In this document: one piece after another, positions 1 through 64,000 of the stretch
Position numbering within the stretch: the first letter of the stretch is position 1
Layout of the letters: every line of letters starts with the position of its first letter
DNA from: Schmidtea polychroa
Taxonomy: Eukaryota
Direction: 5' to 3'
Length of the DNA stretch: 64,000 bases
NCBI GenBank assembly: GCA_044892525.1
Contig: CM097886.1
Span: 28,396,001-28,460,000, forward strand
Made by a program: the position numbers and the translations under genes
The notes under the pieces: generated by a model
What the model saw: the letters and a program-made list of their open reading frames with translations, nothing else
The model's database searches: none
Told to the model about the DNA's origin: nothing

Positions 1-244
1 CTAAGACTAATCCTGATTTCCCAGAGTTTGGCACATTTTATATACTCCATCTAGATTCTAGATCTTTATTTAATAGACGTTATTAGTCTTATTTAAGTAC
101 TTGATACTTTTAACTCACTACAATGTTAACTGTCAGTAATGAGAAAACAATAATTTATGATTTATTTTTAATCTTTATTTGTTTAAATCGTACCCATACT
201 ACTTTTATGATAACGCCCTTCAATAATTCAGTATGGTTTTCTTT

Positions 245-791
245 CAGGGTTGCCAACTGTACGCTTTTGAAGCGTAACCTACGCTTATCGAGCAAAAAAA
301 CAAACATGTATACGTTATACGCACGCTTTTCATAGATATACGAAAAAATGCGTTTTTAGCTTGCTGGGATAAAAATATCGTCAATTTTTGGTTCGATGGT
401 GTAAAAAAAATTGCTTTCCAAATTGAAACGGCAGAATGTTTTCCAAATTCATATTTCAATTTACTTGAAATTTCCAGAAAAACTGTCATAATTACAATGT
501 GATATTTCCTGTATTTTGAAAATTAATTTTTGAGATGTAGAAATTAAAAAGTAAAATATATAATTTTATTAATTATTAATTTTGTTTAAGTTTTATTAAT
601 TTACCTACATTTATAAAAAATATTTGTTTAGTCAACAATTTATAAAAAATATTTGTTTGTTTTTTTATAATAAAAGAGTTTTTTTATTTTATCTCAATTT
701 TTATTTATTGCAATTATTTGTCATTTTTGTTACTATATGATTAAAAGAAATTTGAATACGCTTTTGGTCGAATCAAAAGTTGGCAACCCTA
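245..791. mobile_element. hAT-type MITE (547 bp)
   Basis: 14-bp TIRs CAGGGTTGCCAACT (245-258) and AGTTGGCAACCCTA (778-791); identical 8-bp flanks TTTTCTTT (237-244, 792-799). Confidence 0.85.
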
Positions 792-1674
792 TTTTCTTTC
801 CTGTTTATTTATATATTGGGCTTTTTTTCTAATTAATTAATTAATTAATGATTTTCTGGATTATGGAAATTTTTGTATTTTTCATATCTTTCCACTATTT
901 TTTTAATAAGACCACTTGAAAAAGTAATACCGAAAATTCTAGGTAAAAATGCAAAAAGTTCTTATTTCAATAATTAATTATCAATAAAATCTTGTCACCG
1001 TTTCAGTTTTGATTAATTATTTTCATTTAGAATTAAAAGTTTCAATTAAGTGTTTAATTAAAAAAATCATATTTCTTACATTTACATACCGTCTTAAACT
1101 AATAGCAACAAAATGCAAATCTGGCACCTATCTTTATGATTTTTTTAGCAAACATAAGCTTATTGAAAATGATTTAACAGAAAAAAGAACACAAAAAGCT
1201 TAATATTTATAATTAGCATTCATAATATTTCATTTATACATAAATGCTAAATAAACTCATCTATTGTTATCATATTTTAGTTGTCATAGCTAATAATTTT
1301 CTTTAACGCCGTTATGAATAAAAATGTTATTAATTGTTTTACTACATTGTTTTTTTGTTTGTGTGAATTTCTAAATAATTATTCAGTTTTCTAAACTGAA
1401 ATTAAATTTATTTAATATTAAGCACTTGATACTATATATATTAATTATAGATATTTTTGTTAGATAAATTCTTAAAAATAATGATGACTTTCGTTATCTA
1501 ATAAAAAACCTCAATTTCGATGACTGGTGAAATGGGAAATTAAATGTTTTACTGATAAATTAAATTAAATCATTTTTTTTCTTCTTAAAAAAGTAACAAA
1601 GTAAAGCTGATAAAATGATTAAAAATTAATTGGAGAAATTTAATTAATTTAATTAACTAAAATTACTTTTTTAG

Positions 1675-4600
1675 AAATTTATAACCGATGACAAATCCGA
1701 GCAACCAATGATAAAAGCAATGCCGGAAATTCGACCAGCAATTGAAGATAGTGATAGTGAATCCGGATCTGAGTTACAATTTTCTGACAATAAAGAATTT
1801 TCTAGGTTTTTTTATATTTTATATTTAATAGTAACTTTCATCACTCTAGCCGACCTTCAACTGGAATTAGCAGAAAAAAATTAAATATTCGACCATTTAC
1901 ACCAATATATAGTAATATAAGTAATTTGACTAACAAAACCATTATTAGACCTAAGAGTGAGTATGGATATAAGGAAGGTAGAGCTTCGACTCAAATGAGT
2001 TTAAATTCAGAGACAATAGAGCAAGAAAGGTTTTAAATTATTTATTAAAGTTGATAATGAATGTAATTTCTCCTTACAGTTTATTCCGCCAGTTAACATC
2101 ATTACAATGGCTATTAGAAGCAATGATTAATGAAAATGTGGAAAACATGTCTAGGATTTCTCTTTCGTGGATAACAAGGTCATTATTATATTTTTCATTC
2201 AAACATCACATGGACTCATTATTAATAAAAAGTGCCTATTTATTCTTTGATAACTTTTTTGAGATTCAGAAAACTCGTAACATTACAATATTAAACACTT
2301 CCTGGAAAATTTTGACACAAATAAAATAATATGGATAGTATTCCATATGGATAGTCATCCAGTAGTATTCCAGATTGAAATTCAAACAAATTTATAAAAT
2401 TAAATTTTAATTACCCTAAAATCGCGCAGATAAGCCGCGGCTTATCTGAAAAAAAGTAAATTTTTTAGAAATAAATGTCAAGTGATTTTTAAAAAAATAT
2501 ATAAATGCGGCTTATCTGCGCAATTTTAGGGTAATTTAATTTATGCAAAAAATTACTTAGACAAATTATATTTACAAAAATAAATAAGCATTAAAATTAT
2601 CCAATCTAATATATAAAGATGAAAGTTTATTTGTTTGTTACCCATAGAATTCCGTACCATTGGACCTAGGGTGCTGAAATTTTGCATGTGACTCTCATTT
2701 GACTCGGGACAAGTCATAGACTGTTTTTTAATTTTTAAAATTTTTAATGACTCATCATATCATTCGAAAGGTCTTTCAGAGATCTATGAAAAGGTCATAC
2801 CCGGCTCCACATGTTACCTTACTCTACTGTTTTTTTCTCTTTTTTTGCCCATTTTCACAGGTCCGATCGGGATTTAAGTGTAACCATTTATAGACAGAAT
2901 TTAATGCATTAAAAAATGGCGGAATTACAATTTCAAAACAGCATAAAAATGACACGGGTTCCATTGTATAAATAAGGATAATTTTCAAAAATTTCCAAAA
3001 GCGCAAAGGATAATATCAAATTTTTATTCTAAAACAGGAAAATAATTACTAAGCAGTTAGACAACTACTCATATTACTTTATTATATGATATATTACTTA
3101 TATTATATATTACTTAATTATATGAAAACCCAACATTTAAAAAATGTTGTTAATTTACATCAGGGGTGCATGCATTAGGTGCAGGATAAGGTTTCTGGGT
3201 GTACGGACTAAACAATTGAAAATTTTTGGTGTACGCAACTAGAATCATTCCCAAATCTTGCGAAGATGGCGTTGGAGGTACTTATTCCATTCGCCACTAC
3301 CTACATCCACGAAGCAGGATTTTCACCTCTAGTAAATATTAAAACTAAAAACAGAAATCGTCTAAATGCCAGTGATGACATGCGCATTGCGCTTTCAAAA
3401 TTTGAGCCTCGCTACCAAGAAATTATTAGAAAAAAACAGGAACAAATTTCACATTAAATTTTGTGCAGCTGTGTGTGTTATTTAAATATATTTTGAATTG
3501 TAATTATTAAATGTCGAACATATGTACAGCTCTACCCATATACGGAACCGTAAAAATAGAAATGGGTATTAAAAACTATGAATTTATTTCAAGTTTTAAG
3601 ATATAAAATTAGTTTAAAAAGAATTCCCCAATGAAAGTCTTACTTTCATACCGAAACGCTTTTGGAAAAGAATAGTTCAATATTAATAGTTCATATATTT
3701 TACGAATGCACATGATCACAGCATTGATTTTAATCCGGGTGATTCTGTTTTACTTCAAAAAGTCTTTGACATGAATTCACAAACACGAAGAAGAAAGATG
3801 GAAGCTTTTTATGAAGAAGGAACATGGATTATAGTTGAAAGAGTTGGATCTGATAACTTTAAAATTGAAAAAAGTGGTAATCAATCAATTTAAAAGACTG
3901 CTAAAAGAGAGATTTTTTAAAAACAGACTTAAAAAAATAAAACTTTGAATTGAATTCTTTTAATTTTCAGTAAAAATTGCTTTAAAAACTTATAATTTCT
4001 AATTTACTCTGTTTTTATGTATTTTATTTTAGTTCCGTATGTGGGTAGAGCCGTATATGGGTTCGAGATTAAATATTAAATGTAGAAATAAAGTATTAGA
4101 ATTCATTTAAAATTTTGATATGGCGTTTAATTTAAACCTGGCATCCCCCGACAAATTTAGGGGTGCTAAATCACTTTATAAAGTTCAAAGGGGTGCGTGC
4201 TTTAACAAAAGTTAAGAACCCCTAATATTTACATTGACTCAATAGATTAGAATCATTATTATTGTGAATGATTTTCCCTTTTAAGTGAATATACAAAATA
4301 TGTAAATAATTGTCTCGTATACTTTTAACTTCCGGCACATTCAAAAGAACAAATTTTTTTTGTGGCAGATCAATTAAAATTTATTTTAATTACAAAACTA
4401 ACAGCGACAATTTCAATTTGCCATAATTTTGATTGTCAATTTAATCCAGTAATAGTGAAATTAAAACTGATTTTAATTGAATAAAAATCACTGATGCGAT
4501 GAATAAGCTTAATAATGAGAACACCTTAACTCAAGATCCACGTTGATAGACAAACAGGAACTCATTTCTTCAGATTCCTCATGGTTCCTTTAATTCTTAA

Positions 4601-7600
4601 GTCATTCGTTTGAAATTATATTCACACTTCCTTTACATTCAATTTTTCCAATATCTAGCGGTCTTACTACCAGGATAAAATGTTAAATTCAATCATGGAT
4701 GCCATAACCTAACATCTTTTCCGAGTTTTCGAGTATAGATCAATTATCTTTTTATTTGTTGAAGTTATGTAAAATTAATGCAGAGACACAGAACTATGAG
4801 CAAAGCAATTAAAATATAATATTGAACGCAATTAGTGTAAAAATTAATGAAAAAAATAATAATAACTTTTTTTCGCTAAAACAAATATAAACCGGTGGAA
4901 ATTATGAGACGAATAACAATAAAGTAATTTAAAATGAACTGGAAAATAACAATTCATTAATTAGGAAAAACAAATAAATTTAATTTGTAACAAAATCCAC
5001 GAACTTAACAGGAAAAATTTCAGCTTGTCTGGCTAAAATAAAAACAATTAGATAAATAAAGACTTCCGACTCTTAGTGGGCCAGTACTTGAATTTGATTT
5101 GAGTGAAAAGGAAAGAGTCTTATATAAGGAACTTAAAATTTAACTAAGTTGGCATTCTGGTCGAAAACAAAAGTGAACAAAAGATAAACCCTTTCAACTC
5201 TTGAATTTTTTTAGTATGACATACATGTAACTCCAGCATACATTTTTGGAATTTCAAGTAAAAATGGTAGATTTTAGACAAAATAAATTGAAAAATAAAA
5301 ATAGAAAAGGTATCATGCAAATGCGAATTCAAAACACTTGATATATTCGTAAATTAATTTATTTAAACAAAAATAAAAACAATCGATGACTTTATAAGTT
5401 TTAAAGAGTTGAAAAAGAAGAGAGATTTGAGGCGGTTGAGGCGGTTTCTATCAGGGTCACTTGTCACTATTTTCAAGCAAAGGTCGATTGTATCGGTAAA
5501 AATTTGAACAATCGTAATTTGTGGTAATAATAAAAAGTTATTGTGTTGAGTTATTATTTGTGATAGAAAACACGTGTAGTTAAATTTGTAGCTCTGAACA
5601 ATAATTATACAACTCAACATATTTAATTTTTAACACAACTTTTTCAACAAAAAAATGGAAAGTTCTAAAAGTTATCAGTTAATGAATTCAAAAAATATTC
5701 AATCTTAATGGAAACGATAAGTTTTTTATTTTGATATTAATTTAACTAAATGTGTATATAATATATAAAATCAAAGAAAACTTTGAGGCAGTTGTGATAT
5801 TTTGTATATGGAACAATGGTACTATATTTCACAAATTTTATTCACTAATAATTGTCTTTTGTTTTTTTTATAATTATATCCAATTCAAGTAGTAGATTTT
5901 TATATTGAATCAATGGGGTATTTTAGTATTAATGTCATGTTTTAAGCAGTGGTGAGCTATGCATGTCCCGCGGGGGCTCGGCAGAGCCCCTTGTTAACTT
6001 TTTAAAAATATTGCCTTGTTGACTTTCAACTGTGATTTTGCGCCTCACTTCAAATTAAAATTTCTATTGTTTTGGTAGTAAACATTTTTAAAACAATTTT
6101 ATCGCATTTGTATATCAAAAAAAAATTTTCTGGACGCTTTTATATTTTACTAAAAAATTTGGAAAAAAGCATTTCTTTTTCTGGACGAAAAACAACTAAT
6201 TTTTTTTTGCGAGCCCTTTGTTATTTTTTTCACAGCTCACCACTGGTTTTAAGGTAAAGTTTTTCCTTTAATTAATTTTCCATAACTATATATAATATTT
6301 TTATTTGTTTGTAGAAAAGAAAATAATAACTTAACCTCATCAAAAAACAAAAAAGAAATAAAAGTAGCTTGGGAAAAATACATTACGAAATCAGTATTAT
6401 AAATTTCTGTCAAAGTGAAACTTAATTGCATTATAATAGGATCAACAGAGCAGAAACCGTATCACTATTAGTGGTCCATTATCAACACAAGCTATGAAAC
6501 CCGCCAACACGAATCAGATGTCTAAAACAAAAGAAAGTAACAGAAGTTAAATATATTATAATATTAATTAAATATGACAATGATTTAAATAAAAAAGAAA
6601 GTCTATAGATTTATTTATACGATATATTTCCACAGATAAACTGCCATTTTTAAATTATCATGCGTTTAAATAAAATATTTTTATACAATACATAATGAAA
6701 TAAATATGGCGATGATTTAATTTTAGAAAGCGCCCCTCAAACATGCGTTTTACGATATATTTCGACAGTTTTTATTCTATTATTACAGTTTTTATTTTAT
6801 TATAATATTATTAACTAGATATTATAGATCTGTAAAACAAATTACAAAATTATAAAATACTTTAATTTAATTTAAATAATCAATTATTTTTCAAATTAAA
6901 CTTTTTTCAAATAAAATATAAAATTTTTAACATGATATGAGATCACAAACAAGTAATTTTAATTTTAACAATCAATCCATAAATCAAAATTTTTTTTTAA
7001 AAATAAAATTATTTAATTATTATAAGAACTTTATTTTTCAAATTTTACCACTGACTTCTTTTCCATTGACATTGTATTTAATAAAAAGCTAAGACATCGA
7101 TATATTTATTGATTCATAGCCAAGCTCTTTAATAAATGGAATATTATTTAACTTAATAATTTAACTATTCAATTCATTTGAAAACAATAACAACCTACAA
7201 ACCGTCAATTTAGCACCAAGATTATTTACATTCAAAAAATTTAAAAAACCATTCACAGCATTTGGTACATTAATTTTCGGAATAGTTCATTTCAACAATG
7301 ATTTATTTTAAAACAAATATTTATTCTGAATTGTTTAAATACCTTAGTTCAATTAAGTAACAGTCTGCAAAACTGAAATGATCTTTATAAGTTCATAAAG
7401 TTGGTTTGACAATGAGAGCTGTTTTTTCTATGGTAGAACAGGTAAAAATCTTTAGATTGTAGATTAAAATCTGAGTTTGAATGGAAGGATGATCTTCGGG
7501 CAAGAATAGGATACAATAAATTTATAATTAAAACTTCTTTGAATTAGCATTTTAGGTCCCAATGAGAACCGTCATAGATTTCTATCTATCGAAGCACTTT

Positions 7601-10600
7601 CTAATTTTTTAATGAATTTTTGTAATAAATGTAATAAAACTTTAATTTTCAAAAACTTTTTTGGTGAATATATTAGTAGATAATTTTATTTGTGATATAT
7701 AGGTTTTTTTTAAATAATTTTCAGTATTAAATGGTAGAATGGTTGCAAAATCGAGATTGCATTGTTAACAAAAATTATCACAATGTTAAAATGAGTCGTT
7801 ATCAATTTCAATTGGTTCTTACTGTAGTGCCTCCGACATTCCAATTAATAAATATATTAATTTAATAATTAAATTACTAATACATTATTAAATTAAGTAA
7901 ATTAAATCATGTGGTTTGAATATTCTTTTTCTTTCGAACATCACCAACTTTTATTTCAAAATGTATTCAAAACCACAGAATTTTATCAATTTGTCGAAAG
8001 TCTATTTCCTCCAAACATGCGTCATTTCTAAAACCCAATATTACAATATTCGAAATATCAGCTCGTCATATAGACCACTGTCTCGCTTCTATCTTGGATT
8101 CATAATGGTATCAATTCAAATTTTCCTATTCTTGATATACTATTGCGCCATCAAATCCTTAAACGAACATCAGGTCATCCCTGATTGGAGCTATACAAAA
8201 TATAACTGGATTAATAATCACTCATTGATTTTTGAGAACAAATCAATTGCTTATGGTAAATTAACTTCTTCNNNNNNNNNNNNNNNNNNNNNNNNNNNNN
8301 NNNNNNNNNNNNNNNNNNNNNNNNNNNNNNNNNNNNNNNNNNNNNNNNNNNNNNNNNNNNNNNNNNNNNNNNNNNNNNNNNNNNNNNNNNNNNNNNNNNN
8401 NNCCTACACTTACCATATTTTAGTGCAGTGGCATTTAGTAAATAATTATTTTCTAAATATTAAAAAAGATCTTGAGAATTTAAATTATGACTTTTTTTTT
8501 CAAGAAGTTGAAATTAAAACATTACTCATCTGACTTGAACCAAAAATACTTTAAAATATTTCTGGTTTTCCTAATTTGGAAGCATTTGATGAATGCCTGT
8601 TGTTGATTGAAAAATGTCCAAAAGAAAAATATTCGAAAATGGTCATAAATGATGGATTAACTTATATCAAAGATGGATTCATAAAGCGTTCAGATATTGT
8701 CCAATTTGATTACTAGTCGATCTTTCCATAGAACTTAACCTTACATTTTAACTTCGAAAATACAATTGTTAACCAATTTTACAGCTCTGGTTCCAAAACC
8801 TTTAGATATTCAAGAAAATATAGTTTTCAATGCACGAAATTGCGTTCGGTGGAAATTATGAATTTTGAATTAATGTGCTTAATTGTTAATACCTAATAAG
8901 TCGTGAATGACCAGCAGTTTAAAGCATCTTATATCGCTCATTGTTTATAAGCCTGAGTTTTTATTAAATATACTTTTATTTTTGTGTCAAAACTTCACGC
9001 ATTTGTAATTTTAATAATCTTTCCTGGTCCCACATATCCATTATACTCTTTATTGTAAACGTCTGATTTAATTAAAACATAAAATACACTATAAAATAGA
9101 CGTTTCTGAAATTTCTTCGCTATTACTTTTTTCCTAAATATCATTTAAGCCAGAGTTTTCTTAATAGTTTTTGAAAAGTTGAATTAATCCATGTTTGAAA
9201 TAAAAAACATTATAGTTTTTCGAGTTTTCGTAAATGTAATAGATTTATGGTCTATTCTCAAAAAAAAAGTTCATAAAATATAAATAATGCTTAAAATGAT
9301 TTACAAGCACTCAGTTTCACATGTTGCGTTTGTTTATGGCCATATACGATAACGGTATTGATGTAATCAAAATTTTCATATGTATTTAATACTTAATTTC
9401 CAAATTCAATCTACTATAAGCAGAAAAATGAGCACAACATTTTGAGTTAATTTATGTTTTTATGCAACTACAAAAATGTCACATAAACATTATGTCTAAA
9501 TTATCTGCTTATAGTAGATTCATATCAGTAAAATCTGAAAATTTTTAATTTTAAAATTAGAAACGAAATTTTTTAAAGTTTATAATACTTTGAAATCTTT
9601 GGTATAATCTTTTCAGAATCTGTAGACATCTAGAATATATCAAAAATTTTAATAATTCATAATTTGCTTTCTTCCGACAATATAGGTTGAAAAATTTACT
9701 TCTTTTTGAGTTGACATTTTGTTCATAATCGAAAATTCATTTAATAAAACTTAAAACTTGCACGAACGGTCTTTTNNNNNNNNNNNNNNNNNNNNNNNNN
9801 NNNNNNNNNNNNNNNNNNNNNNNNNNNNNNNNNNNNNNNNNNNNNNNNNNNNNNNNNNNNNNNNNNNNNNNNNNNNNNNNNNNNNNNNNNNNNNNNNNNN
9901 NNNNNNNNNNNNNNNNTTATTGAATATTTTATTGTTATTAGCGAATGAAATTAATGTCAATACGTCATTACAATTATCAAAAGAGAGCTACCAAAAAATT
10001 TCTGTCAAGGAAATTCCATCTAATAGTCTAGGAAATATCTGTTCTAGGTAATTCTACTTTAAATGATTTGTATTAATATTTACCTTTTCTAGTCGTCCAA
10101 AATCTGCAGTTGGCCTTCAACGGAGACGAATGATTGCAGAAGTTGTAAGTTATAAGTAGTGACATGCAATGTTTATTTCATTTATTTACAAACTTTTCTT
10201 TCTGATTTATACAAATGATACTCAATCTTTTTCCTTACCCGCTACATTTCCGAAATTACCGAAATCTTTTTTCAGGGAAATCTTACATAGAAAAAAACAC
10301 GTGTTTGTTAAGTCCAATAGTCTTAAGAATTATAGAAACATTTTCATTTAAAATCTTCAAAGGTTCTTACTAAATTTTTTCGAGATCATTTAAACCACGC
10401 TCACGTTTTGTACTGGCAGGTAACCAATAAAAATATTTCCTCTTTTCAGTGACGGAAATAATTTAGGGACAAACAGTTGAAAGCGGAAAGTCTTCGCTGT
10501 TGGCAGCGAATCAAGCTTGATAAATGTTTCTATTTAAAATTCATTACTGTGTAACAAAACATTATGGTTTTCAATTTTTTAGAGATCAGTTTGTGAAGAA

Positions 10601-12995
10601 ATTGCGAAGAACAACAATGATTATGAATATAAGAAAAATTTACATTTGATGAGAATTGGAAGATTTCCAATTGACAGAAAGAGGTTGAAAAGTTTATATT
10701 TAACTTTGAAATTTATGAAAAACATTTTAGGATTTCAGAATCAACTAAACTTCTGCCAGAAGACCAATACAGTGATAAATTGCAACATATGTTGTCTAAA
10801 CATCACGACCAGTCTAGTCAAATGATTGAAGAGAAGTTGAATAATTTACGCGATAATATCCGCAACATGTCAGAGTAAGTAATAAAGTTTAATAATATTT
10901 TCAAAATTCTCAATTTTAGACAGCGATTACATTTATTGTTGAAATAATTAAGCAGGGCATACATATAACATATAAAATTTATGACTAAGATTATCCAATT
11001 TAAAAATATTTGTAAACAATTTTGACAATGTTGTACCGCTAATGGAAAAATTCCAATCATTGAGGTCTGTAAATCGTGAGCTATAAAAAGCGAGCGGTAA
11101 TAAATATGCTCCATTTCTAAATTCAATCTGATTTGAGCAGAAAAATATGTATAGTGCCCGATGCATACATAAATATTGATTAGTAATATGCAGTCAAAAC
11201 CAATGGACACATGCAAAATATATCCGGTTCTATTTACATAAATCAAAATTCTAAATGAGTACGCAATTTTGAGTTAGTTGAATGTTAACGTATTTTTTAT
11301 GCAACTAAGAAAAATTATTTGACGTTTTGATAGTGATTGTGAATACAAAATTTTGATAGGGTACTTCCGTGTTATCTTGCTCCCAAAAATTAAATTATAA
11401 AATACAATTAAAATAACGATATAAAAAATGAGAGAATACATTATTGATGTCGTTATTGAACATTATTGAACATGAATTTATTAAGGCTATCTGTGATTTA
11501 TGTGATTATGTGAGTTTATGGGGCGCAAACGTGTTCTAAGCAACAGTGCCGATGTGTTCGACACTCTTCTCAACGACATTGTGGTTTTCTGGCCACCTGG
11601 ATGACCATTTACAAACTCTTTACAAACATTTGCTGAGTTTGTAACTATTATTTAGAAAAAAAATATAATAATTATATGTGTTCTTTTTTAATTTAATTTT
11701 TGGGGGTAAGATAACACGGAAGTACCTTTTGATAGTTTTCAAATATTACTAGAAAAATAAGATTAATCAATGTTGAGAATTTCATAAGGTGAAGATCATG
11801 ATGTTTATAACATATGGTCGGTGGGTTCAAAAATAGAATAAAGCTGAAACTGATTTGAGAAAAATGGAGGATTCGGGTTGACCTATTATTGTAAATCATG
11901 ATCGTCCAAGCGAGATCGCATATATAAACAAATATTCTCGAGTGTTGTTCTTACACTATATAGCAAGGCATCTGCATTAACTGGTAAGACCAAGCTGAAA
12001 TCTAATTCCTAATTTTTGACAAATAAACAGGGAAAAGTGCGTAAAGATTCATGCCAACCAATGATGTTTTGGATTACTGTTGGATAGCGAAATTTACCCT
12101 GAGTTCAGTTGATTTCAATGGTCTTCCTTATCTATCTAGTACTACCTGAGGTAAACCCTCAACTATTTGAAGAAAGTTGTGTTAATAGATTTTCGGAATT
12201 ATGAAAGTTTTATAGATTTTGAATTTTTACGAATCGAAGAAACTTTTACTTGTAAAATATATTGAGAGAAACGAGCATAAGCAGATGGCAATAAGACGAA
12301 TATGAATAGAGTAATATAAAATCGATTTGGGTCCCTAGACAAAGTTATTTAATAAATACAAATTATATAATTGATTGGGAAAAATATTAAATTAAGGAAG
12401 CGATCCCCGAGCTTTATATGTGAAATTTCGGCCTGAAGTTAATCAATTTGTATAATAAAATTCCAACTTTTTGTAGGGCGAAAATTCAATCATCAATTAT
12501 GACGAGGAGAGAGTTCCCTATAAAAAGAAACTCAGCTCAGGTCGCAACAAAATGTTAGTGAAAAATAAAGAGCGAACTAGGAGTTCTATCCTACCGAACA
12601 ATAAATTTACTGAGTTATTACTTCATTTTCTTTATTTTCCAAATTTAACTTGTTCCGAAATAATATTTTCTTAAGCACAAAAATAGAAGAGTTTTAACAA
12701 TTGAACATTATGATATTTTGTTAGATTATTACAATTATTAACACTAAATGAAAAATATTATAATTTTAATAATTTTTAGAAGAGTATTATAATATATAAT
12801 TTTGTAATGTAAATAATTTGAATTCAGGTACAAATTGATAATTTGTTCAAACAAATACAAAGACATTCAAACCAAGGGAGAGTTCCATCAAATGCTCAAG
12901 AACTTCAGAGGCAAAAACACTTATCAGAATTTCTTCAAAGTTCTTGATCAATCTAAAAATAAAATAATTTACACAAACTGGTAAGAAATTTTACT

Positions 12996-13060
<65 letters not shown>

Positions 13061-13395
13061 GATGATAATAATTTTTAAATTAGGTTTTTATCACTCGAAG
13101 AAAATTTAAAAACCAACTATGAAAACAAAAGAATTGAAAAAGCTTTGGAAAAAATTCGACCTTTCGCATTAGTAAAACAATTCTTATTGTAAATTCGTAC
13201 AAATGTAATATTAAATATTTAAAGAACACAATTACGAAGCTAAACAAAAAGAGATTATTCTCAGTATTGAAATATCTGTCAGATTGGGAGATCAGACATC
13301 CGGATATAAGTGCTGGCATAAAGTTTGTCACTGACCACGTTGTTTCTATTTCAGAGGAAGAATATCAAATATGGTTTCGACAAAATTTTAACTAA
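1675..13395 (+). CDS. CCDC60: CCDC60-like coiled-coil protein, multi-exon; 5' end and some middle exons unresolved
   Basis: Phase-consistent GT-AG exons 1675-1805, 1850-2029, 2080-2178, 9942-10047, 10093-10144, 10583-10683, 10731-10874, 12828-12980, 13084-13171, 13225-13395. Spliced peptides RPFTPIYSN, LFRQLTSLQWLLEAM and C-terminal LFSVLKYLSDWEIRHPDISAGIKFVTDHVVSISEEEYQIWF* match my recollection of CCDC60 (RPFTP, LFRQLCALHWLLEAL, WELCSPDIAVAIEFVREHII..EDYISWL). The candidate exon at 12031-12150 does not phase cleanly. Confidence 0.75.
2414..2531. mobile_element. TA-flanked Tc1/pogo-like MITE (118 bp)
   Basis: 25-bp TIRs CCCTAAAATCGCGCAGATAAGCCGC with one mismatch; TA on both sides; perfect 22-bp palindrome at 2427-2448. 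Confidence 0.7.
2605..2975 (+). mobile_element. Possible non-autonomous Helitron-like repeat
   Basis: 5' A|TCTAATATATAAAG...TTTATTTGTTTGTT start resembles invertebrate non-autonomous Helitrons; no clear CTAG 3' end. Confidence 0.3.
3266..3457 (+). pseudogene. Buster/ZBED5/FAM200-type hAT transposase C-terminal remnant
   Basis: LIPFATTYIHEAGFSPLVNIKTKNRNRLNASDDMRIALSKFEPR...QEQISH* is the characteristic C-terminus of this transposase group. Confidence 0.85.
3527..4053. mobile_element. TA-flanked MITE nested in the hAT element
   Basis: 22-bp TIRs C(A/G)GCTCTACCCA(T/C)ATACGGAAC with 2 mismatches; TA at 3525-3526 and 4054-4055. Confidence 0.75.
5947..6245. mobile_element. hAT-type MITE (299 bp)
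   Basis: TIR CAGTGGTGAGCT / AGCTCACCACTG; 8-bp TSD GTTTTAAG (5939-5946, 6246-6253). Confidence 0.85.
8272..8402. other. Assembly gap (further N runs at 9776-9916, 13726-13922, 59924-60129)
   Basis: Runs of N. Confidence 0.99.
11360..11726. mobile_element. Mutator-like MITE (367 bp)
   Basis: ~37-bp TIRs GGTACTTCCGTGTTATCTT..CCCAAAAATTAAATT; 9-bp TSD TTTTGATAG (11351-11359, 11727-11735). Confidence 0.85.
12999..13058. repeat. (AAT)n microsatellite in a CCDC60 intron
   Basis: About 20 AAT units. Confidence 0.95.
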
Positions 13396-14378
13396 TAATA
13401 TTTCCTTCAGTAGTCCAATTATATTTATAAAGAACTATTCAATTTTTATAATTATGCTGTATATTCATTTTACTATGTTCCACAATCAAGTTATGAGGTT
13501 GTTTAAATTGAAATTAATGGAAAACGCATTCCGTACAATTTATTATAATTAAAACAAAATATTTAAGAATTTATTGCATGCTTATTGTTGCATTTACAAA
13601 TAAATAAACCGTTAAATATTCTTGTACAAATTTCTCATGTAGTATCATTAGTATTTTGTTTGTAAAAAATTATTAATTTATCAATTTAAATTTTATGACA
13701 ATTTTCAAATTATTTATATTATACANNNNNNNNNNNNNNNNNNNNNNNNNNNNNNNNNNNNNNNNNNNNNNNNNNNNNNNNNNNNNNNNNNNNNNNNNNN
13801 NNNNNNNNNNNNNNNNNNNNNNNNNNNNNNNNNNNNNNNNNNNNNNNNNNNNNNNNNNNNNNNNNNNNNNNNNNNNNNNNNNNNNNNNNNNNNNNNNNNN
13901 NNNNNNNNNNNNNNNNNNNNNNTGACTGATTCAACTACACAGAAAGGTAAAACCAAAAGTAAAAAAACCGGTACCCTCTCTTCTGGCCCTGCACAATACC
14001 TACTCCACTAATTCATGAAGAAATGTTGAAATATAATATTTGTCAAAATTATCAAACTAAAATCCTAACTTTAAATTCAATTGTTAACGAGAAAGAACGA
14101 AGTATTATTTCTAGTAATATTTTAATAATTAACTCACATTACAATTAATTTGGTAATTAAACATAATAATAATAAATAAAACTAAAAATTACCACAATAC
14201 TATTCCAAAAAGAAAGGAATCAGTAATTAAATATTCCAATAATTGGTTTCGAATGAGTTTAGCTGGTAACTATGGACATTGATTTGAAGATGGTTGAACA
14301 AGGTCTAAGGACTTCGCTGCTCCGAAATAGATGTAGGTACTAATAGATACAATCTGCAAAAAGATGATTAATTCTTAT

Positions 14379-16405
14379 AAACACACGCACTAATATATAT
14401 AAACATTACATAAATAAAAATATTACCTCCAAAACATAATATTAGCCAACACAAAAATAATAAACACAAAATAAATTAATATGAAACAAAAGCCAGAATT
14501 ACATAAAATTCACTCAAAACACAACATAGATACATAACAAAAGTAGTCAAATTTGAATTATTGGCTATAAGGTAAGATATGAATGGAAATTAGAAAGATT
14601 TCCACAAAATAACATTAGAAAATGAAGTAGGAATAAAAAATTTACAACAAAAATGAATAGAAAACTAAAATATTTTATAAAAATAGAGAAATCCATCATG
14701 GCTGCCAAGTAGCTAATGAAAATTAACTAAAAGAATAAAATTTAAGAATTAAATTAACCAAAAAATAACCGAAATAACATAAGAATAAAAATAAATATGA
14801 ATTAGCTAATAAAATCTATAAAACCACATAGAATAATCAAGAAACGCCCATTTCCACCATAGCGGCGAAAATAATTAAAAACAAATAAAATATAAAAAAT
14901 TAGAAAAATAAAATAAATAATAATTTATGAAAACTCGTTATCAAAATTGATAAAATTCAAATTCAAAATTAAGTAGAATTAAAATAATTCAAATTAGTTT
15001 TACTGAAACAGTAAAACATTGATTATAGATTATTGATAAAATAATTAATACTTAAACACACGCACTAATATATATAAACATTACATAAATAAAAATATTA
15101 CCTCCAAAACATAATATTAGCCAACACAAAAATAATAAACACAAAATAAATTAATATGAAACAAAAGCCAGAATTACATAAAATTCACTCAAAACACAAC
15201 ATAGATACATAACAAAAGTAGTCAAATTTGAATTATTGGCTATAAGGTAAGATATGAATGGAAATTAGAAAGATTTCCACAAAATAACATTAGAAAATGA
15301 AGTAGGAATAAAAAATTTACAACAAAAATGAATAGAAAACTAAAATATTTTATAAAAATAGAGAAATCCATCATGGCTGCCAAGTAGCTAATGAAAATTA
15401 ACTAAAAGAATAAAATTTAAGAATTAAATTAACCAAAAAATAACCGAAATAACATAAGAATAAAAATAAATATGAATTAGCTAATAAAATCTATAAAACC
15501 ACATAGAATAATCAAGAAACGCCCATTTCCACCATAGCGGCGAAAGTAATTAAAAACAAATAAAATATAAAAAATTAGAAAAATAAAATAAATAATAATT
15601 TATGAAAACTCGTTATCAAAATTGATAAAATTCAAATTCAAAATTAAGTAGAATTAAAATAATTCAAATTAGTTTTACTGAAACAGTAAAACATTGATTA
15701 TAGATTATTGATAAAATAATTAATACTTAAACACACGCACTAATATATATAAACATTACATAAATAAAAATATTACCTCCAAAACATAATATTAGCCAAC
15801 ACAAAAATAATAAACACAAAATAAATTAATATGAAACAAAAGCCAGAATTACATAAAATTCACTCAAAACACAACATAGATACATAACAAAAGTAGTCAA
15901 ATTTGAATTATTGGCTATAAGGTAAGATATGAATGGAAATTAGAAAGATTTCCACAAAATAACATTAGAAAATGAAGTAGGAATAAAAAATTTACAACAA
16001 AAATGAATAGAAAACTAAAATATTTTATAAAAATAGAGAAATCCATCATGGCTGCCAAGTAGCTAATGAAAATTAACTAAAAGAATAAAATTTAAGAATT
16101 AAATTAACCAAAAAATAACCGAAATAACATAAGAATAAAAATAAATATGAATTAGCTAATAAAATCTATAAAACCACATAGAATAATCAAGAAACGCCCA
16201 TTTCCACCATAGCGGCGAAAGTAATTAAAAACAAATAAAATATAAAAAATTAGAAAAATAAAATAAATAATAATTTATGAAAACTCGTTATCAAAATTGA
16301 TAAAATTCAAATTCAAAATTAAGTAGAATTAAAATAATTCAAATTAGTTTTACTGAAACAGTAAAACATTGATTATAGATTATTGATAAAATAATTAATA
16401 CTTAA
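14379..16405 (+). repeat. Three tandem copies of a 675-bp unit related to the 5' (U3) part of the giant LTRs
   Basis: ACACACGCAC recurs at 14381, 15056 and 15731; near-identical copies; shares GAAATCCATCATG and GAATTAAAATAAT..AATT.GTTTTACTG with 37870-38190. Confidence 0.95.
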
Positions 16406-17278
16406 CAAGAATTATTAGTCGACTGATCGATAAATATGTAAAGAACGATGGAAATGTTTATTTTATATTATATTCTATTATATTACCTTCTTTCATACGT
16501 GGTGAGGTATGGTGTAGTATGTGGAAATGAAAATAATAATCGCAGTAGCTCAAGGGTATGCATTGACTGAGGAGGACAGATCCCTGTAAAATTTTCCAAT
16601 CCATCTTAACATTCAATTTAAGGGGAAGTATTAATCAAAGTATAGAAGATCACCGATAAAATTTTCGAAAGCTAATTGTGACCGGAGTTGTGAAGAAATG
16701 GGATGATGCGATAAGGACGAAGCAGTTCGGGCATGGAACCAGGGTTATAAAATAACCTAGGCGATCACCGAATGGAGCGTGCATTCATTAAATTTATGAG
16801 AAATATATTCTTTGTCAAGCTACCAACAACCCGAAACTCTTTACTTTAATTTACTGTCATTTTTATGGCGACTGTAAAAATCATGTTTGATGACCGATTC
16901 TTTTGGACACAAGCGAGCACTAATCGCTATGAAAATCGTTGCATTCCTTCATGGAGAACCCACAATGAAATTAAAAATCAACTGACGATGCCAAATCTTT
17001 CGATAGATACCGAATCCATAAGATAGTTATCAGATTCGGGAAAAGTTCTCCAGGAAAATTGGTGCTATTATCTCTGATATAATTTGTAATAGATTAAAAA
17101 AAACCAAAGATCAATATTATGGAAACAGAAAAAACATCCTGTGAAGGTATTTCGAATGAATCAGCCTGTACAAAAGCTGCGTATATTTCAACCAAAAAAA
17201 ATCTCAAATCTCTTTATATTTAATAGTTGTTTATAAAATATAATTGATTTTCAATGAAAGCAAAATTGAATGCAATAA

Positions 17279-19984
17279 ATGCTCAAACCTACTGATAATG
17301 TCCATCCGGATCATATACGAAATTCATTGTTTTTATGCGTTCGCAGCGTAAGACAAATGACCGAACAGTTGGTAACAATTGTGGCTTCATTGAATGATGG
17401 GACAAATAATGACAGTTATAAATCAAAACTAAATAAAATTCCAGATTTACGGAATTATTCCAATATTATGGAAATAGCTAAAACGTCCTGTGAAGATATT
17501 TCCAGTGAATCAGCCCGTACAAAAGCTGGATACAATTCAACGGAAGTATTCTCGCGAAATGATACATATTCTTCTCGACTGACAAATAACCACCCTCAAT
17601 GGAATAACCTCAATGACCTAATCTTTAATAGCAGTTGTGATTCAAATACTCAAAGTTCTTGTCCAAGGATACATAAACCATACTCAACTCCATCTTCATC
17701 CGATACTGAAAATAACGACCTTTTGGGTAATGTTCACTCTAAGACATTTAAAAATGATGAAAATATTGAAAATAAACATTATACAACCCCAAACAAGTTT
17801 ACTCAAACTTCATTAATTAAGTCATTGAATCGCAAATATTCCGAAGTTCAATCCAACTCACCACCCGACAAAATTAATAAAAAGCTTGATTTCCATTCGA
17901 CGCAAAACATACAAACTGACTCACCAATCGAATCGAATATATTTCCAACTTCCACCAATGGGAAACACGGAAAATCATGGCACGGTGAAAATATATCCAC
18001 AAAATTGAGAAATGGATTTAAAAATTCCAATAATGAAGATTTGGATGTTTGCCCAATAATAAGATCAAAAAGTAATGATCAAATAAAAGTAAACCGAGAA
18101 CTCTTATCGGATCTTAGTGATAATCTCAATTTATATACCAATAAAGATCCGAAAAAATATTATGTATATAACAATCGGGATTTAACGAAAACCTTTAAAG
18201 TCTACACTAATACTCCCGATAATTTCAACACAAGTGTTGAAGTTAACAAAACAGCCAACTTCAAAGATAAAATTCCAAACCCGAAAGAAATCCAGGCTGT
18301 GGAAAGCTGTTATTGTCGACCAACAACTCTTGGGAGAAGAAAGCCCAAAGCAAATACTAATGAAAATGAATCTATTTCAAAGATTGACATTGAATTAGAA
18401 GATCTTGATTCAAAGATTGGCGATAAATTTGAAGATTCCACTGTAAGTGTAGATTACACTCAGTTAAATAAAATTGAAGATCTTTCTTTCTATGAGGCTA
18501 TTAACATGATGAGTGATGCTGAACTTTCTGTTATCGATAAGACCATATCTAAAAAATCATCGGAATTCTCCGATTTTATGTCGGATATCAGCATGTACGA
18601 TTCTCAAATTGAAGTCACAAATGATACCTACGATTTTCTATATCTCTCTTCTTTGGAATATATTGAATCTGTATCAGAAATCACATCTCCATCGCTAAGC
18701 TTTGCTGAGTTTTCGGAAATTCTCTCGGCATTCTATGACGATGAATGTTATACAGATAGACTGGAAAATTCTGACAGTTTGCCAAGTATAAATTCAATTA
18801 AATCAGAAAGTGAAATGATGGAAAATGAAGACAAAATATCTTCAAATAAAATCTCACGAAAGAAATATCCGAGAAAAATTCTGTCAACAAAAACAATTTC
18901 TCAATTATCACAAACAAACAATTTCAAGTATAAAACTATTAATACTACTAATTGTGTTATAAAAAATAGAAATAATTGTTTTGATAATTGTTTTAATATC
19001 CCTTTTCAAGACAGTTCGGATAATGAGTTATCTTCAATGAAAGACATCAGTACGTTATCTGCAGAATCTGTGAACCGTGCAGGCGAAATTCGACCAAATT
19101 CTTGTAACATTACACAAGTATCCATTGAAAAGTCTGAAAGTAGGTTGGACCTTGAAGTAATAATTCCTTCAAATATGAACAAAACAAACTCTAATACTGT
19201 AAACAAAGGATTTAGGGAAGTCGAAAGGCCGGCTGCCAAATCACGAGCTCGAACTGTTGGTTTTGATAGAAGAATGTATTCAGTGGAATCAAGCAAAGAA
19301 AGGAAAAATAAAATAAATAATAATAAAGAAAACATAATAGATTACGACGAATTAAAACAATTTACCAATTACGCGTTTACATCATGGGTTGAAGACTGCT
19401 TTAGTTTTTCAGATTGCTTAACCATTGCTAAAAAGACCCTTAATGACAATACAGTGGACTTAAACAACAATGACTCGGAATTATATGAAATAATTGGCAT
19501 TGATTATGATACGTCAAAACAACACAACACCGAAATGACAGACTCAAATCAACCAAAAAGCTTTTTTAAAACCTACAAAAATAATTCCCATTCAACTTCC
19601 AAATCAGAAAGTGTTTTCCTACAACCAAGTCTACCAACATTCACCAAATTCACTACAATGAGCAAGTCTAAATCCCCAAATCTCCACATAGACGAAATTA
19701 ACATTTCAGAAAAAGACGATAAAAAACTAAACAAATACCACTCGTGTGACAATGTAAATTTAAGTGCCCATCTCAGCTGTTTCAATGAAGAATTAAAACA
19801 AATAGAAACCTTTAAAGGAATTTCACAGAAAACCATTACCAAAAGAAAGAAAGTAAAACATAAAAAATCCAAAGCACAGTATATTCCATCAGAATTTGTA
19901 TTCTACCGAGAGAAAAAAAGAAAAAAAAGTAAAAATTGTCCACAATCAGATAGCATTATTGAATGCTTTTTGGATTACTTTTGA
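17279..19984 (+). CDS. Hypothetical 901-aa S/N/K-rich, probably disordered protein, intronless
   Basis: 2.7-kb open frame in AT-rich DNA; no motif recognised. Confidence 0.6.
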   Translation: MLKPTDNVHPDHIRNSLFLCVRSVRQMTEQLVTIVASLNDGTNNDSYKSKLNKIPDLRNYSNIMEIAKTSCEDISSESARTKAGYNSTEVFSRNDTYSSRLTNNHPQWNNLNDLIFNSSCDSNTQSSCPRIHKPYSTPSSSDTENNDLLGNVHSKTFKNDENIENKHYTTPNKFTQTSLIKSLNRKYSEVQSNSPPDKINKKLDFHSTQNIQTDSPIESNIFPTSTNGKHGKSWHGENISTKLRNGFKNSNNEDLDVCPIIRSKSNDQIKVNRELLSDLSDNLNLYTNKDPKKYYVYNNRDLTKTFKVYTNTPDNFNTSVEVNKTANFKDKIPNPKEIQAVESCYCRPTTLGRRKPKANTNENESISKIDIELEDLDSKIGDKFEDSTVSVDYTQLNKIEDLSFYEAINMMSDAELSVIDKTISKKSSEFSDFMSDISMYDSQIEVTNDTYDFLYLSSLEYIESVSEITSPSLSFAEFSEILSAFYDDECYTDRLENSDSLPSINSIKSESEMMENEDKISSNKISRKKYPRKILSTKTISQLSQTNNFKYKTINTTNCVIKNRNNCFDNCFNIPFQDSSDNELSSMKDISTLSAESVNRAGEIRPNSCNITQVSIEKSESRLDLEVIIPSNMNKTNSNTVNKGFREVERPAAKSRARTVGFDRRMYSVESSKERKNKINNNKENIIDYDELKQFTNYAFTSWVEDCFSFSDCLTIAKKTLNDNTVDLNNNDSELYEIIGIDYDTSKQHNTEMTDSNQPKSFFKTYKNNSHSTSKSESVFLQPSLPTFTKFTTMSKSKSPNLHIDEINISEKDDKKLNKYHSCDNVNLSAHLSCFNEELKQIETFKGISQKTITKRKKVKHKKSKAQYIPSEFVFYREKKRKKSKNCPQSDSIIECFLDYF

Positions 19985-20639
19985 AAGAAAAATAATAAAA
20001 AATATTTGTGATGTTTTTCTGAAACAAAAACGAATGAAAATAGATAATGATACCAGTTAGAAATGTCATAGAACGTTATGACGAAGCCAATAAATTTTAC
20101 ATTTGTTTTTTTACTAATCAGTATGAAAACTATTATTAAAACAAATTATCCTAATTTTTTATTGGTTTCTTAAATTTTTTTTTGAAAACGTATCCTAACT
20201 AACCATAAATGCGTTGTAGATATAATTTATCACGTGTTGGGTTACTGGTAAGTTTTAATTAAGGTTGGCTTGTTTTAAAAAAAATTACTTGATGAATTCT
20301 GGGATGGGGGGGGGTCAACTGTAATTTAAATCTTTAAATTATTAAGAAATGTTAACAAATCCAATGCTTGCTAGATGATGCAGTATACGCGTGGACTGAC
20401 TGGATATATAGTCGGGTTCGATCCTGGGCATTTGGATTTGATATATGTAGCTGGAAATAAATGCGAAGGTTACTGGAACCAATGAAGACGCTTAGAGGAT
20501 CTTAGGGAAAGTTAATGATTTTTCTAGCGTATTATCATATCTCGACTTGTATAATGACCAACTTTTCTATCCAATGGTGACTCACATCCGAGTAATTTAT
20601 TAAAAATTAGTAAAACATTATATAGTAAAAATTATATAT

Positions 20640-22950
20640 ATGCTTGCATCAGTTATCCTTTCACTTTTCCCTTTTGTTGTTCACCATACACGCCAATCGC
20701 TAATTCCCTTTATTTTGTTTTCTCTTCGTGTTGAGGTATATCCTTCTTTTACCAATAAAAATGTGATTGGTTTCATTGTCTTTGTTGCACATGTTTTGGT
20801 TTACTTAACGCCTTATCGTTAAAACTTTCTTCTGGGCTCTCCCTCTGCACATATCGTCGTTATTAGATTTTTGGCCTTTGCTTTTATAGTGTCATGTCGC
20901 TACAATTTCTCTTTACTGATCTTTGCACATCTAGAGTCTCCATGGCTTTCTTCCATGGCTTTGCCTAACGTCTTATCACTACAATTTTTCTTTTCTATTC
21001 TTTAAAATGTTATCACGATGAGATCTTTCATCTATCCGTGTTTGGTTTTATCGTTTCCTTTTTAGCTTGTTTTCGTGCTCTTTTATCTTTATTCTTATAT
21101 GCGCCCTACCCTATTTATAGATTTTATTTCCTCCTCTCTTTCATCTCATAACCCTACAGATTAACACAATATACTTGTTTACTATGTACACATCATATTG
21201 TTGGGTTATTGAGTTGGTGATAAATTTAAATGTTACTCTGACTCCAAGCGTGTCTTTGACTGATCCATAAATAACACTTGACATCAGAAATCTTTATTGA
21301 TAATCACAAATAATTTTCAATTTACACTGACAATGAATTCAACACTCTGCTTGGTGACTATACAGTGCTTATTACAACACTCGGTGAGGAATAGCACTTG
21401 CGTATAACACAGGATTAAAAGATCACGAATTACTGATTGGTTTATCAACTGGGACTTTGAGCTGGTTGTTTTCTTTGACCTTCTTCACAAATTTATTCAA
21501 ATACTCAAGTAACTTCTTTTCGTTTAATTTTCAACTAAATCTTTTTTTCAAATCTTCTCCAACAATTATTCTTCACAATTATTTTCTTTACAAATCTTTT
21601 TCACAATCGTTTCTCCAATAACGTTTCGTTCGACGTTGTCTAAATTTTCCCCAATAATTTTATCTCTCAGATTATCTCTCAAATTGTCTCCCAAATTTTC
21701 TCACAATTGTCTCAATTTTTTTTCCCATTTTTCCAAATTTTGTTCTGATTTCGTGTCCACCAGTTTTCCTTTATATAGTTATTTTGTTTATGGCACTGGC
21801 GACATATTTTGTTTTCTCATTTCCATTTTCTTCTGCGTTCCCCGCTATGTCAGCCTTATCTCTGACAGATGTCGAGATATTTTGCCTTTTCCCTTTGTTG
21901 TTTAACCGCCTTATTCCAGTAATTCTGTTGTCACTGGCAAGCTGTCGAGATAAGGATATTTTTGTTTTCCTTTTTCCCCGATTTCAAAATTCCTTTTCCT
22001 TTTTGTACTAATTAATTAGCACTAACCTTGGTTTCTATTTTCATGTTTGATTCCTTTTGTTTCCTTTTTCTTCCTCATTTCTCATTTCTTTTTGCTTCCG
22101 CTTTCTTTTCTGAGTTCCCATATATCGTCCCGTTTGTCATGGCGTTCTTCCCCCAGGTAATTTTATTTATTTCTTTATAAATTGTTATTTAGGCATCCTC
22201 AACAATATCATCACATCATGGTTTTCGTGGGGGAATATTGGCCTGGTGACCTCTTTTGAGTTTGTCGCACGCAGCCCTATCCAGACGCTTTTTCTTATTC
22301 GGACCCACTGGTAGCAGTTACTAGTAAATTACAACTAACTCTTCAGTGACCGGTTTAATCTGTCCCGCCAGTTCTTGGTCCACTCATTCTAGTTGAGCTG
22401 GGTCTCGAATTTTGTCGATTTACCTTCTCAGCCGCCTTTCACCCTAACCAGACATACTCACACACATGCATACACACCGCATACTCCATCATCTGTATCC
22501 ATGCACGCACCTAAATGTAAATCGTGGTCTGATAAACTTTATTAATTAAATTGGAGTTAAAAATTTGGTTTGGCTACCTCTGAATTCCTTAGCATCGACG
22601 GTGTCTGTAACCCAAAAATAAATTCGAAGTGGTTGGGCATGGGTTTTACTATCCTGACCATCTGTCCTATACTAGCCATCGGCCCATGTTACTATACAAA
22701 TTCCGATGCGGTTTATTTTTGTCTTTAAGTCCAAAAGTAAATTTCTACTAACATTTTAAAGTAAATATTTCTCTACCTTTTCAAATTTTGTTCATTAATG
22801 TACTTTAGTTCTTAATTTGTTTAGTGACTTTTATATAAAAATTTATTCAACTACACCTCGTTCTGTAATTTTAAAGTAATTATTTCCTTATCCTTTCACT
22901 TTTTGTTAATTAAGGTACTTTAATCCTTTATTTGTTTAAATTTTGTGAAT
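20640..22950 (-). mobile_element. Degenerate internal region of a related LTR element
   Basis: Purine-rich minus strand like 42900-53000; at 22340-22410 the minus strand has GAGACCCAG, GACCAAGAACTGG and GATTAAACCGG motifs also found in the 44980-45990 leader; frames are broken. Confidence 0.35.
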
Positions 22951-23979
22951 ATTTAAAAGTGTAATTTGTAAATTTGTTTACCTGTTTAATTACAGTGTAA
23001 AATTTTCTTTTTTTAGATTACATATGCCAAATTGCGGTGCTGGATGAGATACTAGGACCCTTAGGTTCACATCTCATCCTCACTTAGACTAAGGTGTTGG
23101 GGTCAGTATGTTTTTTCACTCAGATTTATGTCTTCAGAATCCACAAGAAAATCGCTATGGAAATTATTTCAACGATGATATCTATTCTCAACCTTGACGT
23201 ATAACGGATGGTTAATCTTTGCTGTAGTTGTTAAACCGATATAATGAAACGAACATATTTATTTTATAAAATAAAACATTGCTCTGAATTTTCGTTTTTT
23301 CGACGAATTGTCAAAATGTTTGGACCTTTGTTCTAAATGATGGTTGAATCAAGTTTTATTCCTCAATATTTTAATTAACTGATCTCATGAACCAAGCGGG
23401 TAAGCATGGATGAATTTATTTTTCAAAGCTTTGGGTAGTATTAGATGCTCGACCAATGTAATTAATCTAAAATTAATATTTACCCCTTTCCAGATCAATT
23501 TTAATTAGAACCAAATTATGTGTATAGGCATGTGGGGAAAACTTTTGTTCGTCAATCAATGGAGAAGGGTACTACTAAAAATAGAACATATGAAATCCTA
23601 GCGATATTATTGGGGGAAGATGTCGTTCTGTTTTAAAATCGATATTATAATACAAAATTGTTTCAAAAAGGCAAAACTTTGTAATAATGCTCCAGATTTA
23701 ATTGAAAGTGACGAACTTGCTTTGTATATAAATGAACTGGATTTTGATTTTAATGAATATTTGGAAATGGTTTAAATAAATTTGAACTGAACATTAGAAA
23801 ATGGTTTAAATAAATTTGCGAGCGTATATATGTATATGATGTATAAATAAATAAATGAATTATTACTAGTCAATATATAGGATGTATATTAAAAATAATT
23901 AAATTATTACTAAGTAGTCAATATAATGTCTTTTTTTCATAAATAAATACATAAATAAATTCTCTATTGAAATAAAATT

Positions 23980-24128
23980 TCGGTTATTGTCATGAATAAT
24001 GATAATAACCGAGTTTTCGGTTAATGTCACGTATGTGGATATTAAGCGAGTTTCGGTTATTATCACGACCCGCTTAATATCATGATTTTTTTTGGAACCG
24101 TAAGCATGATATTAAGCGGGTTCGCCTG
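23980..24128. mobile_element. Right end of a pogo/Tigger-like element
   Basis: Ends ...ATTAAGCGGGTTCGCCTG|TA with subterminal inverted repeat CCCGCTTAATATCATG (24069-24084, 24105-24120); left TIR not found. Confidence 0.4.
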
Positions 24129-26269
24129 TATACTTAAATGAATTACCGAATTAACAGTAGAATAAATAGTATTAATAGCATACATTAGTTAATTGGTAAG
24201 TTATGAAAAATGATAAATTTGGATCTTTTAGGTTTAATTTTTCTGTATATGTTCTTATAATGATACTGATATTAATATCTTGACTAATATTCAACCTGGG
24301 AAGGGCCGTAACTAAAAACATTTGTAATTAAAAAAATTTTAAGAGCTTATATATAACCTAAATTAGTAATTTTAATATTAGTACTGTTCGTAGTATAACT
24401 TGGGGGTATTTAGAATATGGTGGGTTACAGGTAGCCAGACATCTTACCCTTTCGTGCTGTTTCCAGCGTAACCCAGAAAACAAATGATGATCCTACCAAC
24501 TGATACCCGATGAGTGATCAAAGTTGATACTGTATCAAGTGGGTGAATGCTCGCAAAAAGTGAGCACACTACTTGCACTACAATTGTCGGGTAGTCTTTG
24601 GGTTCACGGATTATCGATAGAAGATGTACGTCCGATTTACTCTGGTCCCTTGACTATTGTTTTCCCAAATCATGCAATTTTCCCCTCAATCTCATCAAAC
24701 TAACATACATCACACCAGTGTCAAAGTATTATAATTTTATTTACAAGCTAATCATATTGTTCATTTATTGTTCACAAAGCGGTTTGAGTTGTGACGATCC
24801 TGATCCGACCGAAGGTCCGTGTTCAGCCATCCACAGTCGTTTCAATCGTTCTCTTCCGTCTCGCCCTAGCCGTTTGCGCTTAGACTTGGTTGTTTTGGCT
24901 GAGTGGATTTCGTCCAGCTCCGTAGACATTGGTCGGATGGCTGCCGTAACATGTTCATATATGGTTTTCTGATTCAGGCATGTCTCCATTGCACGCATTT
25001 GCAACTTCAGGGCGCGGATTTTGGCTTTGTCCTGAGCACTTTGGAGTTGCAATTTTTGGATTTTGTTCATACGCTTGTGCATGACTTCGGGGCGAAACCA
25101 AGTCCGTTCCATCTCTCGGCATCGCTCCTTGAACTTAGCTGACTTGAAGGCGCTCGACCTGTTGTTGGGCCTGTTCCCTGTCTTTTCGGAGGTTCTAGAA
25201 TAGTTTGTACACTAAATTACAAACATGATTAAGTGGGCTTCTTACATACTCTTCTTCTTCTCTGCGTGAGGGCATCATCAAACTCAAGTTTCTACGGATA
25301 CACAACGAATATTAAGCCCTTGAGTGCATTCTAAATCTCTGTATTCTAGCTTAAACAAATTTAATCGAATGCGAAGGCTTATGACAATATTGTTTATTAA
25401 TATTAAAGGTATTACAAATTATGAGATCACTATATTATAATTAAGAATGTAAATCACAAATTATTCGTCATACACACAGATAAGAGTGAACATTCACAAA
25501 TTATCGTTATTATTATTTCGTCGCAAAATCACGAATTTGTTTTTAACTTCGTGGAGTCGTCTTTCGGGGTCTGCAACGCCTTCTCCCTGGTACTGGCTCG
25601 ACTTCGGCCTCCTCGATGGGCCGACCGGCTTCGACCGCTTGGAGCTGGGCTTGGATTCGTCAGAGCTCATATTGTGTTGTGGTTATTGCACTGATGGCCC
25701 AATCCCGAGTTTCTACTAGCCGATTATTGTCCGGCTCGGTTTTGACCCTAGAAGGGGCATCGGGTTCGGGTCCACTACGAATTACAGGACCCCAATTGTC
25801 GAGATCCAGGCCCCGATTCTAATCATAAATTCTGTACGATATATATCGGGTGCGAAGTCGGGTGATCATCTCATCGTGTCGATCTTCTTCACTGCGAGTA
25901 CTGGATTGTGACATTTCTATATAGGATAAGAAAATTCAAGGGCACTGACGAATTTAGTTCTTGTTTTTAAATCCAAACGTCTTATTTAGAACTCCGACTA
26001 TGTCGTAGCATAAAGGATAGGTCGAATGGTAGACTATATTACACATAAATCTTAATTTATGTTAGAAATTAGATTACTTTTTATAGATCAAATTGAAAAT
26101 TTTATGGAATTACATCATGAATTTATATTATCATTAATTTAACCTTATCATTAATTTTATATTAAAATTCAAATTATACTTAAGTGGTAGAAAATTTAGA
26201 CATTAAATGGTAGTTAAATTAAGAATTTATCAAAATCATGTTTTATATTAGAAATCAAATTGTATTGAG

Positions 26270-26512
26270 ATGCTGTCAGCGAAAATTCAAAAGGAAATGG
26301 TATTGTTTGAAAATGGAGGAACACTTGGTGATTTTTTGCAAAGAGCGTATGATTTTCTAATGACAATCAAACCAACCAGTGTAGAGTCCGAACGTGCCTT
26401 TTCTGCGGCCGGACTTTTTGCAACGAAAATAAGAAGTCGTATGGGCGATGAAACTTTGGATGCACTATGCTTTCTTAAAAGTTATTTTAAAAATAACAAA
26501 GAATATGTATAA
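26270..26512 (+). pseudogene. hAT transposase C-terminal dimerisation-domain remnant
   Basis: LMTIKPTSVESERAFSAAGLFATKIRSRMGDETLDALCFLKSYF; followed by ATCCCGGGA subterminal-type repeats at 26681-26707. Confidence 0.85.
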
Positions 26513-27569
26513 TATTAATATGTATAATATTAATATGTATAAATATAATATTATAAAAATTTTTAAATACCTGTTCTTGAAATATATTAACATATTATTT
26601 TAACAAAATTAATCTCTTTCTTTTTCTATTAATTTGGTTAAAATAGTATGTTAATATATTTCAAGAACATGTATTTAAAAATCCCGGGACTAATCCCGGG
26701 ATCCCGGTAGAACAGATTAGACAATTAATGATGATTACATTATGGAGTTAATAATTATCACACCTTTGTTTTACTATAATAATAGTGTTCTTATTGAGAT
26801 CATTATTCGAATTGTAATTACTAAATCGTTGTTTATACTTCAGTCAAGGTTTACTCGTATAAAGAAAACTTAGTCTCGATGATCCAGTTGATCCACTTCA
26901 CCATGATTATTATATTATTATTATTGTTCATCTTATTTGACTTCTACATCAGCATGGACTATTCCAAATTCTTGATCTGGTAATGGTTCACGTTCCGGTG
27001 GCTATTTGCTGAATGCGCGTTAGACCGAAAGAGAGTACTCTATGAATTGAGAGTTGAGGGATATTTCCACTCAAGAATCAAACTATGATCGACAGTTTCC
27101 GATAGTTTCCAGTTGCAAGCTGCTGGCGTTCAATGGTAAGCCTAGTTGTGATGGATCCGGCGAGCATTATCCTTGATTTAGCAACCGGAAGATTTTTCAA
27201 GGCCAAAGTTTTCCTTGTATTGAAATGTATTGAAATGGGCCAACCACAAAAAATGAGCAGTTCGGAATGACCAATCCTATACTTCTCTATTGTGATTTTC
27301 TAAGCAACAGGCTGAAATAAAGTTATATGTACATTCTCTAGTCTTGATTTAGTTGTTTATTTTTATCTCACGCATAGTGCTTAGTTGTAATTTAAGCTAT
27401 CAATATTGGTACCGTATTTGACCCTCATATTATCGGGGGCGGGGGTTTACAAAAATATTAATTTCTACTTGTATATTGAATGCAAGCTGAGAATGTATAA
27501 AAGGTGGAATTAAATCAATCAGCTAATGGTCAGTTCATAAGATTTGAGGATGGTTTAAGAAATTTCAGA

Positions 27570-30500
27570 TTTGATTGGATAATAATTAAAATAAATTAAA
27601 TTCATTGCAAATTGTGAAATAAATAAAATAAATTGTATTTATATCAAATTTGATTGGATAATAAATAAAATAAATTTAATTCATTACAAATTGTGAAATA
27701 ATTATAATAAATTGTATTTATATCAAATTTGATTGAATATTAATTAAAATAAATTAAATTCATTGCAAATTGTGAAATTATTACAATTAATTGTAATTAT
27801 ATTAAATTTGATTGGATAACAATTAAATTAAATTAAATTCATTGCAAATTGTAAAATTATAATAATTAAATTTAATTATATCAAATTTGATTGGATAATA
27901 ATTTAATTAAATTATATTCATTGCAATTGTGAAATTATTACAATTAATTGTAATTATTACAAATTTGATTGGATAATAATTTAATTAAATTAAATTCGTT
28001 GCAAATTGTGAAATTATTACATTTAATTGTAATTATATCGAATTTGATTGGATAATAATTTAAATAAATTAAATTCATTGCAAATTGTGAAATAAATAAA
28101 ATAAATTGTATTTATATCAAATTTGATTGAATAATAAATAAAATAAATTAAATTCATTGCAAATTGTGAAATTAAAATAATTAAATTTAATTATATCAAA
28201 TTTGATTGGATAATAATTTAATTAAATTAAATTCATTGTAAATTGTGAAATTCGAATAATTAAATTTAATTATATTAAATTTGATTGGATAAAAATTAAA
28301 TTAAATTAAATTCATTGCAAATTGTGAAATTATAATCATTAAATTTAATTATATCAAATTTGATTGGATAATAATTTAAATAAATTAAATTCATTGCAAA
28401 TTGTAAAAAAATTAAAATAAATTGTATTTATATCAAATTTGATTGGATAATAATTTAAATAAATTAAATTCATTGCAAATTGTGAAATTATAATAATTAA
28501 TTTTAATTATATCAAATTTGATTGGATAATAAATAAAATAAATTAAATTCATTGCAAATTGTGAAATTATTATAATTAAATTTAATTATATCAAATTTGA
28601 TTGGATAATAATTAAAATAAATCAAATTCATTGCAAATTGTGAAATTATTACAATTAATTGTAATTATTACAAATTTGATTGGATAATAATCTAATTAAA
28701 TAAATTCGTTGAAAATTGTGAAATTATTACATTTAATTGTAATTATATCGAATTTGATTGGATAATAATTAAAATAAATTAAATTCATTGCAAATTGTGA
28801 AATAAATAAAATAAATTGTATTTATATCAAATTTGATTGGATAAGTATTTAAATAAATTAAATTCATTGCAAATTGTGAAATTATATTAATTAATTTTAA
28901 TTATATCAAATTTGATTGGATAATAAATAAAATAAGTTAAATTCAGTGCAAATTGTGAAATTCGAATAATTAATTTTAATTATATCAAATTTGATTGGAT
29001 AATAAATAAAATAAATTAAATTCATTACAAATTGTGAAATAATTATAATAAATTGTATTTATATCAAATTTGATTGAATAATAATTAAAATAAATTAAAT
29101 TCATTGCAAATTGTGAAATTATTACAATTAATTGTAATTATATTAAATTTGATTGGATAACAATTAAATTAAATTAAATTCATTGCAAATTGTAAAATTA
29201 TAATAATTAAATTTAATTATATCAAATTTGATTGGATAATAATTTAATTAAATTATATTCATTGCAAATTGTGAAATTATTACAATTAATTGTAATTATT
29301 TCAAATTTGATTGGATAATAATTAAAATAAATTAAATTCATTGCAAATTGTGTAATTATTACAAAATTATTGTAATTATTTCAAATTTGATTGGATAATA
29401 ATTAAACTAAATTAAATTCTTTGCAAATATTAAAATTATAATAATTAATTTTAATTATATCAAATTTGATTGGATAATAATTAAAATAAATTAAATTCAT
29501 TGCAAATTGTGAATTTATAATAATTAAATTAAATTACATCAAATTTGCTTGGATAATAATTTAATTAAATTAAATTCATTGCAAATTGTGAAATTATAAT
29601 AATTAAATTTAATTATATCAAATTTGATTGGATAATAAATAAAATAAATTAAATTCATTGCAAATTGTGAAATTCGAATAATTAATTTTAATTATATCAA
29701 ATTTGATAGGATAATAAATAAAATAAATTAAATTCATTGCAAATTGTGAAATTATTACAATTAATTGTAATTATATCAAATTTGATTAGATAATAATTAA
29801 ATTAAATTAAATTCATTGCACATTGTAAAATTATAATAATTAAATTTAATTATATCAAATTTGATTGGATAATAATTTAATTAAATTAAATTCATTGCAA
29901 ATTGTGAAAATATTACAATTAATTGTAATTATTTCAAATTTGATTGGTTAATAATTAAAATAAATTAAATTCATTGCAAATTGTGAAATTATAATAATTA
30001 ATTTTAATTATATCAAATTTGATTGGATAATAAAAAAAAATAAATTAAATTCATTGCAAATTGTGAAATTCGAATAAATAATTTTAATTATATCAAATTT
30101 GATTGGATGATAAATAAAATAAATTAAATTCATTGCAAATTGTGAAATTATTACAATTAATTGTAATTATATCAAATTTGATTGGATAATAATTAAATTA
30201 AATTAAATTCATTGCACATTGTAAAATGATAATAATTAAATTTAATTATATCAAATTTGATTCGATAATAATTTAAATAAATTAAATTCATTGCAAATTG
30301 TGAAAATATTACAATTAATTGTAATTATTTCAAATTTGATTGGTTAATAATTAAAATAAATTAAATTCATTGCAAATTGTGAAATTATAATAATTAATTT
30401 TAATTTTTTCAAACTTGATTGGATAATAAATAAAATAAATTAAATTCATTGCAAATTGTGATAATATAATAATTAATTTTAATTATATCAAATTTGATTG

Positions 30501-33150
30501 GATAATAAATAAAATAAATTAAATTCATTGCAAATTGTGAAATTATTACAATTAAATTTAATTATATCAAATTTGATTGGATAATAATTAAAATAAATCA
30601 AATTCATTGCAAATTGTGAAATTATTACAATTAATTGTAATTATATTAAATTTGATTGGATAACAATTAAATAAATTAAATTCATTGCAAATTGTGAAAT
30701 TATTACAATTAATTGTAATTATTTCAAATTTGATTGGATAATAATTAAAATAAAATAAATTCATTGCAAATTGTGTAATTATTACAAAATTATTGTAATT
30801 ATTTCAAATTTGATTGGATAATAATTAAACTAAATTAAATTCTTTGCAAATTGTGAAATTATAATAATTAAATTAAATTACATCAAATTTGATTGGATAA
30901 TAATTTAATTAAATTAAATTCATTGCAAATTGTGAAATTATAATAATTAAATTTAATTATATCAAATTTGATTGGATAATAAATAAAATAAATTAAATTC
31001 ATTGCAAATTGTGAAATTATAATAATTAAATTAAATTACATCAAATTTGATTGGATAATAATTTAATTAAATTAAATTCATTGCAAATTGTGAAATTATA
31101 ATAATTAAATTTAATTATATCAAATTTGATTGGATAATAAATAAAATAAATTAAATTCATTGCAAATTGTGAAATTCGAATAATTAATTTTAATTATATC
31201 AAATTTGATTGGATAATAAATAAAATAAATTAAATTCATTGCAAATTGTGTAATTATTACAATTAATTGTAATTATATCAAATTTGATTGGATAATAATT
31301 AAATTAAATTAAATTCATTGCACATTGTTAAATGATAATAATTAAATTTAATTATATCAAATTTGATTCGATAATAATTTAAATAAATTAAATTCATTGC
31401 AAATTGTGAAAATATTACAATTAATTGTAATTATTTCAAATTTGATTGGTTAATAATTAAAATAAATTAAATTCATTGCAAATTGTGAAATTATAATAAT
31501 TAATTTTAATTTTTTCAAATTTGATTGGATAATAAATAAAATAAATTAAATTCATTGCAAATTGTGAAATTCGAATAATTAATTTTAATTATATCAAATT
31601 TGATTGGATAATAAATAAAATAAATTAAATTCATTGCAAATTGTGAAATTATAATAATTAATTGTAATTATTTCAAATTTGATTGGATAATAATTTAATT
31701 AAATATAATTCATTTCAAATTGTGAAAAAATTATAATAAATTGTATTTATATCAAATTTGATTGGATAATAATTTAAATAAATTAAATTCTTTGCAAATT
31801 GTGAAATTATAATAATTAATTTTAATTATATCAAATTTGATTGGATAATAAATAAAATAAATTAAATTCATTGCAAATTGTGATAATATAATAATTAATT
31901 TTAATTATATCAAATTTGATTGGATAATAAATAAAATAAATTAAATTCATTGCAAATTGTGAAATTATTACAATTAAATTTAATTATATCAAATTTGATT
32001 GGATAATAATTAAAATAAATCAAATTCATTGCAAATTGTGAAATTATTACAATTAATTGTAATTTATACAAATTTGATTGGAAAATAATTTAATTAAATT
32101 AAATTCGTTGCAAATTGTGAAATAATTACATTTAATTGTAATTATATCGAATTTGATTGGATAATAATTTAAATAAATTAAATTCATTGCAAATTGTGAA
32201 ATAAATAAAATTAATTGTATTTATTTCAAATTTGATTGGATAATAATTTAAATAAATTAAATTCATTGCAAATTGTGAAATTATAATAATTAATTGTAAT
32301 TATTTCAAATTTGATTGGATAATAATTTAATTAAATTAAATTCGTTGCAAATTGTGAAAAAATTATAATAAATTGTATTTATATCAAATTTAATTGGATA
32401 ATAATTTAAATAAATTAAATTCTTTGCAAATTGTGAAATTATAATAATTAATTTTAATTATATCAAATTTGATTGGATAATAAATAAAATAAATTAAATT
32501 CATTGCAAATTGTGAAATTATAATTGTGAAATTATTACAATTAAATTTAATTATATCAAATTTGATTGGATAATAATTAAAATAAATCAAATTCATTGCA
32601 AATTGTGAAATTATTACAATTAATTGTAATTATTACAAATTTGATTGGATAATAATTTAATTAAATTAAATTCGTTGCAAATTGTGAAATTATTACATTT
32701 AATTGTAATTATATCGAATTTGATTGGATAATAATTTAAATAAATTAAATTCATTGCAAATTGTGAAATAAATAAAATAAATTGTATTTATATCAAATTT
32801 GATTGAATAATAAATAAAATAAATAATATTCATTGCAAATTGTGAAATTAAAATAATTAAATTTAATTATATCAAATTTGATTGGATAATAATTTAATTA
32901 AATTAAATTCATTGCAAATTGTAAAATTATTACAATTAATTTTAATTATATCAAATTTGATTGAATAGCAATTAAATTAAATTAAATTCATTGTAAATTG
33001 TGAAATTCGAATAATTAAATTTAATTATATTAAATTTGATTGGATAGAAATTAAACTAAATTAAATTCATTGCAAATTGTGAAATTATAATAATTAAATT
33101 TAATTATATCAAATGTGATTGGATAATAATTTAAATAAATTAAATTCATT
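27570..33150. repeat. AT-rich satellite, 79-bp unit, ~70 copies
   Basis: Unit TTTGATTGGATAATAATTAAAATAAATTAAATTCATTGCAAATTGTGAAATTATAATAATTAAATTTAATTATATCAAA; first two TTGATTGG at 27571 and 27650. Confidence 0.97.
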
Positions 33151-35784
33151 GCAAAAAAAAAAAAAACTCCGCCGTACCAGAGGGTATTTATCGACGAACC
33201 CAGTGGCATTTACTACTGAGTCGGTGCGACTTCCGACGACCCCGCAACATATAATATTGATAGATGTGTGCCAGGCAGTGGCCTGCATACGTCAAGGCTG
33301 TTTGCTCAGTGACATTAAATTTAATAAATTAGATGCAGGACGGATCAAAATCGAAGATCATTCAGTTCGATTTTAACTCATCCTTCAAGCTAAATAGAAG
33401 TAAAAATTTCAAAAAAAAATCGATCGACCTAATCAAATTAAGAATCATATTATAATAATATTATAATAAAATAACATATCGTTCTTACTGAATGTTTCCG
33501 TTGGTTATACAAAATAGCAGTAAAGGTTTTTGGCATAAAGAGTGTTTTTGTGACTAAAAAACATCGGTATATATGCCTATTTTTGTGTGTGCAAATACAC
33601 ATGTGCTCGTTGATGCATTAAAACAAACTCGAATTCTTTTTATTCTAGAATTTTCTATTTTCGATAATTTTCATGGCAATTTTAGTGCCATAATTTTTAT
33701 TTTTATTTTCAAATTTTTATTTTTTAATTATTTTCTGTTAAAGTTGCCTCCATGATGGATTTGGACAATTCCAGAACATTCCATATTAAATTAAAGTTAA
33801 TTTTTATTTTAATATTGTTTTTTCTAAATTCTTTTTTCAAATTTTTATTTTTAAAACTAATTTATTTATTTTTATTAACTTTTGTTGATTTTCATGGCTT
33901 TTATGATGGATGTCGTCATTTTAATAAATGGTTCTAGAATTTCATCTAGAATTTAGTATTTTACTATCTTTCGATATCATTCGAGTCTGTTTTTGTAATT
34001 TTTTTTTATGTTTCTCTGTTATGTTTGAGTTGATTTTCTTGCAATACTTCTTGCATTTGTGAGATTTTATTTAATTTCAATGTTTTATTTTTCTGCTGTG
34101 TTTCTCTTAATTAATATTGTTTATTTGGTGTTTTTATCTTTGTATTTAACTAAACTTATTGTCAGGTATGCATGCTATGTGCTAACACATTTTGTCACAT
34201 TTATAAGATTTTGGGTCTAGAAATCAGTTCTAGCCCAACACTTATATAGTTAACAACTTATATTGTTATTAAATCATTTTATTAACCTTACATCAATAAT
34301 CAACATTGTCATTAACTGCTACCATACTCGAGTCCTCTATCACTTGTATCGTTAACCATTTTGGTTATTATTACCTTAATTTTATCTTATTACCCTTATA
34401 TTACTAACGTACATTATGATCAATCAAATCATATTAGCCACCCAATTTACTCATGGTATTCTCGACTTAGTTTAGAATCACCTCAATTTATCCTATTAAC
34501 CTCATATTGTTAACTCATACCTTAATAATATTCAGATGACGTTATTTATAATAACCATATCTTCCTTAATACCCTATCCCGTATAAACATGATAAGTGAC
34601 TCATATTTCACCCTAACTATGTATTTCCTTTTAATCCATCATCAACTATCACCAAACTATCCTATCTCACATTCAAACTATTGAATTTATAATAACCCAT
34701 CTCATCAGGGTCTCACAAAATTCCACAAACTGAATGACGATAGACTTCAATTAATTAGATTATAAAGTTATTCATTACTTTTTTTATTCCTTACCTTGTG
34801 TACGGGTTGCAAACTAGGCTATAGCTATATTGTTTGAAGTGTATAAATCAATTTTTTTTAATTCTTAACAGCAAAATCTATCCAAGGTAAATACCATGAA
34901 CTGACCCATAAGCCAAATGTTCAAACTATAATACTTACTGTTATGTGCAAGAAAACTAATATTCGTGCAATTGCTTAATTGTGGATATAATAGGTATATA
35001 GTTGTTATTGTATTTTATATTTATGTTCGTTGGTGTGAGTGTGCTAAGGAAATTTGATGAACCCAGCCGAGTCACCAGTAAATGAACTGTCTCGGGACAG
35101 CTGGGTGAATGTATGTGGTGCTATATTAATACAAGTAAACTAACGATAACAATTATCAACTTCCAACTTTTATTTATAAAATAATGTAAAGACCTTTAAT
35201 CGCCAAGATAGAGTTCGTTCGACGTCAAATAGGTGGTAATTATATCTCGTGTACAACTGCTAAATTCTTTGAAAACGAAATGTGGATATTTTTCTGATTC
35301 TCGTTCTTCCTTATTTTTATCGTAATAATTTATATTTTCGATTTGGTCCAAATTTAATTTTGGAAATTGAGACTTTCGAATGAGTCTCGTATAGAAAAGT
35401 CAAAAATATAATGTTGTCACAAAAATAAGTCAAATAGAATATAATATTTGGATAAGTGATATGAATGGAAGTAATATTATCTCGGGATGATTATTTCTTC
35501 TTTGAATTTGGTACAAATTTGGTGAAATGAGAATTTACAAATAATAGTTAAACAGCAATAATATCTTTAGTTTTTTAATTTCTGTATTCTTCTATCGATT
35601 TTTTTTAATGTTTTTAATTTAATTTTTATAATTTAATTTTTTAAATTTTTTTTTAAAGTAATCTATTACTATAGAGAATTGCTATATAGACTTTTTTTTG
35701 GATCTCGGAGGCTGTTACCCGAATTGAGTTAACTAATATAATTCATAATGGTATTAAAAAAATATACCCAAAACATTAACTTTA

Positions 35785-36417
35785 CATTACATAACTTCCC
35801 CCTTTAAAACCGGAGGTTAACATGAATCAATAAAAAGTGAAAGTAATAACATTGTTACAATAACCATTTTTTTAATTTTTCTTTGTATGTTTTATGGATC
35901 TGGTACCGGATCCATGAGTGGATGTACGAGGATACGGTACCAGTACAGCCAAAAATAGAGCCCTACAACAAACTGTGGAAGGAGGCTCTGATGCGCGCCC
36001 TCGAAGAAGGACGACTGCATCGGATCTAAAATAAGATCCTGAAGAGCGAACTCGAAGACCCGGACGGAACCGCCCGACTACTTTGCAGTGAGGATAGGCT
36101 TGCCTATGATGGATTTTGTTTGTTTGAGTGGCTTCGAATTAAGGTATGATAAGGAAATGAGATCCGGGAGCACAAACTAAAAGAGATGGACCAGGAAAAT
36201 CGGACGTAGGCCTTCTGTTGGCAGTCCGTGGACCCAAGGGAGTACGGGACAGTTATAGTATACAGAGTATACTCACTTTCTGCTAGTACTCCAACCCTTG
36301 ATACATTACCAAAGTTGATCACTCAACGGGTATCAAGTGGTCAAACTTCAATTGTATTCTGGGTTACGCTGGAAACAGCACGATGAGGTAAAATGTTTGA
36401 TTACCTTAAACCCGCCA
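35785..36417 (+). mobile_element. 3' fragment of a third LTR subfamily (C)
   Basis: 36195-36417 aligns with 42630-42862 and ends AAACCCGCCA; CATTACATAACTTCCCCCT resembles the motif near 40755-40773; 5' end not found. Confidence 0.65.
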
Positions 36418-39104
36418 TTTGACAAATAAAATTATAAAAAAGAACGACATTTTGCAAAAGTTACTTTTAGTGAATCAAATTTTAAAATTTAATCGAGAGT
36501 TGTTTTTTATAAAAGTTTTTTTTTGTGAATTTTTACTGTTTTGGCTTTCAGTTTGTTCGTAATAAATGTAACTTGCAAACTTTAATTTAGAATTATATAT
36601 CTAATTTTACTTCGTTCAAATAAAAAGACATTAAAGAACTCCCACTTTTTACTTGTTTTTATTTCAACAGAGTGAGGCAAGATAAGTAAAGCAGTAAGAA
36701 GAATTTAGTTATCACCTGAAAGAACCAGATTTGTATGAGCGGATAAAATGCTTTTCTAAACTCAACCAACATTTAATAGTGAAAAGTAAATCTTTTTGTA
36801 TTACAGTGCTGGCGTGTGATTTAGATTGAAAAGGAGCTAGAAATTGACTTCAGTTAAATTCAAAAAGTTTGAGATCTTCTCAGTTGATTTCAAAAATGAT
36901 CATTTTAGTCGTGAGGCTTCTGGACCATCAGAGAATAGAAGAAATTCACCGGGCATGATTGAGAGTAAAACGACTATCATGTCTTAACAACCCGTGTGAG
37001 CACCATCAGCGTTACCGAAAAGATAAATTATTATTTTTTTAAATCTCTGTAATGAAAGGTATAAACAAGAATAAACCTAAGGTATAAACCTAAGGACTTT
37101 CCATTGCATAAAACTTTTTGTTAGACACTTATTCTAACAATATACACTCCTCCACGAAAAACTTAGACTTTTCCGCCATGAATTCAATTATTTAATTTTT
37201 AATTAATTTTATGTTCAATAAACCGTTTCATGGAAATCCGATTCTTTATAAATTCAAAGATCTTCTGGAACTTTTAAATATTGGTAAATTCGAGAGTTTT
37301 TTTTTGTTCATCTCTGATTTATCTTTGTTTTCCTCTAAAATTTCTTCTTATCTACATTTCGACAATAGATCGTTGTTTCAATTGTTAAAATATTTAAATA
37401 ACACTTGATAAGGGCAGTGCCGAAAATTTGAAATAAATAAGAAAAAAAATGAAGATAATCGGAATTCAAAAGTTAATACTTGACAATTTTTAAATGTTTC
37501 GAGTGTTGGGCTAGAACTGATTTCTAGACCCAAAGTTGGGAATGGGACGAAATGTGTCAGTACACAACACGCATACCCAGCATTAAGTTTACTTAAATAA
37601 AAATATATAAAACACCAAGTAAACAATGATAATAGAGAGATAATATACCCAAAAATAAAACATCTGAATTAAAAATAAAATAAAACACGAGCAAGAAGTA
37701 TTACACGAAAACTTACTCAAATATAACCGAAAGACATAAAACAACAAAAAACAAATTCGAATAAAGGCGATTAGTAAAAATTAAAAAAAAAAAATTAAAG
37801 AAAATCTTCATAAAATCTTACGTAAAGAAAATTATATCGATATTTTGAATAAAAATCCAGAACAATTCATAAAAATGGCGAAATCCATCATGACGGCCAA
37901 ACGACCCAATAAAATTTATAAAAAATAAATATTTTAGTTTAAAAAATAAATATTTTAGAAAAGAAATCATAAAAAACAATTTAAAAATAAGAAATAGATT
38001 GAATTTAGCATGGACTGTTCTGGAAATGCTGAAATCCATCATGGAGGCAAATTTAATAAAAAATAATTCGAAAATAAAATTTCAAAAATAAAAACAAAAA
38101 TTCTTACTGAAAAATCGCCATCAAAATCGATAAAAATTAAAAATCGAATGTTCGAGAATTAAAATAATCTGAATTTGTTTTACTGCATCAATGCACGCAT
38201 GTATACTTACACGTCAAACAGAGGCTATATAAACTAACACATTTCGTCACTTTTTAAGCAAAGAAAAAAAAATGCAAATGAATATTTTTACTCTTATGCC
38301 AAATTTTTGGTTTTGATTTTTCTGAGATTGTAGGTAAGGACGATTTCATTGTGAATTATAAATTATTATTATTGAAACCTTGTTTTCATTATTTCTTTTT
38401 AACTATAGAAATGTAGGTTTGAGTGAGATCGTCGGTTATCATTGATTTTGAAGCGAGATCCCAGTCAACCCTGCACCTATGCACTTCATCATCGATGAGT
38501 AAACAGCCCACAATGATCGCAGGCCACTGCCTGGCACGCACTTATCAATATTATTGGTTTTTTTTGTTCAGGTCATTCGGAGGTCGCACCACTTCATGGT
38601 TCTGCCATGGAGTTAAGTCGATGAAATCCTCCGTCTGACTCTACCTATTTATTATAGGTCAGCCGTAAAGGGTTGACTTACCACACAACAGTAAGGTTTG
38701 TCGTAGTGGTCACAGTGGGGCCGCGAAAGCAAACACTCTTCCCGACTTTCAATACATGAATAACTTACATAGTTAAAATCTACATCCAAAATCATCACAA
38801 TACAATACACTAAGGTTAATAAACAGAGTAGATCTCAGACCTAAATTAATCACAACTCTACAACTCACAATTAATGTAGACGGTTAAATATCATCAAAAA
38901 CCAACTCTACCTATACGTTTGTCGAATCTAGATTTATAAATGTCCTAAATAAATTTTCTAGTAATAATGTAAAGTAAAGATTTTTTTCTAAATGATTGAT
39001 TTAGTAGCGATAGTATTCATAAAGGTGTTCGACATGCGTATCGGCAAGACTTGGATTTTAAATTGAATAGACTCTGAACTAACTATAAAAATACAAATCG
39101 TAAA

Positions 39105-40010
39105 CCCATAAAAGTATAAATTATCATCTCAATTGCATAAAAATATGAATTATACTTATAGATTTAATTTCTTCAAAATATAAATTATGATTAGTTATAA
39201 AGGTATAAATTACAAATTTAATTTTTCAAAAATATAAATTACAAGTTTATATTGACTGTAAAATTATAAATTATAACTCTAAGTTAATTACAAAAGTATA
39301 AATTATAATCCTAATTTCATAAAAATATAAATTATAATTAGTTATAAAAGTATAAATTATAAATTTAATTTCCTGAAAATATAAATTACAAATTTACATT
39401 GACTATAAATTATAAATTATAACTCTAAGTTAATTACAAAAGTATAAATTATAATCCTAATTTCATAAAAATATAAATTATAAATTATAACTCTAAGTTG
39501 ATTGTAAAAGTATAAATTATAATCTTAATTTCTTCAAAATATAAATCATGATCTTAAAAGTATAAATTATAAAATTATATTAGCTACAAAATATAAACTA
39601 TAAATTTACCTTAACTTCATAAAAATATAAATCATAAACTTAAAAATATAACTTATAAAATTATATTAGCTTTAGAAATATAAACTATAAATTGAACTTC
39701 ACCAAATATAAATTATACACTTAAAAAAAAAAAATAAATTATAAAATTATATTAGCTTTAAAATATAAACCATAAAATTAGCTTCATAAAAATATAAATT
39801 ATAAACTTAAAAATACAAATTATAAAATTATATTAGCTTTGGGAATATAAACTATAAATTGAACTTCACCAAATATAAATTATAAACTTAAAAGTATAAA
39901 TTATAAAATTATATCAGTTCTAAAATATAAACTATAAATTTAACTTCATAAAAATATAAATTATAAAATTATATTAGCTTTAAAATATAAACTATAAATT
40001 TAACTTAACT
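39105..40010. repeat. Degenerate AT-rich tandem array inside the LTR (copy at ~54658-55563)
   Basis: Repeated AAAATATAAATTATA / AAAAGTATAAATTATA / TTATATTAGCTTT modules. Confidence 0.85.
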
Positions 40011-40346
40011 TAGATTGCCTTTAACATCATAGTTGAAAATTTTTCATCAAAGACCCCCCATAAACCATATAGTCATCAACTACCACCTAAATATACTAAA
40101 TTAGCTTATCTTAATATATATTTAACTTATATTATATTTTAAAATATAAATTGAAAATTTTCATAAATGACCCCCCTTCAAATTATGTAGCCATTAACTA
40201 TTCCTTAGGTATACTGAATTGTATCATCTTCGTATAGAGTCAAATTATATTTCAAACCAAAAAAAAAAAAAAAAATAATAATTCCATAAATTTTCGTAAA
40301 TGATCCCCCCCCCATATGTAGTAATCTTATAAAAATATAAATTTAC

Positions 40347-40377
<31 letters not shown>

Positions 40378-41177
40378 GTTATTATTATTATTATTATTAT
40401 TATTAGCATTGTTACCAGTAACATTATCACTCTTACTATTATTATTACTATTATCATTATTATTATTATATTATTAAAATAATTATCTTTATTTCATAAA
40501 AATAAAATTATAAAACAAATTATTGATTTTGGGATTCCCCTATCTCTAAATTTAGTTTCAATGGCCCTATCTTCCAATAAAATTACGGAAAATCACTAAA
40601 ATCTATTTTTAGTAACACCCCCCCCCTGAAAACGACATCAATATTATTAATTTAAATTATATCCATATATGTATATATGTGTGGGTGTATATGTATGTGT
40701 ATATATAAGTGGATGTGTGTATGTACATACCGATTTATAAAACAACCTTATAACCATACGATAACCTTCCCCCTCAAGACCCCTGTTATGTAATGGTCAC
40801 AACCCCTTTAAGGTGATGGAACGAGGATAGAGTAGTTTACTGAAGTAATTTAGTAGAATCATTTATTAATTTATTAAAATTATTGGATTTATTTTTAACT
40901 AGATCAAAAGAAGAAAAAGAAAAACAAAGACTAAGTTTATTGATTTCGATCATCAAATTTATTCACATAATTGTTTCTTTGAATCATATTCATACCAAAA
41001 AGTCCTTCGAGCTCAGTTGATGGACCATCCCGATGAAATACATTTCCTGGGGTTGGAAAATGGAAAACTTATATTAAAATATCTTTCAGAATTTCTTTTA
41101 GATTTCCACAATTAAATAATTCCAAATTATTTCTCACAAATATATTCGATCAAAAAGAATTTTAATATTTTATTTAA

Positions 41178-41846
41178 TTACAACATCCTGAATTTATTTC
41201 TTTGCTTGGCTGCTTTAAGATCATAAATGGGCATTTTTCATTTATTAATCGGATAAGATCAGTTTTTCTGTACAACCTTTACATTCTTCACCCCAGCTTT
41301 CTAATATTTTTTGAGATCTTTAACGCGAGCTTTGTTTAGATTAATACCAGTAAGATCAATAGGTTTGTCTGAAAAATAGTTGAATTAATATTTAAAATCT
41401 TAACTGAACATACCATATTTTAATTCACCAATTTGTGCATCAATTGCTTTTAGTTTTTCAGACTTTTTCAGCGGGCATAACCCAACTCAAAGGCCGAGAC
41501 AAATGTTTTACAATATATGCAGTAGATGTTACCAATCCTCCAATATAATAACACTAAAAATAAATTACAATTTTATAGTAATCAGTTATAATACCTTACC
41601 AGACTTTATTCTTTTCCTTTACTTGTTTTGCTCATCTTTTTGAATTTATTTTCAATATTTTCGATATTTGTACTTTCATCTCCATCTAGACTATCTTTCA
41701 GGCGTCTCACAAACTTAACACAAACTGAACAATTTTTAAATATAATAAAAATAAGTGCCAAATACCTTCGCAATTATTTTCATTAACTGTAGCTGACATT
41801 ACATAGTAAACAATGATTAGAAAAGAAAAACTGATAAAATTTTCAT
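41178..41846 (-). pseudogene. MANF: Captured MANF/ARMET gene copy, 4 exons, disabled (in 5' LTR)
   Basis: Reconstructed MKILSVFLFLIIVYYVMSATVNENNCEVCVKFVRRLKDSL...[38 protein letters not shown](C)[66 protein letters not shown]; GT-AG introns 41725-41765, 41554-41599, 41369-41413; one nonsense codon, a 2-bp deletion and several 1-bp homopolymer deletions. Confidence 0.92.
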
Positions 41847-42870
41847 TGCAAAATATTACTAATATAAAAAAAAATGGTTTGTTAAAAAAAAATAATTAGT
41901 TAAAACAAGTTTAAAATACTTCAAACTGACGTATAAGTTTTGTTTAAAATGTAAGTAACGAGTATTGTAAAATTAATTTAATATTATTATAAATTTTGAA
42001 TTAAAATTTTCTTAAAATTCTAGAAAAAAAAAAATCTATTATTAATAGAAAACAAATTTTTAAAAATAAATAAAGTTTGAGTCAATTTGAATTTTCTAGA
42101 AGTATCTCTTAAAATTATATAGGGAATTGTTTTGTAACAGTTATTGATGTATTTTGAATTTATTTAACTTGAATTAAAAATATAATATTAACAAAAATGT
42201 ATTGTGAGATTTTGATTGTTGATCTAACCATCTCTCTATAACTACCCGGGCTCAACAAAGGGGAGTGTCATTGTAGGTCAACTAGGACAGTCATAGTCAC
42301 CGCGAAATACGCTTAGTCAAATAATACGCGGTCATAAACAATCATGGTTCTTGTAAAGTTATTATATTTTGTTGTTGTGGTTGGTGAAATTTCTGACCCT
42401 TATTTGTATGTTCACTAATATATAAGTTGTTTGTTTTTTGATTATTTTCTAATTAAATTCATTATTCCCAAAAATTTCTTAAGGTATGTTTAATAAACTT
42501 TGGCTATGTTTCACTTAATTTGTGGTATTGTATGAACAGGTTTTAATGGATTAATGTATGATTCCTGATGACTTATGATCGTTTGAGGATAGAAAGTTTG
42601 TATAGGCATAGTTGAGAAAGTAATTATAATAAGGGACCTGCGTAAATCGGACATATATCTTCTAACGATAGTCCGTGAACCCCGTAGAGTGCTCGACAAT
42701 TACAGTGCAAGTAGTGCGCTCACTTTTTGCGAGCACTCACCCTCTTGATACAGTACCAACGTTGATCATTCAACGGGTATCAAGCGGTAAACAATGTTGT
42801 ATCTTGGGTTACGCTGGTAACAGCACTAAAGAGCAAAATATTTGATCATCAGTAACCCACCATACAAATT

Positions 42871-42888
42871 TGGGGGCTCAGCCGGGAT
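42871..42888 (+). promoter_or_regulatory. Primer-binding site, tRNA-Pro-like
   Basis: TGGGGGCTCAGCCGGGAT, 16/18 match to the canonical TGGGGGCTCGTCCGGGAT, 8 nt after the LTR end. Confidence 0.85.
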
Positions 42889-43749
42889 ATTTAAACTTTC
42901 TTGGTAAAGAACCTGTAAGTAGACGGGAATGCATAGCAGTTTTTTGATCAGGAAATGAAATGCTTTATGCAAGAGTAAGAAAGATTGTTTTCTCAAATAA
43001 CTAGACATGATGTGTGAATATGCGTGTATGATCAAAATGAATGTTGAATGTTGTACATGATGAATAAAATGTTTTAAATTATGTAAATATAGAAAATCGA
43101 TAAAACTGGGTATGAGAATAATGTATGAGCGTTCCGTGTTGATGGGACAGAATGTTGATGGGTAAGAAATGAAATAAAAATCAAAAATAAAAAAAATTGT
43201 AAATATAAACAACTAATACTTTGGATATAAGAAAATAATAAAAAATTCAAAAATAGGGAAAAGGGGGGGATAGAAAATAGCGGTATATAGAAAAAGGGGA
43301 TAAAGCATAAAACAGTGAATTGCGAAATAGAAATAGATAGGTGATGCAATTAATTAAAAATAGGGGGAAGATGTAAAAATAAGTTAAAGATTAAAGGGTT
43401 ATATTGAGTACTTGATCAAATGACTAAAATTATGGACACGCTGGGATCAAAAGGGTTACGTAGACTAAGATAATAAACTAGAGGGAACGGATAAAAATGT
43501 GCGGAACATCATTTAATGGATTGGGAGCCTAAACTAACAGGGTAAAACAGCTATTGAACTTACTTAATTTGAATAAGGAAATAAATGGGTAGAGGTAAGC
43601 TAATTAAAGGGGAATAAGAACACTTAATAAAATGCTGAATTAATAAAGTATAACTTGATGGAATTAACCGGCTACATTATAAAGAAACTTGAAAATTCGT
43701 AAATTTAACTAACAACTCACTACAAAGATTGAATTGAAAAGCAGAGCAG

Positions 43750-44161
43750 TTGGCAAACATCCAAGAAGGACTGATCTTAAAACCAAGACCAGTTGATGAT
43801 GAATTGTGTATAATGACGAGAATTGCTACACCAAATGTGGAATTAACTACTCAAAGAGTATATCAGATTCAGAATTTACGTTTAGATAAGGCCAAATTTA
43901 ACATCAAATGGCAAGAATTAAAGATAAAAATTTAAACGGTTGAAGATGCGATAAGAGAGGCGATCGATAATGAGTTCAAATGTTGTGTGTGTAGAAGCAA
44001 TGAGATAAAAATAATGATGGTACATTGCGGACATCGATGTTATTACCAAGATTATGCATTGAAACTGAAACCATTGTAATGTATGTGATGCAAACGTGAG
44101 AGAAAGAGTAGTAGTGTACCTCCCTAAGGGAGATGTAGAAAAATTAAAGATGATGAAATGA
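43750..44161 (+). pseudogene. Decayed RING-finger (C3HC4, IAP/MDM/neuralized-like spacing) ORF
   Basis: In-frame continuation past TAA at 43933 gives CCVCRSNEIKIMMVHCGHRCYYQDYALKLKP, then after a 1-nt frameshift CNVCDANVRERVVVYLP; two expected Cys are TAC/TAT. Confidence 0.75.
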
Positions 44162-44878
44162 ATTGCTGCTGAGTGTGAGTTAGTAAAAAGTTAGTAAAAC
44201 TAATTCCATAATAGCAACCGAAAGGTATAAAACATACGTTGAACATAGACATATGAAATACACAAAAGCCGTTAAATAAATAGACAAGCAACACACAAAT
44301 TAAATTGGCGAAAGCCGTGAATTAAATACAGGACTGGCTGGGATCGCATCAAGTGTGAGTTGATCTATAAGATCAGTACGATTACCATTTTTTTTCCTGT
44401 TTTTGTTTTATTATTTTTGGCATAGAGAGACAGGACCATAAGGGGATGAGAAGCATATCGTCCCTACGATGCTTACACGGATGGGGAAATCCTGATCACC
44501 TTGATGAGAAGAGTATAATTGGGCCCATCGCAAATGTTGGAGAGTTTCTGTCGAGTGACTGATCACCACTTGTGGGAAATGAACCAACGCGATTATTATA
44601 TTTTTTGAATTTGGGAGACTAGGACAAACTAGAAGGGTAAATAAAAAGAAAAAGATAAAAATAAAAATTGAAAATGTGCACCAAAAGATTAAAAATTAAC
44701 ATTATCCGAGAGCAGCTGCGGATTTGAAGAAACCGTTTTTGGACTTCAAATCGGATGAGGAGTACTCATTGATATGAATTTTTCCCTAGCGAGTGATGAG
44801 GCACCCGAGTACAGCGGCTAACCACCGGACTGTAGTGTCCAGGAGATTATCAGCCAAGGGACTGATGATGCTGGATCA

Positions 44879-45450
44879 CCCAATACAAAAACCCGGATAC
44901 CACACCGAGTATTGGGCGCACTTTTTTGAGTTGCTAGCGGGACTTGATACAAAAACCCGGAAGGGTAGCGAGCGAGAGAGACCCAGTTACCTACACCGAG
45001 TATTAAGGAGCCCAGTGAAACGGTTGTGAGATGCGGGTCAACCGGTAAAGGACTCGTACTCAACAGGCAACCAAGATTGGACCAGTTGTGAGGCGGAGGA
45101 CCGAAAGTCAACTGCATATCCAATTTCCTTTTATCTTCACTAGTCGGGAGATCTGGTTCATCACTTTTGAGAATCAGGATCGAGGCGATTAGATATTTCC
45201 GTGTTTTTTAAATCCTGATAGATAGGATGTTTTTTCTTCGTGATTATTGCTAGCAGGGGTCGGTACAAAACCCGGATGCCCACACCGAGTACCGATAGGC
45301 CCAGTGAAACGGCAATGAGATTAGAGTTACCGGTATTAGGCTCTTTTCAATAGGCGGCCAAGAATTGAGCCAGTTGTGAGGCCTCAGCAGATTAGGAATT
45401 TGAGTAGGAGGAGCCTTGAATTTTTAATTGGTCCGAAAGTCAACTGTCAA
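44879..45450 (+). other. Repeated structured-RNA-like modules in the 5' leader
   Basis: Three copies of stem-AAAA(A)CCCGG..ACACCGA-stem with different but complementary closing stems; two copies each of CCCAGTGAAACGG..ACCGGTA and CAGTTGTGAGGC..CCGAAAGTCAACTG. Confidence 0.6.
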
Positions 45451-45560
45451 CTCAATTTAATCGCGGTAGGGACGATAGTAGGTGTAAAAACCGAAAGCGT
45501 CGAGGGGTTGAAGAAACCTCATTTAGGGCATTTGAAACCGGTCAGGGACCGAAGACCGCG

Positions 45561-45880
45561 AATATGGCGTAATGGTGTAAAAGCCCAGACGTCGAGGAGT
45601 CGTAAAAGACTTCAGATTATGATTAAACCGGCCGGAAGCCGATGCCAACGTAGAGGTCTAACAAACCAAAGCGTTGATGGGTAATAATGGATAATATGGC
45701 GTAATGGTGTAAAAGCCCAGGCGTCGAGGAGTCGTAAAAGACTTCAAATTATGATTAAACCGGCCGGAAGCCGATGCCGACGTGGAGGTCTAACAAACCA
45801 AAGCGTTGATGGGTAATAATGGATTATATGGCGTAACGGTGTAAAAGCCCAGGAGTCGAGGAGTCGTAAAAGACTTCATG
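45561..45880 (+). repeat. ~2.4 tandem copies of a 132-bp unit
   Basis: ATATGGCGTAA recurs in units starting at 45561, 45693 and 45825. Confidence 0.9.
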
Positions 45881-46842
45881 GGATTAAAATGAGTTGATTA
45901 AACCGGCCAGAGAGCCGATGGTAATTGAGTGAAATGATTTAAATGAAATAAGAGAGTTAATTAAACCGGCCAGGGAGCCGATGGTAAATAAATGTAGACG
46001 CAGAGATCGCGCGAACCAAAGCATCGATGATTAACTATAAACAAACGATTAAGATGAAATTGATTAAATTGAATAGATTAAGTGCGACAAAGATGTAATG
46101 AGTAAAGGAAAATTATGATAGAGCGCCGGCGCAAGAGAAACTGAAGCCAAATTTTTGAATGGGGAAAAGCGAATGAGGAGACATTAATTAAGTTACTGAT
46201 GAGTTTTATATGTATATGACTAATGATATATATTTTCAATTATATAATTGATGTTGTGATTATATGATAGATAATTGATACGACGATATAGATAATTGAT
46301 ACGAGTTATAGATAATTAAAAATGGACTTAAATTCAAAGGGGGTGAGTAGCAAAAAGTAAAAGCGTACCATGAATTAGAAAAGGAACAGCGAGAGAAATA
46401 ATGAGTAAAGAGTAGTATAAAATAAAGAAAATAGGGAAATAAATGAAGGGTAGGATAAAATGAATAAAATATTATGATATGTACTAGGAGTGTTAATTAT
46501 TTTAGAATAAGTCAATCAATAAGTCAGAAGGAAGTCAATACAAGCCAAGAATTCAAGAGAAATAAAGAGAAATCAAAAATTCAAAAGAAATCAAATAAGG
46601 AATCAAGAGAATCAAACGAGGATAAAAGAAAGCTAAACAAAGTCAAATTAAATAACAAGAGGAAAATTAAAGCGTTGGCCAACGAAACACAGTGAAATTC
46701 AAAAGGGATTATTAAAGCAAGAAAAATTGATAATAAAGCCAATCGAACGAGATCGCCGAGCAAAGGAGGCTCTAGTTTATTAGGAAACGCAGGGAGACAA
46801 AGAGCCAAGAGAAACAGAAGAATCAATAAGAAACCAGCGTCA

Positions 46843-48573
46843 GTGAAAACATTATTTGAATCAGACAGCTTAACCAACGAAAGTGAAAACAGCGACGATA
46901 TTAAAAGAAACGAATTATATCCGGTAACTGATATCAAACCAACAGACAAGGAAGATAGTAGTTCAGGCATAACAAGTTTGTGTCGAGATATAATGTTAGA
47001 CGGAAACCAAGTGAACAACCCGAATGGGTCAGAGTCGACATACACACCCGAGATAAACCATGTCAACGTCAATGTTGGAGAATTTAGAGAAAGATTTCGA
47101 GGAGAACCATTCGATGGGAATATTAATGAACTAGAAACGTTTATAAAAGAATTCGAGGTATATATTACGATATGTCACTGGCCAGACATAGTCGTACGAG
47201 AGCGAATACCATTATATTTAAGAGGAAGTGCACAAGATGTATATTTAGAGGCAAAGTGTGATGCAACAAAACTAAAAACATGGAAATCAATAAAGAATTT
47301 TTTAATAAAAACATTCGGTAGCAAAAGGGAAGTAAATCGCAAAATGTTGGATTTTCTGCATCGAAAGCAGAAATACAATGAGTCAAACGCACTATATGCA
47401 TGTGAATTAAGACGACTGGCAAAAGAAGCATTCGATTCAAATCAAACAGTTCCGGAAGACAAGATAATAGCCGTATTCGTAGAGGGTATGAAAAGAAAGG
47501 ACATACGAGCAACAGTGGGTTGCCGAGCACCAGACACGCTCGAGGAAGCATTAAAAATCGCTAATAAATGTGAAAACTACTTGACTCCAGTACAAGTAGC
47601 AGCAATGGCAGCAGTACCAATAGCTACAACACCAACAACGACAACCGAAATTAATCAAACCAACAATGAAAATCTAGGAATGAATCAATTTATCTCAGAA
47701 TCGCAACAGTTGTTCAAGGCGCCAAAAACGACAAATCCAGATAACAGAGGTAATATTCAATTTTACACTAATAATTTCAGGAGCAACGAGAACAATAATC
47801 AGAAGTGTAACATATGTCAACGACTAGGACATTGGAGCAACGAGTGTTATAAGACAAGGATGTGCCAAAATTGCGGTAAAAGGGGGCACACAGAAAATAT
47901 ATGCCGAGGACCAATGATGTCGATGAGAGGAGGAAGGACTAGAACCTGCTACAGTTGCAACCAACTTGGACATGTGGCGAGAGAATGCGCAATGAGGACA
48001 AAACATAATCAACCAAGAGCAAACGATCCAAGTCAAAATATACAAGTCAACATCATGCAGGAAATTGAACAGTTGAAAAAGATGATCCAACGGATACCAG
48101 AGGATATCCAAAAACGACCAACAAGAGAACAACAAGATCAGCAACGAATCGAGGGGCAGAGACCACTAAACGAAAAAGCCAGAGAAATTCAAAAAAAATG
48201 GAAAAAGCGAGAAACCAACACCGGAAGAATAAATATGATGAGATTAATGAACAAAGGGGAACCGCACACTGCGGAGCAGTGTGTTAACAAGGAAGGGAGC
48301 GATATGACCGTAATCAACGAGACAAAAGTGATAAAAGAAAATGGGTCACATCAATTGACGGAGCAATTGACAGAACTGAGTAGCGAGGATAAAATAAAAA
48401 TAATACAAGGGTTCACCAAAGAAGAAAAAGAAAAGAGACGAAGAAGAGATGAAACAGGCACGAACCAAAAAGCAACGAGATTGTTACAAAGAATCGAATT
48501 CAGAGGGTATTACTACAAAAAATTGAAGATAGAATTAGAAGAGAAGAACCAAATTTTACGGATGAGCAAGTAA
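46843..48573 (+). CDS. gag: Retrotransposon Gag with three CCHC zinc knuckles
   Basis: Capsid-like PFDGNINELETFIKEFE..W..IPLYLRGSAQDVY; knuckles CNICQRLGHWSNEC, CQNCGKRGHTENIC, CYSCNQLGHVAREC. Track start is GTG; first ATG near 46993; the frame is open back to a TGA at 46693. Confidence 0.92.
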   Translation: MKTLFESDSLTNESENSDDIKRNELYPVTDIKPTDKEDSSSGITSLCRDIMLDGNQVNNPNGSESTYTPEINHVNVNVGEFRERFRGEPFDGNINELETFIKEFEVYITICHWPDIVVRERIPLYLRGSAQDVYLEAKCDATKLKTWKSIKNFLIKTFGSKREVNRKMLDFLHRKQKYNESNALYACELRRLAKEAFDSNQTVPEDKIIAVFVEGMKRKDIRATVGCRAPDTLEEALKIANKCENYLTPVQVAAMAAVPIATTPTTTTEINQTNNENLGMNQFISESQQLFKAPKTTNPDNRGNIQFYTNNFRSNENNNQKCNICQRLGHWSNECYKTRMCQNCGKRGHTENICRGPMMSMRGGRTRTCYSCNQLGHVARECAMRTKHNQPRANDPSQNIQVNIMQEIEQLKKMIQRIPEDIQKRPTREQQDQQRIEGQRPLNEKAREIQKKWKKRETNTGRINMMRLMNKGEPHTAEQCVNKEGSDMTVINETKVIKENGSHQLTEQLTELSSEDKIKIIQGFTKEEKEKRRRRDETGTNQKATRLLQRIEFRGYYYKKLKIELEEKNQILRMSK

Positions 48574-48653
48574 AAGAAAAAGTAAAAGACAACTGATTCA
48601 GGAAAAATGAGTGGTTCGAAAAGAAAGAACCAAGTAACAGAGCCAATATAAAC

Positions 48654-51392
48654 ATGCTGAGACAAATACAGAATGATCAGGCGGACCAGGAAGACGAGAA
48701 AAGTGCGGTGAGTAGCCTGAGAAGTGAATTATTTCAATCAAGTGATGAAAATAATGAACAAGGAACACCTCAAAATAACGAAGAGGGTGAGAGCGACGAT
48801 ATGGAATCACCGATAGAAACTGACGATGAGGAAATATTTGAGGAAATTTCCGACACGGTATCGGAAAGAGAACGAAATGAGAGCTATATCAACGAACCAA
48901 CATACAGAAAATGTATAAAACTGATAACTGAAGCATACCAGTGGGAAGGAGGTATATTAACGGCAACATGGAAAGATTTGGTGACGAAATATAAAGGAAA
49001 ATTGAAAGAAGTCGAGCCAGATCAATGCCGGGTGAGTATTCAACACCCCGAAACTCAGATGCAGATTACTGAATTAAAAGTAACAAATATTGATGAACTG
49101 TATATTTGGGTACAGGAAAAGAATAAACAGCTATACGACAATTGTTATAAAGTTAAAATGAGCATACATCTAGTAGATATGATGAGATGGCCAAACGAAG
49201 TTAATATCTTAATCTTAAAGAAAAACAGAGACAGCGAATCAGTAACGGAAATACTGAGGAAAATCCAACAGATATTCAACAATGAAGTGGAACCAGAAAT
49301 AGAAAAGACTGAACAAAAGATAATGAAGGAAAATCAAATAATCGTAGTAAAACAAGCAATCGATCAAGCGAAGAAATATATTAACAGATTTAGGGAAAGA
49401 TGGCCGCAGCTAATGAAACAGTTTGTCAAAGACGTACGGGATACTGAGATTATGGGATTTGAATATAAACGAGCAACGGAGTTGATATCAAAATATGGTG
49501 AATACGAGAGAATCAGATGTGAACAAGAATTACCATGGCCATCCAACAGAAAAGTGACAATAGTAAGAGAATCACTGAAGAATAGTCATTTAAATAAACA
49601 CGAAGAAATGATCAAAACATCACATGTCGAAGACGACATTTTTGGAAAAGGCCGGAGTGGAAAAAATGACAAAGACCATAACGACAAAAATGAGGAAGAC
49701 GACGGGAACCATGAAAGGAACAACATAAATGGGAACTCAAACGAACGAGATAATGAAGAAGACAAGGAGTCAGAAGATGACGACGAAGACTTGAAGGATA
49801 CTGAGGACAACTCAGACCAAAGTGAAGACAACCAACATAATGAAACAGAGAACGACAAACGAAAGTCCCCACTGCATAACATAGTAATGCGGAAGAATCT
49901 AAACCAGTCACTCCTACTACAAATTATCCTAATAATACTAACGTCAATTTGCCTAACAGAAACGAAAAATACGCGAATTACGAGAGGAAATCTGAAAGAA
50001 GGCGAACTATTCATGATAAAAGTCAGCGGCAACAACGGAAACGCGGTCGGGATATGCATCCAATTGATGGAAGGAACCGGAGTAAGTTGTGATTTTAGAA
50101 CGATAACAAAAGGGAGGATTTTCAATAGTCAAAATGTAGAACCTGAATTATGCGGAGACTACAACATTTGCGAAGACATAACATCAGAAGAAAAAGAATT
50201 GGAAAGAGCTAACGAAACCGGAGTACATGTCGCAATTAAAGCTACAATGGAAGGTATCGAAATAATAGATAAAGGAAATTTGCCAACAACGCAAATATGT
50301 TTTAGAGATGACGAAGACATATGTATAACGGTGGACATGAAACGAGATCGCGAATTTTTTTGGACAAACGTAAAACCAAACACCAACATGGTGGTATGCG
50401 CAGGTACCCAGGCAATAGTGGTATGTAAAGCAGTTAAAACCGCGCAAATAAAAAGCAGGCCAAAAAGTATGGCTAGTAAACGATATCAACCAAGGATCAA
50501 ACCGGCAATTAAGAAACGCCAGAAACAATCCCGTAGGGGAATGATAAGAGGACAGCACCAAACCAAGAAAAACAAAACAGTAATATGGATCAAAGATGAG
50601 AGACGAGAAGTACTAGTAAATGTCGAATTCAACAAGAAAAGAGAAGAAGTAATCACGGTCAGAAACCAAGGTGAAGAACCAATAGTAAGAGTATGTGTAC
50701 TAAACAGGACAGGAATAGTCGACTGCATAGAAACACTACTTGACAAAGGTGCAGAAGTTAAAATGACAATAGGAGAAAGAAAGGGACGATATCACATATG
50801 CGTTCTTAAAAACGGAAGCGATTTAAGTTCATGCCAAGCAATAACCAGACAACGACCACGGATGATAAACATACTATTGACAACCAGAAAACCAAAAGAA
50901 GTGGAAAAGCCAAAAGGAAACGAACATCTAACGGCAGAAGAAACGAAACAGTTATACCAGATGCTCAAGAAAAATAAAACACAAGAGGCAACTACAACAG
51001 AAACTAAAATGATGATAACGACAGGAAAATTCAACGAGACACTGATAACCGTTAAAATGATGTGGATCGCTAGCGCAATAATGAGTGTAGTGATAGCATC
51101 AATAATAATCCAATGGATAAGAACCTCCAAAATATGTAAACAAAAACCTAAAGGCAGAAAAAGATGGCCACAAGTGGAGAATTCCGAATATGGTATTCCA
51201 ACAGAAAACCCGAATCCAGAAGAGTACGAAGCGATTGAAGATCCAAGGTCAAGCAGACTATGGACGCAAGAATTACTCAGAATACAAACCCTAAACGATT
51301 GGGTAAACGAATTTGACATATACCGGCTAACGGATGAAAGATATGGGGGGATGCGCACATTGCATTCAGGTCCCCTGGCAACAATGGTATAA
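48654..51392 (+). CDS. 912-aa ORF2: acidic N-terminal half plus type-I membrane glycoprotein (Env-like) module
   Basis: Signal-peptide-like MRKNLNQSLLLQIILIILTSICLT from ATG 49887; Cys-paired beta-rich ectodomain with six N-x-S/T sequons; TM MMWIASAIMSVVIASIIIQWI; tail with YxxI motifs; no RT, RNase H or integrase motifs. Confidence 0.75.
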   Translation: MLRQIQNDQADQEDEKSAVSSLRSELFQSSDENNEQGTPQNNEEGESDDMESPIETDDEEIFEEISDTVSERERNESYINEPTYRKCIKLITEAYQWEGGILTATWKDLVTKYKGKLKEVEPDQCRVSIQHPETQMQITELKVTNIDELYIWVQEKNKQLYDNCYKVKMSIHLVDMMRWPNEVNILILKKNRDSESVTEILRKIQQIFNNEVEPEIEKTEQKIMKENQIIVVKQAIDQAKKYINRFRERWPQLMKQFVKDVRDTEIMGFEYKRATELISKYGEYERIRCEQELPWPSNRKVTIVRESLKNSHLNKHEEMIKTSHVEDDIFGKGRSGKNDKDHNDKNEEDDGNHERNNINGNSNERDNEEDKESEDDDEDLKDTEDNSDQSEDNQHNETENDKRKSPLHNIVMRKNLNQSLLLQIILIILTSICLTETKNTRITRGNLKEGELFMIKVSGNNGNAVGICIQLMEGTGVSCDFRTITKGRIFNSQNVEPELCGDYNICEDITSEEKELERANETGVHVAIKATMEGIEIIDKGNLPTTQICFRDDEDICITVDMKRDREFFWTNVKPNTNMVVCAGTQAIVVCKAVKTAQIKSRPKSMASKRYQPRIKPAIKKRQKQSRRGMIRGQHQTKKNKTVIWIKDERREVLVNVEFNKKREEVITVRNQGEEPIVRVCVLNRTGIVDCIETLLDKGAEVKMTIGERKGRYHICVLKNGSDLSSCQAITRQRPRMINILLTTRKPKEVEKPKGNEHLTAEETKQLYQMLKKNKTQEATTTETKMMITTGKFNETLITVKMMWIASAIMSVVIASIIIQWIRTSKICKQKPKGRKRWPQVENSEYGIPTENPNPEEYEAIEDPRSSRLWTQELLRIQTLNDWVNEFDIYRLTDERYGGMRTLHSGPLATMV

Positions 51393-51747
51393 GAAAGTGA
51401 TGAGTCGATGTAAATAGTGTGTATATAAACGTGAGGGTAAAAGTAGTTTAGTAGATTAGTAATATGTTCAAAAAAAAAGGTACAAAAAAATGGGTAGGAT
51501 AACTACGTATTATGAATGAATCAGAGAAACGAGGATCAAGTATATCAAACGAGGATACCACATGTTGTTGAATTGGGAAATCAACCACTAGTAAACATTA
51601 ATCAGACATAAATAGTAGAAATTGATACAAGTACAACGATAAACCAACCAAGTTAGTCAGCAGGATCAATGTGAAGAACACAACGTGAATTAATGACAAA
51701 TGACAAACCATACCCAAGAATATCGGTTACGTAATTAGAATGCGTTA

Positions 51748-52524
51748 ATGGAGAGCATCAATAGAAACTCGATATACATAACAAGAATAAAAGAGCAACA
51801 ACAAATAATCGCACAATTAGAATACAATAACAAACAGTTGATAAGCCAAATAAAATGGGAGGCAGGTGAAATCAGGAGATTACACGAAAACGTTCTGCAT
51901 GATGATATCACGAGTTTAGTTGAGTGGATAACCGGCCTACCAGGAACTGGGGAACCGGACTCAACGGGAGAGACCTAAAAGAAGGGGAAAGTAGCCCTGT
52001 AAACAAACGAAATTATAGCCAAAGTAGAAGCTCCGAGATTAAACGCTATCATGGCAGAATGCCGAGGGAAAGTGGAGAGAAGTGGAGGAACAAAACTATT
52101 ATTTATGAGCAGATAAGAAAAATTAGGTCAAGTCATAGATTATGACATGGAGGTACCACACGACTTGTAACAAGAAAAGCAGAAGTTAAAGAGAGAACCA
52201 CCGCAAGAATCAGCCACATCCCAGATGACAATAATAATAAAATTCTTAGAAGAAATAATGCAGCGAACAATGATGACTGTCAACGAATGTCCGAGAAACT
52301 ATGAAACAAAGACGCTCGAAGAAATAAAGGAAAGGGTAAATAACGCAATCAAAGAAAAGCCAATTACTCAAGATGAAATAATAAGAACATTGAGAGAGAT
52401 ATAGATGGGAATAATAACAACTATGAACAAAATCCCGATGAACCATGAGACAACGACCAAAACTTTAGAAGGAATAAAGAGGAGAATATCAACTACCTTC
52501 AAATCTATCAAATCTATCTTCTAA
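51748..52524 (+). pseudogene. Fragmented third ORF, coiled-coil-like
   Basis: Protein-like pieces (IKEQQQIIAQLEYNNKQL..., TLEEIKERVNNAIKEK...) broken by stops and frameshifts. Confidence 0.35.
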
Positions 52525-53057
52525 AATCTTCAAATCTAGAGCCGTCATCGAGATGAGATCCCAAACAACCGAGTGTATAAATCCTGATATAAACCGACAA
52601 TGATCCTGATATAATCTGACAACGATCTTGAGTTGATTGAAAATGTTCTTATTATGTGTTGACAATGATCCTGATTCGATTGACAATGATCTGAAAATGA
52701 TCTAAATTTGATTTAACAATGATCCTGACATGATTCGACAATGATATGATTTGACTATTATTGTGATTTGATGCCAATATTATATATTACTTTGATATTA
52801 TTTGAGCATAACAATTGGATTAAATTTTGTGTGGACCGACCGTGGTCTTCTTTCTCTTCATCTTTAAACCAATCTGTAGCATGTAGCGTATCAGTAGAAA
52901 CTTTTTATGTATGTGGGTATTGAGGTCACGACCCTGTAGCTCGTGGACCCAATTACATGTAGGCACTTGTAATAAAGTGCAACCAATTCTGTCTAATTAT
53001 ATCTTGAACTGTTGATTAAATTGCGGGTCGCAATTTTATGGGCCCCCGAGTGTTTTA

Positions 53058-55899
53058 TGTTGGGCTAGAACTGATTTCTAGACCCAAAGTTGGGAATGGG
53101 ACGAAATGTGTCAGTACACAACACGCATACCCAGCATTAAGTTTACTTAAATAAAAATATATAAAACACCAAGTAAACAATGATAATAGAGAGATAATAT
53201 ACCCAAAAATAAAACATCTGAATTAAAAATAAAATAAAACACGAGCAAGAAGTATTACACGAAAACTTACTCAAATATAACCGAAAGACATAAAACAACA
53301 AAAAACAAATTCGAATAAAGGCGATTAGTAAAAATTAAAAAAAAAAAATTAAAGAAAATCTTCATAAAATCTTACGTAAAGAAAATTATATCGATATTTT
53401 GAATAAAAATCCAGAACAATTCATAAAAATGGCGAAATCCATCATGACGGCCAAACGACCCAATAAAATTTATAAAAAATAAATATTTTAGTTTAAAAAA
53501 TAAATATTTTAGAAAAGAAATCATAAAAAACAATTTAAAAATAAGAAATAGATTGAATTTAGCATGGACTGTTCTGGAAATGCTGAAATCCATCATGGAG
53601 GCAAATTTAATAAAAAATAATTCGAAAATAAAATTTCAAAAATAAAAACAAAAATTCTTACTGAAAAATCGCCATCAAAATCGATAAAAATTAAAAATCG
53701 AATGTTCGAGAATTAAAATAATCTGAATTTGTTTTACTGCATCAATGCACGCATGTATACTTACACGTCAAACAGAGGCTATATAAACTAACACATTTCG
53801 TCACTTTTTAAGCAAAGAAAAAAAAATGCAAATGAATATTTTTACTCTTATGCCAAATTTTTGGTTTTGATTTTTCTGAGATTGTAGGTAAGGACGATTT
53901 CATTGTGAATTATAAATTATTATTATTGAAACCTTGTTTTCATTATTTCTTTTTAACTATAGAAATGTAGGTTTGAGTGAGATCGTCGGTTATCATTGAT
54001 TTTGAAGCGAGATCCCAGTCAACCCTGCACCTATGCACTTCATCATCGATGAGTAAACAGCCCACAATGATCGCAGGCCACTGCCTGGCACGCACTTATC
54101 AATATTATTGGTTTTTTTTGTTCAGGTCATTCGGAGGTCGCACCACTTCATGGTTCTGCCATGGAGTTAAGTCGATGAAATCCTCCGTCTGACTCTACCT
54201 ATTTATTATAGGTCAGCCGTAAAGGGTTGACTTACCACACAACAGTAAGGTTTGTCGTAGTGGTCACAGTGGGCCGCGAAAGCAAACACTCTTCCCGACT
54301 TTCAATACATGAATAACTTACATAGTTAAAATCTACATCCAAAATCATCACAATACAATACACTAAGGTTAATAAACAGAGTAGATCTCAGACCTAAATT
54401 AATCACAACTCTACAACTCACAATTAATGTAGACGGTTAAATATCATCAAAAACCAACTCTACCTATACGTTTGTCGAATCTAGATTTATAAATGTCCTA
54501 AATAAATTTTCTAGTAATAATGTAAAGTAAAGATTTTTTTCTAAATGATTGATTTAGTAGCGATAGTATTCATAAAGGTGTTCGACATGCGTATCGGCAA
54601 GACTTGGATTTTAAATTGAATAGACTCTGAACTAACTATAAAAATACAAATCGTAAACCCATAAAAGTATAAATTATCATCTCAATTGCATAAAAATATG
54701 AATTATACTTATAGATTTAATTTCTTCAAAATATAAATTATGATTAGTTATAAAGGTATAAATTACAAATTTAATTTTTCAAAAATATAAATTACAAGTT
54801 TATATTGACTGTAAAATTATAAATTATAACTCTAAGTTAATTACAAAAGTATAAATTATAATCCTAATTTCATAAAAATATAAATTATAATTAGTTATAA
54901 AAGTATAAATTATAAATTTAATTTCCTGAAAATATAAATTACAAATTTACATTGACTATAAATTATAAATTATAACTCTAAGTTAATTACAAAAGTATAA
55001 ATTATAATCCTAATTTCATAAAAATATAAATTATAAATTATAACTCTAAGTTGATTGTAAAAGTATAAATTATAATCTTAATTTCTTCAAAATATAAATC
55101 ATGATCTTAAAAGTATAAATTATAAAATTATATTAGCTACAAAATATAAACTATAAATTTACCTTAACTTCATAAAAATATAAATCATAAACTTAAAAAT
55201 ATAACTTATAAAATTATATTAGCTTTAGAAATATAAACTATAAATTGAACTTCACCAAATATAAATTATACACTTAAAAAAAAAAAATAAATTATAAAAT
55301 TATATTAGCTTTAAAATATAAACCATAAAATTAGCTTCATAAAAATATAAATTATAAACTTAAAAATACAAATTATAAAATTATATTAGCTTTGGGAATA
55401 TAAACTATAAATTGAACTTCACCAAATATAAATTATAAACTTAAAAGTATAAATTATAAAATTATATCAGTTCTAAAATATAAACTATAAATTTAACTTC
55501 ATAAAAATATAAATTATAAAATTATATTAGCTTTAAAATATAAACTATAAATTTAACTTAACTTAGATTGCCTTTAACATCATAGTTGAAAATTTTTCAT
55601 CAAAGACCCCCCATAAACCATATAGTCATCAACTACCACCTAAATATACTAAATTAGCTTATCTTAATATATATTTAACTTATATTATATTTTAAAATAT
55701 AAATTGAAAATTTTCATAAATGACCCCCCTTCAAATTATGTAGCCATTAACTATTCCTTAGGTATACTGAATTGTATCATCTTCGTATAGAGTCAAATTA
55801 TATTTCAAACCAAAAAAAAAAAAAAAAATAATAATTCCATAAATTTTCGTAAATGATCCCCCCCCCATATGTAGTAATCTTATAAAAATATAAATTTAC

Positions 55900-55933
<34 letters not shown>

Positions 55934-58418
55934 GTTATTATTATTATTATTATTATTATTAGCATTGTTACCAGTAACATTATCACTCTTACTATTATTA
56001 TTACTATTATCATTATTATTATTATATTATTAAAATAATTATCTTTATTTCATAAAAATAAAATTATAAAACAAATTATTGATTTTGGGATTCCCCTATC
56101 TCTAAATTTAGTTTCAATGGCCCTATCTTCCAATAAAATTACGGAAAATCACTAAAATCTATTTTTAGTAACACCCCCCCCCTGAAAACGACATCAATAT
56201 TATTAATTTAAATTATATCCATATATGTATATATGTGTGGGTGTATATGTATGTGTATATATAAGTGGATGTGTGTATGTACATACCGATTTATAAAACA
56301 ACCTTATAACCATACGATAACCTTCCCCCTCAAGACCCCTGTTATGTAATGGTCACAACCCCTTTAAGGTGATGGAACGAGGATAGAGTAGTTTACTGAA
56401 GTAATTTAGTAGAATCATTTATTAATTTATTAAAATTATTGGATTTATTTTTAACTAGATCAAAAGAAGAAAAAGAAAAACAAAGACTAAGTTTATTGAT
56501 TTCGATCATCAAATTTATTCACATAATTGTTTCTTTGAATCATATTCATACCAAAAAGTCCTTCGAGCTCAGTTGATGGACCATCCCGATGAAATACATT
56601 TCCTGGGGTTGGAAAATGGAAAACTTATATTAAAATATCTTTCAGAATTTCTTTTAGATTTCCACAATTAAATAATTCCAAATTATTTCTCACAAATATA
56701 TTCGATCAAAAAGAATTTTAATATTTTATTTAATTACAACATCCTGAATTTATTTCTTTGCTTGGCTGCTTTAAGATCATAAATGGGCATTTTTCATTTA
56801 TTAATCGGATAAGATCAGTTTTTCTGTACAACCTTTACATTCTTCACCCCAGCTTTCTAATATTTTTTGAGATCTTTAACGCGAGCTTTGTTTAGATTAA
56901 TACCAGTAAGATCAATAGGTTTGTCTGAAAAATAGTTGAATTAATATTTAAAATCTTAACTGAACATACCATATTTTAATTCACCAATTTGTGCATCAAT
57001 TGCTTTTAGTTTTTCAGACTTTTTCAGCGGGCATAACCCAACTCAAAGGCCGAGACAAATGTTTTACAATATATGCAGTAGATGTTACCAATCCTCCAAT
57101 ATAATAACACTAAAAATAAATTACAATTTTATAGTAATCAGTTATAATACCTTACCAGACTTTATTCTTTTCCTTTACTTGTTTTGCTCATCTTTTTGAA
57201 TTTATTTTCAATATTTTCGATATTTGTACTTTCATCTCCATCTAGACTATCTTTCAGGCGTCTCACAAACTTAACACAAACTGAACAATTTTTAAATATA
57301 ATAAAAATAAGTGCCAAATACCTTCGCAATTATTTTCATTAACTGTAGCTGACATTACATAGTAAACAATGATTAGAAAAGAAAAACTGATAAAATTTTC
57401 ATTGCAAAATATTACTAATATAAAAAAAAATGGTTTGTTAAAAAAAAATAATTAGTTAAAACAAGTTTAAAATACTTCAAACTGACGTATAAGTTTTGTT
57501 TAAAATGTAAGTAACGAGTATTGTAAAATTAATTTAATATTATTATAAATTTTGAATTAAAATTTTCTTAAAATTCTAGAAAAAAAAAAATCTATTATTA
57601 ATAGAAAACAAATTTTTAAAAATAAATAAAGTTTGAGTCAATTTGAATTTTCTAGAAGTATCTCTTAAAATTATATAGGGAATTGTTTTGTAACAGTTAT
57701 TGATGTATTTTGAATTTATTTAACTTGAATTAAAAATATAATATTAACAAAAATGTATTGTGAGATTTTGATTGTTGATCTAACCATCTCTCTATAACTA
57801 CCCGGGCTCAACAAAGGGGAGTGTCATTGTAGGTCAACTAGGACAGTCATAGTCACCGCGAAATACGCTTAGTCAAATAATACGCGGTCATAAACAATCA
57901 TGGTTCTTGTAAAGTTATTATATTTTGTTGTTGTGGTTGGTGAAATTTCTGACCCTTATTTGTATGTTCACTAATATATAAGTTGTTTGTTTTTTGATTA
58001 TTTTCTAATTAAATTCATTATTCCCAAAAATTTCTTAAGGTATGTTTAATAAACTTTGGCTATGTTTCACTTAATTTGTGGTATTGTATGAACAGGTTTT
58101 AATGGATTAATGTATGATTCCTGATGACTTATGATCGTTTGAGGATAGAAAGTTTGTATAGGCATAGTTGAGAAAGTAATTATAATAAGGGACCTGCGTA
58201 AATCGGACATATATCTTCTAACGATAGTCCGTGAACCCCGTAGAGTGCTCGACAATTACAGTGCAAGTAGTGCGCTCACTTTTTGCGAGCACTCACCCTC
58301 TTGATACAGTACCAACGTTGATCATTCAACGGGTATCAAGCGGTAAACAATGTTGTATCTTGGGTTACGCTGGTAACAGCACTAAAGAGCAAAATATTTG
58401 ATCATCAGTAACCCACCA
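53058..58418 (+). repeat. 3' LTR (5361 bp)
   Basis: Near-identical to 37504-42862; followed by TSD CGAG. Confidence 0.95.
56734..57402 (-). pseudogene. MANF: Captured MANF/ARMET gene copy (in 3' LTR)
   Basis: Same sequence and lesions as 41178-41846. Confidence 0.92.
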
Positions 58419-58630
58419 CGAGTTACGACAAAGACATGATTATAAAATGATGATTGATGCATGAAAATAATTAAATTTAATTAAAAATAATTTATTAATT
58501 AAAATATTTCATCTTATTTGAATATAATTTCAAAAAGACTTCTGAAAGTAATTACGATAATATTCACTCATCAGAATTGCTAGTGTACCCCTAAATTTTA
58601 TTCAAATTAATAAAACTTGACAGTTTTTAT

Positions 58631-59272
58631 TCATGCAACTTGGTTGTTAATATTTTCATTGAGATTGTTATTTTCCGATTTGTCTCCCGATTCTGAACTC
58701 CCGCCGCTTCTATTATCTTCGTCAATGTCTTTATCTATGCATATTTTCGGTATTATCATTGGTTTTTTAGCGGGATTTTCTTTCGAACGAAACAATTTGA
58801 ATGCATTAATTGAACTCGGTAAAGTACTTTTCGTAGGATCTTTTTCACATATTTCCGTGGAAATTGCTCTTGACAACAATTCTCTTACCTTTTCCTTCGG
58901 ACTTTTATCGACTGGCATTAATCGAAGAATTTTCTGTTTGTCTGAGTTGTGTCGGATGCTTTGTATTTCTTTCAAATACAGAGAAATCGTTTTGTCCATC
59001 CGGTTTTTGCGTATTGTCGACGCAATTAACAAAGCGATACATAATCCCCAAATGAAAATCACAGCCGACACATAAATTCCAGCACCTTTCGGGTCATAGT
59101 TGATCATGAACTGTCGGCGTTCCAGTTGCTCAGGAGTTAAAGAATCGGCTTGAGGATCGTTGCTTAGAATTGACACTAAAAGATAATTTGCTGACCCGTT
59201 AATTGATTCCAATTTCAAACGGAATTTATCCTTGCTCAAAAGAAGTTGATGAAGGGTGTGATGAACCCACAT
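58631..59272 (-). CDS. Uncharacterised single-pass membrane protein (213 aa)
   Basis: One hydrophobic segment GAGIYVSAVIFIWGLCIALLIASTI followed by a basic stop-transfer RKNR; intronless. Confidence 0.65.
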   Translation of the reverse strand: MWVHHTLHQLLLSKDKFRLKLESINGSANYLLVSILSNDPQADSLTPEQLERRQFMINYDPKGAGIYVSAVIFIWGLCIALLIASTIRKNRMDKTISLYLKEIQSIRHNSDKQKILRLMPVDKSPKEKVRELLSRAISTEICEKDPTKSTLPSSINAFKLFRSKENPAKKPMIIPKICIDKDIDEDNRSGGSSESGDKSENNNLNENINNQVA

Positions 59273-60680
59273 TGTATGATTTCAAAAATCTAGAGAAAAC
59301 AATATAATTGATTAATTCAATAATTAGGAGAGAAGTTTCTAACTTGCAAAAGAAAAATAATGAATAACATTACTTCAGCCTATCAAATTTGAAATTTCCT
59401 CATCCTCAATTCCATGGGAGAAGAAAAACAAATTTATTCAATATGTTTGGCATTCTGTAAAACTATGATGGGCTCACGGCATAAAGGATAAAAAGAAAAC
59501 GGGTTTGAAAAAAATAACTTAGGTCAAGTGGATTCAAGTTAACTTTTATCTGGAACAAATTTGGCAGTAAATAATTTTATTAAATGCAATTTGAAATTAA
59601 TCACCCCATTTTACTTCTGTTTTATTTTTATGGTTGTTTTTTGTTGGTTATTTAGACATTTCAAATAATTTCATTATTAATTTAATTTAATTAACTTATT
59701 AAAAAAATTAAAAAAACTAGTAAACAAATAAAAAAAATTAAACTAACAAAATAAATAGCAATAATTTTCATATTTATACTAAAACATTTTTTCTTTAATA
59801 AAAGTATTATTTATTATGATTTTACATTTATATTTATATTGGTTATCGATATTGACGGATATTATTATTGTTATTGGTATGATTTGAGTCAGAAACATTT
59901 TGGTTGAGATTATTACAATTATTNNNNNNNNNNNNNNNNNNNNNNNNNNNNNNNNNNNNNNNNNNNNNNNNNNNNNNNNNNNNNNNNNNNNNNNNNNNNN
60001 NNNNNNNNNNNNNNNNNNNNNNNNNNNNNNNNNNNNNNNNNNNNNNNNNNNNNNNNNNNNNNNNNNNNNNNNNNNNNNNNNNNNNNNNNNNNNNNNNNNN
60101 NNNNNNNNNNNNNNNNNNNNNNNNNNNNNTATTATTATATATCAGTATGTTTGTGGTATGTTGAAATTATAGAATTAGTTTGCTCTGAATATTATTTATA
60201 TTTAGATAAATTCTCCACATATTAAAAAATTGTTTTTGTTTCAATAATATATTTTGGAAACGGCTTATAAAGTAAAATCTTCTTTTAATATGGTCTTTGC
60301 GTGGTCATCATATACAATTTCAATGTACCACAAACATACGGATATATAATAATATTTTAAATACATCTTACAATTATTATTATTAGTATTATTTGGTAAT
60401 TTTTAAAATCTGACAGACTTGCCTGTATTTTTTATTTATAATACATTTTAGTTTATTATCATTATTAATGGAATGTTTTTAACGTCGATTGTTACGTTAT
60501 CAAAAACTTTGGCTAGTGTTAAAATTAATAAAATTTAGATTGATTTAAAATTTTTTCAAATTTCATTTTCAAAAATCAAATGAAAATTATTCAAAGAGAA
60601 TATGATATGAAAAATTAATTAAAATCTGATTGCTAGAGTCTTATCAACATTTCAGATAAAAAGACAAATTAGTTGACCCA

Positions 60681-62606
60681 ATGATAAGATCTACCAATTC
60701 TAACAATGTTGAATCGGGCAATGGAAATTCAGATTTATTCAAGTACAAATCTCATTATGCAAATTTGGTTAGAAGTTATCAAGAATTAACTCAGAAACAG
60801 CAGCAATTGTCATTGTCTCTTTCTACGGACAAATCTCCTAATGAATTAATCAAGTTGATTTCGATTGACAACCTTTTCGATGCATATGCCTTGAAAGTCG
60901 CTAAGAAGAAGGATACATACGAAAAGATTAGCACCCTCGAAGGCATTTGTGAAGGAAATGACATTTTTCTCGTAAAGCGATGGAAAAGAAAGTGTCGATT
61001 TATGTTGGAATTAATCGCAGAATTGTACAAGACATATGTAGACTTGTTCCATAAGTACATAAAAGAACAACCATCGGAAAATGATGTACAACAAGTGACA
61101 AATAATTTGTCAAATATTTTCGAACATAAAATATCAAAAACGACTTCAACTGAATTCGACAAATGGGACATAATAGTGACAGTGACTGAACCGTTTCTCA
61201 ATGATCTTATAACTAATTATACCAATTATAAAAACGAACTCAATCAACAAATGATCGTGAAAGAACGATTATTTTATGTACTTAAACGAGCAAAAGATCA
61301 ACGGGCTCGATTAAAGATCTATGTGAATAATTTACGAGATGAAATACGTTACGCGGAGAAAAAGTTGAGAGAAACTGCGGAGATTATGAACACCAAAATT
61401 TTATCAAATTCAACGGATGATGTATCATCTATGATGGAGGATTCCCATAATCTTGATGTCAATCATTTGCAGGCCAACTCCGAACTCAACGAACGAAGTT
61501 ACTTTGAAAACAGAATTAATGAATTAGAAAAAATCATCAAAGAAGAAGAAACAAGACGAAAACTTTTGCATAACAAATTCCAAGAGTTGATAGGAAACAT
61601 TCGAGTTTATTGCCGAATTAGGCCGAGTGAAAATTGCTGCTTAAAAGTGTCCAATGATGACAAATTAATAGTTCCCATAGATAATTTATCCGAGAAAATT
61701 TCAAAATCTTTAGGAACTCATGTCAAATGTTTTATTTTCGATAAAGTTTATAACATGAATTGTGATCAAGAAAGCGTATATGCTTCGGTGGACTCACTAA
61801 TCACTTCATGTGTTGACGGGTATAATGTTTGCATTATGGCCTACGGTCAAACCGGAAGCGGGAAAACATACACCATGGTTGGGTCAGATGAAGATCCGGG
61901 CATTAACAAGCGTTCTATCAAACAGCTTCTAACTTTGTGTTCTTCGAGAAATCAATGGAAATACAAATTAACTTTGAGTATAAGTGAAATTTATCAAGAA
62001 GAGATTTATGATCTTTTAAAGATTCCAACTGTTTCTGAAGCTTCCAATTCAACAAAAAATAATCAAATTAAAGTCTTTTCCAATAAAGACAGCGAAATCA
62101 TTCTGCAAGGACTGTCAGAAAAGGAAGTAGACGATGAAGCAGGGATTTACGAGTTGTTAAAAATAGGCGAAATTAACCGAAAAGTTGGGTCGACTTTGTT
62201 AAATATATCTAGTTCTAGATCACATTTGATATTATTCATTAAAATTAGCGGTACCAGTGAGGTTCAAGGAATCACTAGCAGAGGAACATTAACTCTGTGC
62301 GATCTAGCTGGCTCAGAAAATATTTGTAAATCTGGCGCTACTGGCACCCGATTTCAAGAAGCAACGTCCATAAATAAATCTCTAACAACTCTTGGTAGAG
62401 TTTTCGATTCTCTTCGAAAGAATCAAAAACCTGCTTACAGAGAAAGTAAATTAACTCACATTCTTAAACCGACATTGGGTGGAGATTCTAAATGTCTTTT
62501 ATTCGTTAATGTTCGTTCCGAATCTGAGAATGTTCACGAAACGTTAGGGACTTTGTATTTTGGTCAGAATGCAATGCAAGTTATGCCAGAAAAATGTAAG
62601 CATTGA
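60681..62606 (+). CDS. Kinesin-14 family C-terminal motor protein (KIFC3/KIF25-like), 641 aa, intronless
   Basis: N-terminal coiled coil; neck ELIGNIRVYCRIRP; P-loop GQTGSGKT; switch I SSRSH; switch II DLAGSE; YRESKLTHIL. Confidence 0.95.
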   Translation: MIRSTNSNNVESGNGNSDLFKYKSHYANLVRSYQELTQKQQQLSLSLSTDKSPNELIKLISIDNLFDAYALKVAKKKDTYEKISTLEGICEGNDIFLVKRWKRKCRFMLELIAELYKTYVDLFHKYIKEQPSENDVQQVTNNLSNIFEHKISKTTSTEFDKWDIIVTVTEPFLNDLITNYTNYKNELNQQMIVKERLFYVLKRAKDQRARLKIYVNNLRDEIRYAEKKLRETAEIMNTKILSNSTDDVSSMMEDSHNLDVNHLQANSELNERSYFENRINELEKIIKEEETRRKLLHNKFQELIGNIRVYCRIRPSENCCLKVSNDDKLIVPIDNLSEKISKSLGTHVKCFIFDKVYNMNCDQESVYASVDSLITSCVDGYNVCIMAYGQTGSGKTYTMVGSDEDPGINKRSIKQLLTLCSSRNQWKYKLTLSISEIYQEEIYDLLKIPTVSEASNSTKNNQIKVFSNKDSEIILQGLSEKEVDDEAGIYELLKIGEINRKVGSTLLNISSSRSHLILFIKISGTSEVQGITSRGTLTLCDLAGSENICKSGATGTRFQEATSINKSLTTLGRVFDSLRKNQKPAYRESKLTHILKPTLGGDSKCLLFVNVRSESENVHETLGTLYFGQNAMQVMPEKCKH

Positions 62607-63296
62607 TATGAAAATTTGGTACTATATATGTAATAAAGTTGATACGTTATTCTATTTTTAGAAGTGAAAAGATAGTGAAAAGATCAATTGTAAAGATGTT
62701 ATAAAGGATCTTTACTAAAAGATAACTTCAAATAGTGAAAGTGGCATAATTAAAACAAAGCTACCAAACATGAAATATTCAGACCGATTTCAGTAGTATC
62801 ATTTTCAAAGGGATCGTAATTTTGCACAATATAAAATTAACAGATGTGCAATATCTGGCACTGGTTCAGTATCGTCATCTTTTGTGCAAGTATGATACTG
62901 GACAAGTACCCACTTTCTTTGGATATATAAAGATTTTGTACACTAAAACTAACATTTACACACTAAGTTTGACCCACTAAAATATCATTTTTGCAACTAA
63001 TATATTACGTCAGGGGTTCGAATCTTATTTTGCTCACGTAGCACCTAATGACCAAAAAAAATTGACAAATCACATATTTTTTCTTTGCCTAAAAATATCT
63101 TGTAAAAGATGTGAATTGTTGTTCTGTATGCTTTAATGTCATACAAGACAACCTTTACAATAAAAGCTTAATTTTTTAAACTTTTTTTTAAGCAGAAAAA
63201 ACATTTTTTTAATAGAGCTTTATTTAACTTTTTCAAATTTGAAAATGACACAAACAATCAATGGGATATTATATTGTTGTTAGTGGCATGTATGTA

Positions 63297-64000
63297 TGTT
63301 GGGCTAGAACTGATTTCTAGATCCAAAGTGGTGGGTTACTGATGATCAAATATTTTGCTCTTTAGTGCTGTTACCAGCGTAACCCAAGATACAACATTGT
63401 TTACCGCTTGATACCCGTTGAATGATCAACGTTGGTACTGTATCAAGAGGGTGAGTGCTCGCAAAAAGTGAGCGCACTACTTGCACTGTAATTGTCGAGC
63501 ACTCTACTGGGTTCACGGACTATCGTTAGAAGATATATGTCCGATTTACGCAGGTCCCTTATTATAATTACTTTCTCAACTATGCCTATACAAACTTTCT
63601 ATCCTCAAACGATCATAAGTCATCAGGAATCATACATTAATCTATTAAAACCTGTTCATACAATACCACATCTAAAATGTTTGAATATAAATTAAGTGAA
63701 ACATAGCCATAGTTTATTAAACATACCTTAAGAAATTTTTGAGGATAATGAATTTAATTATAACACAATCAAAAAAAAAACAACTTATATATTAGTGAAC
63801 ATACAAATAAGGGTCAGAAATTTCACCAACCACAACAACAAAATATAATAACTTTACAAGAACCATGATTGTTTATGACCGCGTATTATTTGACTAAGCG
63901 TATTTCGCGGTGACTATGACTGTCCTAGTTGACCTACAATGACACTCCCCTTTGTTGAGCCCGGGTAGTTATAGAGAGATGGTTAGATCAACAATCAAAA
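63297..64000. mobile_element. 32-bp LTR 5' stub (+) joined to an inverted LTR 3' end (-) that runs off the window
   Basis: 63297-63328 equals LTR nt 1-32 (one substitution); 63329-64000 is the reverse complement of ~42207-42862 with scattered substitutions and a short insertion near 63668. Confidence 0.9.

Follow-up and report, generated by a model that had tools for sequence, protein, structure and literature searches.

An intron-bearing MANF copy inside both long terminal repeats of a Burro-like Gypsy element in Schmidtea polychroa

Gene capture by retrotransposons is usually recognised by the loss of introns and by a position in the internal region of the element. The stretch of the Schmidtea polychroa genome analysed here (64 kb of contig CM097886.1, assembly GCA_044892525.1; hereafter the window) raises the question of whether host genes can also be carried, introns included, within the long terminal repeats (LTRs). 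It contains three LTR-like sequences, A, B and C, that resemble one another at their ends and differ in their middles, and an earlier note on this DNA proposed that they form a Pack-type LTR family with a swappable cargo slot inside the LTR. We describe what the three sequences share, what lies between the shared parts and which explanation best fits the pattern.

Results

Element A is a complete and recent insertion

The boundaries given in the earlier note (A from 37504, B at 24418-34240 on the minus strand, C ending at 36417) were borne out, and LTR A has a twin at 53058-58418, so that the following anatomy can be drawn.

37504..58418, plus strand: element A, an LTR element of 20,915 nt, LTR pair 99.9% identical, CGAG at each flank
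37504..42862, plus strand: 5' LTR of A, 5359 nt, TG...CA
42871..42888, plus strand: primer-binding-site-like motif, recognised by sequence, 8 nt past the 5' LTR
43738..44076, plus strand: broken accessory frame with a RING finger, upstream of gag (PF13920, E 6.6e-5; match to P0008, E 2.4e-10)
46696..48573, plus strand: gag, 625 aa, Ty3 capsid and three CCHC knuckles
48597..51392, plus strand: ORF2, 931 aa, two hydrophobic segments
53058..58418, plus strand: 3' LTR of A, 5361 nt, with the MANF cargo again inside

A is a complete, non-autonomous, pol-less Ty3/Gypsy element of Burro-like type, and its insertion is very young: two small indels separate the LTRs. The CGAG target site duplication falls within the 4-6 nt expected of Ty3/Gypsy elements, and two random 4-mers from the window match with P = 0.009. 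Pfam places a Ty3-type capsid (PF19259, above cut-off) and CCHC knuckles (PF00098; positions 371, 390 and 418) in Gag, which has many relatives at 44-75%; the relatives P0001-P0152 bear no family names. ORF2 matches no family, its ectodomain finds nothing in the atlas, and it weakly resembles the post-gag part of relative P0152. Read in the sense direction, the internal region gives neither a motif nor a Pfam match for reverse transcriptase, protease or integrase.

The primer-site motif may resemble the 3' end of a tRNA-Pro; no tRNA genes were found in the window. No polypurine tract precedes the 3' LTR, the 38 nt before 53058 not being purine-rich, and the explanation that we favour below leaves this unexplained. 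A gag query of metagenome and viral contigs returned 216 and 5 candidate stretches, respectively, none confirmed as a related locus. The possibility of a ribozyme or another Rfam RNA was set aside for 33000-54000, where the scan gave a single chance mir-297 match below threshold.

Both LTRs of A carry MANF, antisense and with introns

41177..41846, minus strand (antisense to element A): MANF gene copy of four exons, from Pfam, PDB and reading frames
41846-41766, 41724-41600, 41553-41414 and 41368-41177, minus strand: MANF exons 1-4
41725..41765, minus strand: intron 1, 41 nt, GT-AG
41554..41599, minus strand: intron 2, 46 nt, GT-AG
41369..41413, minus strand: intron 3, 45 nt, GT-AG
56733..57402, minus strand: second MANF copy, in the 3' LTR, letter for letter the same as 41177-41846

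The earlier note had recognised MANF in LTR A, and rightly: the Pfam domains ARMET_N and ARMET_C (PF20145/PF10208) fall on successive pieces, PDB matches are to MANF/CDNF, and Pfam positions carry on past the introns, at intron 2 from 5-42 to 46-76. Human MANF is described as having four exons as well (PMC8568515). The copy is full-length, with a start, a signal-peptide-like exon and every splice site, but its reading frame is interrupted by an in-frame stop and five or more frame changes, the same in both LTRs. Sequencing error is an unlikely cause of these breaks, because four other ORFs contain 62 A/T runs of at least five without a stop in any. Third-position GC (GC3) of the MANF piece, and of a hAT piece in B, is host-like at 0.24-0.28 (three flanking genes, 0.28-0.37).

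Because its introns are kept and both LTRs carry it, MANF was replicated together with the LTR that holds it rather than from a spliced mRNA. Nor is it a later insertion into one LTR, given the identical twin copy, the 4-nt duplication around the element and the lack of framing ends. No inverted ends or duplication surround the cargo; 40540-42700 holds only AT-rich pairs (70-93%). A Pack-TIR transposon nested in the LTR was rejected, the cargo in A being unframed and a second hAT end missing in B. Among the 19 sequencing runs listed, five, from two studies, contain at least half of the words of 40400-43400, which speaks to presence only; runs with small word shares were left out, and no RNA run containing these words was among those listed.

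The ends of the LTRs are shared

42631..42862, plus strand: structured end block of LTR A, common to A, B, C and E
24418..24651, minus strand: end block of B
36188..36417, plus strand: end block of C, which represents a third subfamily and for which no 5' end was found
63329..64000, minus strand: E, a further LTR end of A type, which differs from A by 9 substitutions and one gap in 672 columns
37504..38231, plus strand: 5' module of A, common to B, 728 nt, 71%
38496..38554, plus strand: GC island, also in B, 81% over 59 nt
39080..40010, plus strand: degenerate AT-rich tandem array of A

A, B and C do share their 3' ends, as had been noted, but over 233-236 nt and not ~270 bp; homology stops sharply ~240 nt from the LTR end, at about the same point whichever two are compared, with identities of 81% (A/B), 73% (A/C) and 75% (B/C). 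In the predicted fold of this block, 9 of 59 pairs are changed on both sides (shuffles, 3.2 +/- 1.4; slid controls, 0-2), the structure having been derived from the same four sequences, two of them nearly identical. Folding z-scores are -5.3 for A and -2.4 for C, whereas B alone, at -1.25, gives a fold no better than those of shuffled sequences. A search of metagenome and viral contigs for the conserved LTR-end motif gave 0 matches. E leaves the window before reaching the MANF position.

At the other end, the first 31 nt are the same in A and B, as claimed, and form an 11-bp hairpin, but the common part is not confined to them and extends as the 728-nt module. The GC island proved to be shared too; its fold is not significant (z +1.1 to -1.2, 0 of 11 pairs compensated), and between module and island an A/B alignment is barely present. 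A and B each have a tandem array at roughly the same position, in keeping with the earlier note, but the arrays themselves are unrelated (score 29 against 28.3 +/- 4.5 for shuffles). The segments that follow the arrays are of similar length, 2620 nt (A) and 2913 nt (B).

The middles are unrelated, and B and C are lone remnants

24418..34240, minus strand: B, lone LTR-like remnant with both termini, 9823 nt (4232 without its array)
27565..33155, no strand assigned: tandem array of B, 79-nt unit, 70.6 copies, 87% matches
26252..26709, plus strand (antisense to B): C-terminal fragment of a hAT transposase with a GC-rich subterminal-like end (PF05699, E 2.7e-6)
25546..25914, minus strand (sense to B): GC-rich frame a, contains stops, no match
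24765..25211, minus strand (sense to B): GC-rich frame b, 148 codons, possible ~51-nt intron before it
35891..36187, plus strand: GC-rich coding-like stretch upstream of the C end block, no match

The claim that the middles are unrelated holds at both levels: DNA scores were 27-44 against shuffle maxima of 36-47 (six of six comparisons), and protein scores were equalled by 34-35 of 40 shuffles (three of three pairs). Neither alignable middles nor extra pieces with target duplications of their own were found when both were looked for, and the middles found no counterpart among 152 Gag-related proteins. Such unrelatedness would be expected without swapping, because even the constrained parts of B and C match A at only 71-81%. 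GC3 in the B and C frames is 0.46-0.53, unlike that of the host; homology between them was rejected, 137 of 1000 shuffles being equally good. For frame b of B, searches at near and at longer lengths found no homologue, and the atlas, Pfam and NCBIfam gave no usable match, empty results that carry little weight because the same search missed a known positive, MANF exon 2.

The hAT fragment reported in B is confirmed, and it is one-ended transposon debris and not a host gene. A motif and duplication scan of the window found no matching second end, and the search for an 8-nt duplication bounding the piece gave 15 one-mismatch AT-rich matches, none exact and none convincing.

B ends in TG...CA, yet it has no target duplication (flanks AATA/CTTA, and no match at 5 or 6 nt either), is not followed by a primer site and has no second copy or partner LTR in the window. 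The view of B as a single LTR replicated with its present middle is not confirmed. Nor is a definable cargo of ~400 bp in C, as no LTR start motif was found upstream. Both are lone, undated remnants. Truncated relatives abound in the window (C, E and a triplication at 14.3-16.4 kb), which is repeat-rich and contains N gaps; joining the 14.3-16.4-kb remnant and C into one element was rejected on flanks that mismatch by eye.

Discussion

We consider it reasonably probable that deeply diverged Burro-like Gypsy subfamilies, with constrained ends and an insertion-tolerant middle, account for the pattern. Constraint would act at both LTR ends, on the ends recognised by integrase, on the 5' module and on the folded ~235-nt block adjoining the primer site, and the middle would be dispensable and accept foreign DNA. 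In the A lineage, a piece of the unspliced host MANF locus may have entered the middle in antisense, through DNA repair or recombination in the LTR or through a template switch onto an antisense read-through transcript; we infer this route, as we do the position of the cargo relative to U3, R and U5. Antisense introns would not be seen by splicing of the element RNA, and reverse transcription would place MANF in both LTRs, where it may have decayed as a passenger while pol-less A moved in trans. The same zone in B and C would hold GC-rich frames, perhaps old element-encoded accessory genes, plus the hAT scrap. Against this explanation, there is a single proven cargo in a single insertion, and the common homology edge and similar post-array lengths fit a modular swap equally well.

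It is possible, if on the unlikely side, that B is a decayed mosaic, made of halves of different insertions or of an LTR that gained its array, hAT piece and frames after integration, which would leave only A informative. The missing 4-6-nt duplication, primer site and partner LTR, the one-ended hAT piece and the truncated relatives that fill the window all fit such a history. B nonetheless has intact termini, keeps one orientation and follows the order of A (5' module, island, array, end block), and its hAT piece lacks a convincing 8-nt duplication.

The proposal of the earlier note holds for A as far as cargo within the LTR is concerned; the Pack-type family with a swappable slot has one proven cargo in its favour. 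A true exchangeable slot, in which the upstream 2.6-2.9 kb is repeatedly swapped between subfamilies, and loaded with genes, by recombination or template switching at the border of the folded block, seems to us unlikely. The constant edge in three of three pairs, the alike post-array lengths, the gene-like content in A, B and C, and the 31 identical starting nucleotides ahead of 71% identity speak for it. Structural constraint would also yield a sharp edge, however, ends that are 73-81% alike record no recent swap, E (the sole other A-type end in the window) follows A over all 672 nt seen, and B and C, each a single remnant, lack target duplications. It is similarly doubtful that Burro-type LTRs are modular, with a 2.6-2.9-kb cassette upstream of the 235-nt block that takes unspliced antisense host genes or the element's own accessory genes.

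We regard it as very unlikely that selection maintains, or once maintained, MANF as an antisense accessory gene or a small-RNA decoy with a role in ER stress or survival, akin to the apoptosis-related domains of Burro. The capture of the entire coding region, from start and signal-peptide-like exon through its splice sites, would suit such a role, as would the BIR and BCL2-like domains described in Burro polyproteins (PMC6431247) and the reported targeting of planarian LTR elements by piRNAs (PMC8532177); the frame changes and stop common to both LTRs of a very young insertion argue against it. An assembly artefact, in which a collapsed or mis-joined repeat put a host locus into the LTR, is scarcely credible even in a repeat-rich window with N gaps, given the target duplication, the two small LTR differences, the pseudogene state of MANF, which sets it apart from a live host gene, and the presence, if only that, of the region in five of 19 runs.

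We compared A with published systems as far as their accounts describe them. Burro, or GYPSM1, is a giant planarian Gypsy element of >30 kb whose Gag has three CCHC knuckles (PMC6431247). A resembles it in its Ty3-type Gag with three knuckles, its upstream RING-finger frame, its long post-gag coding and its many Gag relatives at 44-75%, whereas it differs from Burro-1 to -4 as described in being 20.9 kb long and in having no PR-RT-RH-IN, MATH, BCL2 or env match. It differs further in carrying its captured gene within the LTRs, in antisense and with introns, a comparison made with the description of Burro and not with its sequence.

Like LTR-mediated retroposition (Tan et al. 2016, PMC5131818) and maize Bs1, A is a non-autonomous LTR element that re-copies host protein-coding sequence; the retrocopies described there are intronless and replace part of an internal ORF, whereas A keeps three introns inside both LTRs. 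Cassandra, Helenus and Ajax also bear host-derived sequence within non-autonomous LTRs (10.1101/2023.07.14.548913, PMC10886601), but the content named is a short, conserved, promoter-lending 5S rRNA-like piece in Cassandra and small RNA genes in Helenus and Ajax, and in A it is a decaying 670-nt protein gene. The chimeric LTR of BARE-2, and Veju, show foreign LTR sequence acquired by abnormal template switching and founding a subfamily; there the donor is given as another retrotransposon or unknown DNA (PMC13317346), whereas in A it is an intron-bearing host gene. Pack-MULE and Pack-TIR elements likewise capture genomic, intron-bearing sequence between conserved termini, which makes gap-filling repair a plausible route, but they are DNA transposons with inverted ends (PMC8277862), and the cargo of A is unframed and copied by reverse transcription. 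The literature covered here describes no intron-bearing host gene in LTRs and no MANF in planarian elements; Grohme 2018, supplements and Repbase lie outside that scope and may cover Burro LTRs.

MANF in A departs from both rules by which gene capture is recognised, in keeping its introns and in lying in the LTR. Some intron-bearing planarian paralogues could therefore be LTR passengers, doubled with each insertion and persisting in solo LTRs. The antisense copy of this conserved gene of the stress response, lying in an element that piRNAs target, could also be a source of small RNAs against host MANF. Were the slot to hold genome-wide, it would constitute a distinct gene-shuffling system, and modular cassettes, if real, would let intron-containing genes be duplicated in animals through RNA, with two copies made at every insertion and copies remaining in solo LTRs.

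A host gene inside both LTRs of a young element

The analysis draws on a 64-kb window together with searches of proteins, RNA families and the literature. The eukaryotic DNA of the window is AT-rich, has four N gaps and carries host-like genes without introns, among them one for a kinesin whose motor domain is C-terminal (60660–62606). Its source is probably a planarian, to judge by the Burro-like Gag described below and the very short introns. The features discussed are as follows.

37504–58418 (+): A, a complete non-autonomous Ty3/Gypsy element
37504–42862 and 53058–58418: LTRs of A, direct repeats of 5,359 and 5,361 nt
41177–41846 (−): copy of the host gene MANF (ARMET) in LTR A
24418–34240 (−): B, a lone LTR-like remnant
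36188–36417 (+): C, end block (3′ LTR terminus) of a third subfamily
63329–64000 (−): E, a second A-type LTR end

The two LTRs of A, which start with TG and end with CA, differ by two small indels, and this near-identity marks a very young insertion. CGAG stands at both outer flanks as a target duplication (P = 0.009 for a chance match of two random window 4-mers), and a motif resembling a primer site, possibly for tRNA-Pro, lies 8 nt past the 5′ LTR. No polypurine tract was found in 53020–53057, before the 3′ LTR; the opposite strand there has a G-run motif resembling the primer-site motif. The 10.2-kb interior encodes a broken RING frame (PF13920), a 625-aa Gag with a Ty3 capsid and three CCHC motifs, and a 931-aa ORF2. 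The sense strand of the interior showed no RT, protease or integrase motifs. Gag drew 1,272 protein matches (E ≤ 1e-30 in 13 relatives, best 44–75% identity). ORF2 had no match in family searches; it shows a weak match (E 6e-6) to the region after gag in one Gag relative, and the two have a short recurring motif in common. Two hydrophobic segments of ORF2 (48597–51392) lie on either side of a Cys-containing region, a membrane-glycoprotein layout, and the leader holds 2.4 copies of a GC-rich 132-nt repeat (45561–45878).

Burro, a group of giant planarian Gypsy elements, is outlined in a review as exceeding 30 kb and as having accessory ORFs in addition to a Gag with three knuckles (PMC6431247). 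A is like these elements in Gag and accessory frame but is smaller and without pol; judged by its sequence, it would work like a non-autonomous Burro derivative. Membership in Burro-1 to -4 was rejected on size (>30 kb expected) and on pol.

An earlier note had placed MANF in LTR A, and the searches bear this out. When 24 stop-free pieces from the A, B and C middles (between the array or C-rich motifs and the end block) and the GC island were scanned against Pfam, five matched ARMET_N or ARMET_C in profile order, all within 41248–41722 on the minus strand, with two of them exceeding the cut-off (E 1.6e-8 and 1.8e-8); one piece matched hAT. All seven PDB matches of one MANF piece, and the best 9 of 16 of another, are MANF, ARMET or CDNF or an unnamed entry of like score. 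The inter-exon gaps are GT–AG introns of 41, 46 and 45 nt. Because splicing of the element RNA does not recognize antisense introns, such cargo would be able to survive reverse transcription. The copy has four exons, as does human MANF (PMC8568515). Retention of introns excludes the usual route through spliced mRNA; retrocopies made that way take the place of internal ORFs, as described in PMC5131818, whereas the cargo of A lies in the LTRs. The 3′ LTR repeats all 670 nt without a difference, which excludes later insertion into a single LTR, and no inverted ends were found around the cargo. Downstream on the same strand, 40952–41068 is coding-like and splice-site-bounded, possibly a second captured piece; it had no match in Pfam, NCBIfam or PDB.

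Shared ends and unrelated middles

A and B align over their first 728 nt (71%), a 59-nt island (81%) and their last 236 nt (81%), and C joins both over its last 233 nt (73–75%). The common 3′ end thus stands, at 233–236 nt rather than the ~270 bp first proposed, as do the GC island common to A and B and their identical first 31 nt. These 31 nt (37504–37534 and 34210–34240) fold into a hairpin of 11 bp (z −2.6 and −3.75). Arrays occur in both A and B, as reported, but are unrelated to each other. The claim that the middles are unrelated also holds, with six of six DNA and three of three protein comparisons inside the shuffle range.

In the consensus fold of the end block, both partners changed in 9 of 59 pairs, a count reached in 0 of 500 shuffles (slid controls, 0–2), for four sequences, two nearly identical, from which the structure was itself derived. 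Single-sequence z-scores are −5.3 for A, −2.4 for C and a non-significant −1.25 for B. The A block is predicted to pair also with bases immediately past the LTR, as might be expected beside a primer site. U3 is one possible location for the cargo and a long R–U5 another; rice Retrosat2 has an R of 2 kb (PMC3485330).

At 63297–64000, an A-type LTR breaks off after its first 33 nt, just beyond the terminal hairpin, and is followed without a gap by an inverted LTR end of the same type, the product of either nested insertion or a copying accident. Three tandem 675-nt units (14361–16405; 99% alike), homologous to LTR A at ~nt 57–735 (69% over 361 nt), are the remnant of a fourth LTR subfamily with a triplicated 5′ module. 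Adjoining them is a Ser/Asn-rich frame of 901 codons (17279–19984) with no family match. The strong pyrimidine skew of 20600–22600 resembles a minus-strand LTR-element internal leader; tblastx against the A interior gave no match.

Alternative readings

The observation is confirmed in part and its interpretation supported in part. Our preferred reading, which we consider probable, is that the LTR ends are constrained and the middle is tolerant, and that the one proven capture, of unspliced host DNA, was followed by copying and decay.

Compatible with it is the possibility, which we hold more tentatively, that B is a mosaic assembled after the fact. B has both termini in the order of A. The hAT fragment noted in B is real: it lies antisense to B and preserves the final exon of a DNA transposon together with one of its ends; neither a second end nor an exact 8-nt duplication was found. 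A 55-bp inverted repeat (95%; 14-nt loop) lies between the hAT stop codon and GC-rich hAT end (26559–26682), and a 5.6-kb array of 79-nt units lies inside B (27565–33155); in plants, LTR-borne arrays can seed satellites (PMC7004042).

A truly exchangeable slot is unlikely. It would fit the alignment-score jump ~240 nt from the LTR end in all three pairs, the similar post-array lengths (2,620 nt in A, 2,913 nt in B) and the identical A and B starts, and neither alignable middles nor cargo pieces with their own duplications were found. However, the constrained parts have already diverged by 19–29%, so unrelated middles need no exchange mechanism, and E keeps the A sequence across all 672 visible columns, leaving the window before the MANF position. 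Cargo inside the LTR is upheld for A by its twin MANF copies, but a swappable-slot family does not follow from B and C: B has no target duplication, primer site or partner LTR in the window, no LTR start was found upstream of C, and the hAT piece of B is one-ended. The GC-rich ORFs reported in B exist, but these frames adjoining the B and C end blocks (GC3 0.46–0.53, against 0.28–0.37 in three flanking genes and 0.24–0.28 in the MANF and hAT pieces) matched nothing in family and homologue searches, the latter of which failed to detect MANF exon 2 as well; the frames may be accessory genes encoded by the elements themselves.

Selection on MANF is improbable. Between its ATG at 41846 and a stop near 41177, the copy is interrupted by a single in-frame stop and by at least five frameshifts, of which the last two are placed by eye against the MANF C-terminus, without Pfam support. 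Artefact is most improbable of all: three frame breaks fall at A-runs, but 62 like runs in four other window ORFs are free of stops, which argues against assembly error.

Foreign DNA in LTRs is already known, from 5S-like sequence in Cassandra and a Wis-2 piece in BARE-2 (PMC13317346), and maize Sireviruses are described as carrying gene fragments in either orientation (10.1101/777037). Our literature search, with Grohme 2018, its supplements and Repbase outside its scope, found no report of an entire host protein gene, introns included, carried in both LTRs. Under the preferred reading of constrained ends and capture, the LTR middle would tolerate foreign DNA, and unspliced host MANF DNA may have been taken up through repair or recombination, by gap-filling like that described for Pack-TIRs (PMC8277862), or alternatively by a switch onto antisense read-through RNA; the captured gene would then have been copied into both LTRs and left to decay.

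Follow-up and report, generated by a model that had tools for sequence, protein, structure and literature searches.

The locus studied here raises the question of how an LTR element that encodes a Gag protein and a second long ORF, and no replication enzymes, came to be inserted very recently in a planarian genome. The element spans 20.9 kb at positions 37504-58418 of the window, the 64 000-nucleotide stretch of Schmidtea polychroa contig CM097886.1 that was analyzed. Self-BLASTN aligned 37504-42862 with 53058-58418 at 99.925% identity over 5362 columns, and global alignment of these forward-strand direct repeats contained no substitutions and two indel events, one being a single base in a G run and the other a single TTA unit of a microsatellite. 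The 5' LTR (37504-42862, 5359 bp) is noncoding and, together with the 3' LTR (53058-58418, 5361 bp), accounts for half of the length of the element. Each LTR starts with TGTTGGG and ends with ACCCACCA, giving TG..CA ends and short inverted termini (TGTTGGGCTA / TAACCCACCA). The tetranucleotide CGAG is found immediately outside both ends, at 37500-37503 and 58419-58422, and a 4-bp duplication (TSD) of this kind falls within the 4-6 bp range of Ty3/gypsy elements. A PBS-like 18-mer beginning with TGG is located at 42871-42888 on the forward strand, 8 nt 3' of the 5' LTR; it occurs once in the window, where none is expected by chance, and no tRNA gene matching it was identified within the window. 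The element is a real LTR retrotransposon of the integrase type, inserted very recently, and its zero-divergence LTRs mark a lineage that has been active very recently. The initial annotation had described near-identical 5.36-kb LTRs making up half of the element, the terminal hallmarks and a recent insertion, and all of these points were borne out.

Within the 5' LTR, AT-rich tandem repeats of a 29-bp type were located at 39175-40003 and a (TTA)n microsatellite at 40349-40476. An Rfam search of the sequence returned no match at the gathering score, and two sub-threshold mir-297 matches in the AT-rich LTR repeats were taken as chance.

Other LTRs of the same family were found close by. The 3' end of one lies inverted at 63329-64000 on the reverse strand, where it is cut by the window end, and is 95.8% identical, in agreement with the initial description of a further, diverged copy at 63329. 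This inverted LTR directly abuts the first 32 nt of a third LTR at 63297-63328 on the forward strand (31/32 match), and the segment 63297-64000 is a nested insertion of one copy inside the LTR of another. At least three LTR fragments other than the two LTRs of the element end on identical terminal bases. The terminal 32-mer keeps 31 of its 32 bases in a copy with only 76-78% identity elsewhere, which is expected because the end recognized by the integrase would be shared. The claim of a multicopy family was borne out for the LTR, of which there is more than one copy, but not for the pol-less form itself, of which no second full copy was seen within the window; an autonomous partner could share the same LTRs.

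The 10.2-kb internal region between the LTRs was searched for pol using three probes, P0030 (a full Gag-PR-RT-RH-IN protein), P0161 (Gag-PR) and P0019 (Gag-IN). In tblastn, these matched the window through their Gag parts only. Comparison of the pol-bearing probes with all six-frame pieces by phmmer --max gave no PR, RT, RNase H or IN, and a Pfam search of 19 small stop-free pieces identified a partial RING finger alone and no pol domain. Nothing pol-like was found at either side of the presumed deletion, and the six-frame search across 42.9-53.0 kb detected no pol domain. At the level of sequence comparison, the element was shown to lack pol entirely (PR, RT, RNase H and IN), as the initial annotation had proposed.

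The Gag gene was located at 46561-48573 on the forward strand by Pfam, by an AF2/Foldseek fold and by its relatives, which confirmed the earlier assignment. The encoded protein comprises an N-terminal extension, an uninterrupted two-lobed capsid core of the Ty3/Arc type, three CCHC zinc knuckles (C-X2-C-X4-H-X4-C motifs) and a basic/acidic tail. Pfam zf-CCHC was matched with an E value of 3e-11, while Ty3_capsid scored 28.9 bits, just under the cut-off of 29.1; the relatives of this Gag pass Pfam Retrotrans_gag. The AF2 model (pLDDT 78) gave dArc1, Arc, PNMA2 and Ty3 capsids as its top Foldseek matches. The ORF contains no stops where 43 would be expected from composition (chance P ~1e-19), and one in-frame stop was observed in the N-terminal extension when this was set against relatives. 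The closest relatives are 52-57% identical (~54%). They include P0161, in which Gag is followed by a protease, and P0019, in which it is followed by an integrase zinc finger, and it can be concluded from these linkages that pol-bearing cousins exist. Neither Gag nor the Gag alignment retrieved relatives from viral_contigs or metagenome_contigs. The proteins P0021 and P0030 had exact-protein matches only to short ENA metagenome contigs; ORF2, the kinesin, P0001, P0018 and P0019 gave no exact-protein record.

The leader of ~3.7 kb (42863-46560, forward strand) contains stops at random-expectation density in all three frames, has 39-46% GC across 44.2-46.2 kb and carries a 132-bp tandem repeat (2.4 copies, 45561-45878). 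At 43699-44076, on the same strand, it contains the decayed and truncated remnant of an upstream RING-finger ORF, recognized by its similarity to P0014 and by a partial zf-C3HC4_3 match. The remnant shares ~29% identity with the RING region at the N terminus of this relative, and two in-frame stops interrupt the aligned stretch. The 3' internal region (51393-53057, forward strand, 1.67 kb) contains no open frame and no domain match, and the last 100 nt before 53058 include no purine run that could serve as a polypurine tract adjoining the LTR.

The second gene, ORF2, lies at 48471-51392 on the forward strand, shifted to the -1 frame with respect to Gag, and was identified by homology to P0018. 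This homology begins at 48471, still inside the Gag ORF, and runs across one in-frame stop, which lies upstream of the first ATG of the long frame (48654; 912 codons). ORF2 contains no stops where 65 would be expected from composition (chance P ~1e-29). Because of the in-frame stops in the Gag extension and upstream of the ORF2 ATG, it is uncertain whether the two genes are expressed as in relatives. The two stops also qualify the description of the element as intact. Residues 1-288 of ORF2 are 44% identical to residues 95-387 of P0018 and are followed by an acidic linker; the N-terminal third of ORF2 is a known accessory module of the Burro-like lineage. In P0018, the ORF2-like module is followed by a MATH/TRAF domain. 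Residues 278-303 of ORF2 aligned weakly and collinearly with the central part of this MATH domain (pairwise E 0.007), but without significance in phmmer. The ORF at 17279-19984 was considered as a relative of ORF2 and found to be unrelated, and an ORF2 scan of viral_contigs and metagenome_contigs gave no relatives.

The C-terminal ~500 residues of ORF2 look like a type-I membrane glycoprotein, as judged from the sequence features of the module encoded at 49884-51392 on the forward strand (residues 411-912). ORF2 has two hydrophobic segments, and the module contains a Met and a signal-peptide-like segment at 419-436, a TM helix at 800-822 and a 90-aa tail. The predicted ectodomain of ~365 aa has 12 Cys and six N-X-S/T sequons, and a very basic stretch is located at residues of about 600-650. 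No homologue of residues 420-912, viral or host, was found among 5.8 billion proteins, ORF2 matched no Env family in Pfam at E up to 10, and the module matched no PDB sequence. A furin-type R-X-K/R-R site is absent from ORF2. An AF2 single-sequence model of residues 411-912 was of low confidence (pLDDT 37.8), too poor to be used for fold comparison, and was mostly beta, without long heptad-type helices. The proposal of a membrane glycoprotein and possible envelope is consistent with the signal-peptide-like segment, the TM helix, the Cys residues and the sequons, but receives no help from an Env family, a furin-type site or a homologue. The spaced Cys pairs suggested an internal repeat in the ectodomain; the local alignment score equaled the shuffle mean and self-BLASTP was empty, and this candidate was dropped.

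The element is a known sort of defective LTR retrotransposon. The explanation that we consider probable is that it is a non-autonomous, pol-deleted Ty3/gypsy element of the planarian Burro-like lineage with an open Gag and an open ORF2, and it would rely on helper Pol supplied in trans by a related complete element. RNA driven from the 5' LTR would be packaged, probably through the element's own Gag coassembling with the Gag-Pol of the related complete element, and reverse transcription by helper enzymes would then be primed at the PBS. Integration of the DNA copy by the enzymes of the helper would yield the 4-bp duplication. ORF2 would combine an accessory module peculiar to the lineage with a type-I membrane-protein module of orphan status. 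Since there are no substitutions between the LTRs, the RING decay and the random-stop leader are older than the insertion; given this old decay and the fact that Gag and ORF2 are still open, the source RNA was therefore a much-altered genome that was nevertheless copied. Several observations were counted against this reading: the nearest pol-linked Gag is only ~54% identical, the window contains neither a polypurine tract adjoining the 3' LTR nor a second full pol-less copy, and an in-frame stop is present both in the Gag extension and in the pre-ATG stretch of ORF2. A more elaborate version, in which a stable planarian satellite lineage of retrovirus-like elements encodes nothing beyond a particle shell made of its Gag and a surface glycoprotein (the ORF2 membrane module) of an undescribed fusion or attachment class, takes only its enzymes from a Burro-type helper and keeps Gag and ORF2 under family-level selection, is quite unlikely.

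According to a review, the Burro elements of Grohme et al. 2018 are giant Ty3/gypsy LTR retrotransposons of planarians, Burro1 being the same as GYPSM1 (PMC6431247). The Burro Gag is described there as carrying three CCHC knuckles, and the elements also have a RING-type motif and a MATH_TRAF_C domain, with an env-like region lying in frame ahead of PR (PMC6431247). Assignment to this lineage through the domain inventory of that review (PMC6431247) is the best reading of the data, and it is drawn from the three knuckles, the RING and MATH domains in relatives and the in-frame membrane module taken together. Compared by the review description (PMC6431247), an AT-rich host and a three-knuckle Gag are common to both. 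RING and MATH accessory modules are present in the close relatives P0014 and P0018, the element itself has the RING remnant, and its membrane module lies in frame downstream of accessory modules, at the Burro env-like position. Large LTRs with tandem repeats are likewise found in both. The present element differs in that PR, dUTPase, RT, RH and IN are missing, in that its internal region is 10.2 kb whereas that of Burro reaches up to 25 kb, and in that Gag and ORF2 occupy separate frames instead of one giant ORF. MATH, BIR, BCL2 and ankyrin domains were undetectable in the present copy, the MATH trace being nonsignificant.

Other systems share the general arrangement. Replication-defective, helper-dependent proviruses and ERV deletion variants are bounded by LTRs and lack pol while keeping structural genes; these belong to the Retroviridae, whereas the present element is of the Ty3/gypsy type and its second gene is no recognizable Env. 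LARDs are also large and non-autonomous, with long LTRs and without pol, but are noncoding, in contrast to the two long ORFs seen here. In the TR-GAG and other semi-autonomous elements of plants, LTRs and a PBS likewise accompany an open gag and enzymatic domains are lacking; their Pol is presumed to be supplied by an autonomous element (PMC13570524). The present element differs from TR-GAG in being from an animal, in its far larger size (20.9 kb, with 5.4-kb LTRs) and in having a second long ORF. The Env of the Errantivirus/baculovirus-F type is matched in its sequence features, with a signal peptide, a Cys- and sequon-bearing ectodomain and a C-terminal TM anchor, but there is no profile or sequence homology and ORF2 has no furin-type site.

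The recent, single and pol-less copy could have arisen in other ways. It may be a one-off defective copy, left when one deletion removed pol from an autonomous member of the family, whether by template switching during this copy's own reverse-transcription cycle or by loss after integration, with no helper-dependent family involved. Such a deletion needs no time and is compatible with identical LTRs, only a single full copy is visible in the window, and the weak MATH trace at ORF2 278-303 hints at internal deletions in the lineage. However, no pol-like sequence was found to border the presumed deletion, and the full decay of both the leader (3.7 kb) and the 3' region (1.67 kb) points to a long noncoding history, though an autonomous parent could be likewise decayed; on balance we regard this origin as rather unlikely. 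That the element might be no transposon at all, and instead an assembly artefact or segmental duplication, is highly improbable. Substitution-free 5.36-kb repeats could result from collapse or duplication in the assembly, but against this stand an exact 4-bp TSD, TG..CA ends, a well-placed PBS-like site, a correctly oriented Gag and the identical terminal bases of at least three LTR fragments besides those of the element.

A separate alternative concerns ORF2 alone, whose C-terminal module might have been captured from a host membrane-protein gene or have arisen de novo, and might serve some purpose other than forming particle envelopes, for example the host-cell modulation proposed for other Burro accessory domains. 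The lack of an Env match to E 10, of an R-X-K/R-R site, of a PDB sequence match and of any homologue of 420-912 among the 5.8 billion proteins all fit this suggestion, as does the low-confidence, mostly beta model without long heptad-type helices, and Burro elements do bear host-like accessory domains (PMC6431247). On the other hand, a host homologue was likewise not found among the same 5.8 billion proteins, and the in-frame site after the accessory modules is the Burro env-like position (PMC6431247). We consider a capture or de novo origin unlikely.

If the preferred reading extends to a propagating pol-less family, the element would be an animal counterpart of plant TR-GAG inside the unusual Burro lineage; giant planarian retroelements would spawn parasites that retain structural genes, and the orphan membrane protein of ORF2 would become a candidate new class of surface protein. 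A one-off deletion copy, by comparison, would be an ordinary defective insertion. The very recent activity of the lineage bears on planarian genome instability and piRNA biology. The likely Burro-like lineage, the RING remnant in the leader and the N-terminal accessory module of ORF2 had been missed by the initial annotation. The composition of ~25% GC fits the S. mediterranea genome, which is >70% A/T (PMC11410931).

Self-comparison of the window by BLASTN revealed a sole long non-satellite repeat pair, in which positions 37504-42862 and 53058-58418 were 99.925% identical over 5362 columns. Global alignment of the two LTRs gave no substitutions, and the only differences were two indels in non-coding sequence, a single base within a run of G and a single TTA repeat unit of a microsatellite; the near-identity described in the initial annotation was thereby upheld. 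Both LTRs begin with TGTTGGG and end with ACCCACCA, and the tetranucleotide CGAG is present directly outside both ends of the element (37500-37503 and 58419-58422). An 18-nt sequence that starts with TGG and resembles a tRNA primer-binding site was found once in the window, at 42871-42888, 8 bases past the 5' LTR. The TG..CA ends and 4-bp target-site duplication proposed earlier were recovered, together with this candidate for the proposed primer-binding site. A polypurine tract, the one hallmark not recovered, was absent from the 100 nt that precede the 3' LTR, and the junction to this LTR (52960-53057) carries a GGGCCCCC motif in that place.

Other LTR sequences were also detected in the window. 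An inverted copy on the minus strand at 63329-64000, which had been taken as a sign of a multi-copy family, is 95.8% identical to the element LTR, and older fragments at 24416-24651, 33568-34242 and 36188-36418 show 76-81% identity to its ends, in keeping with that claim. The inverted copy abuts and interrupts a plus-oriented LTR 5' terminus of 32 nt (31/32 identical; 63297-63328), indicating that within 63297-64000 one copy landed inside the LTR of another. The fragments elsewhere in the window have termini exactly as in the element's LTRs. With the structural features above, this identifies the repeat pair as genuine LTRs belonging to a family of several copies, and not as an assembly duplication. 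The terminal 32-mer at 34209-34240 is conserved at 31 of 32 positions and the remainder of that copy is 76-78% identical, a pattern that fits selection for a common integrase recognition end.

The absence of pol was explored using pol-bearing probes taken from a representative Gag search, namely P0030 (a complete Gag-PR-RT-RH-IN protein), P0161 (Gag, then a retroviral protease) and P0019 (Gag, then an integrase zinc finger). A tblastn search with 161 proteins matched the window through Gag parts only, and the same was observed with phmmer --max when the whole set of 1289 stop-free pieces from the six frames of the window was searched. For the internal region, Pfam analysis of 19 further pieces from both strands returned only a partial RING match. 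Within the reach of these tblastn, phmmer and Pfam probes, no pol domain was found in 42.9-53.0 kb, in agreement with the earlier statement that none is encoded; the refuting outcome that the initial annotation had named for this interval thus did not arise.

The internal region (42863-53057) has an A-rich sense strand with an excess of G over C along its whole length. Two open reading frames are much longer than chance would allow: that of Gag (gene at 46561-48573, plus strand) contains no stops against 43 expected, and that of ORF2 (gene at 48471-51392, plus strand), which is in frame -1 relative to Gag, contains none against 65 expected. Stop density in all three frames of both the 3.7-kb leader and the 1.67-kb 3' region equals that of random sequence. 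The leader includes a decayed RING-finger remnant (43699-44076) that, compared with relatives, is truncated and has two in-frame stops. One in-frame stop is also present in the N-terminal extension of Gag relative to related proteins, the capsid and nucleocapsid core being without a break, and another lies 5' of the first ATG of ORF2 (48654) in a stretch homologous to the related database protein P0018. Between 44200 and 46200 the leader reaches 39-46% GC over a background of about 25%, without coding signal; this stretch, with a 132-bp tandem repeat at 45561-45878 (2.4 copies, 96%), may be a packaging or regulatory RNA.

The main rival explanation for these data is that pol was lost in a one-off deletion, during the final copying cycle or once the element had integrated, which may be the case as the window holds no second internal region. 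As the LTRs are without substitutions, the decay seen in the RING remnant and in the stop-saturated leader and 3' region must be older than the insertion, and the RNA that was copied was therefore already much altered, with only Gag and ORF2 open. Most simply, the data are read as a non-autonomous element, for which we infer that transcription would start from its own LTR, that the RNA would be packaged, with the element's Gag and the Gag-Pol of a helper plausibly acting together in this step, and that reverse transcription and integration would be carried out by the helper's enzymes. Such an element resembles in function the TR-GAG elements of plants, also called 'semi-autonomous' (PMC13570524), as well as defective proviruses that depend on a helper, and its 5.36-kb LTRs fall in the known length range of Ogre elements (PMC6431247).

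The Gag protein has three CCHC knuckles and gave a zf-CCHC match in Pfam, together with a Ty3_capsid match 0.2 bits below the cut-off. The top PDB matches to an AF2 model prepared with 60 relatives (pLDDT 78) were the capsids of dArc1, Arc, PNMA2 and Ty3. Close Gag relatives are 50-57% identical, and their UniParc numbers, all in one narrow range, suggest the gene set of a single genome; the modules found among them are RING (P0014), MATH (P0018), protease (P0161) and integrase (P0019). A 1205-bp metagenome contig (L001; ENA ERZ2271643) matches window positions 46087-47318 with 73% DNA identity and its protein shows 75% identity to the N-terminal region of Gag, indicating that a sister family is present in another sample or organism. 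The Burro elements of Schmidtea mediterranea are giant gypsy elements with three CCHC knuckles in Gag, accessory domains including a RING-type motif and MATH_TRAF_C, among others, and an env-like region in frame ahead of PR-dUTPase-RT-RH-IN (PMC6431247). The GC content of the window, about 25%, fits the S. mediterranea genome, which is >70% A/T (PMC11410931). Taking together the Gag knuckles, the modules of the relatives, the reviewed domain description of Burro and the composition of the window, we infer a planarian host and a Burro-like lineage, and by descent the element appears to be a relative of Burro from which pol has been deleted.

The ORF2 product (912 codons) shares 44% identity over residues 1-288 with P0018, whose chain runs on into a MATH/TRAF domain, and this part is followed by an acidic linker. 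From Met411 there is a signal-peptide-like segment, and the ectodomain after it spans 365 residues and carries 12 Cys and six N-X-S/T sequons. The module further contains a strongly basic stretch and a transmembrane helix, and it ends in a 90-residue tail. No homologues of residues 411-912 were found in the protein database, among PDB sequences or in Pfam even at E 10, no furin-type motif is present in this module, and a single-sequence model was unusable (pLDDT 37.8). Judged by its sequence, the module has a membrane-glycoprotein-like pattern at the place where Burro reportedly has its env-like region. The glycoprotein-like pattern behind the earlier proposal of a membrane glycoprotein and possible envelope is retained. 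Homology to Env proteins was not found, and a membrane protein that was captured or arose de novo is roughly as probable as an envelope. The orphan ORF2 module, and a possible 'satellite' lineage of Gag plus surface protein, deserve follow-up.

The element lies 4 kb from a 79-bp satellite (27565-33155; about 70 copies, about 13% GC, higher-order periodicity of 158/237 bp), and its setting looks like TE-rich heterochromatin. Runs of N occupy 8272-8402, 9776-9916, 13726-13922 and 59924-60129 (675 bases in total). At 17279-19984 (plus), where the strand is A-rich, a 901-codon ORF had no Pfam or PDB match, proved unrelated to ORF2, and may belong to another mobile element; just upstream, at 14360-16405, a unit of ~678 bp forms three tandem repeats of >99% identity. 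An uninterrupted 641-codon ORF at 60681-62606 (plus) encodes a kinesin-14-type C-terminal motor (Kinesin and Microtub_bd), with KIFC3, Ncd and Kar3 as best PDB matches, and represents a host gene without introns or, alternatively, a retrocopy.

Follow-up and report, generated by a model that had tools for sequence, protein, structure and literature searches.

A probable intron-bearing MANF/ARMET gene copy carried antisense in the long terminal repeats of a planarian gypsy-type element without pol

Introduction

In maize, 425 intact long terminal repeat (LTR) elements contain gene fragments, and Bs1 is also known as a carrier of host-gene sequence (PMC2774510). The planarian element described here, whose LTRs contain a decayed copy of a MANF/ARMET gene, shares with these plant retrotransposons the trait that host coding cargo is carried and amplified, usually in a non-functional state, whereas the cargo of the plant elements is usually a fragment in the internal region and that of the planarian element is gene-length, intron-bearing, antisense, placed within the LTR and found in an animal (PMC2774510). 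In the rotifer Adineta vaga, Penelope-like elements mobilise intron-containing host genes, and an antisense template is argued to be compatible with the retention of introns (PMC3846280). Here too a retroelement framework carries a host gene with all of its introns; the rotifer case, however, involves the Penelope-like class, pseudo-LTRs and an intact gene that replaces the body between the repeats, while the planarian MANF copy lies inside a true LTR and is decayed (PMC3846280).

The closest described system in planarians is Burro, which in the secondary account of Grohme et al. 2018 given in PMC6431247 comprises giant gypsy-like elements of dugesiid planarians, more than 30 kb in length, which encode a gag-env-pol polyprotein of about 4,900 aa. 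According to the same account, Burro elements contain the host-like domains BIR, BCL2-like, MATH/TRAF and ankyrin, in sense orientation and in frame (PMC6431247). As far as that account describes Burro, the planarian host, the gypsy type, a CCHC gag with an envelope-like region behind it, tandem repeats in the interior and the presence of host-like domains are common to both, whereas the MANF-bearing element is 20.9 kb long, consists to one half of LTR, has separate gag and ORF2 frames, lacks pol, and carries its cargo antisense and non-coding in the LTR (PMC6431247). The MANF-bearing element is thus not Burro by size or coding content.

Two further groups of reverse-transcribing elements bear on the locus, the family to which its cargo belongs being the MANF/CDNF (ARMET) family of secreted proteins. 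Non-autonomous LTR elements of the LARD and TR-GAG types, which are described mainly in plants, comprise LTRs, a site resembling a primer-binding site (PBS) and optionally gag, contain no pol and are moved in trans. The planarian element has in common with them the LTRs, the PBS-like site, the gag, the absence of pol and recent activity, but neither type is known for carrying a whole intron-bearing host gene in its LTR. In retroviral oncogene transduction, the host sequence is sense, intron-less, internal and expressed. The planarian cargo resembles transduced oncogenes in being host sequence gained by a reverse-transcribing element, plausibly through read-through and template switching, and differs from them in being antisense, intron-bearing, located in the LTR and dead.

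A literature search found no published link between MANF and retroelements. The combination of gene-length cargo with introns, antisense orientation, a position inside a true LTR and an animal host sets this locus apart from the systems above; the capture of host genes by retroelements is itself already known.

Results

The window, which denotes the whole 64-kb stretch of DNA that was analysed, has a GC content of about 25–30%, mini-introns and abundant gypsy elements, in keeping with a dugesiid planarian near Schmidtea mediterranea (PMC11410931, PMC6431247). It contains an intact single-exon kinesin-14 gene (60681–62606) encoding 641 aa, the product of which is 97% identical without gaps to a UniParc protein and 80% identical to a protein of a Logan assembly, the next named relatives being those of cestodes and trematodes. 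This match places the window in a dugesiid planarian near to, though apparently distinct from, the one from which the UniParc protein derives. An open frame of 901 aa (17279–19981) lies in an A-rich region and showed no Pfam match and no similarity to the gag, the ORF2 or the gag relatives described below, and a fragment of the C-terminal dimerisation domain of a hAT-family transposase (E = 1.7e-6) is found at 3212–3454. No tRNA genes were detected in the 64-kb window and no Rfam families in the whole of it, and exact database look-ups of ORF2, the kinesin and one gag relative returned no record.

A complete LTR retroelement of 20,915 bp occupies positions 37504–58418 on the plus strand, and is assigned to the gypsy/Ty3 type by its gag. 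Self-comparison delimits a 5′ LTR of 5359 bp (37504–42862, plus strand; TGTTGGG...CCCACCA) and a 3′ LTR of 5361 bp (53058–58418, plus strand), which together make up half of the 20.9-kb element, and comparison of the flanks reveals the 4-bp target-site duplication CGAG on the left (37500–37503) and on the right (58419–58422). The MANF/ARMET-like copy (41178–41846, minus strand) lies at LTR offsets of about 3675–4343, around 1 kb from the 3′ end of the LTR, and an identical twin is present in the 3′ LTR at 56734–57402 (minus strand). As the repeats end exactly in TG..CA, are flanked by the CGAG duplication and enclose a gag on the plus strand, they represent genuine LTRs, within which the MANF copy runs opposite to the element; this bears out the antisense placement in both LTRs proposed in the initial annotation. 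The two LTRs are 99.93% identical and differ by two indel events and no substitutions. Because substitutions between them are lacking, the insertion is extremely young.

At its centre, the LTR is pieced together from tandem repeats and a microsatellite, an arrangement without counterpart in the older LTR relatives. The centre includes an AT-rich tandem-repeat block (39165–40006, twin at 54718–55559) identified by repeat analysis, and a microsatellite of the TTA type (40322–40490, with a twin in the 3′ LTR), at the edge of which a 3-nt indel constitutes one of the two LTR differences.

Further copies of LTR sequence occur in the window. A third copy of the 3′ end of the LTR (63329–64000, minus strand; offsets 4707–5359, 653 bp) is 95.8% identical and has the same 3′ boundary, and is cut by the window edge before the MANF part would be reached. 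Its inverted 3′ end is abutted at 63297–63329 by a 33-nt LTR start in plus orientation, a junction that looks like the insertion of one family member in the first 33 nt of the LTR of another. Older LTR-related fragments in the window, which are 66–81% identical, share the LTR termini only and contain no MANF-like sequence, and for this reason the MANF cargo may be limited to a young sub-lineage or to this single element. Two diverged inverted LTR ends (33180–34240 and 24418–24712) have an order and orientation that fit one inverted LTR, their flanking 4-mers being different (AATA vs CTTA), and may form one old LTR with a satellite at its centre and no MANF. The satellite between them (27565–33155) is AT-rich, has a period of 79 bp in about 71 copies and shows a 158/237-bp higher-order pattern. 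A tandem array with a period of 675 bp is present in three units at 14392–16360, and since its unit is about 66% identical to LTR offsets 99–687, part of the 5′ region of the LTR also exists as a satellite-like array.

Between the LTRs, the element encodes two intact frames on the plus strand. The gag (46843–48573; 576 aa) has a Ty3 capsid-like domain, which at 28.9 bits is just below the Pfam cut-off of 29.1 for Ty3_capsid, and a zf-CCHC match (E = 3e-11), with three knuckles of the form CX2CX4HX4C found by reading the translation. Its database relatives are 50–57% identical and contain Retrotrans_gag, and in one of them the gag is followed by a retroviral protease (RVP); scans of metagenomes and viral contigs with the gag were empty. 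ORF2 (48654–51392; 912 aa) belongs to no recognised family, with no significant match in Pfam or among solved structures, and begins with an acidic part, continues with an internal hydrophobic segment and a Cys-rich part, and ends in a transmembrane-like segment, on which account it may be envelope-like. Over its first 112 aa it shows 43% identity to what follows the gag in another relative (P0019). As a stretch like the start of ORF2 and a protease thus follow the gag in relatives, the gag–ORF2 order is a family trait and relatives bearing pol exist.

The scanned plus-strand stop-free pieces of the element of at least 60 aa gave no match to a protease, reverse transcriptase, RNase H or integrase, nor is there any pol-sized open reading frame, and the element is therefore non-autonomous, a point that had escaped the earlier reading of the locus. 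A PBS-like stretch of 17 nt that starts with TGG is found on the plus strand at 42871–42887, 8 nt after the 5′ LTR, the window offering no tRNA for comparison, and no purine-rich tract is present directly upstream of the 3′ LTR (52990–53057) despite the youth of the element. With the tract missing and the PBS-like stretch set 8 nt off the LTR, the replication signals are atypical. The leader between the PBS-like site and the gag (42863–46842) is unusually long at 4 kb, reaches a GC content of 42%, contains a 132-bp tandem repeat (45561–45878) and gave no protein-family match in the scanned plus-strand pieces.

To characterise the antisense insert, its three minus-strand frames were cut at stop codons, and the resulting pieces were searched one by one against Pfam and solved structures. 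Five stop-free pieces, distributed over the three frames, had the saposin-like ARMET_N (PF20145) or the SAP-like ARMET_C (PF10208) domain as their best family, and their order along the DNA is collinear with that of the profiles, on one strand and within 670 bp. The ARMET_N pieces scored 30.2, 35.3 and 13.3 bits and jointly cover profile positions 1–93 of 96, and the ARMET_C pieces scored 14.6 and 34.1 bits and jointly cover positions 2–29 of 43, positions 30–43 having no match among the pieces of the region. The curated Pfam cut-offs are 26.9 bits for ARMET_N and 23.5 bits for ARMET_C, and three of the five pieces exceed them unaided.

Among solved structures, the chains matched by the five pieces are almost exclusively those of MANF and CDNF. 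The E-values range from 0.0001 to 0.4, which is weak for each piece taken singly, the pieces being short, and jointly the matches cover residues 5–133 of the 158-residue mature human MANF in order. The CxxC, CYYIG and CKGC landmarks are seen in these alignments, where CKGC is paired with the human CKGC. A sixth piece, corresponding to the C-terminal tail of the copy, had no match in the Pfam and structure searches. On the minus strand from 41846 to 41178, the copy has an ATG at its start and a stop codon at its end, and its four exons, separated by three mini-intron-like spacers, join to 537 nt or 179 codons; human MANF likewise has 179 aa and four exons (PMC8568515). The earlier proposal of MANF domains spread over four exons thus agrees with the ARMET_N and ARMET_C matches, the presence of CYYIG and CKGC and the joined length of 537 nt, and on sequence grounds the region is identified as a gene-length MANF/ARMET copy with homology far above chance. 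In place of the signal peptide that had also been proposed, there is a hydrophobic N-terminus after the ATG, which is itself interrupted.

The twin in the 3′ LTR is the only other MANF-like sequence found in the 64-kb window. HMMER, run with a 42-aa piece of the copy against 1.84 billion representative proteins, returned one spurious repetitive match only, a word-indexed protein search with a 55-aa piece, the length filter of which leaves out full-length MANF, gave no candidate, and a metagenome scan with a MANF piece was empty.

The three spacers, all of which sit at breaks in the MANF homology, are of 41 nt (41725–41765, start GTATTT), 46 nt (41554–41599, start GTAAGG) and 45 nt (41369–41413, start GTATGT) on the minus strand. 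Their 3′ ends are pyrimidine-rich and terminate in CAG or TAG, and their GC fraction is 0.17–0.20 as against 0.25–0.34 in the exons. The matched residues of human MANF run from 47 to 51 across spacer 2, with exactly three codons remaining on its upstream side, and from 97 to 98 across spacer 3; by this continuity both are insertions relative to the protein, and the frame switch between the flanks of spacer 2 is explained by its 46 nt. For spacer 1, the spliced and the unspliced readings both place a CxxC where the ARMET_N profile begins, and the spliced one is favoured only because it is linked to the upstream ATG and the hydrophobic N-terminus, so that intron 1 appears the weakest of the three and is not forced by the profile match. 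All three introns given in the initial annotation (41, 46 and 45 nt) are accordingly present as GT..AG spacers, the removal of the second and third restoring continuity and the first being less certain. The proposed fit to the size of host mini-introns also holds up, as a neighbouring host gene with a weak match to DUF4698 (CCDC60-type; exons 1675–2326) contains GT..AG spacers of 44 nt (1806–1849) and 50 nt (2030–2079), the removal of which restores its frame, and the spacers of the MANF copy fall around the lower limit of the 45–85 bp peak of short introns in planarians (PMC13594981).

The MANF copy contains one premature stop that is not caused by a frame change, and two frame changes backed by consecutive profile matches in different frames, a number that rises to as many as five when the reading is made to take in both the start codon and the C-terminal tail. 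In alignments to solved structures, two of the eight conserved cysteines have given way to other residues, and the remaining six are retained or can be traced. The longest open stretch of the joined exons is at most 65 codons in any frame, and a continuous open reading frame of about 170–180 codons with a signal peptide is absent. All candidate frame changes adjoin runs of A or T, of which the 0.67-kb MANF region contains 11 of at least 5 nt together with several frame changes, whereas the gag, ORF2 and kinesin frames (6.4 kb in total) contain 37 such runs and not a single frameshift; the lesions of the MANF copy are therefore real. The copy is a pseudogene and its lesions are not assembly errors, and the stop, frameshifts and two lost cysteines reported earlier were recovered here, the stop as a single one, the frameshifts as two to five frame changes and the cysteines as two out of eight. 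Given many lesions in the copy and no substitutions between the LTRs, the gene was dead before the present insertion, and the copy most likely has no protein-level role today; any effect it may have would act through RNA. With the MANF/CDNF family of ER-stress-induced secreted proteins, it shares the ARMET_N to ARMET_C order, the landmarks, the four exons and the length of about 179 codons known from human MANF (PMC8568515), but it has a broken frame and lacks two of the eight conserved cysteines, and is not a functional member.

Discussion

Taken together, the passenger of the LTR is probably a near-complete, intron-bearing genomic copy of MANF, acquired in antisense orientation by an ancestor of the LTR and now dead cargo of a gypsy-type element that lacks pol. 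We infer both its capture from the host and its propagation by the family. The ancestor of the LTR lineage would have acquired unspliced genomic DNA of the planarian MANF gene, either at the DNA level, when repair or recombination placed it in an LTR of a resident copy, or by read-through transcription across a neighbouring, opposite-oriented MANF locus followed by template switching in reverse transcription. As the insert is antisense, its splice sites would not be presented in the RNA of the element and would go unrecognised there, and the introns would thus survive reverse transcription, as they would in no other orientation; the design of retroviral vectors routinely follows this principle. 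Since every cycle rebuilds the LTR at either end of the element, the insert, which we guess is probably located within U3, would be copied to both ends every time and be present twice per element. The dead gene would then have been carried as neutral cargo through at least one round of transposition, an autonomous relative providing the enzymes in trans.

Several other explanations have to be weighed against this reading. That the resemblance to MANF is a chance product of AT-rich DNA has a negligible probability: although the single pieces are short and their structure E-values weak (0.0001 to 0.4), three of them pass the Pfam cut-offs independently, which rules out chance similarity, and, within 670 bp of a single strand, all of the five keep the collinear order and include the CxxC, CYYIG and CKGC landmarks. 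Almost as hard to credit is an intact and functional MANF paralogue in the LTR with a promoter of its own, in which the frame changes would be homopolymer errors of long reads. Such errors would account for the A/T run beside every candidate frame change, and the frame changes cancel out over the joined exons, whose 537 nt are divisible by three. The premature stop and the two cysteine changes, however, are substitutions and not indels, the 37 comparable runs in 6.4 kb of neighbouring open reading frames are free of frameshifts, and both LTR copies agree, for which reasons an origin of the frame changes in assembly errors was rejected.

It is likewise very unlikely that the 5.4-kb repeats arose when a host region with the real MANF locus was duplicated, either segmentally or in the assembly, with a gag-bearing element lying between the two copies. 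The unusual length of the repeats and the absence of both a canonical polypurine tract and pol would be compatible with such a duplication, but this origin was rejected: the repeats have exact ends with TG..CA and a 4-bp CGAG flank duplication, the same 3′ boundary recurs in the third copy at 63329, a PBS-like TGG stretch stands beside the 5′ repeat, both termini recur in the diverged copies, and the MANF copy is badly damaged, which a single-copy essential host gene would not be. An unlikely alternative, though the least improbable of those considered, would make the LTR element only a secondary carrier: a different gene-capturing mobile element, for example a Helitron or a Pack-type DNA transposon, would have brought in the MANF block by inserting itself into a resident LTR ahead of the last transposition. 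The mix of tandem repeats and microsatellite at the LTR centre, absent from the older LTR relatives, is consistent with nesting, and the hAT transposase fragment elsewhere in the window indicates that DNA transposons are present in the genome; around the MANF block itself, however, there are no terminal inverted repeats or flanking duplications, and no other gene fragment or transposase-like piece lies beside it.

Under the favoured reading of an antisense genomic copy acquired by the LTR ancestor, the question arises whether the MANF copies are inert. They might act through U3-containing transcripts complementary to MANF pre-mRNA, or through a captured MANF promoter firing from the LTRs, and in either way feed the PIWI/small-RNA system of planarians, but this is considered distinctly improbable. 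Each U3-containing transcript would offer several hundred nucleotides of complementarity, and antisense or small RNAs directed against the host MANF are possible as a matter of pure inference, dependent on the identity of the copy to the functional gene and on transcription. No ERSE or ERSE-II motifs of the vertebrate ER-stress type were found in the LTR, and there is thus no sign of a co-captured stress-responsive promoter. Were such effects real, the level of an ER-stress factor would be coupled to the activity of a mobile retroelement, or the silencing of the element to the expression of MANF.

Retroelements normally strip introns from their cargo, and the rule that antisense orientation protects introns rests so far mostly on engineered vectors and Penelope elements; a MANF copy that bears its introns after the LTR life cycle would be a natural illustration of it. 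In its present state, the finding amounts to one decayed passenger in one element, which is of interest to transposon biologists and involves no new mechanism. It indicates that cargo can be accommodated in the giant LTRs of gypsy-type elements in planarians, and if the diverged ends at 24418 and 34240 belong to one LTR, the cargo at the LTR centre would vary within the family, with MANF acquired by a sub-lineage. Should copies prove numerous, RNA complementary to MANF would have a dispersed source in this family, which could also serve as a marker to date its own activity across Schmidtea species.

Follow-up and report, generated by a model that had tools for sequence, protein, structure and literature searches.

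The question that this locus raises is what a short domain, which looks like the acceptor end of a tRNA and closes with CCA, is doing at the end of a long terminal repeat (LTR). We addressed it in a 64,000-nt stretch of the Schmidtea polychroa genome (GCA_044892525.1, contig CM097886.1, positions 28,396,001 to 28,460,000 of the forward strand), hereafter called the window. A preliminary description, made from the letters alone, had seen here a tRNA-like domain of a conserved 57 nt in three subfamilies (copies A, B and C), and had suggested that it might serve priming, template recognition or processing by RNase P or RNase Z. Our own answer is a different one. Namely, the domain is the last 57 bases of an LTR, with its CCA as the LTR end, and we consider it probable, on the strength of folding models, that the whole forms the predicted top of a U5-leader helix standing before a tRNA-Pro primer site, where it would hold the template in position for reverse transcription to begin. 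In copy A, the stems, the GNRA hairpin and the CCA all lie where the preliminary description had placed them, and the parts of the domain and its surroundings, in window coordinates, are as follows.

42797..42805, forward strand: upstream U5 strand; TTGTAT (42797-42802) is predicted to pair with 42862-42867, i.e. the last LTR base and the spacer, and T42805 with A42859
42806..42812, forward strand: 5' strand of the 7-bp helix, GGGTTAC, whose pair 6 is seen as A-U, G-U and G-C
42813..42824, forward strand: GNRA-capped 4-bp hairpin, GCTG-GTAA-CAGC; an older subfamily has two of its pairs changed on both sides
42825..42851, forward strand: variable segment, 20-29 nt among subfamilies, containing TTTGA at 42841-42845
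42852..42862, forward strand: 3' strand of the helix and ACCA (GTAACCC 42852-42858, A 42859, CCA 42860-42862); the last seven bases are an imperfect inverse of the first seven of the LTR (integrase attachment end)
42863..42870, forward strand: 8-nt spacer from the LTR end to the primer site, expected from folding to form the 3' strand of the closing helix
42871..42888, forward strand: primer binding site (PBS), complementary at 18/18 positions to the 3' end, with CCA, of genomic tRNA-Pro(UGG)

The domain is part of a giant element, whose features, along with the other LTR ends of this kind in the window, are:

24418..24474, reverse strand: copy B of the domain, 57 nt, at the end of an old LTR without primer site
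36361..36417, forward strand: copy C of the domain, 57 nt, at the end of a 230-bp old LTR fragment
37504..42862, forward strand: 5' LTR of a Gag-only Burro-type Gypsy element, 5359 bp, TG...CA, 99.9% identical to 53058-58418
42631..42796, forward strand: conserved structured block upstream of the domain, the LTR portion common to copies A, B and C (72-81% identity)
46696..48573, forward strand: gag frame with Ty3 capsid and CCHC knuckles, sharing 71% identity with the gag of a 25-kb copy
48597..51392, forward strand: 931-aa frame without Pfam match; aa 1-311 share 73% identity with the polyprotein of the 25-kb copy, and the remainder is unrelated to it
53019..53057, forward strand: 3' junction, with a conserved hairpin and a G+C-rich motif where a polypurine tract is expected; the same non-purine motif is found in six families
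53058..58418, forward strand: 3' LTR, with its own copy of the domain at 58362-58418, followed by host DNA
63329..63385, reverse strand: fourth LTR end of the A type, an insertion into the first bases of another LTR, adjoining base 32 of its oppositely oriented start (63281-63329)

The element is flanked by the target-site duplication CGAG (37500-37503 and 58419-58422). It represents a 10.2-kb Gag-only form: no Pfam match to pol was found between the LTRs of the window, where gag and the 931-aa frame lie. Genome-wide, pairing the positions of LTR-PBS junctions with those of 3' junctions gives internal lengths of approximately 10.5 and 25.5 kb, and one 25-kb relative, from a family with a 50-nt domain, carries matches to gag, MATH/TRAF, a fusion glycoprotein, PR-RT-RH-IN, ankyrin and BIR, which is the gene make-up described for planarian Burro (PMC6431247, in part). 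Because this relative combines a similar gag with the Burro make-up, we take the element of the window to be a Gag-only Burro derivative. In particular, paired TG...CA LTRs with a target-site duplication, a tRNA primer site and gag are present in the window's copy, while the remaining genes are found only in the 25-kb relative. In other words, the likeness to Burro, or GYPSM1 (PMC6431247, in part), lies in the internal region of approximately 25 kb of full-size copies, in the CCHC knuckles of gag and in the possession of MATH/TRAF, in-line fusion glycoprotein, PR-RT-RH-IN, ankyrin and BIR, and the difference lies in the 10.2-kb Gag-only state of the window's copy. The second frame of that copy (48597-51392) departs from the Burro polyprotein after about 340 aa, its unrelated remainder has two hydrophobic stretches, and its product is a possible membrane protein. 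Elsewhere in the window, a kinesin motor frame (60660-62606) and a 901-aa frame without Pfam match (17279-19984) are probably host sequence.

Copies B and C, which had been taken to represent subfamilies of their own, turned out instead to be old remnants, with closest relatives only 90-91% identical and with a primer site after 0 of 49 ends of their type. The two ends of LTR copy B are separated by a 79-bp tandem array of about 70 copies (27400-33200), and no matching target-site duplication is found in its flanks. As for the length of 57 nt, it is right for copies A, B and C, but as a conserved length it does not hold, other subfamilies having domains of 50-59 nt. The genome contains 423 LTR-PBS junctions of the A clade (against 0 for a reversed-pattern control), and among the first 30 of these loci the domain measures 50 nt in 23 and 57 nt in 6, with one partial fragment; further subfamilies have 55-59 nt. 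The 50-nt form is that of the 25-kb family and, by folding, it is without the second hairpin. That hairpin had been reported in B and C and denied for A, where folding predicts a weak one too. At one locus (L091:2584-2633), an extra copy of the 50-nt domain occurs alone, approximately 1.1 kb downstream of the PBS, with non-LTR sequence on either side.

What, then, is the CCA? In 30 A-type loci, it is followed directly by unrelated DNA in 24 and by the 8-nt spacer and PBS in 6. All six families examined begin their LTRs with TGTTGGG, the exact inverse of which is CCCAACA. LTR copies other than the 5' one end in ACA in family G (22/24) and family E (20/20), with the flanks diverging thereafter, and families D and F end in CCAACA (one pair each compared). 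The A clade ends in CCCACCA, which differs from CCCAACA, the inverse of its LTR start, by a single base, so that one substitution separates the CCA from the common attachment end. The integrase is known to need the CA (PMC11181671, in part). Judged by the limits of the two repeats, the CCA is the exact end of the 5.36-kb LTR, and the presumptive integrase CA lies within an imperfect inverse of the LTR start. The C at position -3 is unique to the A clade, and the U5-helix reading does not explain it.

The surroundings of the primer site bear on the priming role that had been suggested for a tRNA-like end. This role is not supported, given that minus-strand priming is already served by the exact tRNA-Pro site 8 nt downstream. 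Genes for tRNA-Pro(UGG) stand in a 475-bp tandem array (L237-L242, G000:C1, about 130.9 Mb; 2183 pattern matches genome-wide), and the array is an abundant candidate source of primer. The A clade has a spacer of 8 nt between LTR and PBS and families D-G have one of 7 nt, where LTR elements usually have approximately 2 nt, and the cDNA end would therefore carry more extra bases than the usual two. Candidates for a primer activation signal, which would be complementary to the T arm of the tRNA, lie 170-230 nt upstream in A, E and G, and are not found in D and F; they are of the GAACCC type, with 6-7 of 8 matches, given here as raw match counts.

If the domain is an LTR end, its folding has to be considered together with what surrounds it. 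Folded alone and compared with 200 dinucleotide shuffles each, it gives z -3.98 in copy A (0/200) and z -3.09 in copy C (1/200), while the signal in copy B is weak (z -1.79, 12/200). The outer stem of copy C is indeed 5 bp, as had been claimed, which is due to decay of that copy, because, among 60 aligned ends, the pair-16 column holds a standard pair in 58 and the pair-17 column in 56. With its flanks, copy A folds at z -4.27 and leaves the CC of CCA in an internal loop. What is more, in 22 A-clade 5' junctions both the base in the place of a discriminator and the last A are predicted to be paired (P 0.95-0.96). The base before CCA, described earlier as a lone one, is A42859, which in context pairs with T42805, and this standard pair is kept in 77 of 79 ends, all filtered on stem motifs.

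The pairing across the LTR end recurs among families that share little else of the domain. Namely, families D-G have other U5 ends, another spacer and some 80-115 nt enclosed, and in them an upstream strand is again predicted to pair with the LTR end and the spacer. For the first five bases of the spacer, the predicted pairing with upstream U5 reaches a mean P of 0.68 or more in 35 of the 42 distinct 5' junctions, the other 7 falling below. When 100 random spacers are put in place of the family's own, those that match or beat it number 1 in A57, 1 in A50, 1 in E, 0 in F and 3 in G (one representative per family). Swapping spacers between the A clade and E, F or G brings the predicted pairing from 0.94-1.0 down to 0.01-0.25, in five of six families. 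Family D, on the other hand, does not discriminate: its own spacer gives 0.64, 13 of 100 random ones are as good, and swaps give 0.64-0.71. It is because of this family-specific spacer pairing that we see the conserved feature in a helix running across the LTR end and closing at the primer site, and not in a free NCCA. Across lineages, an upstream U5 strand is thus predicted to pair next to the PBS, and the helix overlaps the integrase CA, so it is, on present modelling, most likely of the retroviral PBS-segment kind.

How might such a helix work? The end of the 5' LTR would be transcribed into the leader of the genomic RNA, where the helix would form and present the PBS. The tRNA-Pro would then anneal beside it, and reverse transcriptase would copy spacer and U5, unwinding the helix in the course of making minus-strand strong-stop DNA. 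The 3' strand would double as the integrase end, so that its sequence, with the CA and the inverse of the first LTR bases, would be partly fixed by the integrase. To keep the pairing, the 5' strand would have to track it, which may be what gives the acceptor-stem look. The part of this that is read from the DNA comprises the LTR limits, the target-site duplication, the spacer, the primer site, the family-specific complementarity and, in both inner helices, a small number of compensatory changes; a priming role is proposed solely by analogy with retroviral PBS segments.

One could also argue that the helix is real and serves packaging, dimerisation or the marking of cDNA ends, with the 7-8-nt spacer to be removed, rather than the initiation of reverse transcription. 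The Gag-only element has retained the helix, and the spacer measures 7-8 nt in all six families, both of which fit such a use; yet in every family with a predicted helix, its end lies no more than a few bases from the PBS. The A-clade 3' junction (53031-53057) is complementary to the spacer and PBS (42863-42895) to a degree reached by 1-2 of 1000 shuffles, and a 5'-3' cyclisation is possible there, but in E and G the corresponding match falls short of significance (108 and 76 of 1000 shuffles). We regard this explanation as rather unlikely, and prefer a helix that positions the template for priming.

Do the copies of the genome bear witness to the inner helices? Our first alignment held 60 ends, i.e. 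copy C and 59 ends selected by motifs, and because these motifs overlap both strands of the stem, the high share of paired cells in it is partly built in. In this alignment the stems hardly vary, and the covariation signal does not reach significance (36-47 of 500 shuffles). A deeper search was keyed to the 5' strand alone, carrying G at pair 6, and gave 30 loci, 27 of them with a recognisable end; the partner of this G is T in 23 and C in 4, with a purine in none, and the older 56-nt copies among the 27 have both sides of the GNRA hairpin changed. Adding 19 of these ends (8 repeats of segments already included were omitted) extended the alignment to 79, in which there are 10 double-changed cells, against 2.3 after shuffling (0/500), and double changes at 4 pairs, against 1.8 (17/500). 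These compensatory changes modestly support both inner helices as candidates for conserved pairing. The support is only modest because the changes may stem from one lineage, and because the added rows were picked for variation. Covariation, on which the preliminary description had made its claim depend, is thus not significant in the narrower set and appears once the older subfamily is added, and with that addition the claim of a conserved RNA fold at the LTR end holds. The pattern GCAACCCACCA, used solely for finding candidates, is not enriched over its control (149 vs 323 matches); from it came 7 homologous ends with the 5' strand kept, 3 of them with a compensating G. Locus L095, considered as a compensated subfamily, proved to be a partial fragment behind unrelated tandem DNA.

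Would the domain nonetheless qualify as a 3' tRNA-like structure? We find this claim unsupported, for the following reasons: its CCA is the terminus of the LTR, four sister families have ACA in its place, neither the length nor the second arm is conserved, there is no T-stem, the NCCA is buried inside a longer predicted helix, and the element has a primer site of its own. A 7-bp acceptor-type stem is present. A T-stem (5 bp with a 7-nt loop, directly 5' of the 3' acceptor strand) is not, just 1-3 of the 5 pairs being formed in each of all 62 distinct A-clade ends. The base at the position of N73 is predicted to be paired both in the 5' context (P 0.96) and with host flanks (0.5-0.77), in place of an unpaired discriminator. 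ARAGORN gave 0 tRNA genes within the window, and Rfam at E <= 1 gave 4 weak matches in the window, none of them at LTR ends. Two further ideas were discarded. Namely, a descent of the domain from the primer tRNA-Pro fails, the likeness being not above that of shuffles (251-997 of 1000 as good), and a loop-loop pairing between the GNRA hairpin and the TTYRA segment fits, by inspection, B and C only.

An alternative that keeps the tRNA resemblance is that A-clade transcripts extend through the whole 3' LTR, and that the domain there would mimic a tRNA, its cleavage by RNase P or RNase Z creating the 3' end of the RNA and the spacer pairing protecting the 5' copy. Besides the 7-bp stem and NCCA, this would account for the T-loop-like TTYRA at -22 in 51 of 62 A-clade ends (-23 in tRNA-Pro), a feature that the U5-helix reading leaves unexplained; the strict form TTCRA is found in 12/62, and in 10 of 11 ends of the 50-nt group. 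At that place, however, TTYRA is absent from families D-G and from 12 young 58-nt loci. With host flanks, both C's of CCA are mostly unpaired (pairing P 0.16-0.46), which would favour a mimic, but N73 is predicted to be paired even then, the hairpin stacks on the 5' side, away from the position of a T-arm, and the absence of a T-stem, the ACA ends of the sister families, the lack of ARAGORN or Rfam matches and the lack of sequence likeness to tRNA-Pro all speak against it. Within 300 nt of the end, AATAAA occurs at no position shared across families, which is compatible with a non-polyadenylated end and uninformative by itself. In MALAT1, a paired trailer inhibits RNase Z, and this would fit a protected 5' copy, but the extended stem promotes cutting by RNase P (PMC8457004, in part), which would here mean a cut of the genomic RNA beside the PBS. 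By analogy, then, the leader-trailer pairing of MALAT1 cuts both ways for this alternative, which we hold to be very unlikely. The same applies to its fullest form, to which we would give little chance: that one Burro clade possesses a switchable tRNA mimic, with stem, TTYRA and CCA of the 3' LTR read by host tRNA-processing enzymes to yield a non-polyadenylated genome end, and with the spacer pairing of the 5' copy burying NCCA and protecting the primer site.

Within the 5' leader, the domain could also serve as a decoy that attracts a host protein with affinity for tRNA, for instance prolyl-tRNA synthetase, so that the primer is freed or delivered in the manner of the HIV-1 tRNA-like element for LysRS. 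Its location beside the PBS is that of the HIV-1 element (PMC11181671 and PMC10424219, both in part), and the near-invariant hairpin holds UGG, the anticodon of the primer. That said, this UGG sits in a stem and is altered in the older subfamily while the stem is kept, and families D-G, with the same primer, do without this hairpin. We find such a decoy quite improbable, and return to a U5-leader helix as the preferred reading.

Among known systems, the 3' tRNA-like structures of the Mauriceville/Varkud retroplasmids and of plant viruses are true RNA 3' ends used for initiation. The Burro element, in contrast, has a host-tRNA primer site, and in its 5' copy more element RNA follows the CCA. 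A stem followed by NCCA is shared with both kinds of structure. One criterion for a tRNA-like structure is interaction with a tRNA enzyme, be it a synthetase, RNase P, RNase Z or the CCA-adding enzyme (PMC10424219, in part). With mascRNA and MEN-beta (PMC8457004, in part), it has in common a size of about 60 nt, a 7-bp stem and a leader-trailer pairing that lengthens the stem, and it differs in having no T-stem and in its encoded CCA, which is the LTR end.

Note that the other end of the internal region is also peculiar. A polypurine tract before the 3' LTR is a general feature of LTR elements, and none is found in the six families, the last 15 nt in the window containing 5 purines. In its place stand a conserved hairpin, whose 7 bp enclose a 3-nt loop, and a G+C-rich motif lying 7-10 nt ahead of the TG (in the window and at L123, L126, L224, L226, L230, L231, L234 and L236); the A-clade 3'-junction pattern has 382 matches in the genome, against 53 for its control. 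The absence is common to the window's copy and the 25-kb relatives and does not separate them. The element's own CCA end, considered as the primer of the plus strand, has by inspection no complementary site at the 3' junction. We found nothing on this missing tract in the literature, as far as titles and the openings of abstracts go, and it is perhaps more surprising than the helix.

In RSV, U5-IR and U5-leader stems place a U5 helix near the PBS, overlapping the integrase CA. Burro itself was reportedly first described by Grohme et al. in 2018, and that description, with its supplements, may cover the ends. The available part of PMC6431247 holds nothing on the LTR-end structure, spacer or primer of Burro, and our literature search found nothing joining a tRNA-like structure to the primer site or CCA of an LTR retrotransposon, nor anything on the primer site of Burro in Schmidtea. 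Retroviral PBS segments overlap the CA of att and serve both reverse transcription and integration (PMC11181671, in part). In particular, the U5-leader stem and three-way junction of HIV-1 (PMC11181671 and PMC1865047, both in part) likewise put a U5 helix beside the PBS and over the integrase CA. The helix of HIV-1 encloses the PBS, whereas that of Burro closes 5' of it by way of the 7-8-nt spacer, and, unlike in retroviral PBS segments, the Burro families differ in the size of the enclosed domain, from 50 to about 115 nt.

A tRNA-mimic switch, if true, would be a new means for an LTR element to distinguish its two LTRs and to end its RNA. The U5-leader helix that we prefer is a finding useful for specialists in retroelements and, in itself, unsurprising. 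Its six families amount to a natural swap experiment, with an unusually long spacer between LTR and primer, and this reading would extend a retroviral design to the giant Gypsy elements of invertebrates.

Follow-up and report, generated by a model that had tools for sequence, protein, structure and literature searches.

A candidate Ig-like type I membrane glycoprotein in the env position of a pol-less, Burro-related LTR retrotransposon of Schmidtea polychroa

Introduction

In the accessible text of PMC6431247, planarian Burro elements are described with RING and MATH domains and with an env gene lying in frame between gag and pol. Flatworm elements that carry env have a GAG-ENV-POL order, and a 2026 survey of invertebrate genomes, which worked by homology, assigned the env genes of Ty3/gypsy elements to two fusogen types, F and gB (PMC13524379, accessible text). 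A different solution is seen in the sORF2/FAST-like proteins of MDG1-group elements, whose ectodomains measure about 30 residues, are often myristoylated and are fusogen-like, as far as the accessible text of PMC11952523 describes them.

Here we describe an LTR element within a 64,000-nucleotide stretch of the Schmidtea polychroa genome (assembly GCA_044892525.1, contig CM097886.1, positions 28,396,001 to 28,460,000), hereafter the window. Its resemblance to Burro/GYPSM1, as presented in the available portion of PMC6431247, lies in a three-CCHC Gag, RING- and MATH-bearing relatives, very long LTRs, and a membrane protein that follows gag and was probably once in a single frame with it. It differs from those elements in having a 10.2-kb internal region without PR, RT, RH or IN and with MATH present at most as a scrap; BCL2, BIR and an F-like Env were not found, and the env slot is taken by a predicted Ig-like type I protein. 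With errantiviruses of the F type and the HSV/gB type, including six Schmidtea GAG-ENV-POL elements in the available part of PMC13524379, it shares the succession of signal, ectodomain and transmembrane (TM) segment directly after gag, but it has no furin/fusion-peptide pair, heptads, tested gB motifs or pol. Like the sORF2/FAST-like proteins, its product is a non-Env TM protein that an LTR element has retained, and a basic patch lies past the TM segment, whereas its own ectodomain is about 365 residues long, with disulfide-type domains and a cleavable-looking signal (compared with the accessible text of PMC11952523). We found no report of such a protein in the open-access literature.

Results

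The Ty3/gypsy element spans positions 37504-58418 of the window, and all features given below lie on the forward (+) strand. It is young, with 5.36-kb LTRs that are 99.9% alike: the 5′ LTR (37504..42862, 5,359 bp, with TG...CA ends) and the 3′ LTR (53058..58418, 5,361 bp) are 99.925% identical and differ by one 1-nt and one 3-nt indel. A CGAG target-site duplication stands at 37500-37503, before the 5′ LTR, and at 58419-58422, after the 3′ LTR. An 18-mer resembling a primer-binding site, presumably of the tRNA-Pro type, starts 8 nt past the 5′ LTR (42871..42888); no polypurine tract is evident upstream of the 3′ LTR, and an Rfam scan of 37-59 kb gave no match. The 18-mer motif is absent from the primer-binding-site table in the available text of PMC13524379.

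Between the LTRs lie 10.2 kb with two long ORFs, gag and ORF2, and no further long ORF. The gag gene (46474..48573; Pfam Ty3_capsid E 1.7e-7, zf-CCHC E 4e-11) encodes a Gag with a Ty3 capsid, three CCHC knuckles and a coiled-coil-like tail, and has 21 relatives at 41-57% identity. The LTR pair with its TG...CA ends and target-site duplication and this Ty3-type, zinc-knuckled Gag place the element in Ty3/gypsy. Pfam finds no pol family, in the order PR-RT-RH-IN or otherwise, in the two long ORFs, and because pol is absent we regard the element as a non-autonomous derivative. Two relics flank the long ORFs. Upstream, a decayed RING-finger ORF (43696..44118; tblastn E 7e-13, Pfam zf-C3HC4_3 E 1.8e-4) has 4 stops in 140 codons and is undamaged in the relatives P0003, P0017 and P0020; downstream, a probably decayed ORF (51739..52500) has 5 stops in 254 codons, compared with 18 in shuffles, and no relative of it was identified.

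ORF2 (48597..51392) runs for 931 codons with zero stops, and the protein considered here is its last 501 codons (49887-51392), beginning with the Met at codon 431. In the present copy gag contains an in-frame stop at 46693, near the gene start, and a frameshift plus a stop separate gag from ORF2. The N-terminal half of ORF2 (48471..49511) has a homologue in P0002, a fragment of a Burro-like polyprotein that bears MATH (44% identity over 364 columns, E 1e-76), and this homology continues across the gag/ORF2 break. The MATH domain of P0002 itself is clear (E 3e-28); a possible short MATH relic in our element (49485..49562) is a weak match (tblastn 50% over 26 aa, E 0.18). With a Gag of the two- to three-CCHC kind and kinship to MATH- and RING-bearing polyproteins, the element is, as judged from these sequence comparisons, related to the planarian Burro elements, a label that rests on domain content because the relatives carry no family name. 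The giant internal region of Burro/GYPSM1, with pol and an in-frame fusogenic env, has no counterpart in its 10.2 kb, in which no pol or env family was matched.

The 501-residue product is very probably a type I membrane protein, with a signal, an ectodomain, one TM segment and a tail bearing tyrosine motifs. A signal-peptide-like segment (49887..49958, residues 1-24) has a Kyte-Doolittle (KD) hydropathy of 2.04 over 19 aa and 3.17 over 11 aa, and the -3/-1 rule, applied manually, suggests cleavage after Thr24. Just past the TM segment (51051..51119, KD 2.09) basic residues cluster, giving residues 401-425 a net charge of +7, which would mark the cytosolic side. These calls are based on hydropathy and charge, by which signal and TM are the two strongest hydrophobic 19-mers of the 931-codon frame; their absence was to have told against the original prediction, which described a receptor with repeated domains rather than a classic fusogen. 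The other features it named can be located in the translation as well: five Cys modules (residues 56, 137, 170, 269 and 304), a single TM, and YGIP and YEAI motifs (435 and 447). Its six sequons are those of the ectodomain (109, 229, 273, 309, 363 and 383), to which a seventh, inside the signal, must be added; six compare with 2.9 expected (p 0.05), so that an excess over chance is not clear. The Cys module pattern, defined post hoc, occurs five times against 0.23 in shuffles, with 0 of 20,000 shuffles reaching five, and short C-x5-11-C pairs occur six times against 1.98 (p 0.003) and include all 12 ectodomain Cys.

Three further regions have a character of their own. A polybasic linker of 46 aa (50436..50573; 37% K+R, zero acidic residues) contains dibasic sites and no canonical furin motif. 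The stalk (50850..51050) is Thr/Lys/Glu-rich, carries two sequons and opens with an xIN-IL motif. The 90-aa cytosolic tail (51120..51392) contains YGIP, YEAI and YGGM and ends in T-M-V, which we take to fit a class I PDZ-binding motif.

How the protein is produced turns on the sequence just ahead of its Met. A TAG is indeed present at 49882-49884, two bases before the ATG, where the original prediction had placed a possible splice acceptor, and the upstream frame is open from 48597. Release from a Gag-linked polyprotein fits better than splicing because the Met is missing from a sister contig and the acceptor is poor in T, and we consider the polyprotein route somewhat favoured. The present copy could not itself make the polyprotein, given the stop in gag and the frameshift and stop before ORF2. 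Motifs of the xIN type are in excess in both frames (two in gag against 0.11 in shuffles, three in ORF2 against 0.25), and two of the sites recur in relatives. Against the polyprotein route, one xIN motif lies after the third ectodomain domain (D3), out of reach for a cytosolic protease, and another falls within a domain. Ahead of the signal, the site is matched only after a post hoc loosening of the motif.

A spliced subgenomic mRNA entering at 49885, with translation starting at the ATG at 49887 or at an ATG in an upstream exon, seems to us rather unlikely. It would account for an intact ORF despite the broken gag-ORF2 junction, and the signal begins exactly at the ATG that follows the TAG by two bases. 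A block of 43 nt ending at the acceptor (49843..49885) is common to a diverged sister lineage, with the AG kept and with loose ends on both sides in two runs (X5 and X1); read as protein (...KSPLHNIV) it is a candidate protease site, read as RNA a candidate acceptor. A run of C puts the acceptor among the top 5% in total pyrimidine content, but it has 3 T in 17 nt, a T content equalled or exceeded by 66% of the internal region's 843 AGs, so that it is not clearly above chance. The missing Met of the sister lineage and the 430 open upstream codons, 45% identical to a polyprotein, likewise speak against such an mRNA, and a joint at 49885 is not among the joints listed, a listing made without RNA reads. 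The internal Met with its spliced mRNA is thus one part of the original prediction that we would replace.

Several observations suggest that the frame is under selection. ORF2 has no stop in 931 codons, compared with 5 in 254 and 4 in 140 in the flanking relics (Fisher p 4e-4 against the downstream relic), a comparison subject to ascertainment bias because ORF2 was chosen for being open. Contigs from other runs span the ectodomain gaplessly: X5 covers 49442-50821 with 12 other letters, and X1 (50302-50861) and X16 (50316-50861) have 4 other letters each. In manual translation, the loose ends of the sister lineage keep the frame at the signal, the TM and the tail, with conservative changes, and a sister contig is in frame at the TM and near 51307 in the tail; this evidence amounts to 10-30 letters per place. 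Third-position bias matches that of gag (A3 0.50 and 0.46) and not that of the host kinesin (0.35). We regard the explanation as a whole, namely that a type I glycoprotein of the membrane, maintained by selection, occupies the env slot of a pol-less Burro-related element, as evenly poised between right and wrong.

The ectodomain probably has an Ig-like fold, a view that derives from modelling of its third domain. D3 (50598..50849; Cys270/280 and Cys305/316), which includes an ankyrin-like 13-mer, is predicted by AlphaFold to form a seven-stranded Ig-like beta-sandwich (pLDDT 77.2, pTM 0.68), in a run where D2 supplied the second alignment row and may have favoured a beta fold, and where the five models ranged from 53 to 77. 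Six of the seven strands also appear in a single-sequence model. The best structural matches are Ig-like sandwiches (Z 9.0, rmsd 2.5, 76 aligned; Z 8.6, rmsd 3.0, 70 aligned), and no class I or class III fusogen is named among the structural matches listed. Z scores of 7-9 may reflect just a common arrangement. The model of the whole ectodomain is poor (pLDDT 36.8; best Z in its structure search 5.3). The checks put forward with the original prediction, AlphaFold and Foldseek, thus gave a divided answer: D3 modelled as a folded, Ig-like beta domain, as a folded ectodomain would have it, and Foldseek against the PDB and a viral library gave no D3 match at E 0.001.

D2 (50217..50444; Cys138/146 and Cys171/180), and perhaps the beta-rich D1 (49959..50198; Cys57/68 and Cys89/95), a possible degenerate third domain, would share the D3 fold, with cross-strand disulfides closing two hairpins in each. 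D2 is colinear with D3 at 21% identity (global p 0.003-0.13, depending on the matrix) and shows four strands in the low-confidence whole-ectodomain model; the three-way alignment of D1-D3 is poor, local sequence repetition is weak (p 0.09-0.44), and the coding stretch contains no internal repeat at the DNA level. The Cys modules are better read, on the predicted fold, as disulfide-closed hairpins (C-C′ and F-G) of two, perhaps three, seven-stranded domains. The five repeated domains of the original prediction give way to this arrangement: five independent mini-domains were rejected, since the modules fit the hairpins of about three domains and repetition is weak.

An FN3-like character of D3 is compatible with the model. 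FLRT and LRFN proteins have leucine-rich repeats and an F-G Cys pair preceding the stalk and TM. With the FN3 domains found in cytokine receptors and in FLRT/LRFN proteins, D3 has in common a predicted seven-strand sandwich and an F-G Cys pair before stalk and TM; unlike FLRT/LRFN, the present protein has no leucine-rich repeats and has an extra C-C′ Cys pair. Pfam fn3 has no match in the protein, and the strand-B Trp and the full L-x-P-x-T-x-Y tyrosine-corner motif are absent, with only a loose VKPNT in D2. FN3 domains score Z 6.3-7.0 against the D3 model, compared with 9.0 for the best match, so FN3-like fits while membership of FLRT/LRFN is unproven; the likeness to FLRT/LRFN-type FN3 noted originally is not borne out as worded, as FN3 ranks below other Ig-like folds.

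Relatives of the 501-aa protein were sought widely. A set of 5.8 billion sequences gave 0 of 5,253 candidates near its length and 0 of 3,596 at longer lengths, and among 1.84 billion representatives the one match had its best stretch in the N-terminal half of ORF2, not in the 501-aa protein. The ESM Atlas, searched with the whole protein and with D3, yielded no relative, nor did metagenome and viral contigs, for which ORF2 and Gag alignments were also used, nor phages, PHROGs and NCBIfam. Empty searches do not prove novelty.

Discussion

The features above enable us to propose a model for the protein. Made as the C-terminal portion of a polyprotein linked to Gag, it would be translocated from an internal hydrophobic segment onward, cut by signal peptidase near Thr24 and halted at the TM segment. 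A protease from an autonomous relative could then cut an xIN/xHN motif just upstream of the signal, freeing Gag from the membrane, and the tyrosine motifs and PDZ-type end may sort the protein to the membrane where Gag assembles. The protein would serve attachment or adhesion, either on particles or where cells meet, rather than membrane fusion, an assignment to which we give somewhat less than even weight. RT, integrase and any fusogen would be supplied by an autonomous Burro-like partner.

More tentatively, and with some doubt, this lineage may have swapped a fusogenic env for a glycoprotein of tandem Ig domains that serves adhesion or receptor binding. That would add a third class of env-slot protein to F and gB, one freed from a Gag polyprotein by way of an internal signal, with attachment the element's own and fusion and replication borrowed from autonomous Burro elements for passage from cell to cell. 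Such a division of labour, with attachment owned and fusion borrowed, may be likened to the G/F pair of paramyxoviruses.

The same protein with the same fold might instead act as a host-cell receptor mimic, decoy, signalling modulator or blocker of entry by related elements, with no part in particle attachment, which we think unlikely. The tail, with YGIP, EYEAI and a PDZ-type end, carries motifs typical of signalling and adhesion receptors, but tyrosine sorting motifs are usual in viral envelope tails too. The cytokine-receptor FN3 domains of IFNLR1 (Z 7.0) and IFNAR2 (Z 6.6) are among the structural neighbours of D3, and Burro polyproteins carry many host-regulatory cargo domains, namely MATH, BCL2, BIR and RING, in the accessible text of PMC6431247. 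No host relative was found in the sequence-set searches, however, and the position in the env slot, adjoining a retained gag, also speaks against this reading.

It is improbable that the protein is a very diverged or truncated fusogen, of the gB, F or class II type, cleaved in the polybasic linker into surface and membrane subunits. Its position speaks for this reading: in the accessible texts planarian elements have a gB-type (PMC13524379) or F-like (PMC6431247) env here. The linker contains KKR and SRR. Domain III of EFF-1, a class II fusogen, is a match to D3 (Z 7.7, rmsd 3.0, 85 aligned), which like it precedes a stem and TM. Many unrelated Ig folds reach an equal Z, however, and only about 160 structured residues lie ahead of D3, which looks too short for the long class II domains I and II with their fusion loop. 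No Pfam family of env or fusion proteins reaches E 0.1 with the two long ORFs. As originally predicted, the 501-aa translation has no R-X-K/R-R furin site, only minimal R-X-X-R at 30, 298 and 454, and no obvious fusion peptide, a hydrophobic segment being missing after the linker; nor are there heptad repeats, as the best heptad windows fall in the TM and tail. None of five short motifs from six Schmidtea gB-type Env sequences, compared as motifs only, is present, and CX6CC and CXXC are absent. For the five-domain trimeric fold of gB-type Env, the relevant model is the poor one of the whole ectodomain (pLDDT 36.8). With no F-type, gB-type or retroviral Env signature found, the verdict that this is not a classic fusogen is supported.

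Equally improbable is that the ectodomain, or at least D3, is a decayed ankyrin stretch or a mosaic of polyprotein and host-gene scraps between two hydrophobic segments. Every one of the 22 PDB sequences listed as matching D3 is an ankyrin-repeat protein, and 45 residues align gaplessly to the first repeat of ASB8; the best summed E is 2.5e-6 and the best single stretch has E 1.1, and summed E-values are inflated with repeat proteins. The paired Cys modules are spaced 33-36 residues apart, nearly the period of ankyrin repeats. Upstream of the 501-aa stretch there is a MATH scrap, and Burro elements have ankyrin repeats in the available text of PMC6431247. But the Pfam ankyrin profile has no match, the TPLH motif is absent, there is little H or A+L (6-10%) against 24-34% for V+I+T, and D1-D2 have no PDB sequence match. 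The ankyrin-like segment is modelled as a strand in both AlphaFold runs, and the short pairs take in 12 of 12 Cys. A host gene overlapped by the element was rejected because the stretch is enclosed by the LTRs, contains no introns and has the same strand bias as gag.

Homology searches for env would pass over a pol-less element whose env slot holds an Ig-like surface protein, with its frame open and apparently under selection. Even if the protein is just a receptor mimic or a mosaic of scraps, it would be unusual cargo in a family known for cargo. If the proposed reading is true, retroelements can retain a surface protein for binding target cells, for adhesion or for host manipulation, beyond fusion, and the locus would offer a testable handle on the movement of giant retroelements between cells, in an animal that is probably pluripotent-stem-cell-based.

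Results

The 501-residue protein encoded at 49887-51392 belongs to a plus-strand Ty3/gypsy LTR element (37504-58418), whose LTRs of 5,359 and 5,361 bp, with TG...CA ends and flanked by CGAG, differ by just one 1-nt and one 3-nt indel, which marks a young insertion unless assembly homogenised the two. Between the LTRs lie 10.2 kb with a decayed RING ORF (43696-44118), gag (46474-48573, with a Ty3 capsid and three CCHC knuckles by Pfam), ORF2 (48597-51392) and then a probable decayed ORF (51739-52500), and an ORF survey of the interior with Pfam searches of its long ORFs found no pol. An 18-mer 8 nt after the 5' LTR resembles a tRNA-Pro primer site. It has no match in the PBS table of PMC13524379. 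Of the 21 gag relatives (41-57% identity), three have RING in front. In its N-terminal half, ORF2 shares 44-45% identity with a MATH-bearing polyprotein fragment. The three-knuckle gag, RING and MATH liken the element to planarian Burro/GYPSM1 as described in PMC6431247, where env is placed in frame, after gag and before pol; this kinship makes a planarian the probable host. In a 2026 survey, flatworm env elements have the order GAG-ENV-POL and a gB-type env (PMC13524379). Given these layouts, the "env position" of the original prediction is a fair name for the ORF2 slot. Burro passages in PMC8532177 and PMC11410931 serve as context only.

The 5' leader (44200-46000) is richer in GC, with 132-bp tandem repeats at 45561-45878, and its contig depth in one sequencing run (X1) far exceeds that of the coding region, so the leader may be common to further families, as would suit a packaging region. 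No polypurine tract precedes the 3' LTR at 53020-53057; a purine-rich run lies ~30-50 nt inside the LTR. Each LTR carries ~0.9 kb of nested AT-rich tandem repeats (39080-40010 and 54630-55560). A further LTR of the family (minus strand, 95.8% identical) adjoins with its 3' end, at 63295-64000, 35 bp of a plus-strand LTR start, which may reflect an insertion of one copy into a second. Fragments of older LTRs from this or a related family (24416-24651, 33568-34242 and 36188-36418; 76-81% identical) show no primer site after the two 3' ends checked. The window also contains a satellite of ~71 copies of a 79-bp unit (27565-33155), three near-identical tandem copies of a ~677-bp unit (14360-16405), a host kinesin gene that forms a single long open frame and has its motor domain at the C-terminus (60660-62606, 2.2 kb beyond the element's 3' LTR) and a 901-codon Ser/Asn-rich ORF without a Pfam match (17279-19984), probably a large host exon.

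ORF2 has no stop in 931 codons against 65 expected from shuffles, whereas 4 stops fall within the 140 codons of the RING relic and 5 within the 254 of the downstream relic (Fisher p 4e-4 for ORF2 against the downstream relic, a contrast biased by the choice of ORF2 for its openness). The element core is present wholly or partly in 20 of the 24 sequencing runs listed, nine holding at least half its words, and the run with most of it may be the source of the window DNA. Contigs were aligned from four of these 24 runs; gapless cover of the ectodomain came from X5 (1,380 nt, 12 other letters), X1 and X16. Among the loose contig ends listed, hand translation of 10-30 letters each reveals a diverged sister lineage that keeps the frame, with W-I-T-S-A-I-V-S-T-I in the TM against W-I-A-S-A-I-M-S-V-V in the window and likewise conservative changes in the tail and signal start.

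The motifs originally described were recovered: all five (I/V)C-x6-10-C modules, six ectodomain sequons (with one more inside the signal), the tail motifs YGIP and YEAI, and, by motif scan, no R-X-K/R-R. The modules, a post hoc pattern, number 5 against 0.23 expected in 20,000 shuffles, and short Cys pairs 6 against 1.98 (p 0.003); the Cys modules are beyond chance. For the sequons the excess is borderline (6 against 2.9, p 0.05). Signal and TM are the top two hydrophobic windows of the whole ORF2 frame and a basic cluster directly follows the TM, which by standard rules predicts type I topology. The tyrosine motifs are presumably sorting motifs, and the C-terminal end PDZ-type. A 46-residue ectodomain linker (37% K+R) could be cleaved by a convertase. 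A very acidic linker of ~70 residues, opposite in charge, immediately precedes the signal (49650-49860).

Discussion

The initial Met of the protein is codon 431 of ORF2. The homology to the MATH-containing fragment continues across the break between gag and ORF2, which makes a single ancestral frame probable. This copy has a frameshift and stop at the junction and one further stop in gag; in contigs from other copies a gap relative to the window falls within this stretch, so the break may be private to the window copy. The simplest model would be a Gag-linked polyprotein with an internal signal at the start of the 501-residue part, which a protease supplied in trans would cut free from Gag, and we consider this route reasonably probable. 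There are two xIN motifs in gag and three in ORF2 (p 0.007 and 0.003, shuffles); relatives have two of these sites as well, and a looser form of the motif stands directly before the signal, although one site after D3 would be lumenal, a misfit with the model. Entry of a spliced message at 49885, as originally suggested, is rather doubtful. The stretch 49843-49885 is common to window and sister, which then read V-M-R and V-C-R, so that the AG of the acceptor is conserved and the Met, though present at the signal start in the window, is not; the acceptor is T-poor, and no joint at 49885 was found among those listed for contigs of the aligned runs, the sole raw RNA run aligning no reads. A T-rich, AG acceptor-like site at 46490-46512, where gene models of relatives join the RING ORF to gag, makes a spliced gag message possible.

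A single-sequence model of the whole ectodomain was poor (pLDDT 36.8), its final part forming six strands at 50-58. Two of the three successive regions, D2 (50217-50444; residues 111-186) and D3 (50598-50849; 238-321), are colinear strand by strand at 21% identity, a modest likeness (local p 0.12; global p 0.003-0.13 over three scoring schemes), and D1 (49959-50198) is perhaps a degenerate third one. When D2 served as second alignment row, the model of D3 had seven strands (pLDDT 77.2, pTM 0.68; five models range 53-77). Against 48,161 chains, its top matches were Ig-like sandwiches, the best at Z 9.0 (rmsd 2.5, 76 aligned), with a designed Ig domain at 8.6, C-terminal domains of T9SS proteins at 8.3 and EFF-1 domain III at 7.7; Foldseek against the PDB and a viral library gave no match at E 0.001. 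From Cys position, rather than distances in the model, we infer one disulfide across the C-C' hairpin of each domain (module 2 in D2, module 4 in D3) and another across the F-G hairpin (modules 3 and 5, respectively). The protein thus appears built like an Ig/FN3 receptor, its modules reading as hairpins of two, perhaps three, domains rather than as repeats in themselves. The proposed FN3 likeness of the last modules is compatible with the structural matches (Z 6.3-7.0 to IFNLR1, IFNAR2, ROBO1 and other FN3 domains, below other Ig-like folds), but Pfam profile and motif scans of the sequence do not place the protein among FN3 domains. The original observation was confirmed and its interpretation supported in part only.

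Tandem disulfide-closed Ig-like domains on a stalk would serve attachment or adhesion, a role we propose tentatively; a host-directed receptor mimic is unlikely. That the protein is an unrecognisable fusogen is highly improbable: the basic linker might be convertase-cut, but no long ORF of the element matches a Pfam env family, the protein has neither a canonical furin site nor a hydrophobic peptide behind the basic linker, CX6CC and CXXC are absent, a short-motif comparison with the gB-type Env of six Schmidtea elements (PMC13524379) finds none of five motifs, and the best heptad windows fall in the TM and tail, in agreement with the earlier view that this is not a classic fusogen. Equally remote is an ankyrin stretch or scrap mosaic, despite D3 alone matching ankyrin-repeat proteins in 22 of 22 PDB sequence matches listed (best summed E 2.5e-6, but best single stretch E 1.1), a 33-36-residue spacing of paired modules and ankyrin repeats in Burro elements (PMC6431247), as Pfam shows no ankyrin family, TPLH is absent from the ectodomain, its composition is beta-like, D1-D2 has no PDB sequence match and both predicted structures model the ankyrin-like segment as strand.

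No relatives of the ectodomain were found in protein databases, the ESM Atlas, metagenome and viral contigs, phages, PHROGs or NCBIfam, nor reports of such a protein in the open-access literature; sORF2/FAST-like, the nearest parallel among LTR elements with a membrane protein other than Env, has an ectodomain of 30 residues (PMC11952523). This is a pol-less, Burro-related element with an orphan type I glycoprotein, probably Ig-like on the modelling, in the env slot. With pol and any fusogen lost and gag kept, such an element would have to ride with an autonomous partner.
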